64,000 nt of DNA, taken from NCBI GenBank assembly GCA_009103225.1, contig RHPI01000810.1, positions 913,387 through 977,386 on the forward strand. The letters are read 5' to 3'. Of the stretch, positions 1-64,000 are shown in pieces. Positions within the stretch are counted from its first letter, which is position 1; each line of letters opens with the position of its first letter. A program made the translations under genes and the position numbers. The notes under the pieces are model-generated. The model saw only the letters and a list, made by a program, of their open reading frames with translations. It did not search any database and was not told the DNA's origin. This DNA is from Chlorokybus atmophyticus. Its lineage: Eukaryota > Plantae > Mesostigma and Chlorokybus algae.

Positions 1-882
1 TCCCCCCTTCTCCCGCGCTCCACAGAATCGCCGCTGCCCTCAAGAGAGCCATACACACGTGCGCGTGTGCACGCTTACACGTCAATATACGCAGCAGCGC
101 CTACACACGCACGCATGCACATGCAGTTGCACGCATTCATACATGACATCTACGGACTGAATGGTTGCATCATGTGCACGCGCTGGTGACAAACCCATGT
201 TGCTGGTTTTGCATTCATTGTGTATTGCGGTTGTACATGTGCTCGTGGTGGTTGTGGACTTCAAGTAGGTTGAGTGTACATCGTAGCATGCTTGAAGTGG
301 AAGAACATACCCCCAGCACATGCTCACATTGCTGCACACCACAGCATAAGCCTCTCACAAGCGGCCCCACTCTCAAATGCGCTCGTCGTTACAACCTTCG
401 AGGACAAGGTAGCCACTTTGATGTTTGACAAGCTCCTAGATCTTGCCTTAAGCACATTATATAACTTGCATTAGGCAATGTACACTGAACCCATCAGATT
501 GCATGTAAGAGGCATATGGATTTAAATGGTATATATCTTACACCTATTGAGTAGTTGAGTGAATTTTTGCACGTATGCATGCGCGGTATCATATTTACCA
601 CGCGCCCATGATGCGGCTGGGAATTTAACTTATATGTATTCAGCAGATCGAGTGTAACATATTGAATGAGATCATGTGGCATATGCGTGCATGGTTGCTA
701 ATAACACTTATGCACACACATGCCATCACCTACGGCAGGAGATGAATAGATGTGCATATGTACTCTAATGAAAACAGCATTATTGAGTATAAGTAGTGGA
801 CAATGGATCACCGTAAAGGAGCAGTGTGGTTTATACTTTTACATTTAAATAACGGTTTCATTGTTGCAAATTCCAACGATAC

Positions 883-1409
883 TGTAACGGGAGCAATAAT
901 AATAGGGGTATTATTGCTACATAAATAACACATTTTGTATGAATAAGTATTTAAATATGCTTATTTATACCTCTTTTCTACGGTTCCTTGCTTATTAAAA
1001 GCTATGATGCTTTATCATAGCTTAAATAAGTCCCAATGGGTGTAGAACCGCTTATTCAAGCCTATTTAGTGTCACATTTAATATAATGTGATCACTATCT
1101 CGTTAGGTACCTTATATTAGGTATCTTTGGATAGATACCTTATCGATAGGTACCTTATCTGAGCTGTGATTGGCTCACGCTAGATTTCCTAACTACCCTA
1201 TCTGTAGGGTCGATGTCTAGTTGTGAGTTAATTATCGAGAGGTATATAGTTAATGTACTCTTGATATAAAAGGTCACATCAATCTGATGTGGGGACTTTC
1301 AGTTCTCTGCTCAGTGGCGGCCACGCCGTTGAAAGGCTTGTCATAGGCGGTGTGGGTGTTGGGGTAAGAGGATTGAAGGGGCATCACCGGCGACGGTGGT
1401 GCTGTTACA
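883..1409 (+). repeat. 5' LTR of chromovirus
   Basis: Aligns by eye along its whole length with 7933-8457, with scattered substitutions; TG...CA termini. Confidence 0.95.
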
Positions 1410-2330
1410 TTGGTATCCAGGAGCTGGGGGGTGACGTGGGTACTTATAGGGGGCGGCGACCTGCTTTCGGCCAATCAGAAGGCGTCGGTGGCGGCCTCCT
1501 ATTCGTCCACGCAGCTCAGGCTTCAAGTTCGCTTCCCTGCGCTACCTCCACGTTGAAGCCACCTATCAAAGAGGCGGCCTCTCCACGTGTGAGGTACCAT
1601 CACACACGTCGGTGACTTGCCTGCTTGCCTGGTTCTTGCCAGGTGCACGTGTGTATTTTCATGCACATCATACAGTGACTTGCCAGTGCACTATAATTAC
1701 TTGCAGTGATTGCCTGTCATTGCATGCGATGATTGCGGCTTGCTAGTGTGCCATCACTGTTTGTCACACTTAGTGCACTATCATTGCTTGCAGTGATTGC
1801 CTGTCATTGCATGCGGTGATTGCTTGTCATTGTGCTGGCCAGTGCATGTCACGGTTAGTCACCGTACGGCTTGCCTGTTGCATGCCTGTGGCTTGCCTGT
1901 TGCATGCCTGTGACGTACCTGTGACCTGCCAGCGGCTTTACCGAGACGTTTGACTCAGGTCCGTAAGTTCCAAACCAAACTGTTCCCAAACCCTCCCCCT
2001 CTGGCTTCGGCCTGAAGATCGGGACTAGGTTAGAACAGTTGTGGGGAGGTTCTAGGACATTCTGTTCCCAAACCCTGTTAGTCTGAAACCCTCCCCCTCT
2101 GGCTTCGGCCTGGAGATTGGGACTTGGTTGAGGACAACACAGGGTTAGGACATTCTGGTCCCACTCAGACTTGTTCTGTCTGGTGACACTCCAGATCCAA
2201 CCTTTCCTACTTTGGGATTAGTTTGGACTCTGCTTGGGACTTTTACAACTTAGGGTCATTTTTATCCTCTCGTTGAACTTAGTCCATTGGTGAGGTTCTC
2301 ACCATCCCATTCTGCCTGTTTTGCAAACAA

Positions 2331-3505
2331 ATGGAAGAAAACTCGGTGCCCACCTCAAAAGGGGAGAGCTCGAAAAAAGAGCAACCTTCCCGCGAGGAGG
2401 AATTTCCATCCATGAAAGATATTCCGAATCCGGATGATGCACCTGATGAGTCTCAAGCTGCCTAAGCTGCGAAAGCTTCAGTGGATAATAGATCACCTTT
2501 TATATTCCCTGAGTTTTCTATTCGCATGACACAGCAGGACTTAATGGAGCATTTCCTCAGCACCTATAATCAGGACCCTCGTAAGGCAATTATCTCACTT
2601 GTGAACTTTCTCTTCCTTTTGGCAGAAAAAGTTTCAAAGCTCACCACCTTTATGGGGCGAGATTGGGAGGGGCAGATGGGTGAAGGCAAACGTTTTCTGA
2701 ACATGATCGAGCGTCTTCAACGTGCTGATGGTGGTCCACCTGTTCAAGCTCTTGCTCGTCCTGCCGAGTTTATTCCCAACAAGCAAGCGGCCATCTTCGA
2801 CTGGCTTGTGAAGCTGCGACACTATGTCAACTCCCTTCACATTTCTGAGGAGGGGAAATTGCGTGTAGCTGAGTTGCTGGTCCAAACGATGCTCTGGCAG
2901 AGTGGTACCGCCGTAAGCAACGGGATACAAACCTCGGGCGGGAAGTAAATCAGTTGTGCTCTTTCATGGAGCAGCGCTATGGTGGCGCAGATCCTGCCCA
3001 GGTTGCTCGCAACCAGCTGCACAACCTGCGTCAGAACGAGCGTCCGGTTCAACAGTATATCCAGGATTTTCAATCGTTTGTCAGCAAGATCAATGCTGGC
3101 AAACTACCTATCAGTGATGCTGATCAGCTGAATATGTTCAGGCGTGGCTTGGACACAGATCTCGTGCAGCATGTGGCCGTCAACCCCGCCAGTTTGCAAG
3201 AGTGGGCCTCGACGGATTTACCAATGCTGATGCAGATGGTTGCTGCTGTGGACAGTGTAAAGCGCTCTCACGCCAACATGCAAACCACGGCAAAAGAGGC
3301 AGCCCCGGTTTCAGCTGCAAAGCGCCCGGCCACTGACAACAAACCTTTTGTGAAAAAGGCAAAACCATCTCATCCTACTAGCCCCTACAACGCGGTCAAA
3401 TCCATCATCACTTGCAGTTTCTGCAAGAAGACAGGTTATAGGGAGGCTAAGTGCTATGCAAAACAGAATGCACAGAAGGCCAAGCAGCAGAGAGACAAGA
3501 AATAG
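2331..3505 (+). pseudogene. Gypsy gag (one premature TAA near 2463, frameshift near 2900-2950, degenerate CCHC knuckle)
   Basis: ATG at 2331 is in frame with ORF 2481-2948. ORF 2954-3505 has the retrotransposon gag pattern (ARNQLHNLRQNERPVQQYIQDF) and CSFCKKTGYREAKC (CX2CX4H/YX4C). Confidence 0.85.
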
Positions 3506-4625
3506 GAATTGTCCGTGGTTGGTAGCTTAGTCGAGCAGAACGACTTTAAAAACTCTGTACTTCTTGAAAAAGTTTCCTCTCTTTGTGATGTATCAGATGT
3601 ATGGACTGATATGAGCACACCACCTGTGTTGACAAATGCAAACGGTTGTGTTTTAATCAATGTTCCATTCTCTAAATTAGTAACTGCTGTTAAGCGCTTA
3701 CACGAGTTGCAATTACAACATGCTGTCACTGCATGTGTAGTTATCCCTCGATATCATGGCCCGTGGTCGCGATTGTTGAAGGGGGGAGAAGTAATCATGC
3801 AACTCTCACTCAAAGATACAGGAGCTTCACCGTTGCACGTGATCTTTATCAAGTCTGCTACCAATCACGGCACTCCGACATTAGCTACATTTGATAGTCA
3901 CTCAGTGCCACTCAAATGGAGATTTGAGAGTCAACTTATGGGTACACCATGTATAGCATTGATTGATACTGGTGCAAACCATAACTTTGTTGAACATGCT
4001 TGGGTGAAACGTAATAACATTCCTTTCACACCAGTCACGTCATATGTACGTGCTGCTGGTTCCACTCAATGCAATGGGAGAGGTAAAAGGGTGTTTTGTT
4101 ATTAATGGCCATAAAACCCGACCAGCCTTCATCGGGTGGATATTGGTATCCCCGGGGTGGATGTTGTTTTAGGGGAACAATGGCACACTGAAGCAGGTTT
4201 ACAATTAAACTCTCGAGCCAATACGTGCACCCTTCGTAAAGGGAAACGTAGGATGACTTTAACAGCATCTGTACTCGCACGTATACCTCGCGATAATGTT
4301 CCGCTCCTCTCTGCTATGCAATTGAAACGTTGCATGCGTAAACGTGAGGAAGTATACTTACAGCACTTAGGACAGGTGGAAACACCTGCTGAACAGGCTA
4401 TCAGTGACCCTGTGGTGCAGTCACTTACGGAACAATACGCAGATGTATTTCAGGATGACTCCCAGAGTTGCCTCCCGATCGAAACATACATCATACCATT
4501 CCGTTAGAGGAGGGGGCAAAGCCACCTTGGCGGCCTATATACAGGCTAAGTCCCTTAGAACACGCGGAGATGGAAAAACAGCTCAAAGAGTTATTAGACA
4601 AAGGTTTAATAACAAAGAGCATATC

Positions 4626-4980
4626 TGTAAGGAGAGGGGGTGCTCCTCCTCCTTTTAATCCCCTACCCCAACACCACCACCAGCCACGCCGACCCTACCG
4701 CCGCCGCCAGGGGCAACTGCCGGAGCAGAAGATCCCCTGGCTATGGCGGCTGCTGCGTTAGCAGTGCCGCCATACAGCTGATATCGACATGAGACTCATG
4801 TCTCATGTCGATATCAGTGTTACTTAACTGTAACACTACATTAGGGCCTTAACACTAGGTTAACGGCCCTAATACGGCTTAATTGGCTGTATATACCCGT
4901 TGGGACCCTTATTTAATCCTAAATAAGGGCGGGGAACCTCTATGGAGGTAGCACTCCGTTACATTCCCCCCCACTTAGGT
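4626..4980 (-). mobile_element. 3' LTR (4626-4963) plus PPT of a second, inverted chromovirus nested in the RT gene; interior collapsed in the assembly
   Basis: TG...CA bounded segment; minus-strand PPT AAGTGGGGGGGAA abuts it; 5-bp TSD ATATC at 4621-4625 and 4982-4986, separated by a single N at 4981; host RT resumes after the TSD ([15 protein letters not shown]). Confidence 0.85.
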
Positions 4981-5159
4981 NATATCTCCTTTTGGTGCAC
5001 TAATTTTGTTTGTGCCCAAAAAGAATGGCAAGCTACGCATGTGTATTGATTACCGTGCGTTGTACAAGGTTACTGTGAAAAACAGATACCCTTTGCCTCG
5101 GATTGATGATTTGTTTGATAAGCTGTCAGGTGCAACAGTGTTCAGCACGCTGGATTTGN

Positions 5160-5461
5160 TTCCCCCCCACTTAGGTTTCAATGTCCTCATTAAAGGGTTA
5201 GCAAAGCCCCACCATGAGCACCGAGAACCAAAGCAGTGAGAGAACCAGGGCCGAAGCGGTAAAGATGTCTGCCAGCACCCTTTTACCGTCCGCGTGTGGA
5301 CACAGCACTCCAGTACCCCCGAAGAATCTCTTGGCAGTTGGTAAGATTCCTTTCGGGCTCCCACGTGTTGTGCTCAACACCATACCCTTTCCATTTCACC
5401 AAGTAAGACGGCGCGCGTCCGCGTCGAGGCTTACGGTGACTCAGGATTGCGTCCACCTCAT
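5160..5461 (-). mobile_element. Misplaced 3' end (chromodomain, 3' UTR, PPT) of the nested inverted chromovirus, between two single Ns
   Basis: Minus-strand EVDAILSHRK...YLVKWKGYGVEHNTWEPERNL, ending in the same CCCCCCCACTTAGGT tract as 4966-4980; flanked by N at 5159 and 5462. Confidence 0.8.
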
Positions 5462-7932
5462 NTCGCACCGGCTACATTTTAAACAGCAATGAACGCGGTG
5501 TTTGCTGATGAATTGTACAAGTTTGTATTGGTATATCTCGACGACATTATTGTGTTTAGCAAAACCCGGGAGGACCACCACAGGCATGTGGAATTGGTTC
5601 TGGCTAAGTTACGCGAACACAAATTCTATGCCACCCTGTCCAAATGCAACTTTGCAAAGGATGAACTACCCTTTTTAGGGCATGTGATTGGCAAAGAAGG
5701 ATTGAAATCAGATCCTCAAAAGGTGTGTGCGGTAAAGGATTGGCCACCACCCAAGGATGTACATCAATTACGTGCTTTTTTGGGGCTAGCCAATTATTTC
5801 CGCAAGTTCATGCGAGCATATTCTGGCATGGCAAATTTTTTAACATCTTTACTAAGAAAAGATGTTAAATTTGTGTGGACGGAGGCACACGAGGTTGCTT
5901 TTACACGCATTAAAGATGCATTAACACAAGCCCCTGTGTTAGCCTTCCCCGACCACACCAAGCCTTTTGTGGTGATCAGTGATGCTTCCACCATTGAGTG
6001 TGGGGCAGTCCTTGTACAGGATGACAGACCATGTGCATATGAAAGCAGAAAGTTCATTCCTGCTGAACGTAATTACACAACCACTGAGCAGGAATTGCTC
6101 AGGGTGGTGCACGCGCTGCGCACATGGCGTTGCTACTTGGAAGGGGTGGAGTTTTCAGTGATTACTGATCACAACCCGCTCACATTCTTTCATACGCAAC
6201 AAAATCTGTCGAGGCGGCAAGCTAGGTGGAATGAAATCATTTCTCATTTCACTTTCACTTAGCAATATCGTCCGGGTCGCACCAATGTGGCGGATTCACT
6301 ACGTCGCAGCCCTGCTCTTTTGGCACTTACGCGCTCTCGAAGTACGCGTAATGTACAACAGCCTGAAGATCCTTTAAAGGAAGTGTCCGCAGGTTATAAC
6401 TCAGATGATTGGTTTAGCAGTCAAACCAACTTGCAACAGCTTACTGCTGTTAGCAATCTGTGGTATAAAGGGGAGCAGTTGGCAATTCCCAACTCGGGCG
6501 ACTTGCGTAAGCAATGCTTACATTCAGTGCATGACCCGCCGTATGCTGGGCATTTGAGAAAACACAAAACACTTAAATCTGCGCAACAGTTGTACTGGTG
6601 GCCGTCAATGTCAGCTGACGTGGATCAATATGTTCGCACATGTGACGTGTGTCAACGTAATAAGCCACTACGACAAAAACAAGCGGGATTGCTTAAACCA
6701 TTGGCAATTCCAGAACAAAAGTGGGATAGTGTCAGTATGAATTTGATTACTGACCTACCTGAAACAGCAGCTAAACACACTGCTATTGTGGTTTTTGTCG
6801 ACCGTTTGACCAAAATGGTGCATTTTGCCCCGTGTTGCACAACTGTAAGTGCACGGGACTTGGCACACTTATTTGTGTCCACGGTCTTTCGCGTTTACGA
6901 TGTACCGCGTGAACTTGTCACAGATCGTGATCCTCGGTTTGTCTCCAAGTTTTGGCGAGAAGTCTGTGAATTGTTGGGGGTAAAACAAAGCATGTCGACT
7001 GCTTTCCACCCGCAAACGGACGGTCAAACTCAGCGAGCAAATCAAATACTGGAAGAAATGCTTCGCCACTATGTGGCTCCTAATCATGCTGATTGGGACA
7101 GGTACTTGCCAATGGCAGAGTTCGCTGTGAACAATGCGTGGCAGGAAAGTGTAAAGGAAACCCCATTTTTCTTGAATTATGGGATTCGCCCGAACACACC
7201 AGCGTCATTGCGTGTACCTCGCAATGCCCTGACTGTACCAGCGGCAAAGGAATTTGCCACTGATATGCAAGAAAATTTGGCTCGAGCCAAGCTGTGTCTG
7301 TCAGAAGCATGTGATAGGCAAAAAGCTTATGCTGATACACATCGAAAAATGGCCACTTTCGATGTCGGCGATAAAGTTTTGCATAACGCAAAGAACATAA
7401 CCATAAAAAATACGGGTGCTCGCAAGTTGCTGCCCCGATGGTTGGGTCCATTCTCTATCACTGATAGAGTTGGTACGCACGCTTATCAACTGCAATTGCC
7501 CCCAAGTGTGCGTATACACAAAGTGTTCCATGTAAACTTGTTGAAACCTTACCGCTCAGACGGTAGAACACAGCCTCCACCACCGCCAGTTGAGGTGGAC
7601 AGCGAGCTCGAATACGAGGTGGAAGCTATATTGAACCATAAGCTAAATGGTCGAAGACGCGCAACTCGCTATTTGGTGAAATGGAAAGGGTATGGCCCGG
7701 AACATAACATTTGGGAGCCCGACAGGCATCTTACGCACTGCCGCGAGTTGCTTCGAGCTTATTGGGATTTATGTCCTGTCCCATAAACTGTGGGCTTGGT
7801 TTTATGACAGACTGGCAGTGCAGTTTCATTACCACCCTGTCATTTCCTGCTATCTCACTGGTTACAATTACTCGAAATCAAGCCTGATCAACTTGAGTTC
7901 AACGAGGACGTTGAAAACCAAAGTGGGGGGAA

Positions 7933-8457
7933 TGTAACGAGAGCAATAATAATAGGGGTATTATTGCTACCTAAATAACACATTTTGTATGAATAAGTAT
8001 TTAAATATGCTTATTTATACCTCTTTTCTACGGTTCCTCGCTTATTAAGGCTATGATGCTGTATCATAGCTTAAATAAGTCCCAATGGGTGTAGAACCGC
8101 TTATTCAAGCCTATTTACTGTCACATTTGATATAATGTGATCACTATCTCGTTGGGTACCTTACATTAGGTATCTTTGGATAGATACCTTATCGATAGGT
8201 ACCTTATCTGAGCTGTGATTAGCTCACGCTAGATTTCCTAAGTACCCTATCTGTAGGGTCGATGTCTAGTTGTGAGTTAATTATCGAGAGGTATATAGTT
8301 GATATACTCTTGATATAAAAGGTCACATCAATCTGATGTGGGGACTTTCAGTTCTCTGCTCAGTGGCGGCCACGCCGTTGAAAGGCTTGTCCTAGGCGGT
8401 GTGGGTGTTGGGGTAGAGGATTGAAGGGGCATCACCGGCGACGGTGGTGCTGTTATA
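7933..8457 (+). repeat. 3' LTR of chromovirus
   Basis: Follows the PPT; the terminal CA is mutated to TA; followed by TSD GATAC. Confidence 0.95.
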
Positions 8458-9429
8458 GATACCCTTATTATCAGATTTGCAAGAATATTCATCGTTGCAT
8501 TCGTTGCCTCGAACATGCGTGATTCTGTACTGCATATACGAAGACTCGTGAAGGCCACATCAACATCAAACCCTTGACACACAAATTGCAGAGGGATTGA
8601 GGTTCAACAGCATTAACAGCCTCGCAGCACGACACCACACCTTACATTATTAGCTCTTGAACCAAATGCCATATTTGCGCTTTACAATAAATATGGCATT
8701 CAACATATAGAAGATTAATAAACCTTTGCATAGAGCGACAAGACAGTTGCAATCAGGCTTAGAAGTCCCTTGATGTAATTGCTGCTATTTTAGCTAAGGT
8801 ACCCTCGCTGACAACACATACTGCATTGATTTCTCGATCAGTGATCATTTTTTGTGCCGCTTCTCTCATCTTTAAGAAGTTTCCCTATTACATTCGTCTA
8901 TGCTTGACTAGAACAAAGTCAAATGTGACAAAAATGTGTGTGGCACATTAAGTATTCAACTTGTTTATTATTAACGGCCCCGGTCATTTGCTCTGACGTT
9001 TCCTTTCTTTCGTGGCTCCATTTTGTTGCAAGAGTAGATGTAACCATTTATACGTGCAAGCTGTATAAGCATTTATTTATGCTCATGTATAGCCTATACA
9101 AACTCAATAGGTCGTTATATTTTTGTAAGTGATGAAAAACTTAATGATAAGATGTATCAATTGCAAGGATGACGAAGATGACAAAATATAATAAAGAAAT
9201 ATGTGTGAATGTTTAATAAAAGCAATGAAAAATTGCCTGCCCTTTTCACGACTGATAGCGCAATAATCTCATGACGAGCTTTGTTCAACAAAAACGGCTG
9301 TGTGAACCAGTCATTGCAGTGCATGCTTATTCCATGCACAACCTGTCACATCAGCCATGTAACATAAATAATATCCATACCATATCCGCATGGTGCTAGA
9401 TACATGTCGCAGTTATGGAGATGAACCCC

Positions 9430-9600
9430 CACGTTGGGGCCCCACCCCATTGCGCACGTCCGTTGTGCCCACCCCTTCCTGATTGGTCTGCAGCGGGCGC
9501 GCGGACGTGGAAAGCAAGCGTAGCCCACGGTACGGCAGTAAGCTAGCCGTTGTGTGCGGATCACGCGGGAGATCTTGCGCGTTGTCGACGTGGACAACTT
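9430..9600 (+). promoter_or_regulatory. CpG-rich upstream region with several ACGT-core (ABRE/G-box-like) sites
   Basis: CACGTT 9430, CACGTC 9455, GACGTGG 9504 and 9587, reverse CCAAT at 9481, upstream of a COR413-family gene. Function is inferred only. Confidence 0.35.
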
Positions 9601-10101
9601 GGCTACTTTTCCGTACGAGCCGCTCGCGCGCGCGGGTAACAAATGACCCCCGACTTGAAATTTCCGTTCCCTGCGCTGAAACCAGTCCCGCGCGCCTCCG
9701 TCACATCAGAGCCCGTGTGATCCGCCCGCGCTGTCGCGATGGGGCCCCACCGTCCATTGCAAGCAATTGGGCTGGCGGCTAGAATTCGCTAGCTCGCGCC
9801 GTTGCGCGCGCGCGGGGAGCACACCACTCGACACTTGCGACTCGCGCGTTGCGCGCGCGCGTGTCGCGTCCGGGGTAGGGACCCTCCGTCTCGCGAACTC
9901 TCCTTGCCCGCGAAAACCTCGCGACTGGGGTCGTGAACCGGGTCACGTCCTGCACTATTTTTCCCTTGCTGTTGCTCCTCCCGCCTCCGCATTGCCGAGG
10001 CAAGCTGCTGTCTGTCTCTCGCGGCGTTGTCGTGCGTGGTAGTGTGGTGGACGTCGCGGTGCAGCGCCGGGGTGCGTCGACCGAGGAGGAGGCTGGTGGC
10101 C

Positions 10102-10946
10102 ATGGCGGCCGTCGGTACCGGGGTGGTGGTGGTGGTGGCGGCAGCTCCCAGTGCTGCTGCGCATGCGCCTCGCATGCTGCCCAGCGTAGCGGCCTGCGCC
10201 AGGCGCCCAGCTGGCAGGGCGACAGCACTGGTGGTGGGCGGAGGTAGTAAGGCGTCCCCCTGGAGCGCTGGAGCCGCCGGGGCAGGAGCATTGCAGCGCA
10301 AGGTGGCGCTGCCGCCGTCATCCTCGTCGTCCCGTCGTCGCCCGACGCAGTGCCGTGTGGTGCTTGCCATCAACCCCATCACCGCCCAGTGGCTGATATC
10401 CGGGGTGTCGGTGGCGCTGCTTGCGGCGGGGCGGGGGCGCGGCCCACTGCTGGCTGCCCTGGCCGCCATCGCCGCCCCCAGCCAGGTGGTGGAGTGGCTG
10501 CGCACCAACACGGGACGCTACCTGGCACTGGCCCTGGTCGTGCTGCGCTCCGTCGACTGGCGACGCACCGCAGACGACGTAGACGACGCCGTCAAGAGAT
10601 TCCTCAACCTACCCACAGCTGTCCTCCTGGCACTCACAGTCGCACCCACGCAGCTCCTCGCATACAGGTAGGGGCACATTGTCGTGAAATGCACTGCACT
10701 GCACTGCACAGCACATGCCATGCCATGCCGGTTGCTGTGCTATCACTTCAACTGTGTTATGCTGTGTTTGGGTCAATCAGGTACACAACGGCTGCTGCGG
10801 TGATCGCGCTGAGCATCAGTCTGTTCCTTGGCTACGAGCACGCCAGCTCCGTCGGCAGCTCGCGCCTGTTCAACCCCAGCGACAACGCCGTCACCACCAT
10901 TGGATATGTTGGACTCGCCGTCCTCTCACTCGTTGCCCTCGCATGA
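10102..10946 (+). CDS. COR413: COR413/WCOR413-family cold-regulated membrane protein, plastid-targeted type; exons 10102-10667 and 10781-10946
   Basis: GCCATGG start; Ala/Ser-rich transit-peptide-like N-terminus; GT-AG intron 10668-10780 keeps the frame. Spliced product QWLISGVSVALLAAGRG...AAPSQVVEWLRTNTG...LNLPTAVLLALTVAPTQLLAYRYTTAAAVIALSISLFLGYEH matches the recalled pattern of plant COR413-IM/TM proteins. Confidence 0.8.
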
Positions 10947-13900
10947 GAGAGCGGTTAACACTCTCTCTGGACTTTTGCACGCACACATGCCTTTGCCAAG
11001 AGTAGACTGGAGCAGCCAGCAGTATAGTGGAGAGAGCAGTGGCTGACAACTGCCCAGTGGCAAGGCGGGCACGTGCAGGGCTAATGTATGTAACACTTGT
11101 GTAAGTTATAGTGCCTCACGTAAGGAAAGCGTGCACCCGCGCCAAGGGTTGCTTGTAGGATTTTGTATATGGTGTAGTATACACATTTCAAGTACTTGTA
11201 AATGTTTCAGATAAGTGATCTCAAGTTTCTCCCTTTCACTTGAGAATATGCTGTACAAAAGAACGCCGGCGGCATTCACATGCAATGCGTATCAGTCGCT
11301 CGTTGTGCACACTGGATGACTTGCAGCACATGTTGCACAGCATCCAACTGCAGAACTGACATGAAGGGCAACTATGCGGAGGCTACGGAGAGATCGGTAC
11401 TAGAGCTTTTGGTAGAGTCCGAGGTCTTATGGCACATTGCTGTGCAGGTGGCGCATGGCTGCGGTCATCTGCACCCCCTGCCCCTGCTTTCCTGTCGCTC
11501 TTGTGTGACAAGATTGTGTTATGACAGTAGAGCCTTTCCTGCTGGATCAGCAACCGCAGTGCTGCAAAGCAACAGAAGTCATGCATGTTTGCATTGTCTG
11601 TTCCAGAGTTGCACCGCAGCCGTGATGATTGCGTGTTGCAGACCGCAAACAAGAGCACGAGTGCATTCCGCATACCACAACTACCTCTGAGCTCCCAGCG
11701 CACAACACCACATGGCAGGCTGTTAACAGCAATGACGCCACGCCACGCCACGCCAACGAATGATGCTGTAGAAACGAGGGCGCCGTCTGCCTGCTGCGAG
11801 CACTGCGCCCTGGTCAGCGGCTGCCTTGGCTGCGTCATGCTTTGCGCCTGAGACTGAGCTGGCGCTTGATCCAGGCACTGCAACAGAGAGCTAGATAGAA
11901 GCTGCCCGATCACAACACAAGTCAGTCACCGCAGCAGCGCAGGCGTACGTATCAGCTGACCAATGTCAGACAGATCAAAAGCGAGCAACGAATCAGGGTA
12001 CGTGTGTGTCTATGTCGTCACTGAAATGTCTTGCGGTGTGGCTGTGGCTGTTACCTGTGCTTAGCAACACGAGCATCGCCCAGAAATTGCCCCATGACGA
12101 AATGCAATTGGTTGTCGTGTGCAGCAGCAAAGCCACTGCCACTTCGAACAGAAGCCACGAGAGCACACAGTGACACTCGCGACTCCTTGACCCCAGAGAG
12201 CATGAACTGAAGTCCGAACGCAGTGTGTGTGTGAACTCGGCGCTCTCCCCAACCAGACGCCATCTGGGGGAGTTGTTTTGCGCTTGTGGGCCCGAACCAC
12301 CTCAGAGCGCCGCCGAGTTGGGATCCTCCAACATAGCAAAGCATGCTGATGGACTTGGTGACAGGCCCGATGTCCACATGCCGAGTGCTGTGCTCTCATC
12401 CTGAACACAAAGAGTACAAGGTCTGTACGCTCGCAGCAAGCTGGACCACGACTGACTCGACTTCGCTCGATGGTTTCATCCATCAATCGCAAGGCGACGA
12501 GAGGCTGCTTGCAATGGATACAAGCAAGCCAGGCTTTGTCATGCTCACTAGATCAAAATCGGGTATTTTGCCAGACGTGTTATGCATGGGCACGGGTGAG
12601 GAGTAGACAGGTCCTCTTCTTCGCGCACTGGTTCCTCGCCGTGTTCCAGTCAATATGCCCGTAATACATCAGTCGTTTGCATGCTCGTAAGGGATGCACT
12701 TGGGGATGCAGATCTCCTTCTGGCATAGCACGCAACAACTCTGAGTCCAGGGGTTGGTACCGCCAGGACAGCCTTCGTTGCGTGCGTAAGTGTCACATGA
12801 GAACAACAAATTGTTTTTATGTGTTGTGGCGTAAGTAAGTATGTAGGCTTATCTGAGTGGCAGATGCATAGCATAGGGCACAGCAGCAAGGCACCCACAT
12901 GCAGGGGGTAGGACTTTTATTCCACCAGGGGCCTACAGACTAACTATGTGCCAACTAAGTACATGTGAGTTGGGCGGAGGGATGGGCGAGGCAGGGCAGG
13001 GCAGGATGGCAAAGCAACCGTGTACATACCTGTAGCAACAGGTGCCCATATGTATGGGTGACCTGCACCTGCAATTATGCTCAGTGCGGTGCACACACAC
13101 TGAGCTTAATTGCAGGTCACCAAGAGAAAGGTACACCATGCGGCAGTGGCACCGGCACCGCCTCGGGTGAAGTGGGTTCCACCCGTAAGCCTTACTCAAC
13201 CTGAGGCAGCAGTCAATCTGACAGTACTTCTCTCCTCCACCCATGCGCAGATGAAACACTTGAACCTTCTCTCCCGTGCTTGTCGTGTTGGTCGGGTTGA
13301 GTACGACAACCAACCCTGAGCTTACCATTCGTGGCAACCGTGCCATAATCTCCCCGCCTCGTACTGGAAGTCTCCACGCTTTGTGAGCAAAGCCACGCAC
13401 GAGCAACAACCTGTTCCATTCCAGGTCGCCTACAAGCAGCATGAAGAAGCGAGAGCATTGTCGCAGTGCTGTCGCCTGCTTTCGCATCTGGCCTGGCGTT
13501 CAAGACGCGCACGACAGCGTGAAGGAGTGCTGCCCCAAACATGGTAGAGTACCACCCATATGTGCACCCTGCATCCTGAAGGGGTTGCAGAACAAAACCA
13601 AGTAGTAAACAAGCATACACGCGCACACAGCATCGATTTTCTATTGGAAACAGTGCAGCACAGAGCCCGAAAAGCAAAGCCAACCTTGATGGGTGTCGAG
13701 GTAGCGGCGTGTCGCCTGTATCTGCTGCTGCTGCGCGGGCAAGAGAGCAACGCATTCCTGTGACGTCACGTACAGTACACTGAGAGCGACGACTGAACCG
13801 GGCAGCGAAGATATCGGCCTGGGTGCACAGCAGCAGCAACACAAAGACGTCCTTTGTCATCAAAGGCCTCGCAAACTAGCGGCCTTGACTGGATGGACTG

Positions 13901-14804
13901 AATTCTAGGTCAACGGCTTGGTCGCCATCTGCGGCTGCTCGCAAATATCAAGCAAGCCGTCGCTCTAGTAGCTGGAAGATGTGTGGGCGAATTCACCTTT
14001 GCACCTCTGCACACAGCAGCAGAGTCCAACATGCGCAGGCTAATGCACTTGCATGCTCAAGCTCAGCTCGGGAAGCCAATCTTGTTCAAAGGTGGAACAG
14101 TCGCATGTGTACAAGGAATGTCCAAAAACTTCAGAGTATACTTGAGAAAAAGTCTCTTCTCTGTCTGGTCTGGTTAAGAAAAGCACAGCACCAAACAGCA
14201 CTCTGCAACGGCATCTGACTGACACCAGCGCACCCAAGCAAACATTCCGAGGAAGCGCAAGTGCAGAAAACCAACAGCGCCAGAGTGTAGGTTGGGCACT
14301 TGCTGTCGGCAAGGAGCAGGTGGGAAGCACTGCATTCAAACATTTGGGGATGCATTCATGAGTGCTGCACAGATCAGACACCTTGCACGCAACCGAGAAA
14401 CAATCACAGAGACATCGGTATATATCGCCATATAATATTACATCTGATTGGTGATACATCAGACTATACAGGGTAGCTGCGTCAGGTAGACTGGCAGCAC
14501 TAGCACAAGGCCGTGGCGGCGTGAAGAGACATAGCACTGCTACGGTAGGCAGTGGGCAATATAATTTGTCTCCATGTATATAGCCACGCAGCCGACGGCA
14601 CGTTATCTTGTAAGAATGTAGTTGCTGGTTGGGAATGGGGGCTTCTTTCTTCTAAGTTGAAGGTTCAGAGCAGCTCACGTGGAAGAGAGCAGTCGCGTAA
14701 AAATCGCGAGCACAATGTGTGGCTCGGCGGCGAACTGCGCTCTGTGGCGTCCATCCAAGCGCACTTTTTATCCATGAGCATAACGGGAATCAAATGCAAA
14801 AGAA

Positions 14805-17377
14805 TCAAGCCTGTGTGGCAGCGGCAGCAGCAGCGCTAGCAGCAACCGACTTCCCTGCTTCCTCACAGACATTGCGAAGCCTTATATTCTCCTTGATGAG
14901 AGAGCTGTTTTCGGATTCCAGCTCTTCAATGCGAAGAGTCTGTTCTGAATTCATCCTGCGCACGCCCAGACAAGCAAAGTACATGTACATGATAAGAATA
15001 GACATCAAGTAAACTCTGGCCATTCGTGAGCACAGACACGCAACCAGCTTGCTCATTCTCCTATGCCCGCCGACAGTGTACCGGTTCATAAAAGACAGAC
15101 GCATGGTCAAGCTTCTGTTCTCATTCTCCAGCTCTTCTAGTTTCTTGAATGTGGACGGATCCAGAACTCGTGTTGTGCCATTGGTCTTGTCTTGCTTGGC
15201 AGCAGACCTGGTGCATGACACAAGTCAAGGTGTGAATCAACCACGCATCCTGACATGCTTTGGGTTTCCAACAAAGCAAGGGCCGTAGCCGAGGGGTACC
15301 CACGCAATGCGAACGAGGCCAAGGATTAACACATGTGTGCTACCATTGTATGGAGATACAGTGGCTATGGCCACCCTGGACAATGCTGGTACCTTTGATT
15401 TCGTCGTTCTTCCCTTCGCACCCGAGCTGGGTTTACTGTAATACACTCTGAAGTGCTGCGCCGGACAAGGGAGGCAGACTTGGTCTTGAGAGTGCCTGGA
15501 AGTGACACGCACTGCAGGTAAGCTTACATTGTCTAACATGCCACAGAACCACCACCAACACAAACACAGCTCATTGCAAGCAACCATCACCATTGGTTGC
15601 AGGAGGAGTGCCGAGACGCCCGTTTTTTGGCACAGCATGACCATTGACACCATTGACACCATGACAACCAGCACCGTTGATGTTGCTCATAGAAGCTGCC
15701 TTTGTCAATCCACCGGGCTTGGGCATACCAGCAGTGGCAAGTCGCAGTTTGACTGTCTCAAGAGGAGAACTCTACATCATCAAGGTACATGAGTTCAGCG
15801 GGACAATTTGAGACTCAACTAGCACATCAAATCTTGTCACTGTACGCCATGCGTGTTTGTCATACCTGCTCCCACTCTAGGACAGCCGCCATATCTGGAG
15901 AGGAACCTGTTGTCACCGTCGTGCCAATACCTACAACGACACAGGTATTAGACAATGACAGTTGCAATCCCTGTCGTTGATTGACACACACTCACACACT
16001 GCAAGGGCAAGACACACAATGATGGAAAGTAGTTGCCATGGGCATCGAAAAGTAGAGCAAAGTGAGAAGGTCAACCACTTTAACGCGGGGACCTGGGTGA
16101 TTCGGCGCCACATCCATGCCCATCAAGTATGAAGCAGTGAACGCGGCCACGCGCAGCTACGTAATACGCAAGCAAAAGGTCGAGCACACTCGGTCAGGAT
16201 AAAGCCCACGCAAGCATGGCAGGGCAGGGCAGGCCGCACATACAGCAACGCAACAAATGGCAGCAGCAAACATCCATGCAATTCCACTCACTCTGTAGTC
16301 TTTGAAGAGCCCCCGAGGCTGTTGCGCGTCGTTTGGCAAGGCGTACGATACCTGCCCCATCAGACTGACTCCGTTTAATAATATTTGTACGCACAATGCG
16401 CGCGTCCAATGCAGAGCTGACAGTTCTTGTGTCCTGCAGCAAAGCGTCGATGGCTGTGGCAGATAACGACGGAGAATCCAGCATGGGTGACCTTTCGATC
16501 CCGGCAGGATCCTCGACAACCGACACCTTCGTGTCTTCGCTTCGGCTGAAAGATGCCCACCACATCAGTGTTGTGCAACCACCAAGGATTGTCGTGCGAA
16601 TGGCCATGTGCTAGTTACCACAACAAATGTTGACAGTATGCACCTGCGTAGATTGTCAAGGACTTCTTGTAGGGCATCATTCCCTGTTGTTGCAGACACA
16701 GCAGGTGCGGCTGCCATGATGGCAGAGGCAGCAGCGATTGCTGCGGAGGATGCCATTCCAGCTTGTATAAAACCCAGAGGAGGGGCCGACTGCAAAGTGC
16801 TGTCTGCTGTGTTGAAGGTTGCTGACCCAGCCAGCACCTGGCTGCCAACTATGGCTACTGCAGGGACAGTGGCTGGTAATTGCTGCGCTCCAGCCACGGC
16901 CATGCCACCAGAGAAAAGAGCGGCTGAAGGCACTGCTCCTGTTATTGCTTGTGGAGACGGCGAACTGATTATCTCCATTGGCTGACCAGTCGCTAAACTG
17001 GATGACAAAACTAGAGGTGGCACAGTGGCCACACTCGCGGCAAAAAGGGGCGCTTGGCCAGCAGGCGAGCCAGTGACAGGAATGCTCGTTGGGAAAACGG
17101 TAGCAGCAGCTGGAGGAGATGAACTCAACACACCGCTCACAGAGGTGGCAGACACCAGTTGGCTGTCGCTATCTGTGACTGCGGCTGACACCACTGGCGT
17201 GAATGTCTGCGCTGTGCCGCACTCTTGACTTTCGGTCTCCATGGCGGACGATGACATGCTCGATTCAGGTAGCTGCGATCCCCCCTGCCCTCGTGCACTA
17301 TCCAGTGAAGCAGCCCTGCAGGACGAAAGGTCAAACAGGGAAAAAGCGCACTGGCAGCTTGCATCAGTGCAATGCAA
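14805..17377 (-). CDS. Multi-exon gene of unknown function: Ser/Ala/Thr-rich low-complexity exon and C-terminal coiled coil; exon structure only partly resolved
   Basis: Long ORF 16565-17377 with a donor at CGCAG|GTGCAT. Frame-compatible acceptor and donor pairs near 16545, 16156, 15930 and 15855. ORF 14805-15221 has EELENENRSL / EELESENSSLIKEN heptads. No family recognised. Confidence 0.45.
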
Positions 17378-18403
17378 GCTGCCCTAAGCACTGCACGCCC
17401 TGATTGCTACTTTGTGCAGGTACCAGCAAATCAATGCTCAATGCCTTCGTGCTGCATTCTCACGGCGGCGTCAGTCGACCGACATGACATGTCGCTGTAC
17501 GTGCTTTTTCTCACTAGTTGAAACATTTGCAAGAAGCCAAAGCACTGTTTATCTTACATGCCCGGACGCACTTCCGCTGCTGGCGCCTCCCCCGTCGGCT
17601 CCATCGCCTGAGACAGCACGCTCTGCATGACTGCGTTGAGCTCGCGAGCGGCCGTTTCCAACCCATCCCTGAAAAAAACAACGCAAGCCCGTTTAGCATC
17701 CTCTCCGTCCATACAGCCGCGCTCGTGCAGTCTATTGTTAACCACAATGGGTGTAAAAACTGACCCTTGCACGTCGCACGTCATGGTGGTGAAACTCTGG
17801 CTGTGAGCTGTTGTTCCTTCTCCAGTCCAGTAGCCCGTGTTGAGACTCTTGGCGCATGACGCCGGGCAGCCGGACAACGAACCAGACCACCCGCTCACCG
17901 GCGCCCCTGGCCCTCGCCCTGGGCTTTGCCTCGCCTGCCCTCTCCTCCTCCTCCTCCTGCCAGCTTGCCGCCAGCCACTGGGCCGACCAATGCGGGCGGC
18001 TCTCCCACCCACCGATGGTACTCCCTACGCACGCACGGGGCTACACCCGGGCGCATTAGGGTTTCGCTCCATTCCATACATGAGACGCGCCATACAGGCG
18101 GTTGGGCGGTTCTGATGACGGGGGCGTCAGAAAAGCCCAGTCGATATAAACGGCAACGTTCTTACAACCATTGTGGTGCCATCTTTATGTAAGGGCCCTT
18201 GGGATTGTGTGTCATCGAGGTCACCTCTCGTCGACACCTTCAATCTAGCACGCGTGACCATTGCGAACGACTTCATTCATTGTGAGCACGCCTCGTGCTT
18301 GAATCGAAGGAAGCTTCCACATTTATACACATACACATGCATCTTCAAAAGCACAATTCTATGCCAGTATGTACAGTTATTGATGAGGTGTATCATATAC
18401 ATG

Positions 18404-18443
<40 letters not shown>

Positions 18444-18671
18444 TATATACATATGTATATGTATAAATACATACGCATATATGTGCATATATATACATAT
18501 ATACACAAATGTGGCTTCATGTGTGCATATGTATATATACATGCGCATATATACATATATACATACATGTGTGCAAATACATATAAATATAATATGCATA
18601 CGTATATATAAATGTGTGCAATTATATATAAATACACTATGTACATACACACACGTATATATATGCACATA
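18404..18671. repeat. (CA)n plus degenerate (TA/TACA)n compound microsatellite
   Basis: Directly visible; also at about 22088-22355, 22691-22985 and 23255-23325. Confidence 0.95.
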
Positions 18672-19006
18672 CCGTACTTACCCGTTCGCAGTGCCCCCCT
18701 TCCAACATAGTGCCCCCCCCCACCCCCCCACCCCAAAGAATTTGTAGGGGGGTAAGTGTAATCGAGGGGCACTTTATTCGGAAGGGGGCATTTTATTAGA
18801 TCACGATTACGCTGACCAACCGTATTATAACACAAAAAAATACCAAACATGACCGTACACAAGTGTAACCCACATTACATGGGTAACCCTACAGCAGGGG
18901 GGCACTGCATACGGGAAGGGGGCATAACATCCTAACAGCGTGCCCCCCTTTACAATCTAAGGGGGTATTTTTAATAGGGGGGGCACTTATCATGGGGTAC
19001 ATACGG
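18672..19006. mobile_element. Tc1/mariner-pogo-like MITE in a TA-rich tract (copy at 22356-22690)
   Basis: Imperfect terminal inverted repeats CCGTACTTACCCG...AGTGCCCCCC / GGGGGGCACTT...GGGGTACATACGG, internal AAGGGGGCA sub-repeats, TA-rich flanks, no ORF. Confidence 0.6.
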
Positions 19007-19022
19007 CATATATGCATATATN

Positions 19023-22000
19023 GCTACCATTGTATGGAGATACAGTGGCTATGGCCACCCTGGACAATGCTGGTACCTTTGATTTCGTCGTTCTTCCCTT
19101 CGCACCCGAGCTGGGTTTACTGTAATACACTCTGAAGTGCTGCGCCGGACAAGGGAGGCAGACTTGGTCTTGAGAGTGCCTGGAAGTGACACGCACTGCA
19201 GGTAAGCTTACATTGTCTAACATGCCACAGAACCACCACCAACACAAACACAGCTCATTGCAAGCAACCATCACCATTGGTTGCAGGAGGAGTGCCGAGA
19301 CGCCCGTTTTTTGGCACAGCATGACCATTGACACCATTGACACCATGACAACCAGCACCGTTGATGTTGCTCATAGAAGCTGCCTTTGTCAATCCACCGG
19401 GCTTGGGCATACCAGCAGTGGCAAGTCGCAGTTTGACTGTCTCAAGAGGAGAACTCTACATCATCAAGGTACATGAGTTCAGCGGGACAATTTGAGACTC
19501 AACTAGCACATCAAATCTTGTCACTGTACGCCATGCGTGTTTGTCATACCTGCTCCCACTCTAGGACAGCCGCCATATCTGGAGAGGAACCTGTTGTCAC
19601 CGTCGTGCCAATACCTACAACGACACAGGTATTAGACAATGACAGTTGCAATCCCTGTCGTTGATTGACACACACTCACACACTGCAAGGGCAAGACACA
19701 CAATGATGGAAAGTAGTTGCCATGGGCATCGAAAAGTAGAGCAAAGTGAGAAGGTCAACCACTTTAACGCGGGGACCTGGGTGATTCGGCGCCACATCCA
19801 TGCCCATCAAGTATGAAGCAGTGAACGCGGCCACGCGCAGCTACGTAATACGCAAGCAAAAGGTCGAGCACACTCGGTCAGGATAAAGCCCACGCAAGCA
19901 TGGCAGGGCAGGGCAGGCCGCACATACAGCAACGCAACAAATGGCAGCAGCAAACATCCATGCAATTCCACTCACTCTGTAGTCTTTGAAGAGCCCCCGA
20001 GGCTGTTGCGCGTCGTTTGGCAAGGCGTACGATACCTGCCCCATCAGACTGACTCCGTTTAATAATATTTGTACGCACAATGCGCGCGTCCAATGCAGAG
20101 CTGACAGTTCTTGTGTCCTGCAGCAAAGCGTCGATGGCTGTGGCAGATAACGACGGAGAATCCAGCATGGGTGACCTTTCGATCCCGGCAGGATCCTCGA
20201 CAACCGACACCTTCGTGTCTTCGCTTCGGCTGAAAGATGCCCACCACATCAGTGTTGTGCAACCACCAAGGATTGTCGTGCGAATGGCCATGTGCTAGTT
20301 ACCACAACAAATGTTGACAGTATGCACCTGCGTAGATTGTCAAGGACTTCTTGTAGGGCATCATTCCCTGTTGTTGCAGACACAGCAGGTGCGGCTGCCA
20401 TGATGGCAGAGGCAGCAGCGATTGCTGCGGAGGATGCCATTCCAGCTTGTATAAAACCCAGAGGAGGGGCCGACTGCAAAGTGCTGTCTGCTGTGTTGAA
20501 GGTTGCTGACCCAGCCAGCACCTGGCTGCCAACTATGGCTACTGCAGGGACAGTGGCTGGTAATTGCTGCGCTCCAGCCACGGCCATGCCACCAGAGAAA
20601 AGAGCGGCTGAAGGCACTGCTCCTGTTATTGCTTGTGGAGACGGCGAACTGATTATCTCCATTGGCTGACCAGTCGCTAAACTGGATGACAAAACTAGAG
20701 GTGGCACAGTGGCCACACTCGCGGCAAAAAGGGGCGCTTGGCCAGCAGGCGAGCCAGTGACAGGAATGCTCGTTGGGAAAACGGTAGCAGCAGCTGGAGG
20801 AGATGAACTCAACACACCGCTCACAGAGGTGGCAGACACCAGTTGGCTGTCGCTATCTGTGACTGCGGCTGACACCACTGGCGTGAATGTCTGCGCTGTG
20901 CCGCACTCTTGACTTTCGGTCTCCATGGCGGACGATGACATGCTCGATTCAGGTAGCTGCGATCCCCCCTGCCCTCGTGCACTATCCAGTGAAGCAGCCC
21001 TGCAGGACGAAAGGTCAAACAGGGAAAAAGCGCACTGGCAGCTTGCATCAGTGCAATGCAAGCTGCCCTAAGCACTGCACGCCCTGATTGCTACTTTGTG
21101 CAGGTACCAGCAAATCAATGCTCAATGCCTTCGTGCTGCATTCTCACGGCGGCGTCAGTCGACCGACATGACATGTCGCTGTACGTGCTTTTTCTCACTA
21201 GTTGAAACATTTGCAAGAAGCCAAAGCACTGTTTATCTTACATGCCCGGACGCACTTCCGCTGCTGGCGCCTCCCCCGTCGGCTCCATCGCCTGAGACAG
21301 CACGCTCTGCATGACTGCGTTGAGCTCGCGAGCGGCCGTTTCCAACCCATCCCTGAAAAAAACAACGCAAGCCCGTTTAGCATCCTCTCCGTCCATACAG
21401 CCGCGCTCGTGCAGTCTATTGTTAACCACAATGGGTGTAAAAACTGACCCTTGCACGTCGCACGTCATGGTGGTGAAACTCTGGCTGTGAGCTGTTGTTC
21501 CTTCTCCAGTCCAGTAGCCCGTGTTGAGACTCTTGGCGCATGACGCCGGGCAGCCGGACAACGAACCAGACCACCCGCTCACCGGCGCCCCTGGCCCTCG
21601 CCCTGGGCTTTGCCTCGCCTGCCCTCTCCTCCTCCTCCTCCTGCCAGCTTGCCGCCAGCCACTGGGCCGACCAATGCGGGCGGCTCTCCCACCCACCGAT
21701 GGTACTCCCTACGCACGCACGGGGCTACACCCGGGCGCATTAGGGTTTCGCTCCATTCCATACATGAGACGCGCCATACAGGCGGTTGGGCGGTTCTGAT
21801 GACGGGGGCGTCAGAAAAGCCCAGTCGATATAAACGGCAACGTTCTTACAACCATTGTGGTGCCATCTTTATGTAAGGGCCCTTGGGATTGTGTGTCATC
21901 GAGGTCACCTCTCGTCGACACCTTCAATCTAGCACGCGTGACCATTGCGAACGACTTCATTCATTGTGAGCACGCCTCGTGCTTGAATCGAAGGAAGCTT

Positions 22001-22087
22001 CCACATTTATACACATACACATGCATCTTCAAAAGCACAATTCTATGCCAGTATGTACAGTTATTGATGAGGTGTATCATATACATG

Positions 22088-22124
<37 letters not shown>

Positions 22125-22696
22125 CTATATATACATATGTATATGTATAAATACATACGCATATATGTGCATATATATACATATATACACAAATGTGGCT
22201 TCATGTGTGCATATGTATATATACATGCGCATATATACATATATACATACATGTGTGCAAATACATATAAATATAATATGCATACGTATATATAAATGTG
22301 TGCAATTATATATAAATACACTATGTACATACACACACGTATATATATGCACATACCGTACTTACCCGTTCGCAGTGCCCCCCTTCCAACATAGTGCCCC
22401 CCCCCACCCCCCCACCCCAAAGAATTTGTAGGGGGGTAAGTGTAATCGAGGGGCACTTTATTCGGAAGGGGGCATTTTATTAGATCACGATTACGCTGAC
22501 CAACCGTATTATAACACAAAAAAATACCAAACATGACCGTACACAAGTGTAACCCACATTACATGGGTAACCCTACAGCAGGGGGGCACTGCATACGGGA
22601 AGGGGGCATAACATCCTAACAGCGTGCCCCCCTTTACAATCTAAGGGGGTATTTTTAATAGGGGGGGCACTTATCATGGGGTACATACGGCATATA

Positions 22697-22705
<9 letters not shown>
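19023..22705. repeat. Second copy of the 3.68-kb duplication (probable unmerged contig overlap or allelic copy)
   Basis: Identical translations; the only difference I noticed is inside the CA/TA microsatellite. Confidence 0.95.
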
Positions 22706-22734
<29 letters not shown>

Positions 22735-23433
22735 CATGTATGTATATATATATACATATATGTATATGTATATATATATACATGCGCATATATATACATA
22801 TATATACATGTGTGCATGTATATATATGTGATAAAATTTACATATATATACACATATATATACAAATGTATATGTATATGAGATACATACATGTACATAC
22901 ATGTGTATATATATGTGTGTATATAGATACTTATGTATATAGGTATATATGTGTATATATATATATGTATATATATCTGTGTGTACCGTAATGACCAAAA
23001 ATTTACGCATGCAGACAACCTTTTAACCCATTAAAACTGTGTCTATGCGGTTATATTTGATCGCACTAGCAGTCCAACTAACGCCAAAAACCAGCCGCTG
23101 GAGGGCGCCAATTGGTCAGATGCATTGATCTGCTAGCGGAAAGTGTGAAAGCGCTTCGCGCGCGGGTAACGTACATCTGAATCAGACTGTGAGACGGCGT
23201 ACGAAGTGAAACTAATAAACGACATTCAAAAGTATACATATAAAGTTTTTGGCATTATAATATATGTATATATATATATGAATATAGATGGATATATGTA
23301 TATGTGTATATATTTGTATATACATACTATACTTTCCCCAACACAGTCCCCTCTCCGAACACAGTCCCCCTCGACAAATTCAAGGGGGACTGTGTTTAAA
23401 CCTTAGAGGCCCCCCCCCCCCCCCCCCCCCCCC

Positions 23434-23464
23434 NNNNNNNNNNNNNNNNNNNNNNNNNNNNNNN
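23434..23464. other. Assembly gap flanked by poly-C/poly-G
   Basis: Run of N; other gaps at 44537-45487 and 57206-57413. Confidence 0.95.
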
Positions 23465-24141
23465 GGGGGTGGGGGGGTAGGTGCGTGTGGGTGCGTGTGG
23501 ATGCGTGCGTGCATGCGCGTGTGGGTGCGCGTGAGTGCTTGTGCAAGCAAATTACACATTGGTAGCAACAAAACACAACACCAACAATCTCTCACTACTC
23601 AAGGTCCGTCGCAAATTTATATGGCGACTGATTAAGGATTGAGGGACTAACGGGTGCCTGAGCCTGCCTGAAATGTTACTTTTGGACTGTTGGGTTTGCC
23701 ATTGGCTTATGTGAACTGACGCAGACGGCCGCGGGCTGAAAGTGGTTGGCAGTGGCACTGATCGGCCGAGAGTTGTCAACTGATACCCTTTGGTCAATGT
23801 GCACAGACGGCCGTAAGCCGTTAGCCGGTAGTCACGGACAGCTGACATCAATAGCCGGCAGTTTCCTTGCCGTTACATTGCTGTTAATATGTGACCCTTA
23901 CCGTTTGGCAAAAGTTGGCAATTTTTGCCGTAAGCCCACACTAACATGCCATGCAGCTTGTACAAACCTCTGGACTGATTGTTTGATCTTGCAGCTATAA
24001 GCCCACAATATAGACAATGTACCGGCAGTGGTGAGAGTATGTCCACTTGATACTGAGCAGCCGACTTGCGCACGAAACTACCTACAACATTGAGTCTAGC
24101 TGTCGCACTCATGCGCAGCTTGTCAACCCGTGGTGCCTGCC

Positions 24142-24474
24142 TCAGAGCTCCTCCTCAACCCTCTCCTGTTGTCCTTCCTCCGACAAGTCTTTTGCTTCAA
24201 CATCGGAGTCATCTTCTGCCTCGCTCGCTGACAATACAGCAGATACTTCGTCCTTCAGCTTGAATGTCAGCACCTCGCCGTGCATGCGCATGCGCTTGAT
24301 GGTCGCTTTAAGAGTGACCACGTGCATTTGGTAATGCTGTAAGAGCGGCGTGCTGCCAGAGGACTAGCCCATCAGCATACACATGCTTACCTCGTCTTCC
24401 GCTTTGTTGCACTCCGCCAGGCAGATAGTCAGCCTGCCGCGCTCCTCTTGGTTCACTCTGACCAACATGGCAAT
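24142..24474 (-). CDS. Last two exons of an unknown spliced gene divergent from the transposase; acidic C-terminus
   Basis: TTGCAG|ATT GCC...GAC GAG|GTAAGC and TTACAG|CAT TAC CAA ATG join in phase 0, giving IAMLVRVNQEERGRLTICLAECNKAEDE-HYQMHVVTLKATIKR...EEDSDVEAK-like acidic tail. Confidence 0.55.
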
Positions 24475-25400
24475 CTGCAAGCATACTGCTTAATTGTCGC
24501 TGAAAACATAAACATAGGTCATGGGTTGCCCGTTCGTGGTACTCCGCAGCTTTTCTTCTGCGACTTGTGAGCTCCCGCAAGTAGAAATAGGCTGTGCATT
24601 TGCGAGATTGGTCATGCTATTCATGTGCATGAGGGTGTGCATGTAGTACTGACAATGTATGTCATGTGCATGTGCAAGATAAAATACCCTAGCATGTGGC
24701 ATTGTCAGTGCATCCTAAGCCACCTTGGTTATGCCAGTCTTGTTTGGTCCCTTCAATCATGTCGCCGTGGTCGCAGCTGCTGGTGGGTCGGATGTTCTTA
24801 GAGGCAGTATTGTGGTGTGCCTTTGCCCACTCGGAGGGGGAGCCCTGTAAGATATCGCCCGAGTCACTGTTGTCATTGGCTGTGCCCTTGGTAGGCATGG
24901 TGGGGTTTAACACCAAGAACACCCCACCAGCACCTTGTCCGCCCTGTGCGAACATAGGCTTCAGCCCGGACCTCGACCACACGCCCACTACGCCCCTGGC
25001 AACGCCGCCAACGATCCACCAAACGCCACATACCCTCGTCATCACCGCTCTGTAAATGCATAGCTTGGCGGAGCCATCAATGATGTTTTCATGCGCAGGG
25101 ACTGGCATTGCCAGCACTTGTCAATGGTACGAACTGCCATTGCCACTGTACAAAGGCATCTTACGTACCATTAAATCGGTTCAATCAGGATATTTCTGTA
25201 GACTCACCCCACCATGGACGTGCAATGGCTCAATGGTACCATAGTAATGGAATGACGAAGCCGTCACGCAAGTGAATGACGGCTAAGTTTCCCGCCTCTG
25301 ACATGCAAGGGTAGCGGCGGCGACGGCGGCAGCTGTGCGTGTTGTTGGATATGATAACAGGTTACACTGGCGACACCTGTGTCGACGTTAGTAGTGAACT

Positions 25401-28226
25401 ATGGGAGTCTTTTGTCCGTATTGCCACGTGCGCTTCGCCACACGCAGCTCGGTCTACATGCACATTGTTGGCAGCAAGGTGTGCAAGCAAATCAAGCTGT
25501 ATGTCGGCCAGCGTCCATTACAGTACGATGCGGGTCATGTTGAACCGGGCAACTCGATCCAGGGTGCGCACATGCTTGATGCTGAAGGACCCCCACCAAG
25601 AGACATTCGCACAGCAGCGACAGGAGGAGGAGGAAGTGATCGAGGGCTTTTGATGTGTGCGTGTGCCTGAGAAACATGTGGCACGCCGGCATGGAAGTGG
25701 AGGCATCCCTTCACACGCGTCAGAATCCATGTGGTATGGGTCGGAGCATGCTCTAGCAGTGGCATTCGTGCAGTGCAACAACGGCCAAGGCCTGTCGGCC
25801 TCCGACATGGGGCGGATCATCAAATGTAATGCATCCGAAATGCACACTTCCTGACGAAAGAGCTCCAGTGGGAGACCGGTGTGCATGTGGCCAACTACCT
25901 CCGGACCACAATTGCTTTCTCTTAATATGAGGTGTGTTCACGGTGTGCGGTGCATGTGCTTCAACCATTAAAGCCATGTTATATATGCACATGGGAGTGT
26001 GCTGCCGTAACAGAACTACGTGACGGCTGACCTGCGCAAGCTTAGAGACCCTGAAGATCATAACATCAGCGTCACATATATGCCGGCTAAGGTCTGTAAA
26101 ATGCAGTAGCTAATGCAGTATCTATGAAGTATCTAATCTGAGGCCAGCATGCCTGTTAATGCTCCTGGTCCGAGCAGGTATGGCTTGCGCGATTGTATGG
26201 CAATCCACATGCCGCTAATGGCTTTAATCTCCAGTACAGTGGTGACGAGCACAGCTTTGGCCATCCTTCCACAGGCAATTGATGGAAGGATGTTGAGCGG
26301 GATTTGAGGAGAGAGGTGGGGGAAGCGTCCTACTTGGCGCCTGCCATTCTGTACAGTGACAAGCCCACACTGGACAGCGCGGGCAAGCGCTCTGGCTACC
26401 CTCTGATGGCATCGCTGGCCAACTACAGTTTGGACATGTATGCTAGCAACATGGGGGTTGTTATGATAGCGCTTTTGCCGGTGGTTCACGCAGTGGCCGG
26501 GCATCCCACTTGATCGCAGGGCAACGAATCATTTCCAATTTAACAACGTGAGATTTTTCATGACGCTTTGAATGTAGTGTTAGGGGATGTGAAGCGGGCG
26601 AGCTGGGAAGTTCTGCAGCTCATCGACCCGAATGGCGTCGAGCGGCGTGTGTTTCCCGCGCTTGCCAACTACATCGGCGACTTGCAGGTAGTGGGCATGC
26701 ATTGTTGTAATCGGATGCAGCCTGCCGGCAAACAGTGCATGAAGGACGTTGTCAGTGGAGCATCCGAGTTTGTCGTGTTGCGGGAGACTGCCACACTCGC
26801 ACGCACTGTGTCAGGCAATCAAATACGACATCCTTGCGATGTTTGTCTCGTCATCGAATCGAATCTATTGGAGATGAATGAGGATGCGGAATTGAAAACC
26901 GAGGCTTTCTACACACCAGCAATACGACAGCTGCGGGCGGACCTGCATGGCGGTTAGGAATGCATGCGGGACATCCAAGGCTTTGAAAGAGCAGCACTCC
27001 ATGCATGTTGAGGAGGTAATGGTTAATTTATCGGCATTTGTGAAGATGAATGGCTTTCCGTGCAACCAGGCAATGTGGTTTGGCAACAAAATGCACTGTG
27101 GGGTTGGCAACAGTCGTGGGTGCCGGGAGCTGACTGCTATTCTCGCCTTCACCCCAACGCAATGCATGTGCTGAGAGGCATCATTGACCATCCGCTTGCT
27201 GATGTGTACGACGCTGCGAAGGAACGCATGCGTCCATTCATGAGACGGATTTGCCAGGCTAGACACATTTCTGGTGTTGCTTTTTTGTTGAATCCAACGA
27301 CACGTGCTCACAAGCAGATGTGCACAGGCTAAATGTATGCAAGGCGACTCTACGGGTTTTGCACTTCAAGGCACCCACAAGCATAGTAGATTTCTTCCTG
27401 TCTTACCACTCTTTTCAGGTGGTGGAGAAAGTGGTGTTGCAGGTGCTGCCGGTCCATGCAGATCGTTTGCTGCTCGACAGTGAGGGCAACAATTTCTTCA
27501 CCATCGCTGCCGCATTGCTTGCCCAAAGGAACAAGAAATTACTCAGGCCGCATGAATATGTAAGAGACCCTGACCACAACCGACAACGAGCTGGCTGCCT
27601 TCAAGTCTGCAGTGTTGCATCCGCTACTGTCGTCATATTTTGCACAGAAGTCAGGTTGAAAGATTGAGAAGATGCATCAACTCACTCATTTTGGGCCGGC
27701 AATTGTCAGCAGTGGACACTCAGATTGGTTCAGCGCCAACCGCTTGGAGCAGACGCACGCCCAAAATATCACACAGTGGGCGCGTGGTGGCAACAACCGG
27801 GACTACCAGGCGCGTATCCTGAAGGCATGGAGTTGTGCGGAATATGTGAGAGAGGATGGCATGGTCGTGGATCTCGAGATGCTCTCGATCATGGCACAGG
27901 CGCGGCAGCAGTGCTGTAATGTAATGGAGAAGACGGACAATTTGCTAAGGATGGATGTGCTGACAAAAAGAGAGTCCAGAGAGTCCGCGCGTAGCCGCCA
28001 AGTCGCCCTAAAGACTCCATTCGCCTACAAGTTGCTTGCTACCCTGGACAGCTGGTTACAGAGGAAACAACTGCAATTGGCTGCCGGGTGGCGTGCTGTT
28101 CGCATGTTGATCGAAGGCGCAGCGATGTACATGACATCAGGGTCAGCATGGCGCGCGCAACTGGGATGTTCCATGGGCGGCCTTGGTTCTCTACACTTGA
28201 GTTGGAAGGTGACGAGAACGGTGTGA
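25401..28226 (+). pseudogene. Plavaka-family transposase (N-terminal C2H2-like finger; intron-containing; stops and frameshifts)
   Basis: CPYCHVRF...HIVGSKVC. RLYGNPHA...HPSTGN*WKDVE. ILYSDKPTL...GYPLMASLANYS...IALLPV. FHDALNVVL...NGVERRVFPALANYIGDLQ(E)...HPCDVCLV. PNAMH. MHQLTHF...DWFSANRLEQTH...GNNRD. These blocks occur in the order typical of Plavaka transposases. Confidence 0.85.
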
Positions 28227-28722
28227 ACATGACGTGGTGGGCTCAGGCACTCCTTTTTTGCGCGTGGTGTGGTGGGGTGGTAGCGGCGAGCGCGTGTGGA
28301 AGGAGGTCGTGTTTGTCCGCTGATTCACAAAGCTGAATGTGACGAGCGACACAAAGTGCATCGCTTTGGAATGGGAAAGCGTTGAAGGGGTCCACATCTC
28401 GATATCGTGACTTTGGAGCAAGTAAAAGGCATTGTCCAGCTGCTCCCCATGTTTGACAAGGACAGCGCCCGTGTACAAGAGGGCAAGTATTGGGTGAACG
28501 TTCGCTGCACTGCCACGTGACACATGTACTTGTCTCACTACTCTGAGTTTGGAGCATATCAGTTAGTTAAGCATTGCTAATCGTATGCTAGACTTTTGCA
28601 TATGGACGTGTACATTACCGGGCAGCTGTCACTGCACAACTGTCACCACCATCGAATGTTGAAAGCAACATTTAACAATCAGTCCGTCATGTGGCATTAA
28701 GCATCAATACAGTGCACCACAC

Positions 28723-29042
28723 TCAAGCCTCATAATTCCATAACACAGGAGGGTAGTCACAGCGCATATCCATTGTTTCAAGCATGAGACGCCTTATGCA
28801 CTCCGCCATTGCGGGAGGAACTGCATTCGCTATGGTAATGGCCGAGGTCATCCATGGCACTCTCAGCGCTGTTTGCCATGCAGCAATGCCGCCCCTGGTG
28901 CTTCGAAGGCCATAGACCGGGTACATTTGTTGTGGCGCTTTTAATGTCACGATTGTCTTCTTCGCGCTAGCGAACAGGTGCGGCGATAGCAGTCCAACCG
29001 CCTTGCCCGCGTGCGAGCAGCGTGCTGGTGGGGTAGCTACCA
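28723..29042 (-). pseudogene. C-terminal half of a C5-cytosine DNA methyltransferase
   Basis: MYPVYG...GGIAAWQTALRVPWMT...IANAVPPAMAECIRRLML (motif X region); in frame with the N-terminal half once the Copia is removed. Confidence 0.85.
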
Positions 29043-32000
29043 TGTTGGAGTATAGGACCTGATTCTGCCGTCTCTAGACTTTACTCAGCTTAATCTGGCT
29101 AAGTACTCATTAGTGTTAAAGTATAGGACTAGATTCTGCCGTCTTTAGACTCCAGTCAGCTTAGTGTGGCTAAGTATTTAGCAATTTTGTACTTAGCAAT
29201 ATATTGGAGTATATGTCATGGTTTTGCCGCCTCTAGACTCCAGTCACTTTAGTCTGGCTAAGTGCTCATTAGTTTGTTCTTAGCAGACTCCAGACGTCTG
29301 TGTAGTTTCCTAACAGTGTTGACAATCCTGGCAGTTTCAACGGTTTAGGGCTGTGTTAGGGTTTGGTGTTGACCAAACCTGACTTGTATGACCATTTTAT
29401 AGTTAGAAAGGTTATTTGGGTATAAGCGGACGCCCATACACGTTTTCTAATGGTTCACTTTCACTTGTGCTTGAGTCTGGGGGCGGCAAGGCCTGATTCT
29501 GGCGTGGCCTGGATTTGATTTGATCTGGCATGGTCTGATTGGTTGTTTCGCTTGCACGGACTGTTTGAGGGTGTTGTGTTGTGTATTCACGCAATAGCTC
29601 ACATCTCAACAGGATCTGGGCCCACCTACGCTGGGTATTAAGCTGGTATAGGCATTTTGGTGGAGCATTTACTTTGATAGTAGCTTTTTTTGAGTTTGTG
29701 CCATTCTGGTGAGAATGTGAAGGTCTGAACGCCTGGAACTGCTGTTTTTGGCCTGATTTGGGCTTGTTTTCAGCAAGGGTTTTGCTATGACGACCAGCTA
29801 CGACAAGGTGGTGATTGAGCCGCTTTGAGATGACAATTACAACGCCTGGAGCAGCCACATGATATGGTTGTTCGAGCACAAGAGCTTGTGGGAGTTCGTG
29901 GACCCAGAGGAGGCAGACCCTCTACCCATAGGCCGGAGCGCTGTTTAAAAGCAGAACTCCAAAAAAGCACTTGCACTCATTCGTTTGAAGGTGAGGGACT
30001 TTGACTTGGTCACGTTGGATGCTGGCTCCACTGCTAGGGAGGCTTGAGAGAAGTTATCAGACTCTTTTAAGGCCAAAAACAATGCGAAGCGTGTTTAGCT
30101 AAGGCGCAACCTGAATGCCTTGAAAAAGGAGTTCAGTGAGCCAGTTACCAAGTACATTTCGTGAGCAAGAGAGCTTTAAAAAGACCTACTAGGCGTTGGC
30201 AGCAAACTGAAGGAGTCTGAGGTGGTTTGGGCTATCCTTTCAGGTCTGCCAGACGACTTTAACACCTTGATCACGGTGATGAAAGGTCTTGACTCTGACC
30301 CCACGTTGGATGAGTTTATGCCAAGGTTGCCACAAGTTGAGCAGAGGCTCAAGAAGAAGGATGAGGCTTCAAATACGGTAGCTTTTGCAGTTTCCAGATC
30401 TGGTGGACTAAGTTACAGCTCCAAACCCAAGGCACACGGAGCTGGTTCTTCAAACCACAGCAGTTTCTACGAAAAAGCAGGTTAGGAAGTGCAACTACTA
30501 CAAGATGCTTGGTCGTTTAGAGGAGAAAGGTTGGAAGAAGCACTGCAGGCGTAAGAGTGTTAGAAAACAGGAAACCTGTGGCTTTTACTGCTGGTGCTTC
30601 AAGCTTTGACCAGAGCTGGGTTTTAGACTATGGTGCCAACCGCCATATGACCTTTAACAAGTCTGCATTTGTCTCATTTAAACGCCTGGTCAGACCCTTC
30701 AGTGTTGGATGCACTGAAAAGGGAAGCGTGATGGGCGCTATTGGCCAGGGGGATGTCATCCTTGATTGCCAAGTTGAGGGTTCAACAAGGCAAGTGCAGC
30801 TCAAAAATGTTCTTTATGTTTTATAGCTTGCTATAAGTTTATTGTCAAGGCTGCTGCACTTGCTGGTGCTAAGATTGAGTTTAAGGGGCGAAAGGCCTGC
30901 ATTGTGTTTGGGGGCATTAAGAGGCTGGAGGCTTTGAGTCATGGAGGAGAGTTGTACTTGATTCAGGGCCAGACTTTAGTCTAGCATGTCCAGAAAGTTC
31001 AGGCACTTGTTGCAGCACCTTTGGTGTCTGCTCAAATCTGGCACAGGAGGTTTGGGCATTTGTGCTTTGATAATTCGGCGCTTTTGGTGAAGGAAAGCAT
31101 GGTGGATGGCATTATTTCCAGTCCTGAAGACTGCCAGGCTACGAAGGCTGCTTTGTGCGACTTTGTGGTTCTCAGAAAACAGACCCGGCTGCCATTTCAT
31201 CACTCTACTCGTGTGAGTACGCATTGCTTAGAGCTTGTCCACATGGATGTGTGCCGTCTCATGCCGGTGATATCATTTGGTGGAAACTTCAAGTATTTTG
31301 TCACATTCTTGGATGATTTCAGCAAGTTGTCCGTGGTCGTGTCGTTGCTGTTGAAGTCAGATGTTACCAAGGCAGGCGCAGAGGTTTTCAGCTGATTGAG
31401 ACCCAGAACAGTCTAAAAGCTACTTCAGTCCGCTCAGATCGTGGTGGCGAGTTCGTTAACAACAACTTGAGGGACTACTAATCTAAGAAGGGCATGCGGC
31501 ATGAGACTACAGCACCTTATACTCCAGAACGGCAAGGCGCAAGGGCTAGACCGCACGGTCTTGGAGAAGGTTAGGTCCGTGCTCATTGATATCAAGATGG
31601 AGGACTGCATGTGGCGTGAGGCTTTGCTTGCTGCAACTTTGTTCGCAACCGCTCTCCCATGCAATCTCAAGCCAAGACTCCGTGGGAACTATTCACAGGT
31701 GTGAGGCCTGATGTTAGCATGCTGAGAGTCTTCGATTCTGCTGCCTTTGTCCAAGTACCCAAGCAACAGCGACACAAATCAGCTAAAGTCAGCCGCCGTG
31801 GAGTGTTTGTGGGTTATGAGATTAGTGTGAAGGCGTGGAGAGTTTTGCTGGATGAAACTCGCAAGGTTGTGGTGAGTCGTGATGTGACTTTTATTAAGGG
31901 AGGAGTAGAAGCTGGAGTTTTGGGCGTTGACATCACTTTGGATGCCGATAAACCTTTAAAACCAGCAGTTCGAGTTGTTTCAGACCATGTTCCTGCAGTT

Positions 32001-33979
32001 TCAGAACAGAGTCTGCATTATCCAGGTCATGTTACTCTGGATTCATGCAGCAAAAGCCCTTCAGCTCTTGACACCACTGAAACCCAACACCAGCAACAGC
32101 GAGGAAAGCAGCACCGTTCGCGTGAGAGGCAGAAACCTGATTGGTTTCAAGACAAAGCTTATGCGGTGTTTGATGCACTGCAAGGTCTGAAGGAGCCCAG
32201 CACTTATGAGCAGGCTCTTCAAGGTCCAGATGCAGACCTTTGGCAAAAAGCTATAGATGAGGAGATCGCGTCCTTGCTTGCCAACCAGGCCTGGAGGCTA
32301 AAAATTGTTCCGGCCGACACAAAACCCATTCCGGTCAAGTGGGTTTACACGATCAAGAAAGACGGCCAAGGCAACATCGAGCACTACAAGGCGAGGCTTG
32401 TTGCGAAGGGCTTTCTTCAACAAGAGGGCATCGACTTTAATGAGGTCTTTGCAACCGCTCGTAAGCATACAACTTTTCGGACTTTGCTGGCTTTGGTGGT
32501 CGCCCAGGACTTTAAGCTGCATCATCTTGATGTGAAGACTGCGCTTCTCTATGGCGAGCTTGAAAAGGACATTTATGTGCAACAACCCAAGGGCTACCGT
32601 AAGGGAGGTCCCAATGTGGCTTGTAAGCTTATGAAGGCCGTATATGGTCTGAAACAGGCGCCCAGGGTTTGGCACATCCGCTTAACCAAAGAGCTTGAGA
32701 TTCTGGGCTTTGTTCCCAGCACTACAAACCAATGACTCTTCGTTCCTGAAGAGCTGCAGGAACAGGCGGATTCGTTTTCTGAAGATCTGCCAAGATCAGC
32801 CAAGTGCAGATGGTCACCAGATTGGTTGACAAGTATAGGCTGCAAGATGCCAAGGTTTATGTCTGCACCTACCTTGGAGCACTGGAAGGCTGTAAAGGCT
32901 TGTTTGCGCTATGTGGCTGGGACTTCCAGTGTTGGCATTACTTTTTCTGTTGGACTTACAGTTTTGGAGGGTTACTGCGACGCAGATTATGCAAGTGACC
33001 TTGACTCTAGGCGGTCCAGTACTGGCTACACATTCTTGTTGAATGGTGGAGTCGTGAGTTGGAGCAGCAAGCTTCAACCCACTGTTGCAGTTTCTACTGC
33101 AGAGGCTGAGTATGGCTGCATCTTAGGCAACCATAGAGGGGCTTTAATTGCGCAAGCTGGTTGCAGACTTGGGTCTAGACTAGACTGTCATCCCCATGCA
33201 CTGTGACAACCAAGGAGCTATTAGACTTTTAAAGCACCCTTTTGCTTCAGTCAAATCGAAGCACATTGTTGTCATGTATCACTTTGTACGGGAGCGCGTC
33301 GCTCGTGGCGAGGTGGAGTTCAAGTTTGCAAGACTGAAGACATGCTTGCAGACTTTATGGCAAAAGCTTTGACACCTTTTATGGTCCAGACCTGCTGCGA
33401 AGGTCTAGGCATCCACTAAGCTGCCTACGCGGGAGTGTTGGAGTATAGGGCCAGATTTTGCCGTCTCTAGACTCCAATCAGCTTAGTCTGGCTAAGCACT
33501 CATTAGTGTAGGAGTATAGGACGAGATTCTGCCGTCACTAGACTCCGGTCAGCTTAGTCTGGCTAAGTACTTAGCAGTTTTGTACTTAGCAATATATTGG
33601 AGTATAGAACATGGCTTTGCCGCCTTTAGACACCAGTCAGCTTAGTCTGGCTAAGTACTCATTGGTTTGTACTTAGCAGACTCCAAACCTGTCAAGTTTC
33701 CCAACAGTTCTGACAATCCTGGCAGTTTCAACGATTTAGGGCTGTATTAGGGTTTGGTGTTTACCAGACCCGACTTGTATGACTACTTTGTACTTAGAAA
33801 GGTTATTTGGGTATAAAGAGACGCTTATACACGTTTTCTAATAGTTCACTTTCACTTGTGCTTGAGTCGGGGGGCGGCAAGGCCTGATTCTGGCGTGGTC
33901 TGACTGGTCATTCTGCTGGCACGGACTGGTTGAGGTTGTTGTGTTGTGTATTCACGCCTAGATAGCTCACATCTCAACA
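29043..33979 (+). mobile_element. Decayed Ty1/Copia LTR retrotransposon inserted into the methyltransferase
   Basis: LTRs 29043-29611 and 33436-33979 (TG...CA); TSD TACCA at 29038-29042 and 33980-33984; PBS GGATCTGGGCCCAC. Gag ATG at 29787; WVLDYGANRHMT; WHRRFGHL; LVHMDVC; SDRGGEF; KARLVAKGF; YCDADYA...STAEAEY. Part of RT is deleted. Confidence 0.95.
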
Positions 33980-34403
33980 TACCACTGGCTGTCTTATCCT
34001 AAAAACACGGTGTCAAAAAGCTGATAGGCCAAACATCATGCCATAAAGGGACAGATTGGGTCTGCATGAGGAATCTGCTCCTTGCACATTTCCAATCACA
34101 AAAGTGACCTGGCTTGCAAGCAGCAGATGTCGGACGAGCGATATTATATCCGAGTGTTTCCAGAATGCGCCATGTGTTGCCCGTTGAGGTGCCGGGATAG
34201 CACCTGAATAGACCTGGCATGGTGGACTAGCCGACATGAGCTTGTACTTGCTCAGCTCTCCTGCACTCAGGGTGCATACGTCGTGGTGTATAAAGGGCAG
34301 CGGGTACGTAGAGGAGGGACTTCTGTTCATACCGGTCACGTCAAAGCCTGTGTGATATAGACCGACACTGGCACCGCACAGCCGCAGAATAGGTTGAATG
34401 CCC
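33980..34403 (-). pseudogene. N-terminal half of a C5-cytosine DNA methyltransferase (prokaryote/phage-like)
   Basis: RAFNLFCGC(G)GASVG (motif I, 1-bp deletion near 34376); SASPPCQ (catalytic Cys near 34218); VIGNVQGA (ENV decayed); GMMFGL; F*HRVF (RxR with CGA>TGA). Confidence 0.88.
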
Positions 34404-34499
34404 TTGGTCTGCGTGTGCGTCAAAGCTTATTGTTAAATGGCGTGTATGTGGTCAAAACTGGTCATGGTGCTGGCCAGGGACTAACAATGATGCCGTGCG

Positions 34500-34990
34500 G
34501 GCTTTCTTTGCGACTGACATTTTCACCTCCGGCGCGCAGATTATAGCGTGCCCCATTAGCTGATGTGTACGCGAATGCGTTGTGCCCTTCAAAGTTGATG
34601 GTTTGTGGTCGATTACCGTCAATGATGACTATACGGTGCTGCCCTGCAAAGCCATTTTCCATTGCACCATGCATATACGATGCGTCCTCAATCTCGCACG
34701 CTAAGAAGCGTTGCTGACGCTTGCTTGAATAATTCCACAACGCCGGCATACTATTCCCCATCCAGCGGCCAATGCACTATGACACTCACACTGCTCAGCT
34801 GCTCGCATCCAAGCTTATTTGCGTTCCGCAGTCGATGCAGTGCATTGCCCAATGGTCGATGGTCTGCCTCCTCTACAGCGGCCAGGGGGTGGAACTGCCC
34901 ACGCCCACACCGTGGAAGACTGCTCCAAATGCGACAACATCTTCAACATGCATGAAATAAGCATACGCCCAACATAACATGCAGTGATAT
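34500..34990 (-). pseudogene. JmjC-like 2-oxoglutarate/Fe(II) dioxygenase domain, in frame with the methyltransferase
   Basis: CYVG, then a frameshift to HVED (34950-34939), FHGVG...W, and a distal IVIIDG...GHNAF (His near 34583). Spacing resembles KDM-type JmjC. Motif-level recognition only. Confidence 0.45.
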
Positions 34991-35059
34991 GTCGCTGGCC
35001 ACTCTGCCGAATTACCTCCACAGCATCCACCACCTGTTCACTAACCACATGTCCCGGTT

Positions 35060-35390
35060 TTGTCCATGTAAAGAACCCGCATGGGTTCCCCTCGCCACTT
35101 GAATCATGAGGGCGAGCACGATTCGCACACGCACTGCACACAAAAGGAAAACTCGGGTTCCTTGCATAATACTTTGCCGAGGCGGCAACCAACACATCGA
35201 AATTGTGTGTGGTGTGATGCCAGCAAGCAACACTCAAACCGTGGCACACTGTCTGCACTCACTGGCAGTCAGTCAAGTGTGCTAGCATTTGCTGCTTACG
35301 GCCATTGGCACATACGTACGCATGGCATTGTGGGCACACCAAGCATGGTCTCCTAGGTGAGGGGGATGCAACTGCTGCCGCCGACATCAT
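35060..35390 (-). pseudogene. N-terminal C2HC finger and GRF-like zinc finger of the same gene
   Basis: ATG at 35390: MMSAAA...CPQCHAYVCANGRKQQMLAHLTDC followed by donor CA|GTGAGT; next exon RNPSFPFVCSAC...NPCGFFTWT. Confidence 0.55.
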
Positions 35391-35852
35391 GCAAAATATG
35401 AATCGGCACGGTTGCCCATATACTGAGCGAGACTTTAGGGTATGGGCATTAACTTAGGGGTGCCAGCTTATGAACCCTAAATCAGTCACACTTCAAGAAG
35501 CACAACTGTACCATGTACAGTATTCCAGTACCATGCATGGTACTACATCAACATGAATAGTACTCCATCCATTGATGGTACTATAGTACAAGGATACTCG
35601 CATACTACCATGATCATAGAGTAATATTGTGCTGTCATTCCATGAAATCTAGAGCGCTGTCCGAGTTTGTTGCTGTCAACCATGCTTTGAACCTCCAAGG
35701 TATGCAAGCCATGCGCCGGGCAATCATCATACACATGTACAGCCAATGCTTCTGACAACAGCAAATCTCGGGTGCACCATGCTGCAACTATACATGTACT
35801 TACATAGTTCACAGGTGTTCAACACACCACTACAGTACATGCACAATTGGTA

Positions 35853-36311
35853 TTAGAGCGGGGTCCAAATCACCGTCGACACATTGGCGTCTTGCAGCAG
35901 GCGTGGCGACCAAAACGGGTGAGGTTGCTTGCACATGGGACACGCTTGTAGCTCCTTTGATTTATATGCCACGTGCTCCTGCTGGTATATAATGCAGACA
36001 TAGCACATTGCATGCTTGCCACAGGGCGTCTCCCCAACCGCTAGGGGGGTGGGCATTTTGATGCGACAATTCAGCACGCATGGTGCACGCGGGTATGCAA
36101 GCTGCCTCTGCCACCAAACTCTGTTATCGCACTGCAGGCGCAGCGACTCCCATCTGAATGGCCCAGCACAACGCTCCACTGCCTGCTCGATTACCTGACG
36201 CCCTTCTGCCGCCATACACCACCTGCTCGTCTCGGTGGTCTCGTCCAGCACGCGTTCATTCAGGCCCTCAACATGGCTGTTGTTACTCTTGTAATCGCCC
36301 GCAATCGCCAT
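35853..36311 (-). pseudogene. RING-finger-containing ORF
   Basis: CVLNC...PCGKHAMCYVC...CPMC cysteine/histidine spacing. Confidence 0.65.
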
Positions 36312-37589
36312 GTTCTTCGAGCTTTCACAGATTCAGCTCGATGTGCCGTACGACATACAGCCACTGCCAGCTAAAGCATGCCAAATACAGCTCGAATGGT
36401 TTTACTTGCCACCTAGTGTGTTTGCTCAAGTAGTGGCACATATCTCGACCTGCATCGATCGACATCAACAGGTACATCTGTAGCAGCAGGTCGAAGTTCT
36501 GCTCCGCGGATAGCTCTTGCACAGTGCCAGGTTGCTGCGGCAGTATTAACACCATCATATCGAGGACGGCAAGGGGCAACAACATACTACGGATGGCCAT
36601 GTCGTGTTTAGGTTTCAACCACGGCCAATCCCCAAAGGTCTGTTTAGACCGCACTCTCCGCGTTTGCCCCACTTATTGCATACTCTCATCACCTCGAGGC
36701 ATGCCGCATGCGGTGATGCAGCGCGTCTTGGGCGTATTGTAGGGCGATCAACTCCTTTGCACTACGAGTCAGCCCTTAAAAGCGTCTGTGCGTCGGTGCT
36801 TTGAGCTTAAGCAGCTCATGCCGCACCGGCTGTCTCTCTGGACGATGCTAAGCACCCACAAGACGCTGTAAACCCGCCTGTGCCTACTCACAGTCAGCCT
36901 TAATGAGGCTTCAAGGCGCTGTGCTTCTTTAACTACATTGTAACAATGCCTCACCTTTGCTTTTCTGAAAGCTGCGCAGAAAAACAAAAGCTTCATGCTC
37001 GACCTCACGAAGCAACAAAGGTCGTGGAGGACGAGAGGCGACCAATAAGCGCAAGGCTGTGAAGCAAGAAGATAACGCCTTACCTTCTTTGAGTGACAGT
37101 GCCACGGAGAGCACTTGTCAGGATGTGCAGGTTGACCCAAAAAGAAGAAAAAGGTTATTGCAACAAGGGATGCTGACAGAACCAGAGAAGAACACCTCGA
37201 TCAATCTCTTTACCAATAGCACAGGCTAGTATTAATGTGGCAAGCTTAGAGGGAGAGGGCGAGCTGCCGCTGCTTTTTGATGAAGATACCTCCGGATGGT
37301 CAGAGTGCGGTGGCAAGTGAGTCTCCGCAGCAAGCAAAAGGGAGGGTGCTGAATTGTTATTGCGAGCATGTGGCTGTGGTTGAGGGGAGGCAGGATGTGC
37401 AGAACAATCGGCTACTTCTTGCAAAGCGCACGAAGGCTAGCTTGAGGCGTTGACGCAGCTACCTGCATCGCAGCCGGTGGTAGCGAGAAATTGGCAACGC
37501 CATTCCGCCACTCTCCGATCAGTTCTGTTACCTCCAGTGGCACTTCACGCATCAGCCACGACCATTGTTTTGTGCTTGCAGACTTAAGG

Positions 37590-38130
37590 AGCCAAAAGTG
37601 TGCTTCCGGCTCATCGTGAGCAGTGTTGCCCACCACCAAGAGTGAGTTGGGGGCTTATGTATTCTTAACCCAAACCGCGCTGCCGGGCCGTGGCACCCAC
37701 TCCCCATGCTCGCGCTGAACGGTCACGCAATTAATCAACAAGCTCAGCTTGTGGGCAAACATGGTCATCTACAGGTGCTCCACGTACACATCTTTTCTCC
37801 GCACGATCTGTCGCACCTTGGCCAGGGCTATGTCAATGTTGCAATTGACATTAGCCAACATGGTTGCAGGCAGTTTGTCGTAATACTGCGCTATCTCTCC
37901 CGCGGCACCAGTGGCTCTGCAAAAGTCTAGGATTTTGCTTGCCGCACCTGCATCGACAGCCTTAACGGTGATTTTGCGAAGAGTGTCCCCCTGACCGTCG
38001 TCGTCCATGGTGTCCAGCATGGCCCAAATTGTGCTCAAATAGGGGCACTTGTGCTCATCCATGACACTTTGCGCTATGGATGGCCTAGCGCAACATGCGA
38101 TTGTAGAAGCAATTACCATCCGATGGCGCA
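37590..38130 (-). pseudogene. OTU-like cysteine protease (deubiquitinase) domain
   Basis: APSDGNCFY (38120-38106), a frameshift, YVEHL*MTMFAHKLSLLINCV, and LLVVG...AHFWLL (His near 37599). Confidence 0.65.
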
Positions 38131-39429
38131 TTGAAGTGGTCCCTTGAGGCGAGCTGGCCACCTAGCATAATTAATGGCCGTATGCGGGTTGCGGCCAGCT
38201 CCTCAAATGACTCGCTTGCAGGGTGGTGACCGCTGCTGCATGCGCATACAACACTTAGATGGTGTGTCCAACTGTCGACGGCAAGAGTCACAGTAACTAA
38301 TAAAATACCTGAGCTTGGGGCAGTGCCGTCTTCAACTTGCAGCGGGGTAAGGTAGGTGCAAAAGCTACATCGGTTGTCGCATTGTGCTGTGGTCTCGCCG
38401 GTTGCGGCAAGAATGATTGTTGCCCCACAATCACGGGTGCTGCTCGTACAGGAAACGGCAGCGCATGAAGGACTGGTGCCGCGGAAGGTGGATGCGCTCT
38501 GGCTGCGAGGGGAGCATGTGCGGCAGGTGAGACCACTTGTGCATGCAGCAAGGGGGGCTATATATAGGACCCATGATGAGATGGCTCACAATGTTGTAAA
38601 GGACGAATATAAGCTTATGCAGTGCCTGACGCATTGTTACCAAGGCACAAGCATAAAAGGTAGCGACTTACCTCAACAGCACGTGGGTTGCATGGAGCAG
38701 GGGAAGCCATGGGGGCTGACAAGGTGGTATTGGGTGCACTCTCCCCGCCACCCTCAATTGCAGACTCGTCACGGAGCTCGTGAGCCATGGGCACAGAATG
38801 CGCCATTGCACCAATGGACATGTCGGGAATCAACAGGCCAACATGCATGTTAAACTGATGCCGCATTGCCGCCGCGCCCATTAGCAAGTGGGATTGAAGG
38901 ACCGATTATTGGAATTGAATCCAAACTTACACAGGAGCTCCAACAGGACCTAGTGCACTGTGGTGCTGTCAACCAATTACGTGTGGTTTAGCTCCATGCT
39001 TGCGACACTGCAATTGCAATAGTCAACCGCGTTACACCGTCATAAGTTGGTTGCTTCGCATAGTCACCTGCGGCATTGCTGGTTGATGCACAAATGATTG
39101 CATGGACTGCGTCATTACTGATTGATGCACTACTGGTTGAATGCCGGACGAATGGCCACGCGCTCTTGTGCTCAAACCCAGCCTACTTCATTCGGCACGC
39201 GCGTGCGACTTCGCACGCTCACGCACATCATAGCATGCAAAGGTAGGCATGCATTGGAGGTGCATGCAGTCAACATGCACAGCGAGATTGGCAACAACAC
39301 ACCGCCGTCCAGCTCTGTGTATCTGCTCTGGCTTCCGCAATGTCGGCTTAACTGTGGGGTGGGTATGGGTGAGTAGTGGAGGCCTGCAGCCACGCTACAT
39401 GTATCTCATGGACTGCGCCTCCCAAAAAA

Positions 39430-40098
39430 TTGCTGTTGCAAGGAATTGCATGTGACTGTTGAGCGTACCTCTGCATTCTTTTGCGCTTGTTCCCACAGTC
39501 GCAATTGGTCCCGCATGGTTTTAACCAGGGGCTCCAAGGAGTGTAGCTAGTGATCCACTTCTTGTTGCAGAAAGCCAGCCACCAAGCAGCTCTTTGTGTG
39601 CAGATGGTCCTTAATAGCTTGCCTGCTAATTGGTCCAATGTTGGTGATGCATGTTGGACAGCCACGTTGCTGGCGCTTGCCATGATTCATGATGTGGTGC
39701 CCTCTATTAGCTGGCTTCGCTACTTAAACTCTTACGACCACAACTTCTCGCAAGATGTGCCACGCCGCCGCCGCCTCCTACTCCTGGTCCTCAGCCTTCT
39801 AGTCGAACCAAGGTTCACTATGCCTGACATTCCAGCCGTCATCGACCTGATGCCCCTACGTGCCATCATCCGGCCATTAATGAAGCTGTTTGGGTGAGTT
39901 CACGCTAACTCCCATTAGGGCTGGTCGAGCAATGCCTCTGTCGTACCATTGATGATACGACATAGCCATTGTACGCCAATGGCTGGGGTTGAACGAGAGA
40001 TGCCTCTGTCGTACCATTAATGTTACGCCCAAGCTATTGTTACCCTTGGTTGTACGAAGCATGGATGGTACGAAGGCATAAGCCGTACCATCAACCAT
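39430..40098 (-). pseudogene. Decayed ORF with a C2HC zinc finger
   Basis: One frame runs through isolated TAG/TAA stops and contains CPTCITNIGPISRQAIKDHLHTKSC, then helical SLEPLVKTMRDQLRLWEQAQ and a donor GAG|GTACGC. Confidence 0.4.
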
Positions 40099-40119
40099 AG
40101 GAGAGAAGGTTCGAGAAGT

Positions 40120-40829
40120 TGTTCTTCACTTCATGATCAATGGCGAGCAAGTCATCCCGCAACTGCCTAGCTCGTGAGATGAACTTCATAACAGGTTCAG
40201 CAAAAGCTTTCTTAAAAGCATTCATCTGCTTTCTCAACTGCAACTTCCTAGCATTTTTTTTACTTTATACACATCTGCAAACTTCAGCCACAACTCTCTA
40301 GCAGTCTTGCAACGTGCAACAAGCGCTAAGTGATGCTGTACCACATCAAACCTAGCAACGCAAGTGGTTGATGGAATTTGTTGTTGAGGTCTGCGTCCAC
40401 CATATCGGGAGCGCTCTCCTCGGGATCCACCACTGACCATAGGTCTTTGTGCATGAGTAGCATCTGCATCCTAGTGCTCCATGTCCCATAGTTGTCGAGG
40501 TCCACTGGCTCAATATTGACCTTGTCATAGCTGGTCGCCATGTTTACCTTGCAAGTCTGCAATGAAGACGGCGCTTCCCTAGGCTATACCAACTCGTGTA
40601 TGCTATGCTAATGCAAGTGTGGGCCCATGACCTGTTTGAATTGCCCAGTAGCAACAATGACAAGCATATGTGTGGCGCTGATAGTAGAAGCATATGGATC
40701 TTACAGTATTGCACAACATACAGTGTCTCATATAATACACTAACGAGTGCTAGTCAACGCTATCGATCATACCATATACATGTTGGCGCCGCCTATATAT
40801 GTACCTTCAACAACCCATAACCTTTAACA
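40120..40829 (-). mobile_element. Truncated Copia: short 5' LTR (40633-40829), PBS and partial gag
   Basis: Minus-strand PBS GGTCATGGGCCCAC; gag MATSYDKVNIEPVDLDNYGTWSTRMQMLLMHKDLWSVVDP, nearly the same as the element at 58257. Confidence 0.85.
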
Positions 40830-43773
40830 GTCATACACTTGGTGTGACTCACCCAGCAATGTCACATTATGCCATATACTATACTGTTACAGCATTATTC
40901 ACACTCGACGTGACACGCAAGTGCACTTCACAAGTGCAAGCATACTGGCTTCCATACAAGCATATGCACTTAATGCACATTTACGAGGTAAAATACACAA
41001 TATACTGCTTACCACACGCTTGGACAAGTCATTGGACTTTATGTGTGAGCGCTCACAACAAGTGACGCTATATTGCTGTAGTCACCAGCTTGTATAGTAC
41101 ACTGTAATATTTGACACTTGCCACTACATGTGACAGTGTCCCGCATGCGAATATACGCATGCTCACACCAATCATTCTTTGCTTATCCGTACAGTATATA
41201 GGTTAACATGCTCAAGGCATGCCTTCAGGCTTAAGGACAGACTGCGCATGAGTACACTGCACAAGCACTATATATGCTTATAAAGCGGAATTATCAAACA
41301 GTTTAACTTCCTACCCTATGTCAGGAGTTGCGTGTAAGACACCTTGTCAAAATGAGCGTGACATTCCTCCCCACTTCCATCGCAACTACCTCGTTGCCAG
41401 GTTGAGCTATCAAGCCCCAACACATTTTTGGATGGCCAATGAAGCTGAATTTTTGCTCTCCACACGTAATCAAGTGCAAGTTACGGGAGTGCCAACAATC
41501 TTTTCTATGCATGCTCAAGTGATGGCAGCCACTTAAGGTGATGCTGACGACACGTGCACGTGTCCATCTGGCAGCAAAGCGCTTCATAATGCTTAGAGCA
41601 CATGCTCTAAAGTGGACCCCTTTAAGATTTTAAAATCATTGTTAAACTTGGCCAAGTGTCCGCGCAATTGGACATATCTAGTAAACGCGCCTTAAGGTGT
41701 TGTGTACTGTTTGGTTTACTGCAATTTGCAACACATCCTTGCTAATGCTAATATTGACGTGTAACCCGAAGTTTCAAGCCTTGTAGTTTGACTCACTGCT
41801 TAAATACAAACCTTTCACCCTCAATCCTCAATTAGTAATGGAAAAGGTTACTCTGGACAACTGCACCTCAAGTGCAAAAAGAAATAGGTGTTACATGCAA
41901 AATATTATGCATACATTCATAACTGCAGGTGACATGCTATGTAGCTATATCACCAACCATATGAACACTGCACCTCAAGTGCATGGACACAGGTGTTACA
42001 TGTATAGTTGCAGGTGACGAGCAATACATGCTCTGACCCAAAAGCTAAGTTGATGACTATGTATGTTTCAAGCATACGAGCAGTTGATGCATGTGGTGGA
42101 CAAACATCGGTAGTCAGACGCTGAAGAATCATTGCTGGGCCAATGAGGGCGTCCCATCACCTGCACCTCTTGTCTACCATGGCCACAGACTCGCTGCATA
42201 CTTTTGCAAGTATGCACTTGCCAATGCACTGTTGTGTACCTACACACGCAGTATGTTCGTGATATGCTTCGGCTTTGGCTTTAATTGCTTCAAGTGTATA
42301 CAACATGCTCTTTGTACATGTCACTTGTCCTTGTAAGGCATGTTTAGCACAGACGGCCGTCTCATGCTATTCAGAGCAACAAACTTGACTGCTAGCACCT
42401 ACCACCCATCGTACAACTTGTGTACTTACTTAATAAAGTGTGCTTGCCTCTATGACAGCCCGGCACGTTCTGAACATATGGTTCACATGTTCAACAAGTT
42501 GTCAATGCTTTCTAACCAATGTGCACATGTAGGAGCACTTGCTGACTTAGCAAACTCGTTTTGGCGCCAATGTATGGCTAAGCCTGACTTGCCATGTCGA
42601 TGTAAGGCTTATTATACACATTGCACATAGTTAGTGCATCCACACGCTCGTACAATCAACACTGTATACTTAGCTACAAGTCTCTATGCTAACGGTTGTC
42701 AAAGTGTGGCGTCACTTAAGACCTTTACTAATGCCTGTTGCAGCTACAGTTGGCATCACCTAATTTGCTTGACCATTAATGCGGGCATCTCACCATGTGA
42801 CTGCCTCATAATCCTTAGTATGGCTGCGGCCCTGCTACTAATAGCATTAAACTATACATGCACACCCGTAATGGGTTTGCCATCTTCAGCTGCAACTCTC
42901 AAGTGGTACCACAAGCCTTAATGGCACATCCATCCCGCTTCAAATTAACCATTCTACCGAGCAACCTTTTAACAATACACATGTGCTTGAGTATACTTGA
43001 GAAACTCTTTTATAGTATATTATATGGATGACCTCCCCTCATAAACTGAAACCCTCAATATGTGCGTGTCACTGTGTTCATATGATTGTTCAACACCTTC
43101 CCACTTGGTTGGGTGTCAAGCGATGACATGGGATGCGTATGCACTTCACAAGCTTCATGTTTCTTTACGGGTTGCATGAGTGGGTTGTAGTTGGTGGCAA
43201 ACTGACCAACTACCTTTCACCCCCATGTGCACGAGCATCCATGTAAAACACCATCATGTGGGTACGAAGTTGGCCCATGCCCACTTACGCATGCGTATGT
43301 CATCCTACTACTATATAGAAAAAACACCCCCGTCCATGCGGTTTCGTTGTAATATAGACACCGTGTGCAATGTATTGGGTGAGCCCACTGTTGCCGCGCA
43401 ATGCATTTATGGCGATAATGGGCTCACCTAATGCCTTTTAAACCATAAATACACTGCTTGGCAGGTCGCACTTGGTCCCAATGCGCAACTTGCCAACGTA
43501 AATCAGGGTTTGAACATTTGCGCGAATATGTATTGGTAATATAATTTTTGGAATTCGAACACGCTAGATGTTTCTAGCGGTGCAAATTGGTGCTGGCATT
43601 TACATTCGGCTTTGGGTAGGCGCGGCGGCAGCAGTGGAGAACGCTTAGGTAGTTGCGCCACACTAGGACTAGGCCGGCAATCAGGCCAAGGCGGTGCCTC
43701 GCAGCAATCAAGGTGAGTTGTTATTGAAAGAATGTGCTAACGGTGGCCCCCTAAGCTGCCCCCTACCCCCCTA

Positions 43774-44144
43774 TGATGAGAACAAGTGATGCGCCTAGTG
43801 TGTGTGTATTTGCCTCTTACATACAAGTGTGCACACACTAAGGACAAGTGCAGCAAGCACGCCAACTATAGAGACAACGTGCGACCCACTGTATTAAGCA
43901 GTACACAATGTCTTATATACTATGCTACTAAGCACTTGTCAACTCTAGTCAACTCTGGTCAAAGTCAACACTAATCAACACTAGTCAATGGTCAAAGCCA
44001 ACGGTCAAAGCCAAAGTTGACCATGGTTGACCATAACTCCCGTAACTCTCGTAACTCCCGTTATTATAAAGGTTAAGCTGATCGTACCAACTACATGTAG
44101 GCGCCGCCTATACATGTACTTTCAACAACCTACAACATTTAACA
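43774..44144 (-). mobile_element. Solo LTR of the gag-only Copia-derived family
   Basis: Matches the LTRs at 48258 and 60326 in reverse; flanks CCCTA / CCGTA (TSD with one mismatch). Confidence 0.85.
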
Positions 44145-47100
44145 CCGTACCTCGCTAGGCAGGCGAACACCGCCTTGACCTGTTGGTTAAGGCGGTGGCG
44201 TAAGGCGGCATCCAAGACGGCAGCGAGCAAGGAGGCGGCGCCTTCGACAGGTGAGTTGGTCTGTAGGTGTGCACAAGCGCGCGCCCCCATGTTGGTGTGT
44301 GTTTGTGTGTTTGTACACAAGCTTGCTCATGCTGTTCACTTGCCAGGTGCATGCCCCCCCTCTTTTTCGACTAGGCTCTTTACCAATTTTTTAAATCCCC
44401 TCACCCTTAGCACCTTCTATAGCAAGTTGGGATTTTCTGGATTTGTGTGCGTGCAGGGTTTGTCTCTATGCGTAAGTAGTTTCGTGCGAGCTCCCCCCCG
44501 CCCCCGCCCCCTCCCTCCCTCTCCCTCTCTCTCTCTNNNNNNNNNNNNNNNNNNNNNNNNNNNNNNNNNNNNNNNNNNNNNNNNNNNNNNNNNNNNNNNN
44601 NNNNNNNNNNNNNNNNNNNNNNNNNNNNNNNNNNNNNNNNNNNNNNNNNNNNNNNNNNNNNNNNNNNNNNNNNNNNNNNNNNNNNNNNNNNNNNNNNNNN
44701 NNNNNNNNNNNNNNNNNNNNNNNNNNNNNNNNNNNNNNNNNNNNNNNNNNNNNNNNNNNNNNNNNNNNNNNNNNNNNNNNNNNNNNNNNNNNNNNNNNNN
44801 NNNNNNNNNNNNNNNNNNNNNNNNNNNNNNNNNNNNNNNNNNNNNNNNNNNNNNNNNNNNNNNNNNNNNNNNNNNNNNNNNNNNNNNNNNNNNNNNNNNN
44901 NNNNNNNNNNNNNNNNNNNNNNNNNNNNNNNNNNNNNNNNNNNNNNNNNNNNNNNNNNNNNNNNNNNNNNNNNNNNNNNNNNNNNNNNNNNNNNNNNNNN
45001 NNNNNNNNNNNNNNNNNNNNNNNNNNNNNNNNNNNNNNNNNNNNNNNNNNNNNNNNNNNNNNNNNNNNNNNNNNNNNNNNNNNNNNNNNNNNNNNNNNNN
45101 NNNNNNNNNNNNNNNNNNNNNNNNNNNNNNNNNNNNNNNNNNNNNNNNNNNNNNNNNNNNNNNNNNNNNNNNNNNNNNNNNNNNNNNNNNNNNNNNNNNN
45201 NNNNNNNNNNNNNNNNNNNNNNNNNNNNNNNNNNNNNNNNNNNNNNNNNNNNNNNNNNNNNNNNNNNNNNNNNNNNNNNNNNNNNNNNNNNNNNNNNNNN
45301 NNNNNNNNNNNNNNNNNNNNNNNNNNNNNNNNNNNNNNNNNNNNNNNNNNNNNNNNNNNNNNNNNNNNNNNNNNNNNNNNNNNNNNNNNNNNNNNNNNNN
45401 NNNNNNNNNNNNNNNNNNNNNNNNNNNNNNNNNNNNNNNNNNNNNNNNNNNNNNNNNNNNNNNNNNNNNNNNNNNNNNNNNNNNNNNTCTTTTTCAACCA
45501 ATGCTTGCGCTGGTGTGTACATATGAGCTGTGCGCACAGATCTAGGCAGCTCCCCCGCCAGTCAGCCCACCCACCCTTGCATTCTTCTATTAATGTGCGT
45601 GCGCGCGTGTGCATGCACGCCTCCCCACCCTCCCCCTCTCTCCTCCCAGTAACGCTTGCGCTGGTGTGTGCAGGAGCTGCGCACACAAGAGGTTGGCAAG
45701 TAGGCCAGTCAGGCAATCCAGACAGGCAACCAAGATCTCCATCAGCCATCAATTCCAACAAAACGCACAGGAGTTTGTCAGTCGGCCTCCCGACCTTGCC
45801 AAAGCTGCTGCCTAAGGTAGGTTGATGTTGTACGAATGACATAGAGGGAGGCGGGGGNGAGGGTCTGCCTGTTTGTATGTTAAGAAAGACGGGTGGGTAG
45901 GCAAGGTAGTCGCACTTACTCAGTCACTCTCTCACACATACACACACCTATGCACACATTCGCTTGCAGGAACGCTTGCTGATTGGTGTGTTTGTGCAGG
46001 TCTATACATCGACACGCATCCCAAGACGCAATCGCTTAACAATCCGTCCTGGTATGTCGTCCACGGCTTTAACAACGCAGCCAAAAAGGTACAACTTGCA
46101 TCGACTCTTTGGCCTTTCGGCAATCGGATCAAAATGATTACAGACCAAATTGGTTTACACAGCGTGTAGGGAAACTATGCCAGTTTTTTTCCAAGTGGTT
46201 GAATTGAGTTGTTGTGCAGTGATGTCCACAAAGCATGCAAGGCGGTTTAGGAGGGGTTGATTGCACAGCGAGACTCAGAGTGGAAGCGGCGGAGGCATTA
46301 TCAAGGTGAGAAGCGACAACCTGAAACGGAAGTTAGTCGCTTTCGTGAGGAGGTTGAGTGTATGTGTTCCGAACGTGATGAGCATCAACATCAGTACGAG
46401 CGGTATGAGTCCAAGTACAGACGAGTGAAGATGGAGGCTGAGCTGCAGTATAGACCATTGGGGTTGATGAGAAAGCTAAGTTGAAGGTCCAGGTAGCTAG
46501 GCTAGAAGAACAAGTGGTTGACACGGCAGCAGTGCGGCTTGGGCGGGAGATGGAGCGTCAGCGGTTGTGTAATCGTTATGCCCGTTGGCATACAGAGTCA
46601 AGGATGGATCAATTGTTGCCAAGTCTGTCAGACTAGGCAGCACCCAGGCGGCAAGTGTGTTGGCGCGGAGTATTTAATAGTTGCACACATGAGCCGTATA
46701 CATTTTTCCATGGTAGCATAGAAGGTAGTGGAGACTCATGAAGTGGGGGACACATGTTTCTGTATCATGTGCACTTGTGGTATCATATTGCTGATGTGCA
46801 TAAGTATTAAGTAGCAACACATACGCTTGTGCAGACATTGTGATGTATGTTGAGATTATGAAATATGAGGAAGCTGTAGAGACAAGCATGTGAATGGATG
46901 TATTGAAGCTGTGTCATGTATATAACAAGATCACTATTTCATGTCTCAAGATATTTGATTTGGCAGGCGAGTAATTGAGCTGCAAATATGGAATACCCTA
47001 TGCACGCTGGGAGTGAGCATCGGAAGCGTGCAAAAGCGGCATCCGATTGACTACGGCGTAATAACAAGAACAGTGACCAGCGTGCAATACGACTAAAGCG

Positions 47101-48768
47101 GCGTCGCAAAAAGTATCAGCAAGCGCAAGCGCAGAAGAAATTGTGCGTACGCGAGCAGCAACAAGGAGAACAACCTGAATTAAGTGGGTTACCAACGCAA
47201 GCAAAGCAGCCAACCATAAGCGATCACGTCATGACGGCGACCGCGCGCTACCTTAGCACCTCTCCTATAAGAACAGCGGCAACCACTACGAACATTGCGT
47301 AGGAAAGCGAGCAGCATAGCCACTTACAGCTGCAGCTGGTGACGCTAGCGGTTGTACGTAATGGGTGGAGGCACTGCAACACCACCAAGTAGCACAACAC
47401 ATGGCCCCCATCGCTCATATCGCTTTAAACATGAAGCATGCCAGGAAGCAACATCCTCATCCTAAATATGTAATGGTGACGCCAGCTGCTGTATACGCTG
47501 GATTGGAGGCGCTGCAACAACAGCGTCAACTATGTCACGCGAGTATATCCGGCAAGCCGCAGCTACCAAGTGTAACAATTGCAGCAACAACCCCACCGAT
47601 TGCACACAATTTGAATAACGCAATAACTGATGACCAGGCATGGCGAGCTCGAGTGTCGAAGGAACAATTGGCTTCATAACTCACGCGCCGTCGGCGTGGG
47701 ATATATTGCGATTTGTGCGAGGCTGCATATACGCCACAAGAGGCACATGATGCAGTCAAAGATTATACGTCGTCTTTCGAAGACGAGCGATTGCCCCATT
47801 AGAGTCCGCAACATGCAGCGCGTAATCGCGCAACCACTTCGTATGCACCAACGCATTCGCAACAAGATGAGCCGCAAAGCGATGTCTGCTAGGAATGTCA
47901 TGCTGAGGACTACGCGTGCAATAACGCAATGCTGAACGTACGTCAAGCAAAATGGGCAGCACGGCGCATGCGACAGCTATATAAGACTCTTAGAACAAAT
48001 AAAATGCAAGACTGCAAACACTGAATGCATGCGCAACGTGCGTGCAAAGCAAACTCCAAACACTGCAATCATACGCAACGAAACCCACGCGGCCCAAGCA
48101 CAGGCATGTCAATGCCAACCCGAAAACCGCGTGCGCCGATGTCTATTTAATGATGCACAACGATAATATCGACATCGTAATAATTAGCAGCATCAGCAGC
48201 ATAAGCAGCATGAACACTAAAGTGATCCATCCAAAGTGCAACGTCAGCCTGACTTACTGTTAAATGTTATAGCTTGTTGAAAGTACATGTATAGGCGGCG
48301 CCTACATGTAGTCGGTACGATCAGCTTAACCTTCATAGTTACGGGAGTTACGAGAGTTACGAGAGTTACGGAAGTTACGGCAGTTATGGTCAACCATGGT
48401 CAACTTTGACTTTGACCATTGACTTTGACCATTGACTAGTGTTGACTAGTGTTGACTTTGACCAGAGTTGACTAGAGTTGACTAGTACTTAGTAGCATAA
48501 TATATAAGACACTGTATACTGCTTAATACAGTGGGTCGCACATTGTCTCTATAGTTGGCGTGCTTGCTGCACTTGTCCTTAGTGTGTGCACACTTGTATG
48601 TAGGAGGCAAATACTTACACACTAGGCGCATCACTAGTTCTCAACAGGTTATGGGCCCACACTCGCTTGTGTGATCACTTGTGCTAGTGAGAAAAAGTGT
48701 TGAGCATAGGCGCCTACTAGTAGAGTGTTCTTGGGGAGAGGGTGAGTTGTACTATTGTGTAGCAAGCA

Positions 48769-49554
48769 ATGGCTGACACAGATAGGATGCCCATCGAGTC
48801 CCTTGATCTGCACAACTACGCTTCATGGTCGCTGAAGATGAAGTTGGTGCTGATCCGCAAGAAGCTCTAAAGTTTTGTCGATCCCACCTCCTCCACATCA
48901 TTGCGGCCAAGAACAGGTGACACTGGTACCTGGACAGAGAACTCACAATCAGCTTTTGCGCTGATAGGCTTGCACGTCAAAGACTTCCATCTCCCTCTTA
49001 TTGCGAATTGCAAGACTGGACGTGAGGCGTGGGAGGTCTTCGACACCCTCTTCAAGGCCAATAGCAACTCGCGCAAGTTGCAGCTGAGACGCAAGCTGAC
49101 ACTTCTGAAGATGGAGCACAACGAGCCAATACAGAAGTACATCTCGCGTGCAAGGGAGCTTTGGCAAGACCTTGCAGCAGTGGGCCACGATGTGAAGGAA
49201 GAGGAGGTGATGTGGGCAGTCTTAGCTGGCTTAGGAAAGAGCTTTGCTACGCTAGTGACTGTGTTGGAGTCCTCAGATGTGGTTTTGAAGTTTGCTGATG
49301 TAGTGCCTAAGCTGCTAGCTGTGGAAGGCAAGTTGGATGTTCAGGAGATAGAGAATGGTGGAGAACCTATCGCACTTTCTGACTCATCTTCTCAACACAC
49401 ACGAAACAGGAGCAAAGCAGGTGGTGGGAAGCCATCACGTGGCAAAGAGTGTCACTACTGCAAGATGAAGGGCCACTTCATTCGCGAGTGCCAAAAGAGG
49501 ATCCACGATGAGGCAACCAAGGAGGAGCACGCCACGATGGCGATTGCTTTCTAG
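48769..49554 (+). pseudogene. Copia-type gag, unit 1 (TGG>TAA stop near 48868)
   Basis: Same sequence as the intact copies with one premature stop. Confidence 0.9.
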
Positions 49555-50741
49555 CATTGGTGAGGACCTCAAGGAGTTGCAGTGGATGGTGTTCGTCCGT
49601 CCTCTCCCACTGCAAGGGCGCGTGAAGGACATGCGCAGACGGAGGTCGTAGACACAAAGGTCTGTGAGAGTTACTGCTAGCCTATGAGTAGTTGCTGGTG
49701 TTGAGCTGCATACACTAGAGGTTGCATTGCTGTGGAGTTGTTTTTTGGTAGCACACAGGTGTGCGGTACTGGATAGAACACTTCAATTGATTGGCATGCA
49801 AGGACTGAGTTGTATAGCTAGCTAACAGGAGATGGGAGGGGTGCTTTCCTTGGTAGAAGGGTCTGATCAACCCTTGCACGGCCTACACTCTGGTACAGCA
49901 TTGCTAAGGTAGAGAACTCAGTGTAGTTTATAGCATAGTTTGCCATTGAGGGAGTCCTCGAAACCACCTGAGCAAGGTCAGGCGTGGCGTGGTGGAACCT
50001 GATGCGACAACTATGAGGAGGAAACAAGGAGTATTGGAACCTTGTAATCCTGCTGGCAGCACGAGGAGAAGGATGGTGTCGTGGAGACAAGCATCAAGTC
50101 CGTGGGAGCAACACATCCGTGGGAGTGTTCGATGGAGTAAGTTAATGTGGGTAAGCTTGCGAGAAGATCTTGAAGTTCAAGGTCAAGCTGCTCGCGTGGG
50201 AGTGTTAGATGTTATAGCTTGTTGAAAGTACATGTATAGGCGGCGCCTACATGTAGTTGGTACGATCAGCTTAACCTTTATAGTTACGGGAGTTACGAGA
50301 GTTACGAGAGTTACGGGAGTTACGGGAGTTACGGCAGTTATGGTCAACCATGGTCAACTTTGACTTTGACCGTTGACTTTGACCATTGACTAGTGTTGAC
50401 TAGTGTTGACTTTGACCAGAGTTGACTAGAGTTGACTAGTGCTTAGTAGCATAGTATATAAGACACTGTATACTGCTTAATACAGTGGGTCGCACATTGT
50501 CTCTATAGTTGGCGTGCTTGCTGCACTTGTCCTTAGTGTGTGCACACTTGTATGTAGGAGGCAAATACACACACACTAGGCGCATCACTAGTTCTCAACA
50601 CAAAGTCCGTGATTTGTACGGTTATGGGCCCACACTCGCTTGTGTGATCGCTTGTGCTAGTGAGAGAAAGTGTTGAGCATAGGCGCCTACTAGTAGAGTG
50701 TTCTTGGGGAGAGGGTGAGTTGTACTATTGTGTAGCAAGCA

Positions 50742-51527
50742 ATGGCTGACACAAATAGGATGCCCATCGAGTCCCTTGATCTGCACAACTACGCTTCATG
50801 GTCGCTGAAGATGAAGTTGGTGCTGATCCGCAAGAAGCTCTGGAGTTTTGTCGATCCCACCTCCTCCACATCATTGCGGCCAAGAACAGGTGACACTGGT
50901 ACCTGGACAGAGAACTCACAATCAGCTTTTGCGCTGATAGGCTTGCACGTCAAAGACTTCCATCTCCCTCTTATTGCGGATTGCAAGACTGGACGTGAGG
51001 CGTGGGAGGTCTTCGACACCCTCTTCAAGGCCAATAGCAACTCGCGCAAGTTGCAGCTGAGACGCAAGCTGACACTTCTGAAGATGGAGCACAAAGAGCC
51101 AATCCAGAAGTACATCTCGCGTGCAAGGGAGCTTTGGCAAGACCTTGCAGCAGTGGGCCACGATGTGAAGGAAGAGGAGGTGATGTGGGCAGTCTTAGCT
51201 GGCTTAGGAAAGAGCTTTGCTACGCTAGTGACTGTGTTTGAGTCCTCAGATGTGGTTTTGAAGTTTGCTGATGTAGTGCCTAAGCTGCTAGCTGTGGAAG
51301 GCAAGTTGGATGTTCAGGAGATAGAGAATGGTGGAGAACCTATCGCACTTTCTGCCTCATCTTCTCAACACACACGAAGCAGGAGCAAAGCAGGTGGTGG
51401 GAAGCCATCACGTGACAAAGAGTGTCACTACTGCAAGATGAAGGGCCACTTCATTCGCGAGTGCCAAAAGAGGATCCACGATGAGGCAACCAAGGAGGAG
51501 CACGCCACGATGGCGATTGCTTTCTAG
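50742..51527 (+). CDS. Copia-type Gag, 261 aa, intact, with CCHC knuckle
   Basis: NYASWSLKMKLVL...LWSFV; CHYCKMKGHFIREC. Confidence 0.9.
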   Translation: MADTNRMPIESLDLHNYASWSLKMKLVLIRKKLWSFVDPTSSTSLRPRTGDTGTWTENSQSAFALIGLHVKDFHLPLIADCKTGREAWEVFDTLFKANSNSRKLQLRRKLTLLKMEHKEPIQKYISRARELWQDLAAVGHDVKEEEVMWAVLAGLGKSFATLVTVFESSDVVLKFADVVPKLLAVEGKLDVQEIENGGEPIALSASSSQHTRSRSKAGGGKPSRDKECHYCKMKGHFIRECQKRIHDEATKEEHATMAIAF

Positions 51528-52695
51528 CATTGGTGAGGACCTCAAGGAGTTGCAGTGGATGGTGTTCGTCCGTCCTCTCCCACTGCAAGGGCGCGTGAAG
51601 GACATGCGTAGACGGAGGTCGCAGACACAAAGGTCTGTGAGAGTTACTGCTAGCCTATGAGTAGTTGCTGGTGTTGAGCTGCATACACTAGAGGTTGCAT
51701 TGCTGTGGAGTTGTTTTTTGGTAGCACACAGGTGTGCGGTACTGGATAGAACACTTCAATTGATTGGCATGCAAGGACTTAGTTGTATAGCTAGCTAACA
51801 GGAGATGGGAGGGGTGCTTTCCTTGGTAGAAGGGTCTGATCAACCCTTGCACGGCCTACACTCTGGTACAGCATTGCTAAGGTAGAGAACTCAGTGTAGT
51901 TTATAGCATAGTTTGCCATTGAGGGAGTCCTCGAAACCACCTGAGCAAGGTCAGGCGTGGCGTGGTGGAACCTGATGCGACAACTATGAGGAGGAAACAA
52001 GGAGTATTGGAACCTTGTAGTCCTGCTGGCAGCACGAGGAGAAGGATGGTGTCATGGAGACAAGCATCAAGTCCGTGGGAGCAACACATCCGTGGGAGTG
52101 TTCAATGGAGTAAGTTAATGTGGGTAAGCTTGCGAGAAGAACTTGGAGTTCAAGGTCAAGCTGCTCGCGTGGGAGTGTTAAATGTTATAGCTTGTTGAAA
52201 GTACATGTATAGGCGGCGCCTACATGTAGTTGGTACGATCAGCTTAACCTTTATAGTTACGGGAGTTACGAGAGTTACGAGAGTTACGGGAGTTACGGGA
52301 GTTACGGCAGTTATGGTCAACCATGGTCAACTTTGACTTTGACCGTTGACTTTGACCATTGACTAGTGTTGACTAGTGTTGACTTTGACCAGAGTTGACT
52401 AGAGTTGACTAGTGCTTAGTAGCATAGTATATAAGACACTGTATACTGCTTAATACAGTGGGTCGCACATTGTCTCTGTAGTTGGCGTGCTTGCTGCACT
52501 TGTCCTTAGTGTGTGCACACTTGTATGTAGGAGGCAAATACACACACACTAGGCGCATCACTAGTTCTCAACAGGTTATGGGCCCACACTCGCTTGTGTG
52601 ATCGCTTGTGCTAGTGAGGGAAAGTGTTGAGCATAGGCGCCTACTAGTAGAGTGTTCTTGGGGAGAGGGTGAGTTGTACTATTGTGTAGCAAGCA

Positions 52696-53481
52696 ATGGC
52701 TGACACAGATAGGATGCCCATCGAGTCCCTTGATCTGCACAACTACGCTTCATGGTCGCTGAAGATGAAGTTGGTGCTGATCCGCAAGAAGCTCTGGAGT
52801 TTTGTCGACCCCACCTCCTCCACATCATTGCGGCCAAGAACAGGTGACACTGGTACCTGGACAGAGAACTCACAATCAGCTTTTGCGCTGATAGGCTTGC
52901 ACGTCAAAGACTTCCATCTCCCTCTTATTGCGGATTGCAAGACTGGACGTGAGGCGTGGGAGGTCTTCGACACCCTCTTCAAGGCCAATAGCAACTCGCG
53001 CAAGTTGCAGCTGAGACGCAAGCTGACACTTGTGATGATGGAGCACAACGAGCCAATACAGAAGTACATCTCGCGTGCAAGGGAGCTTTGGCAAGACCTT
53101 GCAGCAGTGGGCCACGATGTGAAGGAAGAGGAGGTGATGTGGGCAGTCTTAGCTGGCTTAGGAAAGAGCTTTGCTACGCTAGTGACTGTGTTGGAGTCCT
53201 CAGATGTGGTTTTGAAGTTTGCTGATGTAGTGCCTAAGCTGCTAGCTGTGGAAGGCAAGTTGGATGTTCAGGAGATAGAGAATGGTGGAGAACCTATCGC
53301 ACTTTCTGCCTCATCTTCTCAACACACACGAAACAGGAGCAAAGCAGGTGGTGGGAAGCCATCACGTGGCAAAGAGTGTCACTACTGCAAGATGAAGGGC
53401 CACTTCATTCGCGAGTGCCAAAAGAGGATCCACGATGAGGCAACCAAGGAGGAGCACGCCACGATGGCGATTGCTTTCTAG
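52696..53481 (+). CDS. Copia-type Gag, 261 aa, intact
   Basis: Near-identical to 50742-51527. Confidence 0.9.
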   Translation: MADTDRMPIESLDLHNYASWSLKMKLVLIRKKLWSFVDPTSSTSLRPRTGDTGTWTENSQSAFALIGLHVKDFHLPLIADCKTGREAWEVFDTLFKANSNSRKLQLRRKLTLVMMEHNEPIQKYISRARELWQDLAAVGHDVKEEEVMWAVLAGLGKSFATLVTVLESSDVVLKFADVVPKLLAVEGKLDVQEIENGGEPIALSASSSQHTRNRSKAGGGKPSRGKECHYCKMKGHFIRECQKRIHDEATKEEHATMAIAF

Positions 53482-54585
53482 CATTAATGAGGAATTCAAG
53501 GAGTTGCAGTGGATGGTGTTCGTCCGTCCTCTCCCAGTGCAAGGGCGCGTGAAGGACATGCGCAGACGGAGGTCGCAGACACAAAGGTCTGTGAGAGTTA
53601 CTGCTAGCCTATGAGTAGTTGCTGGTGTTGAGCTGCATACACTAGAGGTTGCATTGCTGTGGAGTTGTTTTTGGTAGCACACAGGTGTGCGGTACTGGAT
53701 AGAACACTTCATTTGATTGGCATGCAAGGACTGAGTTGTATAGCTAGCTAACAGGAGATGGGAGGGGTGCTTTCCTTGGTAGAAGTGTCTGATCAACCCT
53801 TGCACGGCCTACACTCTGGTACAGCATTGCTAAGGTAGAGAACTCAGTGTAGTTTATAGCATAGTTTGCCATTGAGGGAGTCCTCGAAACCACCTGAGCA
53901 AGGTCAGGCGTGGTGTGGTGGAACCTGATGCGACAACTATGAGGAGGAAACAAGAAGTATTGGAACCTTGTAGTCCTGGTNTGTGGTGGAACCTGATGCG
54001 ACAACTATGAGGAGGAAACAAGAAGTATTGGAACCTTGTAATGCTGGTGGCAGCATGAGGAGAAAGATGGTGTCATGGAGACAAGCATCGAGTCCGTGGG
54101 AGCAACAGATCCGTGGGAGTGTTCAATGGAGTAAGTTAATGTGGGTAAGCTTGCGAGAAGATCTTGGAGTTCAAGGTCAAGCTGCTCGCGTGGGAGTGTT
54201 AAATGTTACAGCTTGTTGAAAGTACATGTATAGTCGGCGCCTACATGTAGTCGGTACGATCAGCTTAACCTTCATAGTTACGGGAGTTACGAGAGTTACG
54301 AGAGTTACGGGAGTTACGGCAGTTATGGTCAACCATGGTCAACTTTGACTTTGACCATTGACTTTGACCATTGACTAGTGTTGACTAGTGTTGACTTTGA
54401 CCAGAGTTGACTAGAGTTGACTAGTACTTAGTAGCATAGTATATAAGACACTGTATACTGCTTAATACAGTGGGTCGCACATTGTCTCTATAGTTGGCGT
54501 GCTTGCTGCACTTGTCCTTAGTGTGTGCACACTTGTATGTAGGAGGCAAATACACACACACTAGGCGCATCACTAGTTCTCAACA

Positions 54586-56560
54586 CTCGAGAGTTGTGGG
54601 ACACTTTTGTTGACGCCCTACATGATGATTTTATCAATGAGCGACGGAAGGTACATACACAATCTTGGGAATATATATATTTGTAATTTACATAATACTG
54701 CGTGCTTATGTCCATTATACATGTGCGCTATGTATCAAAGAGGAGAACTTGCTATGCGCAATAATGGACGATGTGTTACATGCGGCACGTGATTTGCAAA
54801 AGCTCTGACGTGGTATTGACTGCAGAGCTTCACTCGACAAGTTTGATCTCGGCCATCTTATACCTGATGGATTTGATGACGAATGATCCGGTTGCGTTAA
54901 GATGAGGTGCACCGTTACAATGCTGAAGAGCAGCAGCAAACTGCTGCGGAGCGCGCAGTAAAGTTGAATGATGCTCAGGGTGTCATCTTCAACGCGGTAG
55001 TAGCGGCCAATTAGAGCACCGAGAGCGACCCGCCAGCAAATAGAACTTTTATCATTGATGGTTTAGGCGGGACAGGCAAAACGTTTGTCTACTACACTGT
55101 TGTTGTACGTGCGCGGGCGTGCTCAATTTGCGCTAGCGGTTGCCTCCTCCAAAATAGCGGTACTGTTGCTCGAAGGTATACGTGTCGTCGCCAAATCGTG
55201 ACATAATGCATGCATCATGCGGCACGCACCTGGGTACAGAGCACACAATAACGATAATTTATCAATACATTACCATATGCAGGGGTGGCCACCGTGCATA
55301 AGAGATTTAGCATTCCCAATCCCATTACAAACATGTTAACATGCTGGATCTCACGTAACTCTCTTGAGGCAGAGTTGATACGTCATGCCAAGTTTGTATA
55401 GGAGGAAGCACTTATGCAACATAGGCATGCCTTTGAGGCGATTCATCGCACATTGGTCGACGTCATATAAAAACGACAACATATCTGGTGAGAAGGTGGT
55501 CGTCTTTGGTGGCGACTTTTGCCAAGTGCTACCGGTTGTGCCGAAAGGGCGTCGCGCAAACATTGTGATCGCGAGCTTGAACAAGTCCAAGAAGCTGTGG
55601 TCACACACATTGTGCGCTTGAAGTTACACACCAACATGCGTGTGCAAACCATGCTTGCTGAAGGTGATGCTGTATCTGCCGAGCAACAACAGCGCCTTTT
55701 CATGTACCTGAAAGGAATTGGTGAGGGTACAGAGCCCGTGCACTCATACAAAGGTGACGACATGGTGCAGCTGCCAATTGACATATGCTGCACAAAAAAC
55801 GACATGGACGGTATACCGATTACCGACGTACACGGCAAGTTACGCGACTGGGATCGCTACAGCGAGGCACGCAGTGAGTATTTTATTGAGCGCAATCTTC
55901 ACCTTTATGAACAAAATTGTGGACGAAATTAACAAGCGCATAATAGATCAACTCAATGATGGTAAGCACATATTTAAATATGAAACAAGCTCATGATTGC
56001 TTACCCATAGTTGCTAACAAGTCGTTAACACAGCTGCTGAAGTGGTTTACAAAAACGCGGACATCATCATACAGCAAGAGTGTCGAAACGACTATCCTGT
56101 AGAATATCTAAACACCATAGTGATATCGGGCATGCCGCCACATGAGCTGCATTTGATGATTGAAACGCCAATTATTCTGTTGTGCAATCTATCGGGTGGC
56201 TTAGCAAACGGCACGCAACTAATATGCAAAATGTTGCTGCCACGCGTGATTGAAGCAGAAGTAGCCACTGGCCCGATTGCAGATTGACGAGTGTGGTTGT
56301 CGCAACTGAAGCTGACACCATTTGATCAAGAAGGTATGCGTTCACATTGCGGCGAGTGCAGTTTTTGATACGAGCAACATTTGCAATGACCATCAACAAG
56401 GCACAAGGGCAAACACTGAAAAAAGTTGGTATCTATTTACCAGATTCGGTGAATACGCACGGCCAATTTCATGTAGCTATGTCACGAGTTGACAACCGTA
56501 ATGGAGTACGTTTAGCAACCGCAGGTTATACAAAGCCACCTGACAAGGTGTATATACGGA
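54586..56560 (+). pseudogene. Helitron RepHel C-terminal part (PIF1-like helicase), decayed; Rep domain absent
   Basis: RELWDTFVDALHDDF; IDGLGGTGKT; HKRFSIP; VFGGDFCQVLPVV; LHTNMRVQ; GMPPHELHL...PIILLCNL...GLANGT; RVQFLIRATFAMTINKAQGQTL...HGQFHVAMSRV. Confidence 0.9.
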
Positions 56561-57434
56561 AGATGTTGTGTATTGTGAAGTGCTTCAGCAGTAACGAATT
56601 GAACGAAGATTATCACATTAAATTTTTTGTTTCATCGCATACATATCATAAATAAATTAAGTTAATAAAAACGGTTCGATATAAAAGATGTGTTCATAAC
56701 AACTTGAGTAGAGTATTACAAATGCACAACGCCAAAAATACGAAATAGAAGCTATGTTGATCAATGTGACGGCTCAATAATGCATGAATAGTTAGAAGTG
56801 TAGCACATTGCAAGGGCTGCTGATGAACGGCACATGGCGTTGACATCAATTGGCGGTCGCTCAGTTCCAACCATTGTGATGGGACGCGCAATTGAGTTAC
56901 ATTACGGCGCGCAGCTGGCCATTGCTGTAGGCGAGGCGACAAGTAGCCGCATGTAGGAATGGCACAGTAAATGAATGCTACTTGAGACCCTTATTGTGCA
57001 CGGGTTGCCACACACTAATTCCCAATATACGTACTTTACGATAAGGTAACAAGCACAACATGGGTTGATATCCGCGGCAGACTCAGAATCCTCCAATATC
57101 TGCCACAAGTCATGAAAACGTGGTGCTCGACCAATGGGCCAAAAAAGGCCCAAATATCATAATACTTGGTCTCAACCGTTACACTCCTCCCCCCCCCCCC
57201 CCCCCNNNNNNNNNNNNNNNNNNNNNNNNNNNNNNNNNNNNNNNNNNNNNNNNNNNNNNNNNNNNNNNNNNNNNNNNNNNNNNNNNNNNNNNNNNNNNNN
57301 NNNNNNNNNNNNNNNNNNNNNNNNNNNNNNNNNNNNNNNNNNNNNNNNNNNNNNNNNNNNNNNNNNNNNNNNNNNNNNNNNNNNNNNNNNNNNNNNNNNN
57401 NNNNNNNNNNNNNCCCCCCCCCCCCCCCCCCCAA

Positions 57435-58256
57435 GTGAGCTTCATTCTTGAAGCTCCCAAGGATTCTTTAGTCATCATTGCAAATACTGCTGCAGGACAT
57501 GTTGTGCGAGCATTTGCCAAGTGCTGCTTCGGTTTTCAAGTGGCTTCATGCGTATAGTAGCCTTTCCACTTCACTAATTGCTTGCACACGTTGCGCACCG
57601 TCTTCTCACCCATTATGTCCTCCACTTCGTGTTCCATATGATATTGCGTAGCCAACTCAAGCGGTGGACGCAATGGTGGGTTTCCTCAATATGATTGTAG
57701 CAAAGATATGTGAAAGACAGGGTGGATGTGCATACAGTTGGGAAGTTGCAACTTAAACATTACGTCCAAAACCACTTTTTTGCCTTGAAGTTGCCCGAGC
57801 CAGCGCTCACTTAACTTGCAAACTCCAGCACGCACCTATAAGTTCCTCGCGTAAAGCAATACCATGTCGCCTTTTCGAAATGTAACATGTCTACTATGCG
57901 TGTCTGCTTACTCTTTTTGCCTAATTTGTGCCACTATCAGCGCCTCTCTTGCTACCTTGTTGATGTCCGCATACATTGAGAGAAAATTGCTTACTGCTTC
58001 CACATCAACGTCCTTGCGTCGCGGGGTCCACGCCGTTTGTGGTGAGTGTTGGCCGTGGTTGATGAGAAAGGGGGTGACACTCGTGCTTGCATTGGTGTGG
58101 TTGCTAATGGCAAATTCAACCACTGCCAGCAACTCCGCCCAATTGTCTTGCTATGCATTCACATAGCAGCGCAACATATCTTAAATCACATAATTGGCTC
58201 GCTCCGTTTAGCCATTTGTTTGCGGGTGGAAAGCCGCGCTACACTTTCCATATGCA
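57435..58256 (-). mobile_element. Gypsy chromovirus fragment (integrase C-terminus, chromodomain, PPT)
   Basis: LAVVEFAISNHTNASTSVTPFLINHG; GDMVLL; HIHPVFHISLL; LVKWKGY; ends in a CACTTGGGGGG tract next to the gap. Confidence 0.85.
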
Positions 58257-60325
58257 TGTTAAAGATACCTGTGTAGGTGGCGCCTTAGCTAAACTTCTAC
58301 GATCAACTTATCTTCGGGAGTTACGGGAGTTATGGTCAACGGCCATTACGGGAGTTATGGGAGTTACAGTCACCCTTGGTGACTTTGACTTTGACCATTG
58401 ACTTTGACTTTGACTAGTGTTGACTAGTGTTGACTAGCACTCACTAGTGTACTATATAAGACACTGTCTGTTGTGTAATACAGTAAGATCCATTCTGCTC
58501 TATTATCAGCGCCACACTTGTGCTTGTCATTGTTGCTACTGTGCAATCTCAATAAATTATGGGCCCACACTAGCGCCAACATAGCACACACAAGTTGGTG
58601 TAACTTGGGGAGGTGCCGTCTTCATTGCAGGCTACCAAAGGAAGCATGGTGACCAGCTACGACACGATGAATATCGAACCACTGGACCTGGATAACTATG
58701 GGACATGGAGCATGCGGATGCAGATGCTACTCATGCACAAAGATGTATGGTCGGTGGTGGATCCCATGGAGCGCCCTCTTGATTTAAAGGACGCACCCAC
58801 AAAGAAAAAGTCCAATCTGGCACTTGCGTTGATAGGATTGAATGTGGTACAACATCACTTTGCGCTTGTTGCACGTTGCAAGCTTGCTAGAGAATTGTAG
58901 CAGGAGTTTTCTAAGGTTTACAAGGCTAAAAACAATGCTAAAAAGTTGCAGTTGAGGAAGCAATTGAATGCTTTGAGAAAGGATGCTGCTGAACCTATCA
59001 TAAAGTTCATCTCACGAGCCAAGCAGCTGTGGGACGACTTGCTTGCCATTGAACATGAAGTGAAGGAGGTGGAGGTGGTCTGGGTCATCCTTGCTAGCTT
59101 ACTCAAGGAGTTCCAGGTGACTGTCACCATTTTGGAGTCAACTAGTGAGGAGCTCACCCTCGAGACCATCACCCCACGCTGACTTCAGGTCGAGCGACGC
59201 GCATCCACTTCACGCCAGGATGAGGCTGAAGCTGTGGCATTCGCGGCACAATCCAATTCACGTTTCAACAACAACAATGGTGGTGGGAAAAAGGAGACGG
59301 GTAGATGTCACTACTGCGACAAGAAGGGACACCTAAAGAAGGACTGCCGAAAGTTGAAGCGCGATCACCAACAGAAACAAGGTTCTGATAAGCATGCTAT
59401 AGCACTTGCTGCTAGCACTACTGCTATCGAGAGCGCTTGGTTGTTGAATTTTGCGTGCACCCAGCATATGACCCCACATAGACATGAGATCCAGGAATAT
59501 TATGCTCAGAGTGATGCTGCTGCTGTGAAAGTGAGCTTTGGCAACAAGCTGCACTTGCAAGTTGTGGGAGTGGGCACCGTCATTCTACACACAAAGGTGG
59601 CGGGCGCTACACAAGAAGTGGCCCTGAAGGAGGTAATTCACGTGCCGGGACTAGCCTCCATCCTGTTATGTGTCCGAAGAGCTACAAGCGCGGGCGCCAA
59701 AGTTGACTTCACTGCTGCAAAGTGTCAAGTTAATGTGAAAAACGTCATTGTTGTGGAGGGCACACTGCTAGGAAGTCTGAATTGCATCAAATTGGACCGG
59801 CAGCATGCGATGTCTGTGGCAGTCACTGCATCAGCAACAGCACTTTTATGGCATCGGCGACTCGGACATCTTGGGTGGGACAACATGGCAAGATTGGTGG
59901 CTGAAGGCATGGTGAATGGAATCAACATACAAGTGGAGGACATGAAAGCAGCAGAAGGTGATCTGTGCGAGACGTGTGTGTTGAGCAAGATGCCTAGGCA
60001 ACCCTTTCCCACTTCTTTCTGCACCAGTACAGCACCCTTGCAGCTCGTACACACATTGATGGACGTGTGCGGACCCATGTCAGCTGCATCCGTAGGAGGA
60101 AATTAGTATGTTGCCACTTTTCTACATGACTTCAGCAAGCTATCTGCCATTGTATCTGTTGATGCGAAATCATATGTTGCTGCTGTAGTCAAGAGGATTC
60201 TCACTCTACTGGCTACACAAGCAATGACAAAGGTGTTAGCGTTCAGAAGTGATTGGGCGCTGAATACCTCAACCACACCTTCAAGAGCTATCTGGAAGAG
60301 CACGGTATCAAACATGAGACCACTG

Positions 60326-62670
60326 TGTTGAGAACTAGCGATGCGCATAGTGTGTGTGTATTTGCCTCCTACATACAAGTGTGCACACACTAAGGACAAG
60401 TGCAACAAGCACGCCAACTATAGAGACAATGTGCGACCCACTGTATTAAGCAGTATACAGTGTCTTATATACTATGCTACTAAGCACTAGTCAACTCTAG
60501 TCAACTCTGGTCAAAGTCAACACTAGTCAACATTAGTCAATGGTCAAAGTCAACGGTCAAAGTTGACCATGGTTGACCATAACTGCCGTAACTGCCGTAA
60601 CTCCCGTAACTCTCGTAACTCTCGTAACTCCCGTAACTATGAAGGTTAAGCTGATCGTACCGACTACATGTAGGCGCCGCCTATACATGTACTTTCAACA
60701 AGCTAAAACATTCAACACTCCCACGCGAGCAGCTTGACCTTGAACTCCAAGATCTTCTCGCAAGCTTACCCACATTAACTTACTCCATTGAACACTCCCA
60801 CGGATCTGTTGCTCCCACGGACTCGATGCTTGTCTCCATGACACTATCTTTCTCCTTGTGCTGCCAGCAGAACTACAAGGTTCCATTACTCCTTGTTTCC
60901 TCCTCATAGTTGTCGCATCAGGTTCCACCACGCCACGCCTGACCTTGCTCAGATGGTTTCGAGGACTCCCTCGATGGCAAACTATGCTATAAACTACAAT
61001 GAGTTCTCTACCTTAGCAATGCTGTACCAGAGTGTAGGCCGTGCAAGGGTTGCTCAGACCCTTCTACCAAGGAAGCACCCCTCCCATCTCCTGTTAGCTA
61101 GCTATACAACTCAGTCCTTGCATGCCAATCAAGTGAAGTGTTCTAACTAGTACCGCACACCTGTGTGCTACCAAAAAACAACCTCACAGCAATGCAACCT
61201 CTAGTGTATGCAGCTCAACAACAGCAACTACTCATAGGCTAGCAGGAACTCTCACAGACCTTTGTGTCTGCGACCTCCGTCTGCGCATGTCCTTCACGCG
61301 CCCTTGCAGTGGGAGAGGACAGACGAACACCATCCACTGCAACTCCTTCAGGTCCTCACGCATGCTAGAAAGCAATCGCCATCGTGGCGTGCTCCTCCTT
61401 GGTTGCCTCATCTTGGATCCTCTTCTGGCAATCGCGAATGAAGTGGCCCTTCATCTTGCAGTAGTGACACTCTTTGTCACGTGATGGCTTCCCACCACCT
61501 GTTTTGCTCCTGCTTCGTGTGTGTTGAGAAGATGAGGCAGCAAATGCGATAGGTTCTCCACCATTCTCCATCTCCTGAACATCCAACTTGCCTTCCACAG
61601 CTAGCAGCTTAGGCACTACATCAGCAAACTTCAAAACCACATCTGAGGACTCCAACACAGTCACTAGCGTTGCAAAGCTCTTTCCTAAGCCAGCTAAGAC
61701 TGCCCACATCACCTCCTCTTCCTTCACGTCGTGGCCCACTGCTGCAAGGTCTTGCCAAAGCTCCCTTGCACGCGAGATGTACTTCTGAATTGGCTCGTTG
61801 TGCTCCATCTTCAAAAGTGTCAGCTTGCGTCTCAGCTGCAACTTGCGCGCATTGCTATTGGCCTTGAAGAGGGTGTCGAAGACCTCCCACGCCTCACGTC
61901 CAGTCTTGCAATCCGCAATAAGAGGGAGATGGAAGTCTTTGACGTGCAAGCCTATCAGCGCAAAAGCTGATTGTGAGTTCTCTGTCCAGGTACCAGTGTC
62001 ACCTGTTCTTGGCCGCAATGATGTGGAGGAGGTGGGGTCGACAAAACTCCAAAGCTTCTTGCGGATCAGCACCAACTTCATCTTCAGCGACCATGAAGCG
62101 TAGTTGTGCAGATCAAGGGACTCGATGGGCATCCTATCTGTGTCAGCCATTACTTGCTACACAATAGTACAACTCACCCTCTCCCCAAGAACACTCTACT
62201 AGTAGGCACCTATGCTCAACACTTTCTCTCACTAGCACAAGCAATCACACAAGCGAGTGTGGGCCCATAACCTGTTGAGAACTAGTGATGCGCCTAGTGT
62301 GTGTGTATTTGCCTCTTACATACAAGTGTGCACACACTAAGGACAAGTGCAACAAGCACGCCAACTATAAAGACAATGTGCGACCCACTGTATTAAGTAG
62401 TATACAGTGTCTTATATACTATGCTACTAAGCACTAGTCAACTCTAGTCAACTCTGGTCAAAGTCAACACTAGTCAACATTAGTCAATGGTCAAAGTCAA
62501 CGGTCAAAGTCAAAGTTGACCATGGTTGACCATAACTGCCGTAACTGCCGTAACTCCCGTAACTCTCGTAACTCTAGTAACTCCCGTAACTATGAAGGTT
62601 AAGCTGATCGTACCGACTACATGTAGGCGCCGCCTATACATGTACTTTCAACAAGCTATAACATTTAACA
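60326..62670 (-). mobile_element. Single gag-only non-autonomous LTR element with perfect TSD
   Basis: LTRs 60326-60717 and 62273-62670; PBS 62259-62272; TSD CACTG at 60321-60325 and 62671-62675. Confidence 0.95.
61365..62150 (-). CDS. Copia-type Gag, 261 aa, intact
   Basis: Near-identical to the array Gags. Confidence 0.9.
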   Translation of the reverse strand: MADTDRMPIESLDLHNYASWSLKMKLVLIRKKLWSFVDPTSSTSLRPRTGDTGTWTENSQSAFALIGLHVKDFHLPLIADCKTGREAWEVFDTLFKANSNARKLQLRRKLTLLKMEHNEPIQKYISRARELWQDLAAVGHDVKEEEVMWAVLAGLGKSFATLVTVLESSDVVLKFADVVPKLLAVEGKLDVQEMENGGEPIAFAASSSQHTRSRSKTGGGKPSRDKECHYCKMKGHFIRDCQKRIQDEATKEEHATMAIAF

Positions 62671-64000
62671 CACTGCACCTCACACCCCCGAGCAAAACGG
62701 TGCTGCTGAGCGTCTCAACCGCACACTTGTAGAGCGTGTGCGTGTCATGCTTACAGATGCAAAGCCGAAGAAAGCTTTATGGGCTGAGGCATTTGTCACG
62801 GCCAACTACATCCATAACAGGTCACCTACGGACAACAAAGCCAAGACCCCGTGGGAGTTGTTGCATGGTGAGGCGCCCAATGTTATGCACATGCGTGTGT
62901 TTGGAGCCAAGGCATATCCGCACATCCCTAAGCACTTGAGGAGGAAGCTGGAGAATGTGAGGGAGACAGGCGTCTTTATAGGATATGAGCCCAACTCCAA
63001 GGCGTACAGGATCTTGCATGAGGACGGCAAGATTATGGTTTGAAGGGATGTTGTCTCCGACGAGAAGATGGTGGCAACAACATTGACAACACCTTCACCA
63101 ATTATGGACATTAACATTACCAATGAGCCGGAGGTCGTCGTCGCACCACTTGTCAATATGGAGGTCGCTGGTTATGCGCCACACCTCGAGGAGGAAGTGA
63201 CTGCACCTGTTGAGGAGCAGGAGAGGCGCTACCCTCTACGAACGAGAGCGCCACCACACTTCACCCAAAGGCTTCAGGCTATGAGCGCTGATATCATTGA
63301 GGATAAAGAGCCAAGCACCTACCATGAGGCCATTAGCTCCGGATGCAGAGTTGTGGCATAAGGCCATGGATGAGGAGATTGCTTCGCTTCACGCCAACAA
63401 AACTTGGGCACTTGAGCAGGTTCCACAAGGTGTGAGGCATATACTTGTCAAATGGGTGTTCAAGATAAAGCGTAACGACAAGGGCAACGTTGAGCGCTAC
63501 AAGGCGCAACTTGTGGCAAAGGGATTCCTTCAACAGGAGGGAGTTGACTACAAGGAGATATTTGCACCTGCCAGCAAGCACACAACTTTCAGAGCATTGC
63601 TCGCTAAGGTTGCTGTGGAGGACTTGGAGCTGGATCACCTAGATGTGAAGACTGCCTTCCTCTATGGAGAGTTGGAGGAACAAATCTTCGTGCAGCAACC
63701 TCAAGGGTACGAAGAGGGAGACACAGGCAAGGCATGCTTGGTACATAAGGCTTTGTATGGGCTTAGACAGGCACCATGTGTCTGGCACATTCGACTTAGC
63801 AAAGAGCTAGAAAAGATGGGCGTACAGCAGTCTGCAGCAGACTCTGGGCTCTTCATTAGTGAAGACGGACAAGTCTGGCTCCTCGTGTATGTTGATGACA
63901 TTATCCCGGCATCTGCGGATATTGCTGCAATAACCCGAATTAAGGTGACACTGCAATCTGCGTTCGAGATTCGCGACCTTGGAGATGCACACTTGTTCCT

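Follow-up and report, generated by a model that had tools for sequence, protein, structure and literature searches.

To our knowledge, mobile elements with a cytosine methyltransferase of their own have so far been described for retrotransposons. DNMTs of this kind are placed by the account in PMC12344493, which cites de Mendoza et al. 2018, on streptophyte Copia and DIRS elements and on the dinoflagellate SymbioLINE, and, as far as that account goes, the streptophyte enzymes are of the DNMT3 type and lie inside the pol ORF. The locus described here shares with these systems the proposed carriage of a cytosine methyltransferase by a mobile element, but differs in that a separate gene of viral type, predicted to be spliced, lies beside the transposase of a DNA transposon.

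Two other groups of eukaryotic systems are related in different ways. Plavaka/KDZ elements have accessory genes, including the fungal TET/JBP genes (PMC12730594) and red-algal PAG1-3 (bioRxiv 10.1101/2025.02.11.637652), and as at the present locus a transposase is paired with a gene that modifies DNA or chromatin. The cargo known from these two sources comprises a TET/JBP dioxygenase, an N6/N4-type methylase plus SET (PF01555, PF00856) and a ParB-like 2OG oxygenase, but not a C5 methyltransferase joined to a Tudor-like reader. 'Orphan' DNMTs that eukaryotes acquired from viruses or bacteria are described as generally lacking companion domains (PMC12344493); like the family studied here they are lineage-specific C5 methyltransferases from viral sources, whereas our gene is set apart by a zinc/Tudor-like N-terminal extension and by its high copy number. 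The short C5 methyltransferases of phages and bacteria (phrog_363; PF00145, about 220 aa) show the same motif order (I, IV, VI, VIII, X) and the same very small target-recognition region, although they are stand-alone and intronless and have no reader domains.

The locus lies in a 64,000-nt stretch of Chlorokybus atmophyticus DNA (GCA_009103225.1, contig RHPI01000810.1), to which we refer as the window and in whose positions all coordinates are given (Table 1). We consider it probable that the locus holds a dead member of a repeated gene for a zinc-Tudor-C5 methyltransferase of giant-virus type, about 1.73 kb long with introns and likely a cargo or companion of a Plavaka element, and that this copy was split by a Copia insertion and has no JmjC domain.

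Table 1. Features of the locus and the basis for each
Feature	Coordinates	Strand	Basis
Plavaka (CACTA/EnSpm-superfamily) transposase remnant, tail to tail with the methyltransferase gene	26544-26954	+	PF18759
C5 methyltransferase, C-terminal part: after motif VIII, motif X AVPP, DYPP tail, stop TGA 28723-28725	28723-29042	-	tblastn alignment spanning the Copia excision site; motifs aligned to P0004, P0005 and others
Target-site duplication TACCA, copy 1	29038-29042	.	
Decayed Ty1/Copia LTR retrotransposon	29043-33979	+	LTR pair, Pfam domains
Copia LTRs	about 29043-29611 and 33436-33979		LTR pair
Target-site duplication TACCA, copy 2	33980-33984	.	
C5 methyltransferase, N-terminal part, motifs I to VIII	33985-34419	-	phmmer, phrog_363, PF00145 in relatives
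Predicted start of exon 3, with a Tudor-like motif at about 34795-34640 followed by the linker	34420-34870	-	Consensus indels, TGG in paralogs
Predicted intron 2, GTTAGT...TAGAG; contains HVED and YVG blocks	34871-35045	-	Splice-site scan, phase check
Predicted exon 2: second half of zinc module, ends in CGFFTW	35046-35133	-	Splice-site scan, phase check; piece without Pfam match
Predicted intron 1, 129 nt, GTGAGT...polypyrimidine...CAG	35134-35262	-	Splice-site scan, phase check
Predicted exon 1: ATG (35390), first Cys/His cluster CxxCxxCH...C...H...C	35263-35390	-	

A methyltransferase gene split by a Copia element

An earlier note on this DNA had proposed that a C5 DNA methyltransferase gene is split here by a Copia insertion and is invisible in ORF tracks, and this is borne out. 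The inserted element has two LTRs (88.7% identity, K2P 0.124), TG..CA ends, a 5-bp target-site duplication and the gag-protease-integrase-RT order of Ty1/Copia elements, with Pfam matches to RVT_2 (1.5e-42), SH3_retrovirus, gag_pre-integrs and Pol_BBD. When the element and one TACCA copy are removed in silico, the two minus-strand pieces join in frame, as had been claimed, and when intact family members are run by tblastn against the excised DNA, each of P0004 (residues 1-278 of 280, E 5e-37) and P0055 (E 1e-30) aligns in one piece across the junction. Paralogous contigs cross the empty site uninterrupted (GGTAGCTACCA then TTGGCTGT), with a loose end at 34007; these are repeat-consensus contigs of an independent public run, from which repeat status and consensus were read throughout. 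The locus is a clean example of nested insertion, in which the Copia element hit the catalytic domain of the gene long ago as a later insertion only, and does not itself carry the methyltransferase.

By its sequence, the interrupted enzyme is a C5 DNA cytosine methyltransferase of the small phage/giant-virus type. A phmmer search with the N-terminal part returned 1136 matches (best E 1.9e-23), phrog_363 DNA methyltransferase matches the window's own methyltransferase piece at 3.2e-9, and the similarity is significant over the whole catalytic domain. PF00145 was found in 30 of 48 relatives and was not matched in a Pfam search with the isolated methyltransferase pieces. An AF2 model of 34016-34378 (42 sequences), a fragment without strand 1 and the C-terminal half, has alternating strands and helices with a pLDDT of 82.6, and Foldseek with the same fragment model gave weak generic Rossmann matches, M.HaeIII, DNMT2 and DNMT3B among them (E 0.26-0.42).

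The catalytic motifs had been described as a complete set, which holds for motifs IV (SPPCQ) and X (AVPP) but not for motifs I, VI and VIII of this copy. SPPCQ, with the catalytic Cys, aligns with an invariant S-P-x-C column. A 1-nt deletion between 34377 and 34376 places the two parts of motif I in different frames; the consensus contig carries one more base at 34376, with which the motif reads FCGCGGASVG. Motif VI has GNV in place of ENV, the Glu of which is invariant in alignment A1 and at least 90% conserved in alignment A2, and the first Arg of motif VIII (RHR) is replaced by a TGA (34015-34013), such that neither ENV nor RxR is intact.

Together with that TGA there are four in-frame stops, the others being TGA 34422-34420, TGA 34464-34462 and TAG 34753-34751, and the motif I deletion is one of two frameshifts; the second is a 5-nt deletion between 34714 and 34713, where the consensus has five extra bases after 34713. 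The window copy is a pseudogene of the C5 methyltransferase family and not an active member; it cannot make the enzyme, and its own contribution is limited. The stops, the frameshifts and the Glu-to-Gly change in the ENV motif would have accumulated after the Copia element was inserted.

The nearest relatives of the enzyme sit on giant-virus-like contigs, where they adjoin topoisomerase II, RNR and D5 primase-helicase, and the enzyme forms one clade with methyltransferases that have an MBD insert (SH-aLRT 96). The small MBD-containing C5 methyltransferases P0004, P0154, P0005 and P0066, from giant-virus-like contigs, share the minimal core of the window enzyme, the sequence YSGxIPAxQRxxHGxxW and a DYPP tail at the C-terminus; the identity of P0004 is 44% to the motif I-VIII piece and 31% over the whole enzyme. 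These proteins have a methyl-CpG-binding domain between motifs VIII and X and no N-terminal zinc/Tudor part, whereas the window gene has no MBD insert and is predicted to have both an N-terminal extension and introns.

A predicted zinc module and Tudor-like region upstream

The introns upstream of the methyltransferase were predicted from a splice-site scan and a phase check. The resulting model has three exons with canonical splice sites, phase is kept by both introns, and the gene, which extends from 35390 to 28723, is 1726 nt long after subtraction of the 4942 removed bases. Exon 3 opens exactly in the frame that the consensus indels require, a frame assigned because of these indels and because paralogs have TGG in place of a TGA. 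An alternative donor for intron 2, GTAATT, is located at 35015. The modelled frame has 4 stops in 404 codons compared with 17.6 in shuffles (P 0.0005), whereas the upstream part by itself is weakly depleted, with 2-3 stops in about 145 codons compared with 6.8 (P 0.03-0.08).

The product is predicted to contain, in order, a Cys/His zinc module, a Tudor-like motif, a linker and the methyltransferase. Exons 1 and 2 would encode 72 residues, with 11 Cys/His positions within the first 59, and the Cys/His-rich N-terminal part that had been proposed to begin at ATG 35390 stands. Only a CGFFTW tail and an NGRK resemble the pattern of the GRF-like finger proposed within it (CxC...GRxF...C...CxFFxW), and zf-GRF (PF06839) was unmatched by Pfam at E up to 10 with the exon-1 and exon-2 pieces. 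Downstream of the zinc module and ahead of the enzyme lies what is probably a Tudor-like domain, a better reading than JmjC given the motif VIVHWPLDGE-stop-YAGVV...EIED; we take the VIVHWPLDGE-stop-YAGVV segment to resemble the pattern of Tudor strands 1-2. The TAG and the 5-nt deletion disrupt this region in the window copy, and library searches with the upstream pieces matched neither Tudor nor any zinc-finger family. In working copies, a Tudor-type reader would dock on marked chromatin and the predicted methyltransferase would write 5mC there.

Motif I follows the stop at 34422-34420 with no intervening ATG, which argues against the methyltransferase being a stand-alone gene of viral type (such as one from an endogenised giant virus), with non-coding or unrelated DNA upstream in which zinc and Tudor features have been over-read. 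A gene of that kind would accord with most family members being about 220 aa and starting a few residues ahead of motif I, with the lack of domain-library matches for the upstream pieces, and with the weakness of the upstream stop depletion. We nonetheless regard it as unlikely, as the consensus gives Trp at 34464-34462 and a frame that is open through two indels, the splice phases are consistent with a joined gene, the upstream DNA is repeated as deeply as the enzyme, and a WPLDGE/YAGVV motif together with the Cys/His positions would not be expected in junk.

Copy number and the Plavaka neighbour

We favor a joined zinc-Tudor-methyltransferase gene, and the independent run shows a high copy number both for the methyltransferase gene and for the region upstream of it. 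Contig depths sum to 150-300 over 33985-36500, compared with about 15 over the Copia element, and the upstream depth equals that of the enzyme. The gene belongs to a high-copy, transposase-adjacent family and is not a host oddity.

The transposase remnant that the gene faces is decayed, and is recognized by PF18759 (Plavaka) at E 1.7e-6, scoring 28.0 bits where the curated cutoff is 26.3, over model positions 181-248 only. Ends of the CACTA type enclosing both genes, with a target duplication, were sought in the window and none were found. The sequence CACTACTCAAGG at 23593 adjoins an assembly gap, and its sole inverted partner lies at 36425-36435, with different flanks and with 7 terminal bases in common, close to what chance would give. 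Most likely, the methyltransferase gene is a cargo or companion of a Plavaka DNA transposon. That it represents instead a multi-copy host gene family merely lying near transposases would fit with terminal inverted repeats and target duplications not being definable, and with a single copy having been read in the window, but is improbable given that the high-copy gene is decayed, its copies diverge in a transition-rich, repeat-like spectrum, and it is directly convergent with the Plavaka transposase.

A broader proposition, which we hold tentatively and as somewhat short of an even chance, is that Plavaka-type transposons of this genome carry a zinc-Tudor-C5 methyltransferase reader-writer as cargo, with the enzyme captured from giant viruses. 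If so, a Plavaka element could deposit 5mC at marked chromatin, linking histone marks to the targeting of 5mC by genomic parasites, and this would be the first 5mC writer borne by a DNA transposon. DNA-methylation enzymes would then also have a path leading directly from virus to transposon to host, and a spliced reader-plus-C5-writer gene on a DNA transposon would widen the present picture, in which cytosine methyltransferases are described on retrotransposons and demethylation-type or N6-type enzymes on Plavaka elements.

The blocks proposed to be JmjC-like

The sequence blocks from which the earlier note had proposed a single polypeptide fusing a JmjC-like Fe/2OG dioxygenase (with an HVED...GHNAF triad) to the methyltransferase do exist as described (HVED 34950-34939, GHNAF 34587-34573, YVG 34976-34968, CGFFTW 35081-35064, ATG 35390). 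HVED and GHNAF are read in a single frame of the window, with about 120 codons between them, and Plavaka elements elsewhere carry 2OG oxygenases, as with fungal TET/JBP (PMC12730594) and red-algal PAG3 (bioRxiv 10.1101/2025.02.11.637652). However, the motif I frame, which was said to continue to HVED, has 6 stops in 219 codons compared with 10.3 in shuffles (P 0.10), which is at the chance level, and it is broken because the consensus has five more bases after 34713. We rejected an HxD/E...H triad in one frame, as four stops and this consensus indel, which shifts HVED out of the GHNAF frame, separate the two blocks; the pattern is made up of two reading contexts, with HVED inside the well-formed predicted intron 2 and GHNAF in the linker ahead of the methyltransferase. 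With E allowed up to 10, Pfam gave no match to JmjC, cupin or 2OG for any piece from 34465 to 35420 and a search of PDB sequences gave none either; the atlas likewise had none, and a single-sequence AF2 model of 34465-34776 has a pLDDT of 40.4, too poor to judge the fold. The dioxygenase domain is therefore unsupported and the fusion very improbable, which removes a false lead. Two of the isolated stops had been taken as CGA>TGA changes; the TGA at 34464-34462 corresponds to TGG in the consensus and not to CGA.

A C5 DNA methyltransferase gene split by a Copia element

We examined the 28.7-35.4 kb region on both strands. The Copia insertion proposed in the earlier note is exact, with a pair of direct repeats at 29043-29592 and 33436-33957 (the alignment extending to about 29611 and 33979), between which plus-strand ORFs match RVT_2 (E 1.5e-42), SH3_retrovirus, gag_pre-integrs, Pol_BBD and a Copia gag remnant. 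The element has TG..CA ends and a TACCA copy on either side (29038-29042 and 33980-33984). The insertion is old, because the LTRs are only 88.7% identical (K2P 0.124) and the Copia ORFs are fragmented. Repeated Copia gag-only ORFs with Retrotran_gag_2 and a zinc knuckle also lie at 48867-53481 and 61365-62150, three of them of 261 aa (50742-51527, 52696-53481 and 61365-62150) and one of 217 aa.

The two minus-strand pieces flanking the element, each searched alone, match nothing in Pfam, the DNA_methylase profile included, or among PDB sequences; only exhaustive phmmer and PHROGs recovered the methyltransferase domain. With the N-terminal piece (34016-34423) as query, phmmer retrieved 1136 proteins at E up to 0.001 (best 1.9e-23), mostly of about 220 aa, with PF00145 present in five of ten relatives scanned individually and in 30 of 48 of the longer ones; PHROGs matches the piece itself to phrog_363, DNA methyltransferase (E 3.2e-9). 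We then deleted 29043-33979 plus one TACCA copy by script and compared the excised DNA with intact relatives by tblastn. Residues 1-278 of the 280 in the relative P0004 align across the junction as a single alignment (E 5e-37), as does a second relative, P0055 (E 1.4e-30), and both cover the enzyme from motif I through to its C-terminal end. This shows that the two pieces truly join and that Copia inserted into a complete enzyme; the core identification as a C5 methyltransferase holds. When 267 family proteins were compared with the locus by tblastn, none matched the sequence upstream of motif I or revealed a second copy in the window. A protein homologue search with the relative P0005 returned the general family only and did not bring up a paralogue from this genome. 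The N-terminal half has a confident AF2 model (pLDDT 82.6); used as a fragment in Foldseek, it matched only generic Rossmann folds, and the weak hits included C5 methyltransferases.

Abundance and decay of the repeat

The window copy of the gene is dead and especially damaged. Of motifs I, IV, VI, VIII and X, reported earlier as a complete set, alignment with relatives bears out SPPCQ for motif IV and AVPP for motif X, but motif I is split across two frames, motif VI reads GNV, where one alignment of the relatives has an invariant E and a second conserves E to at least 90%, and a TGA codon stands in place of the first Arg of RHR.

A consensus was obtained from X1, the only public run found to share words with the stretch; it is kept as a set of contigs of unknown kind and was aligned at 80% likeness to 30600-36500. 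Summed contig depth is about 15 over the Copia element and jumps to 150-300 from 33985 through 36500; the methyltransferase and everything upstream of it therefore belong to a repeat far more abundant than the Copia element. Contigs ending at 34007 continue as GGTAGCTACCA, then TTGGCTGT, and so show the empty site without interruption. In the high-depth consensus contig an additional base follows 34376, giving FCGCGGASVG on the coding strand and thereby an intact motif I; the window copy has therefore lost 1 nt at this position. The consensus also has five extra bases after 34713, and C for T at 34462, by which the TGA at 34464-34462 becomes TGG (Trp). Over 33985-36500, the window copy differs from the consensus by 100 A>G, 98 T>C, 78 G>A and 58 C>T changes, with about 20 in each transversion class. 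A or T stands in the window more often where the consensus has G or C, which fits the deamination decay expected of a methylated repeat.

Proposed exon structure and the region upstream of the enzyme

The zinc-rich N-terminus described in the earlier note is real. A splice-site scan found a perfect donor (GTGAGT) at 35262, directly after the first Cys/His cluster, a polypyrimidine-CAG acceptor at 35134, a second donor (GTTAGT) at 35045 with an alternative (GTAATT) at 35015, and a TAGAG acceptor at 34871. The first two modelled exons would encode a product of 72 residues that ends in CGFFTW and has 11 Cys/His positions among the first 59. Exon 3 would start at 34870 in phase 0, the exact frame required independently by the consensus indels, and with X at the two indels it contains four internal stops in 404 codons, against 17.6 +/- 4.0 in shuffled sequences (P 0.0005). 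The gene span, 35390-28723, less the 4942 inserted bases, comes to 1726 nt.

Features of the modelled methyltransferase gene and the neighbouring transposase match
Feature	Coordinates	Strand	Remarks
Exon 1	35390-35263	-	Splice-site model
Exon 2	35133-35046	-	Splice-site model
YVG	34976-34968	-	Within modelled intron 2
HVED	34950-34939	-	Within modelled intron 2
GHNAF	34587-34573	-	Modelled linker from the Tudor-like part to the enzyme
Plavaka transposase match	26544-26954	+	E 1.7e-6, above curated cutoff; converges on the methyltransferase stop

Upstream of 34713, the 5-nt indel of the consensus shifts the gene into a different frame of the window. That frame reads VIVHWPLDGE, TAG, YAGVVELFKQ and, after the indel, QRFLACEIED. 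Tudor domains of the LBR, PHF1 and PDS5 types have a strand 1-2 pattern, [VI]x[VA]xWPxDxxWYxGxV, followed by a strand-3 stretch resembling xFEDx. We take VIVHWPLDGE-TAG-YAGVV...EIED to be such a strand 1-2 pattern with a strand-3-like stretch, and, judged by this motif, the segment preceding the methyltransferase may be a Tudor-like reader. The pieces of this broken region have no Pfam or PDB-sequence match, a protein homologue search with 34465-34773 gave no candidates, and an AF2 single-sequence model of 34465-34776 (pLDDT 40) was too poor for a fold search.

The same region had been read as a JmjC-like domain fused to zinc fingers. The HVED, GHNAF, YVG, GRF-like and C2HC blocks on which that reading was built are all present, but the motif-I frame that would link them through GHNAF to HVED is indistinguishable from chance, with six stops over its 219 codons where shuffles have 10.3 (P 0.10). 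No piece has a JmjC, cupin or 2OG match in Pfam (E up to 10), PDB sequences (E up to 10) or a protein atlas, where the middle and zinc-rich pieces returned nothing usable. With no family match, stops at chance level and HVED falling in an inferred intron, we regard the JmjC reading as very unlikely. Nor do the pieces match zf-GRF in Pfam (E up to 10), the CGFFxW tail and NGRK being suggestive only. A Tudor-like part and a linker, within a gene of three exons, fit the region better than a JmjC domain, which lacks support here.

Viral kinship and transposon setting

In a quick maximum-likelihood tree, the window enzyme has a long branch and forms a clade (SH-aLRT 96) with a subgroup whose members carry a methyl-CpG-binding domain inserted between motifs VIII and X. 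Two members of this subgroup are on contigs with the giant-virus hallmarks topoisomerase II, ribonucleotide reductase and D5 primase-helicase. The closest relatives, at 2874-3716 of contig L004 and 10001-10843 of contig L001, are 280-aa methyltransferases with this insert between motifs VIII and X, both on giant-virus-like metagenome contigs and both adjoined by an aquaporin (MIP) gene; the L004 relative is also near a D5 primase-helicase and a lysyl-hydroxylase/glycosyltransferase.

The methyltransferase gene, with its convergent Plavaka transposase match, is a candidate transposon cargo. A CACTA-type end-like sequence, CACTACTCAAGG (CACTAC), is located at 23593-23612, immediately following a low-complexity stretch and an N gap (23434-23464). 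No convincing inverted repeat emerged when transposon ends were sought; the only inverted partner of CACTACTCAAGG, at 36425-36435, shares seven terminal bases, which is chance level, and the flanking triplets differ (TCT versus GCA). Just upstream of the methyltransferase gene and within the same high-copy X1 stretch, a 152-aa minus-strand ORF (35856-36311) weakly matches a RING-like profile (zf-C3HC4, E 0.041) and, faintly, CxC4 (KDZ-transposase-associated, E 0.19). Pfam searches of 20 further ORFs around the gene detected no OTU or other domain.

DNMTs carried by retrotransposons are known (de Mendoza 2018, as cited in PMC12344493), and so are orphan DNMTs that derive from viruses and as a rule lack companion domains (PMC12344493). 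Fungal Plavaka elements are known with TET/JBP (PMC12730594), and those of red algae include PAG2, with a PF01555 methylase plus SET, and PAG3, with a 2OG oxygenase (bioRxiv 10.1101/2025.02.11.637652). In our full-text literature search, no account turned up of a DNA-transposon transposase accompanied by a C5 methyltransferase that has a Tudor reader. At the level of the family, a transposon-borne reader-writer of viral origin would carry more weight if cargo status and activity hold.

Several other features of the window were noted. Sequence at 16565-22546 appears to be duplicated in tandem (period about 3.7 kb), the ORF sets 16565-17377, 17554-18012 and 18295-18747 recurring at 20249-21061, 21238-21696 and 21979-22431; the 270-aa ORF there has no Pfam match. 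A low-complexity palindromic TA/CA-rich stretch lies at 22686-22990, and a long N run (an assembly gap) at about 44.5-45.5 kb gives rise to false long ORFs. At 2481-7786, on the plus strand, is a Ty3/gypsy chromovirus pol with RVT_1, RNase H, integrase and a C-terminal chromodomain, including an intact 499-aa integrase ORF.
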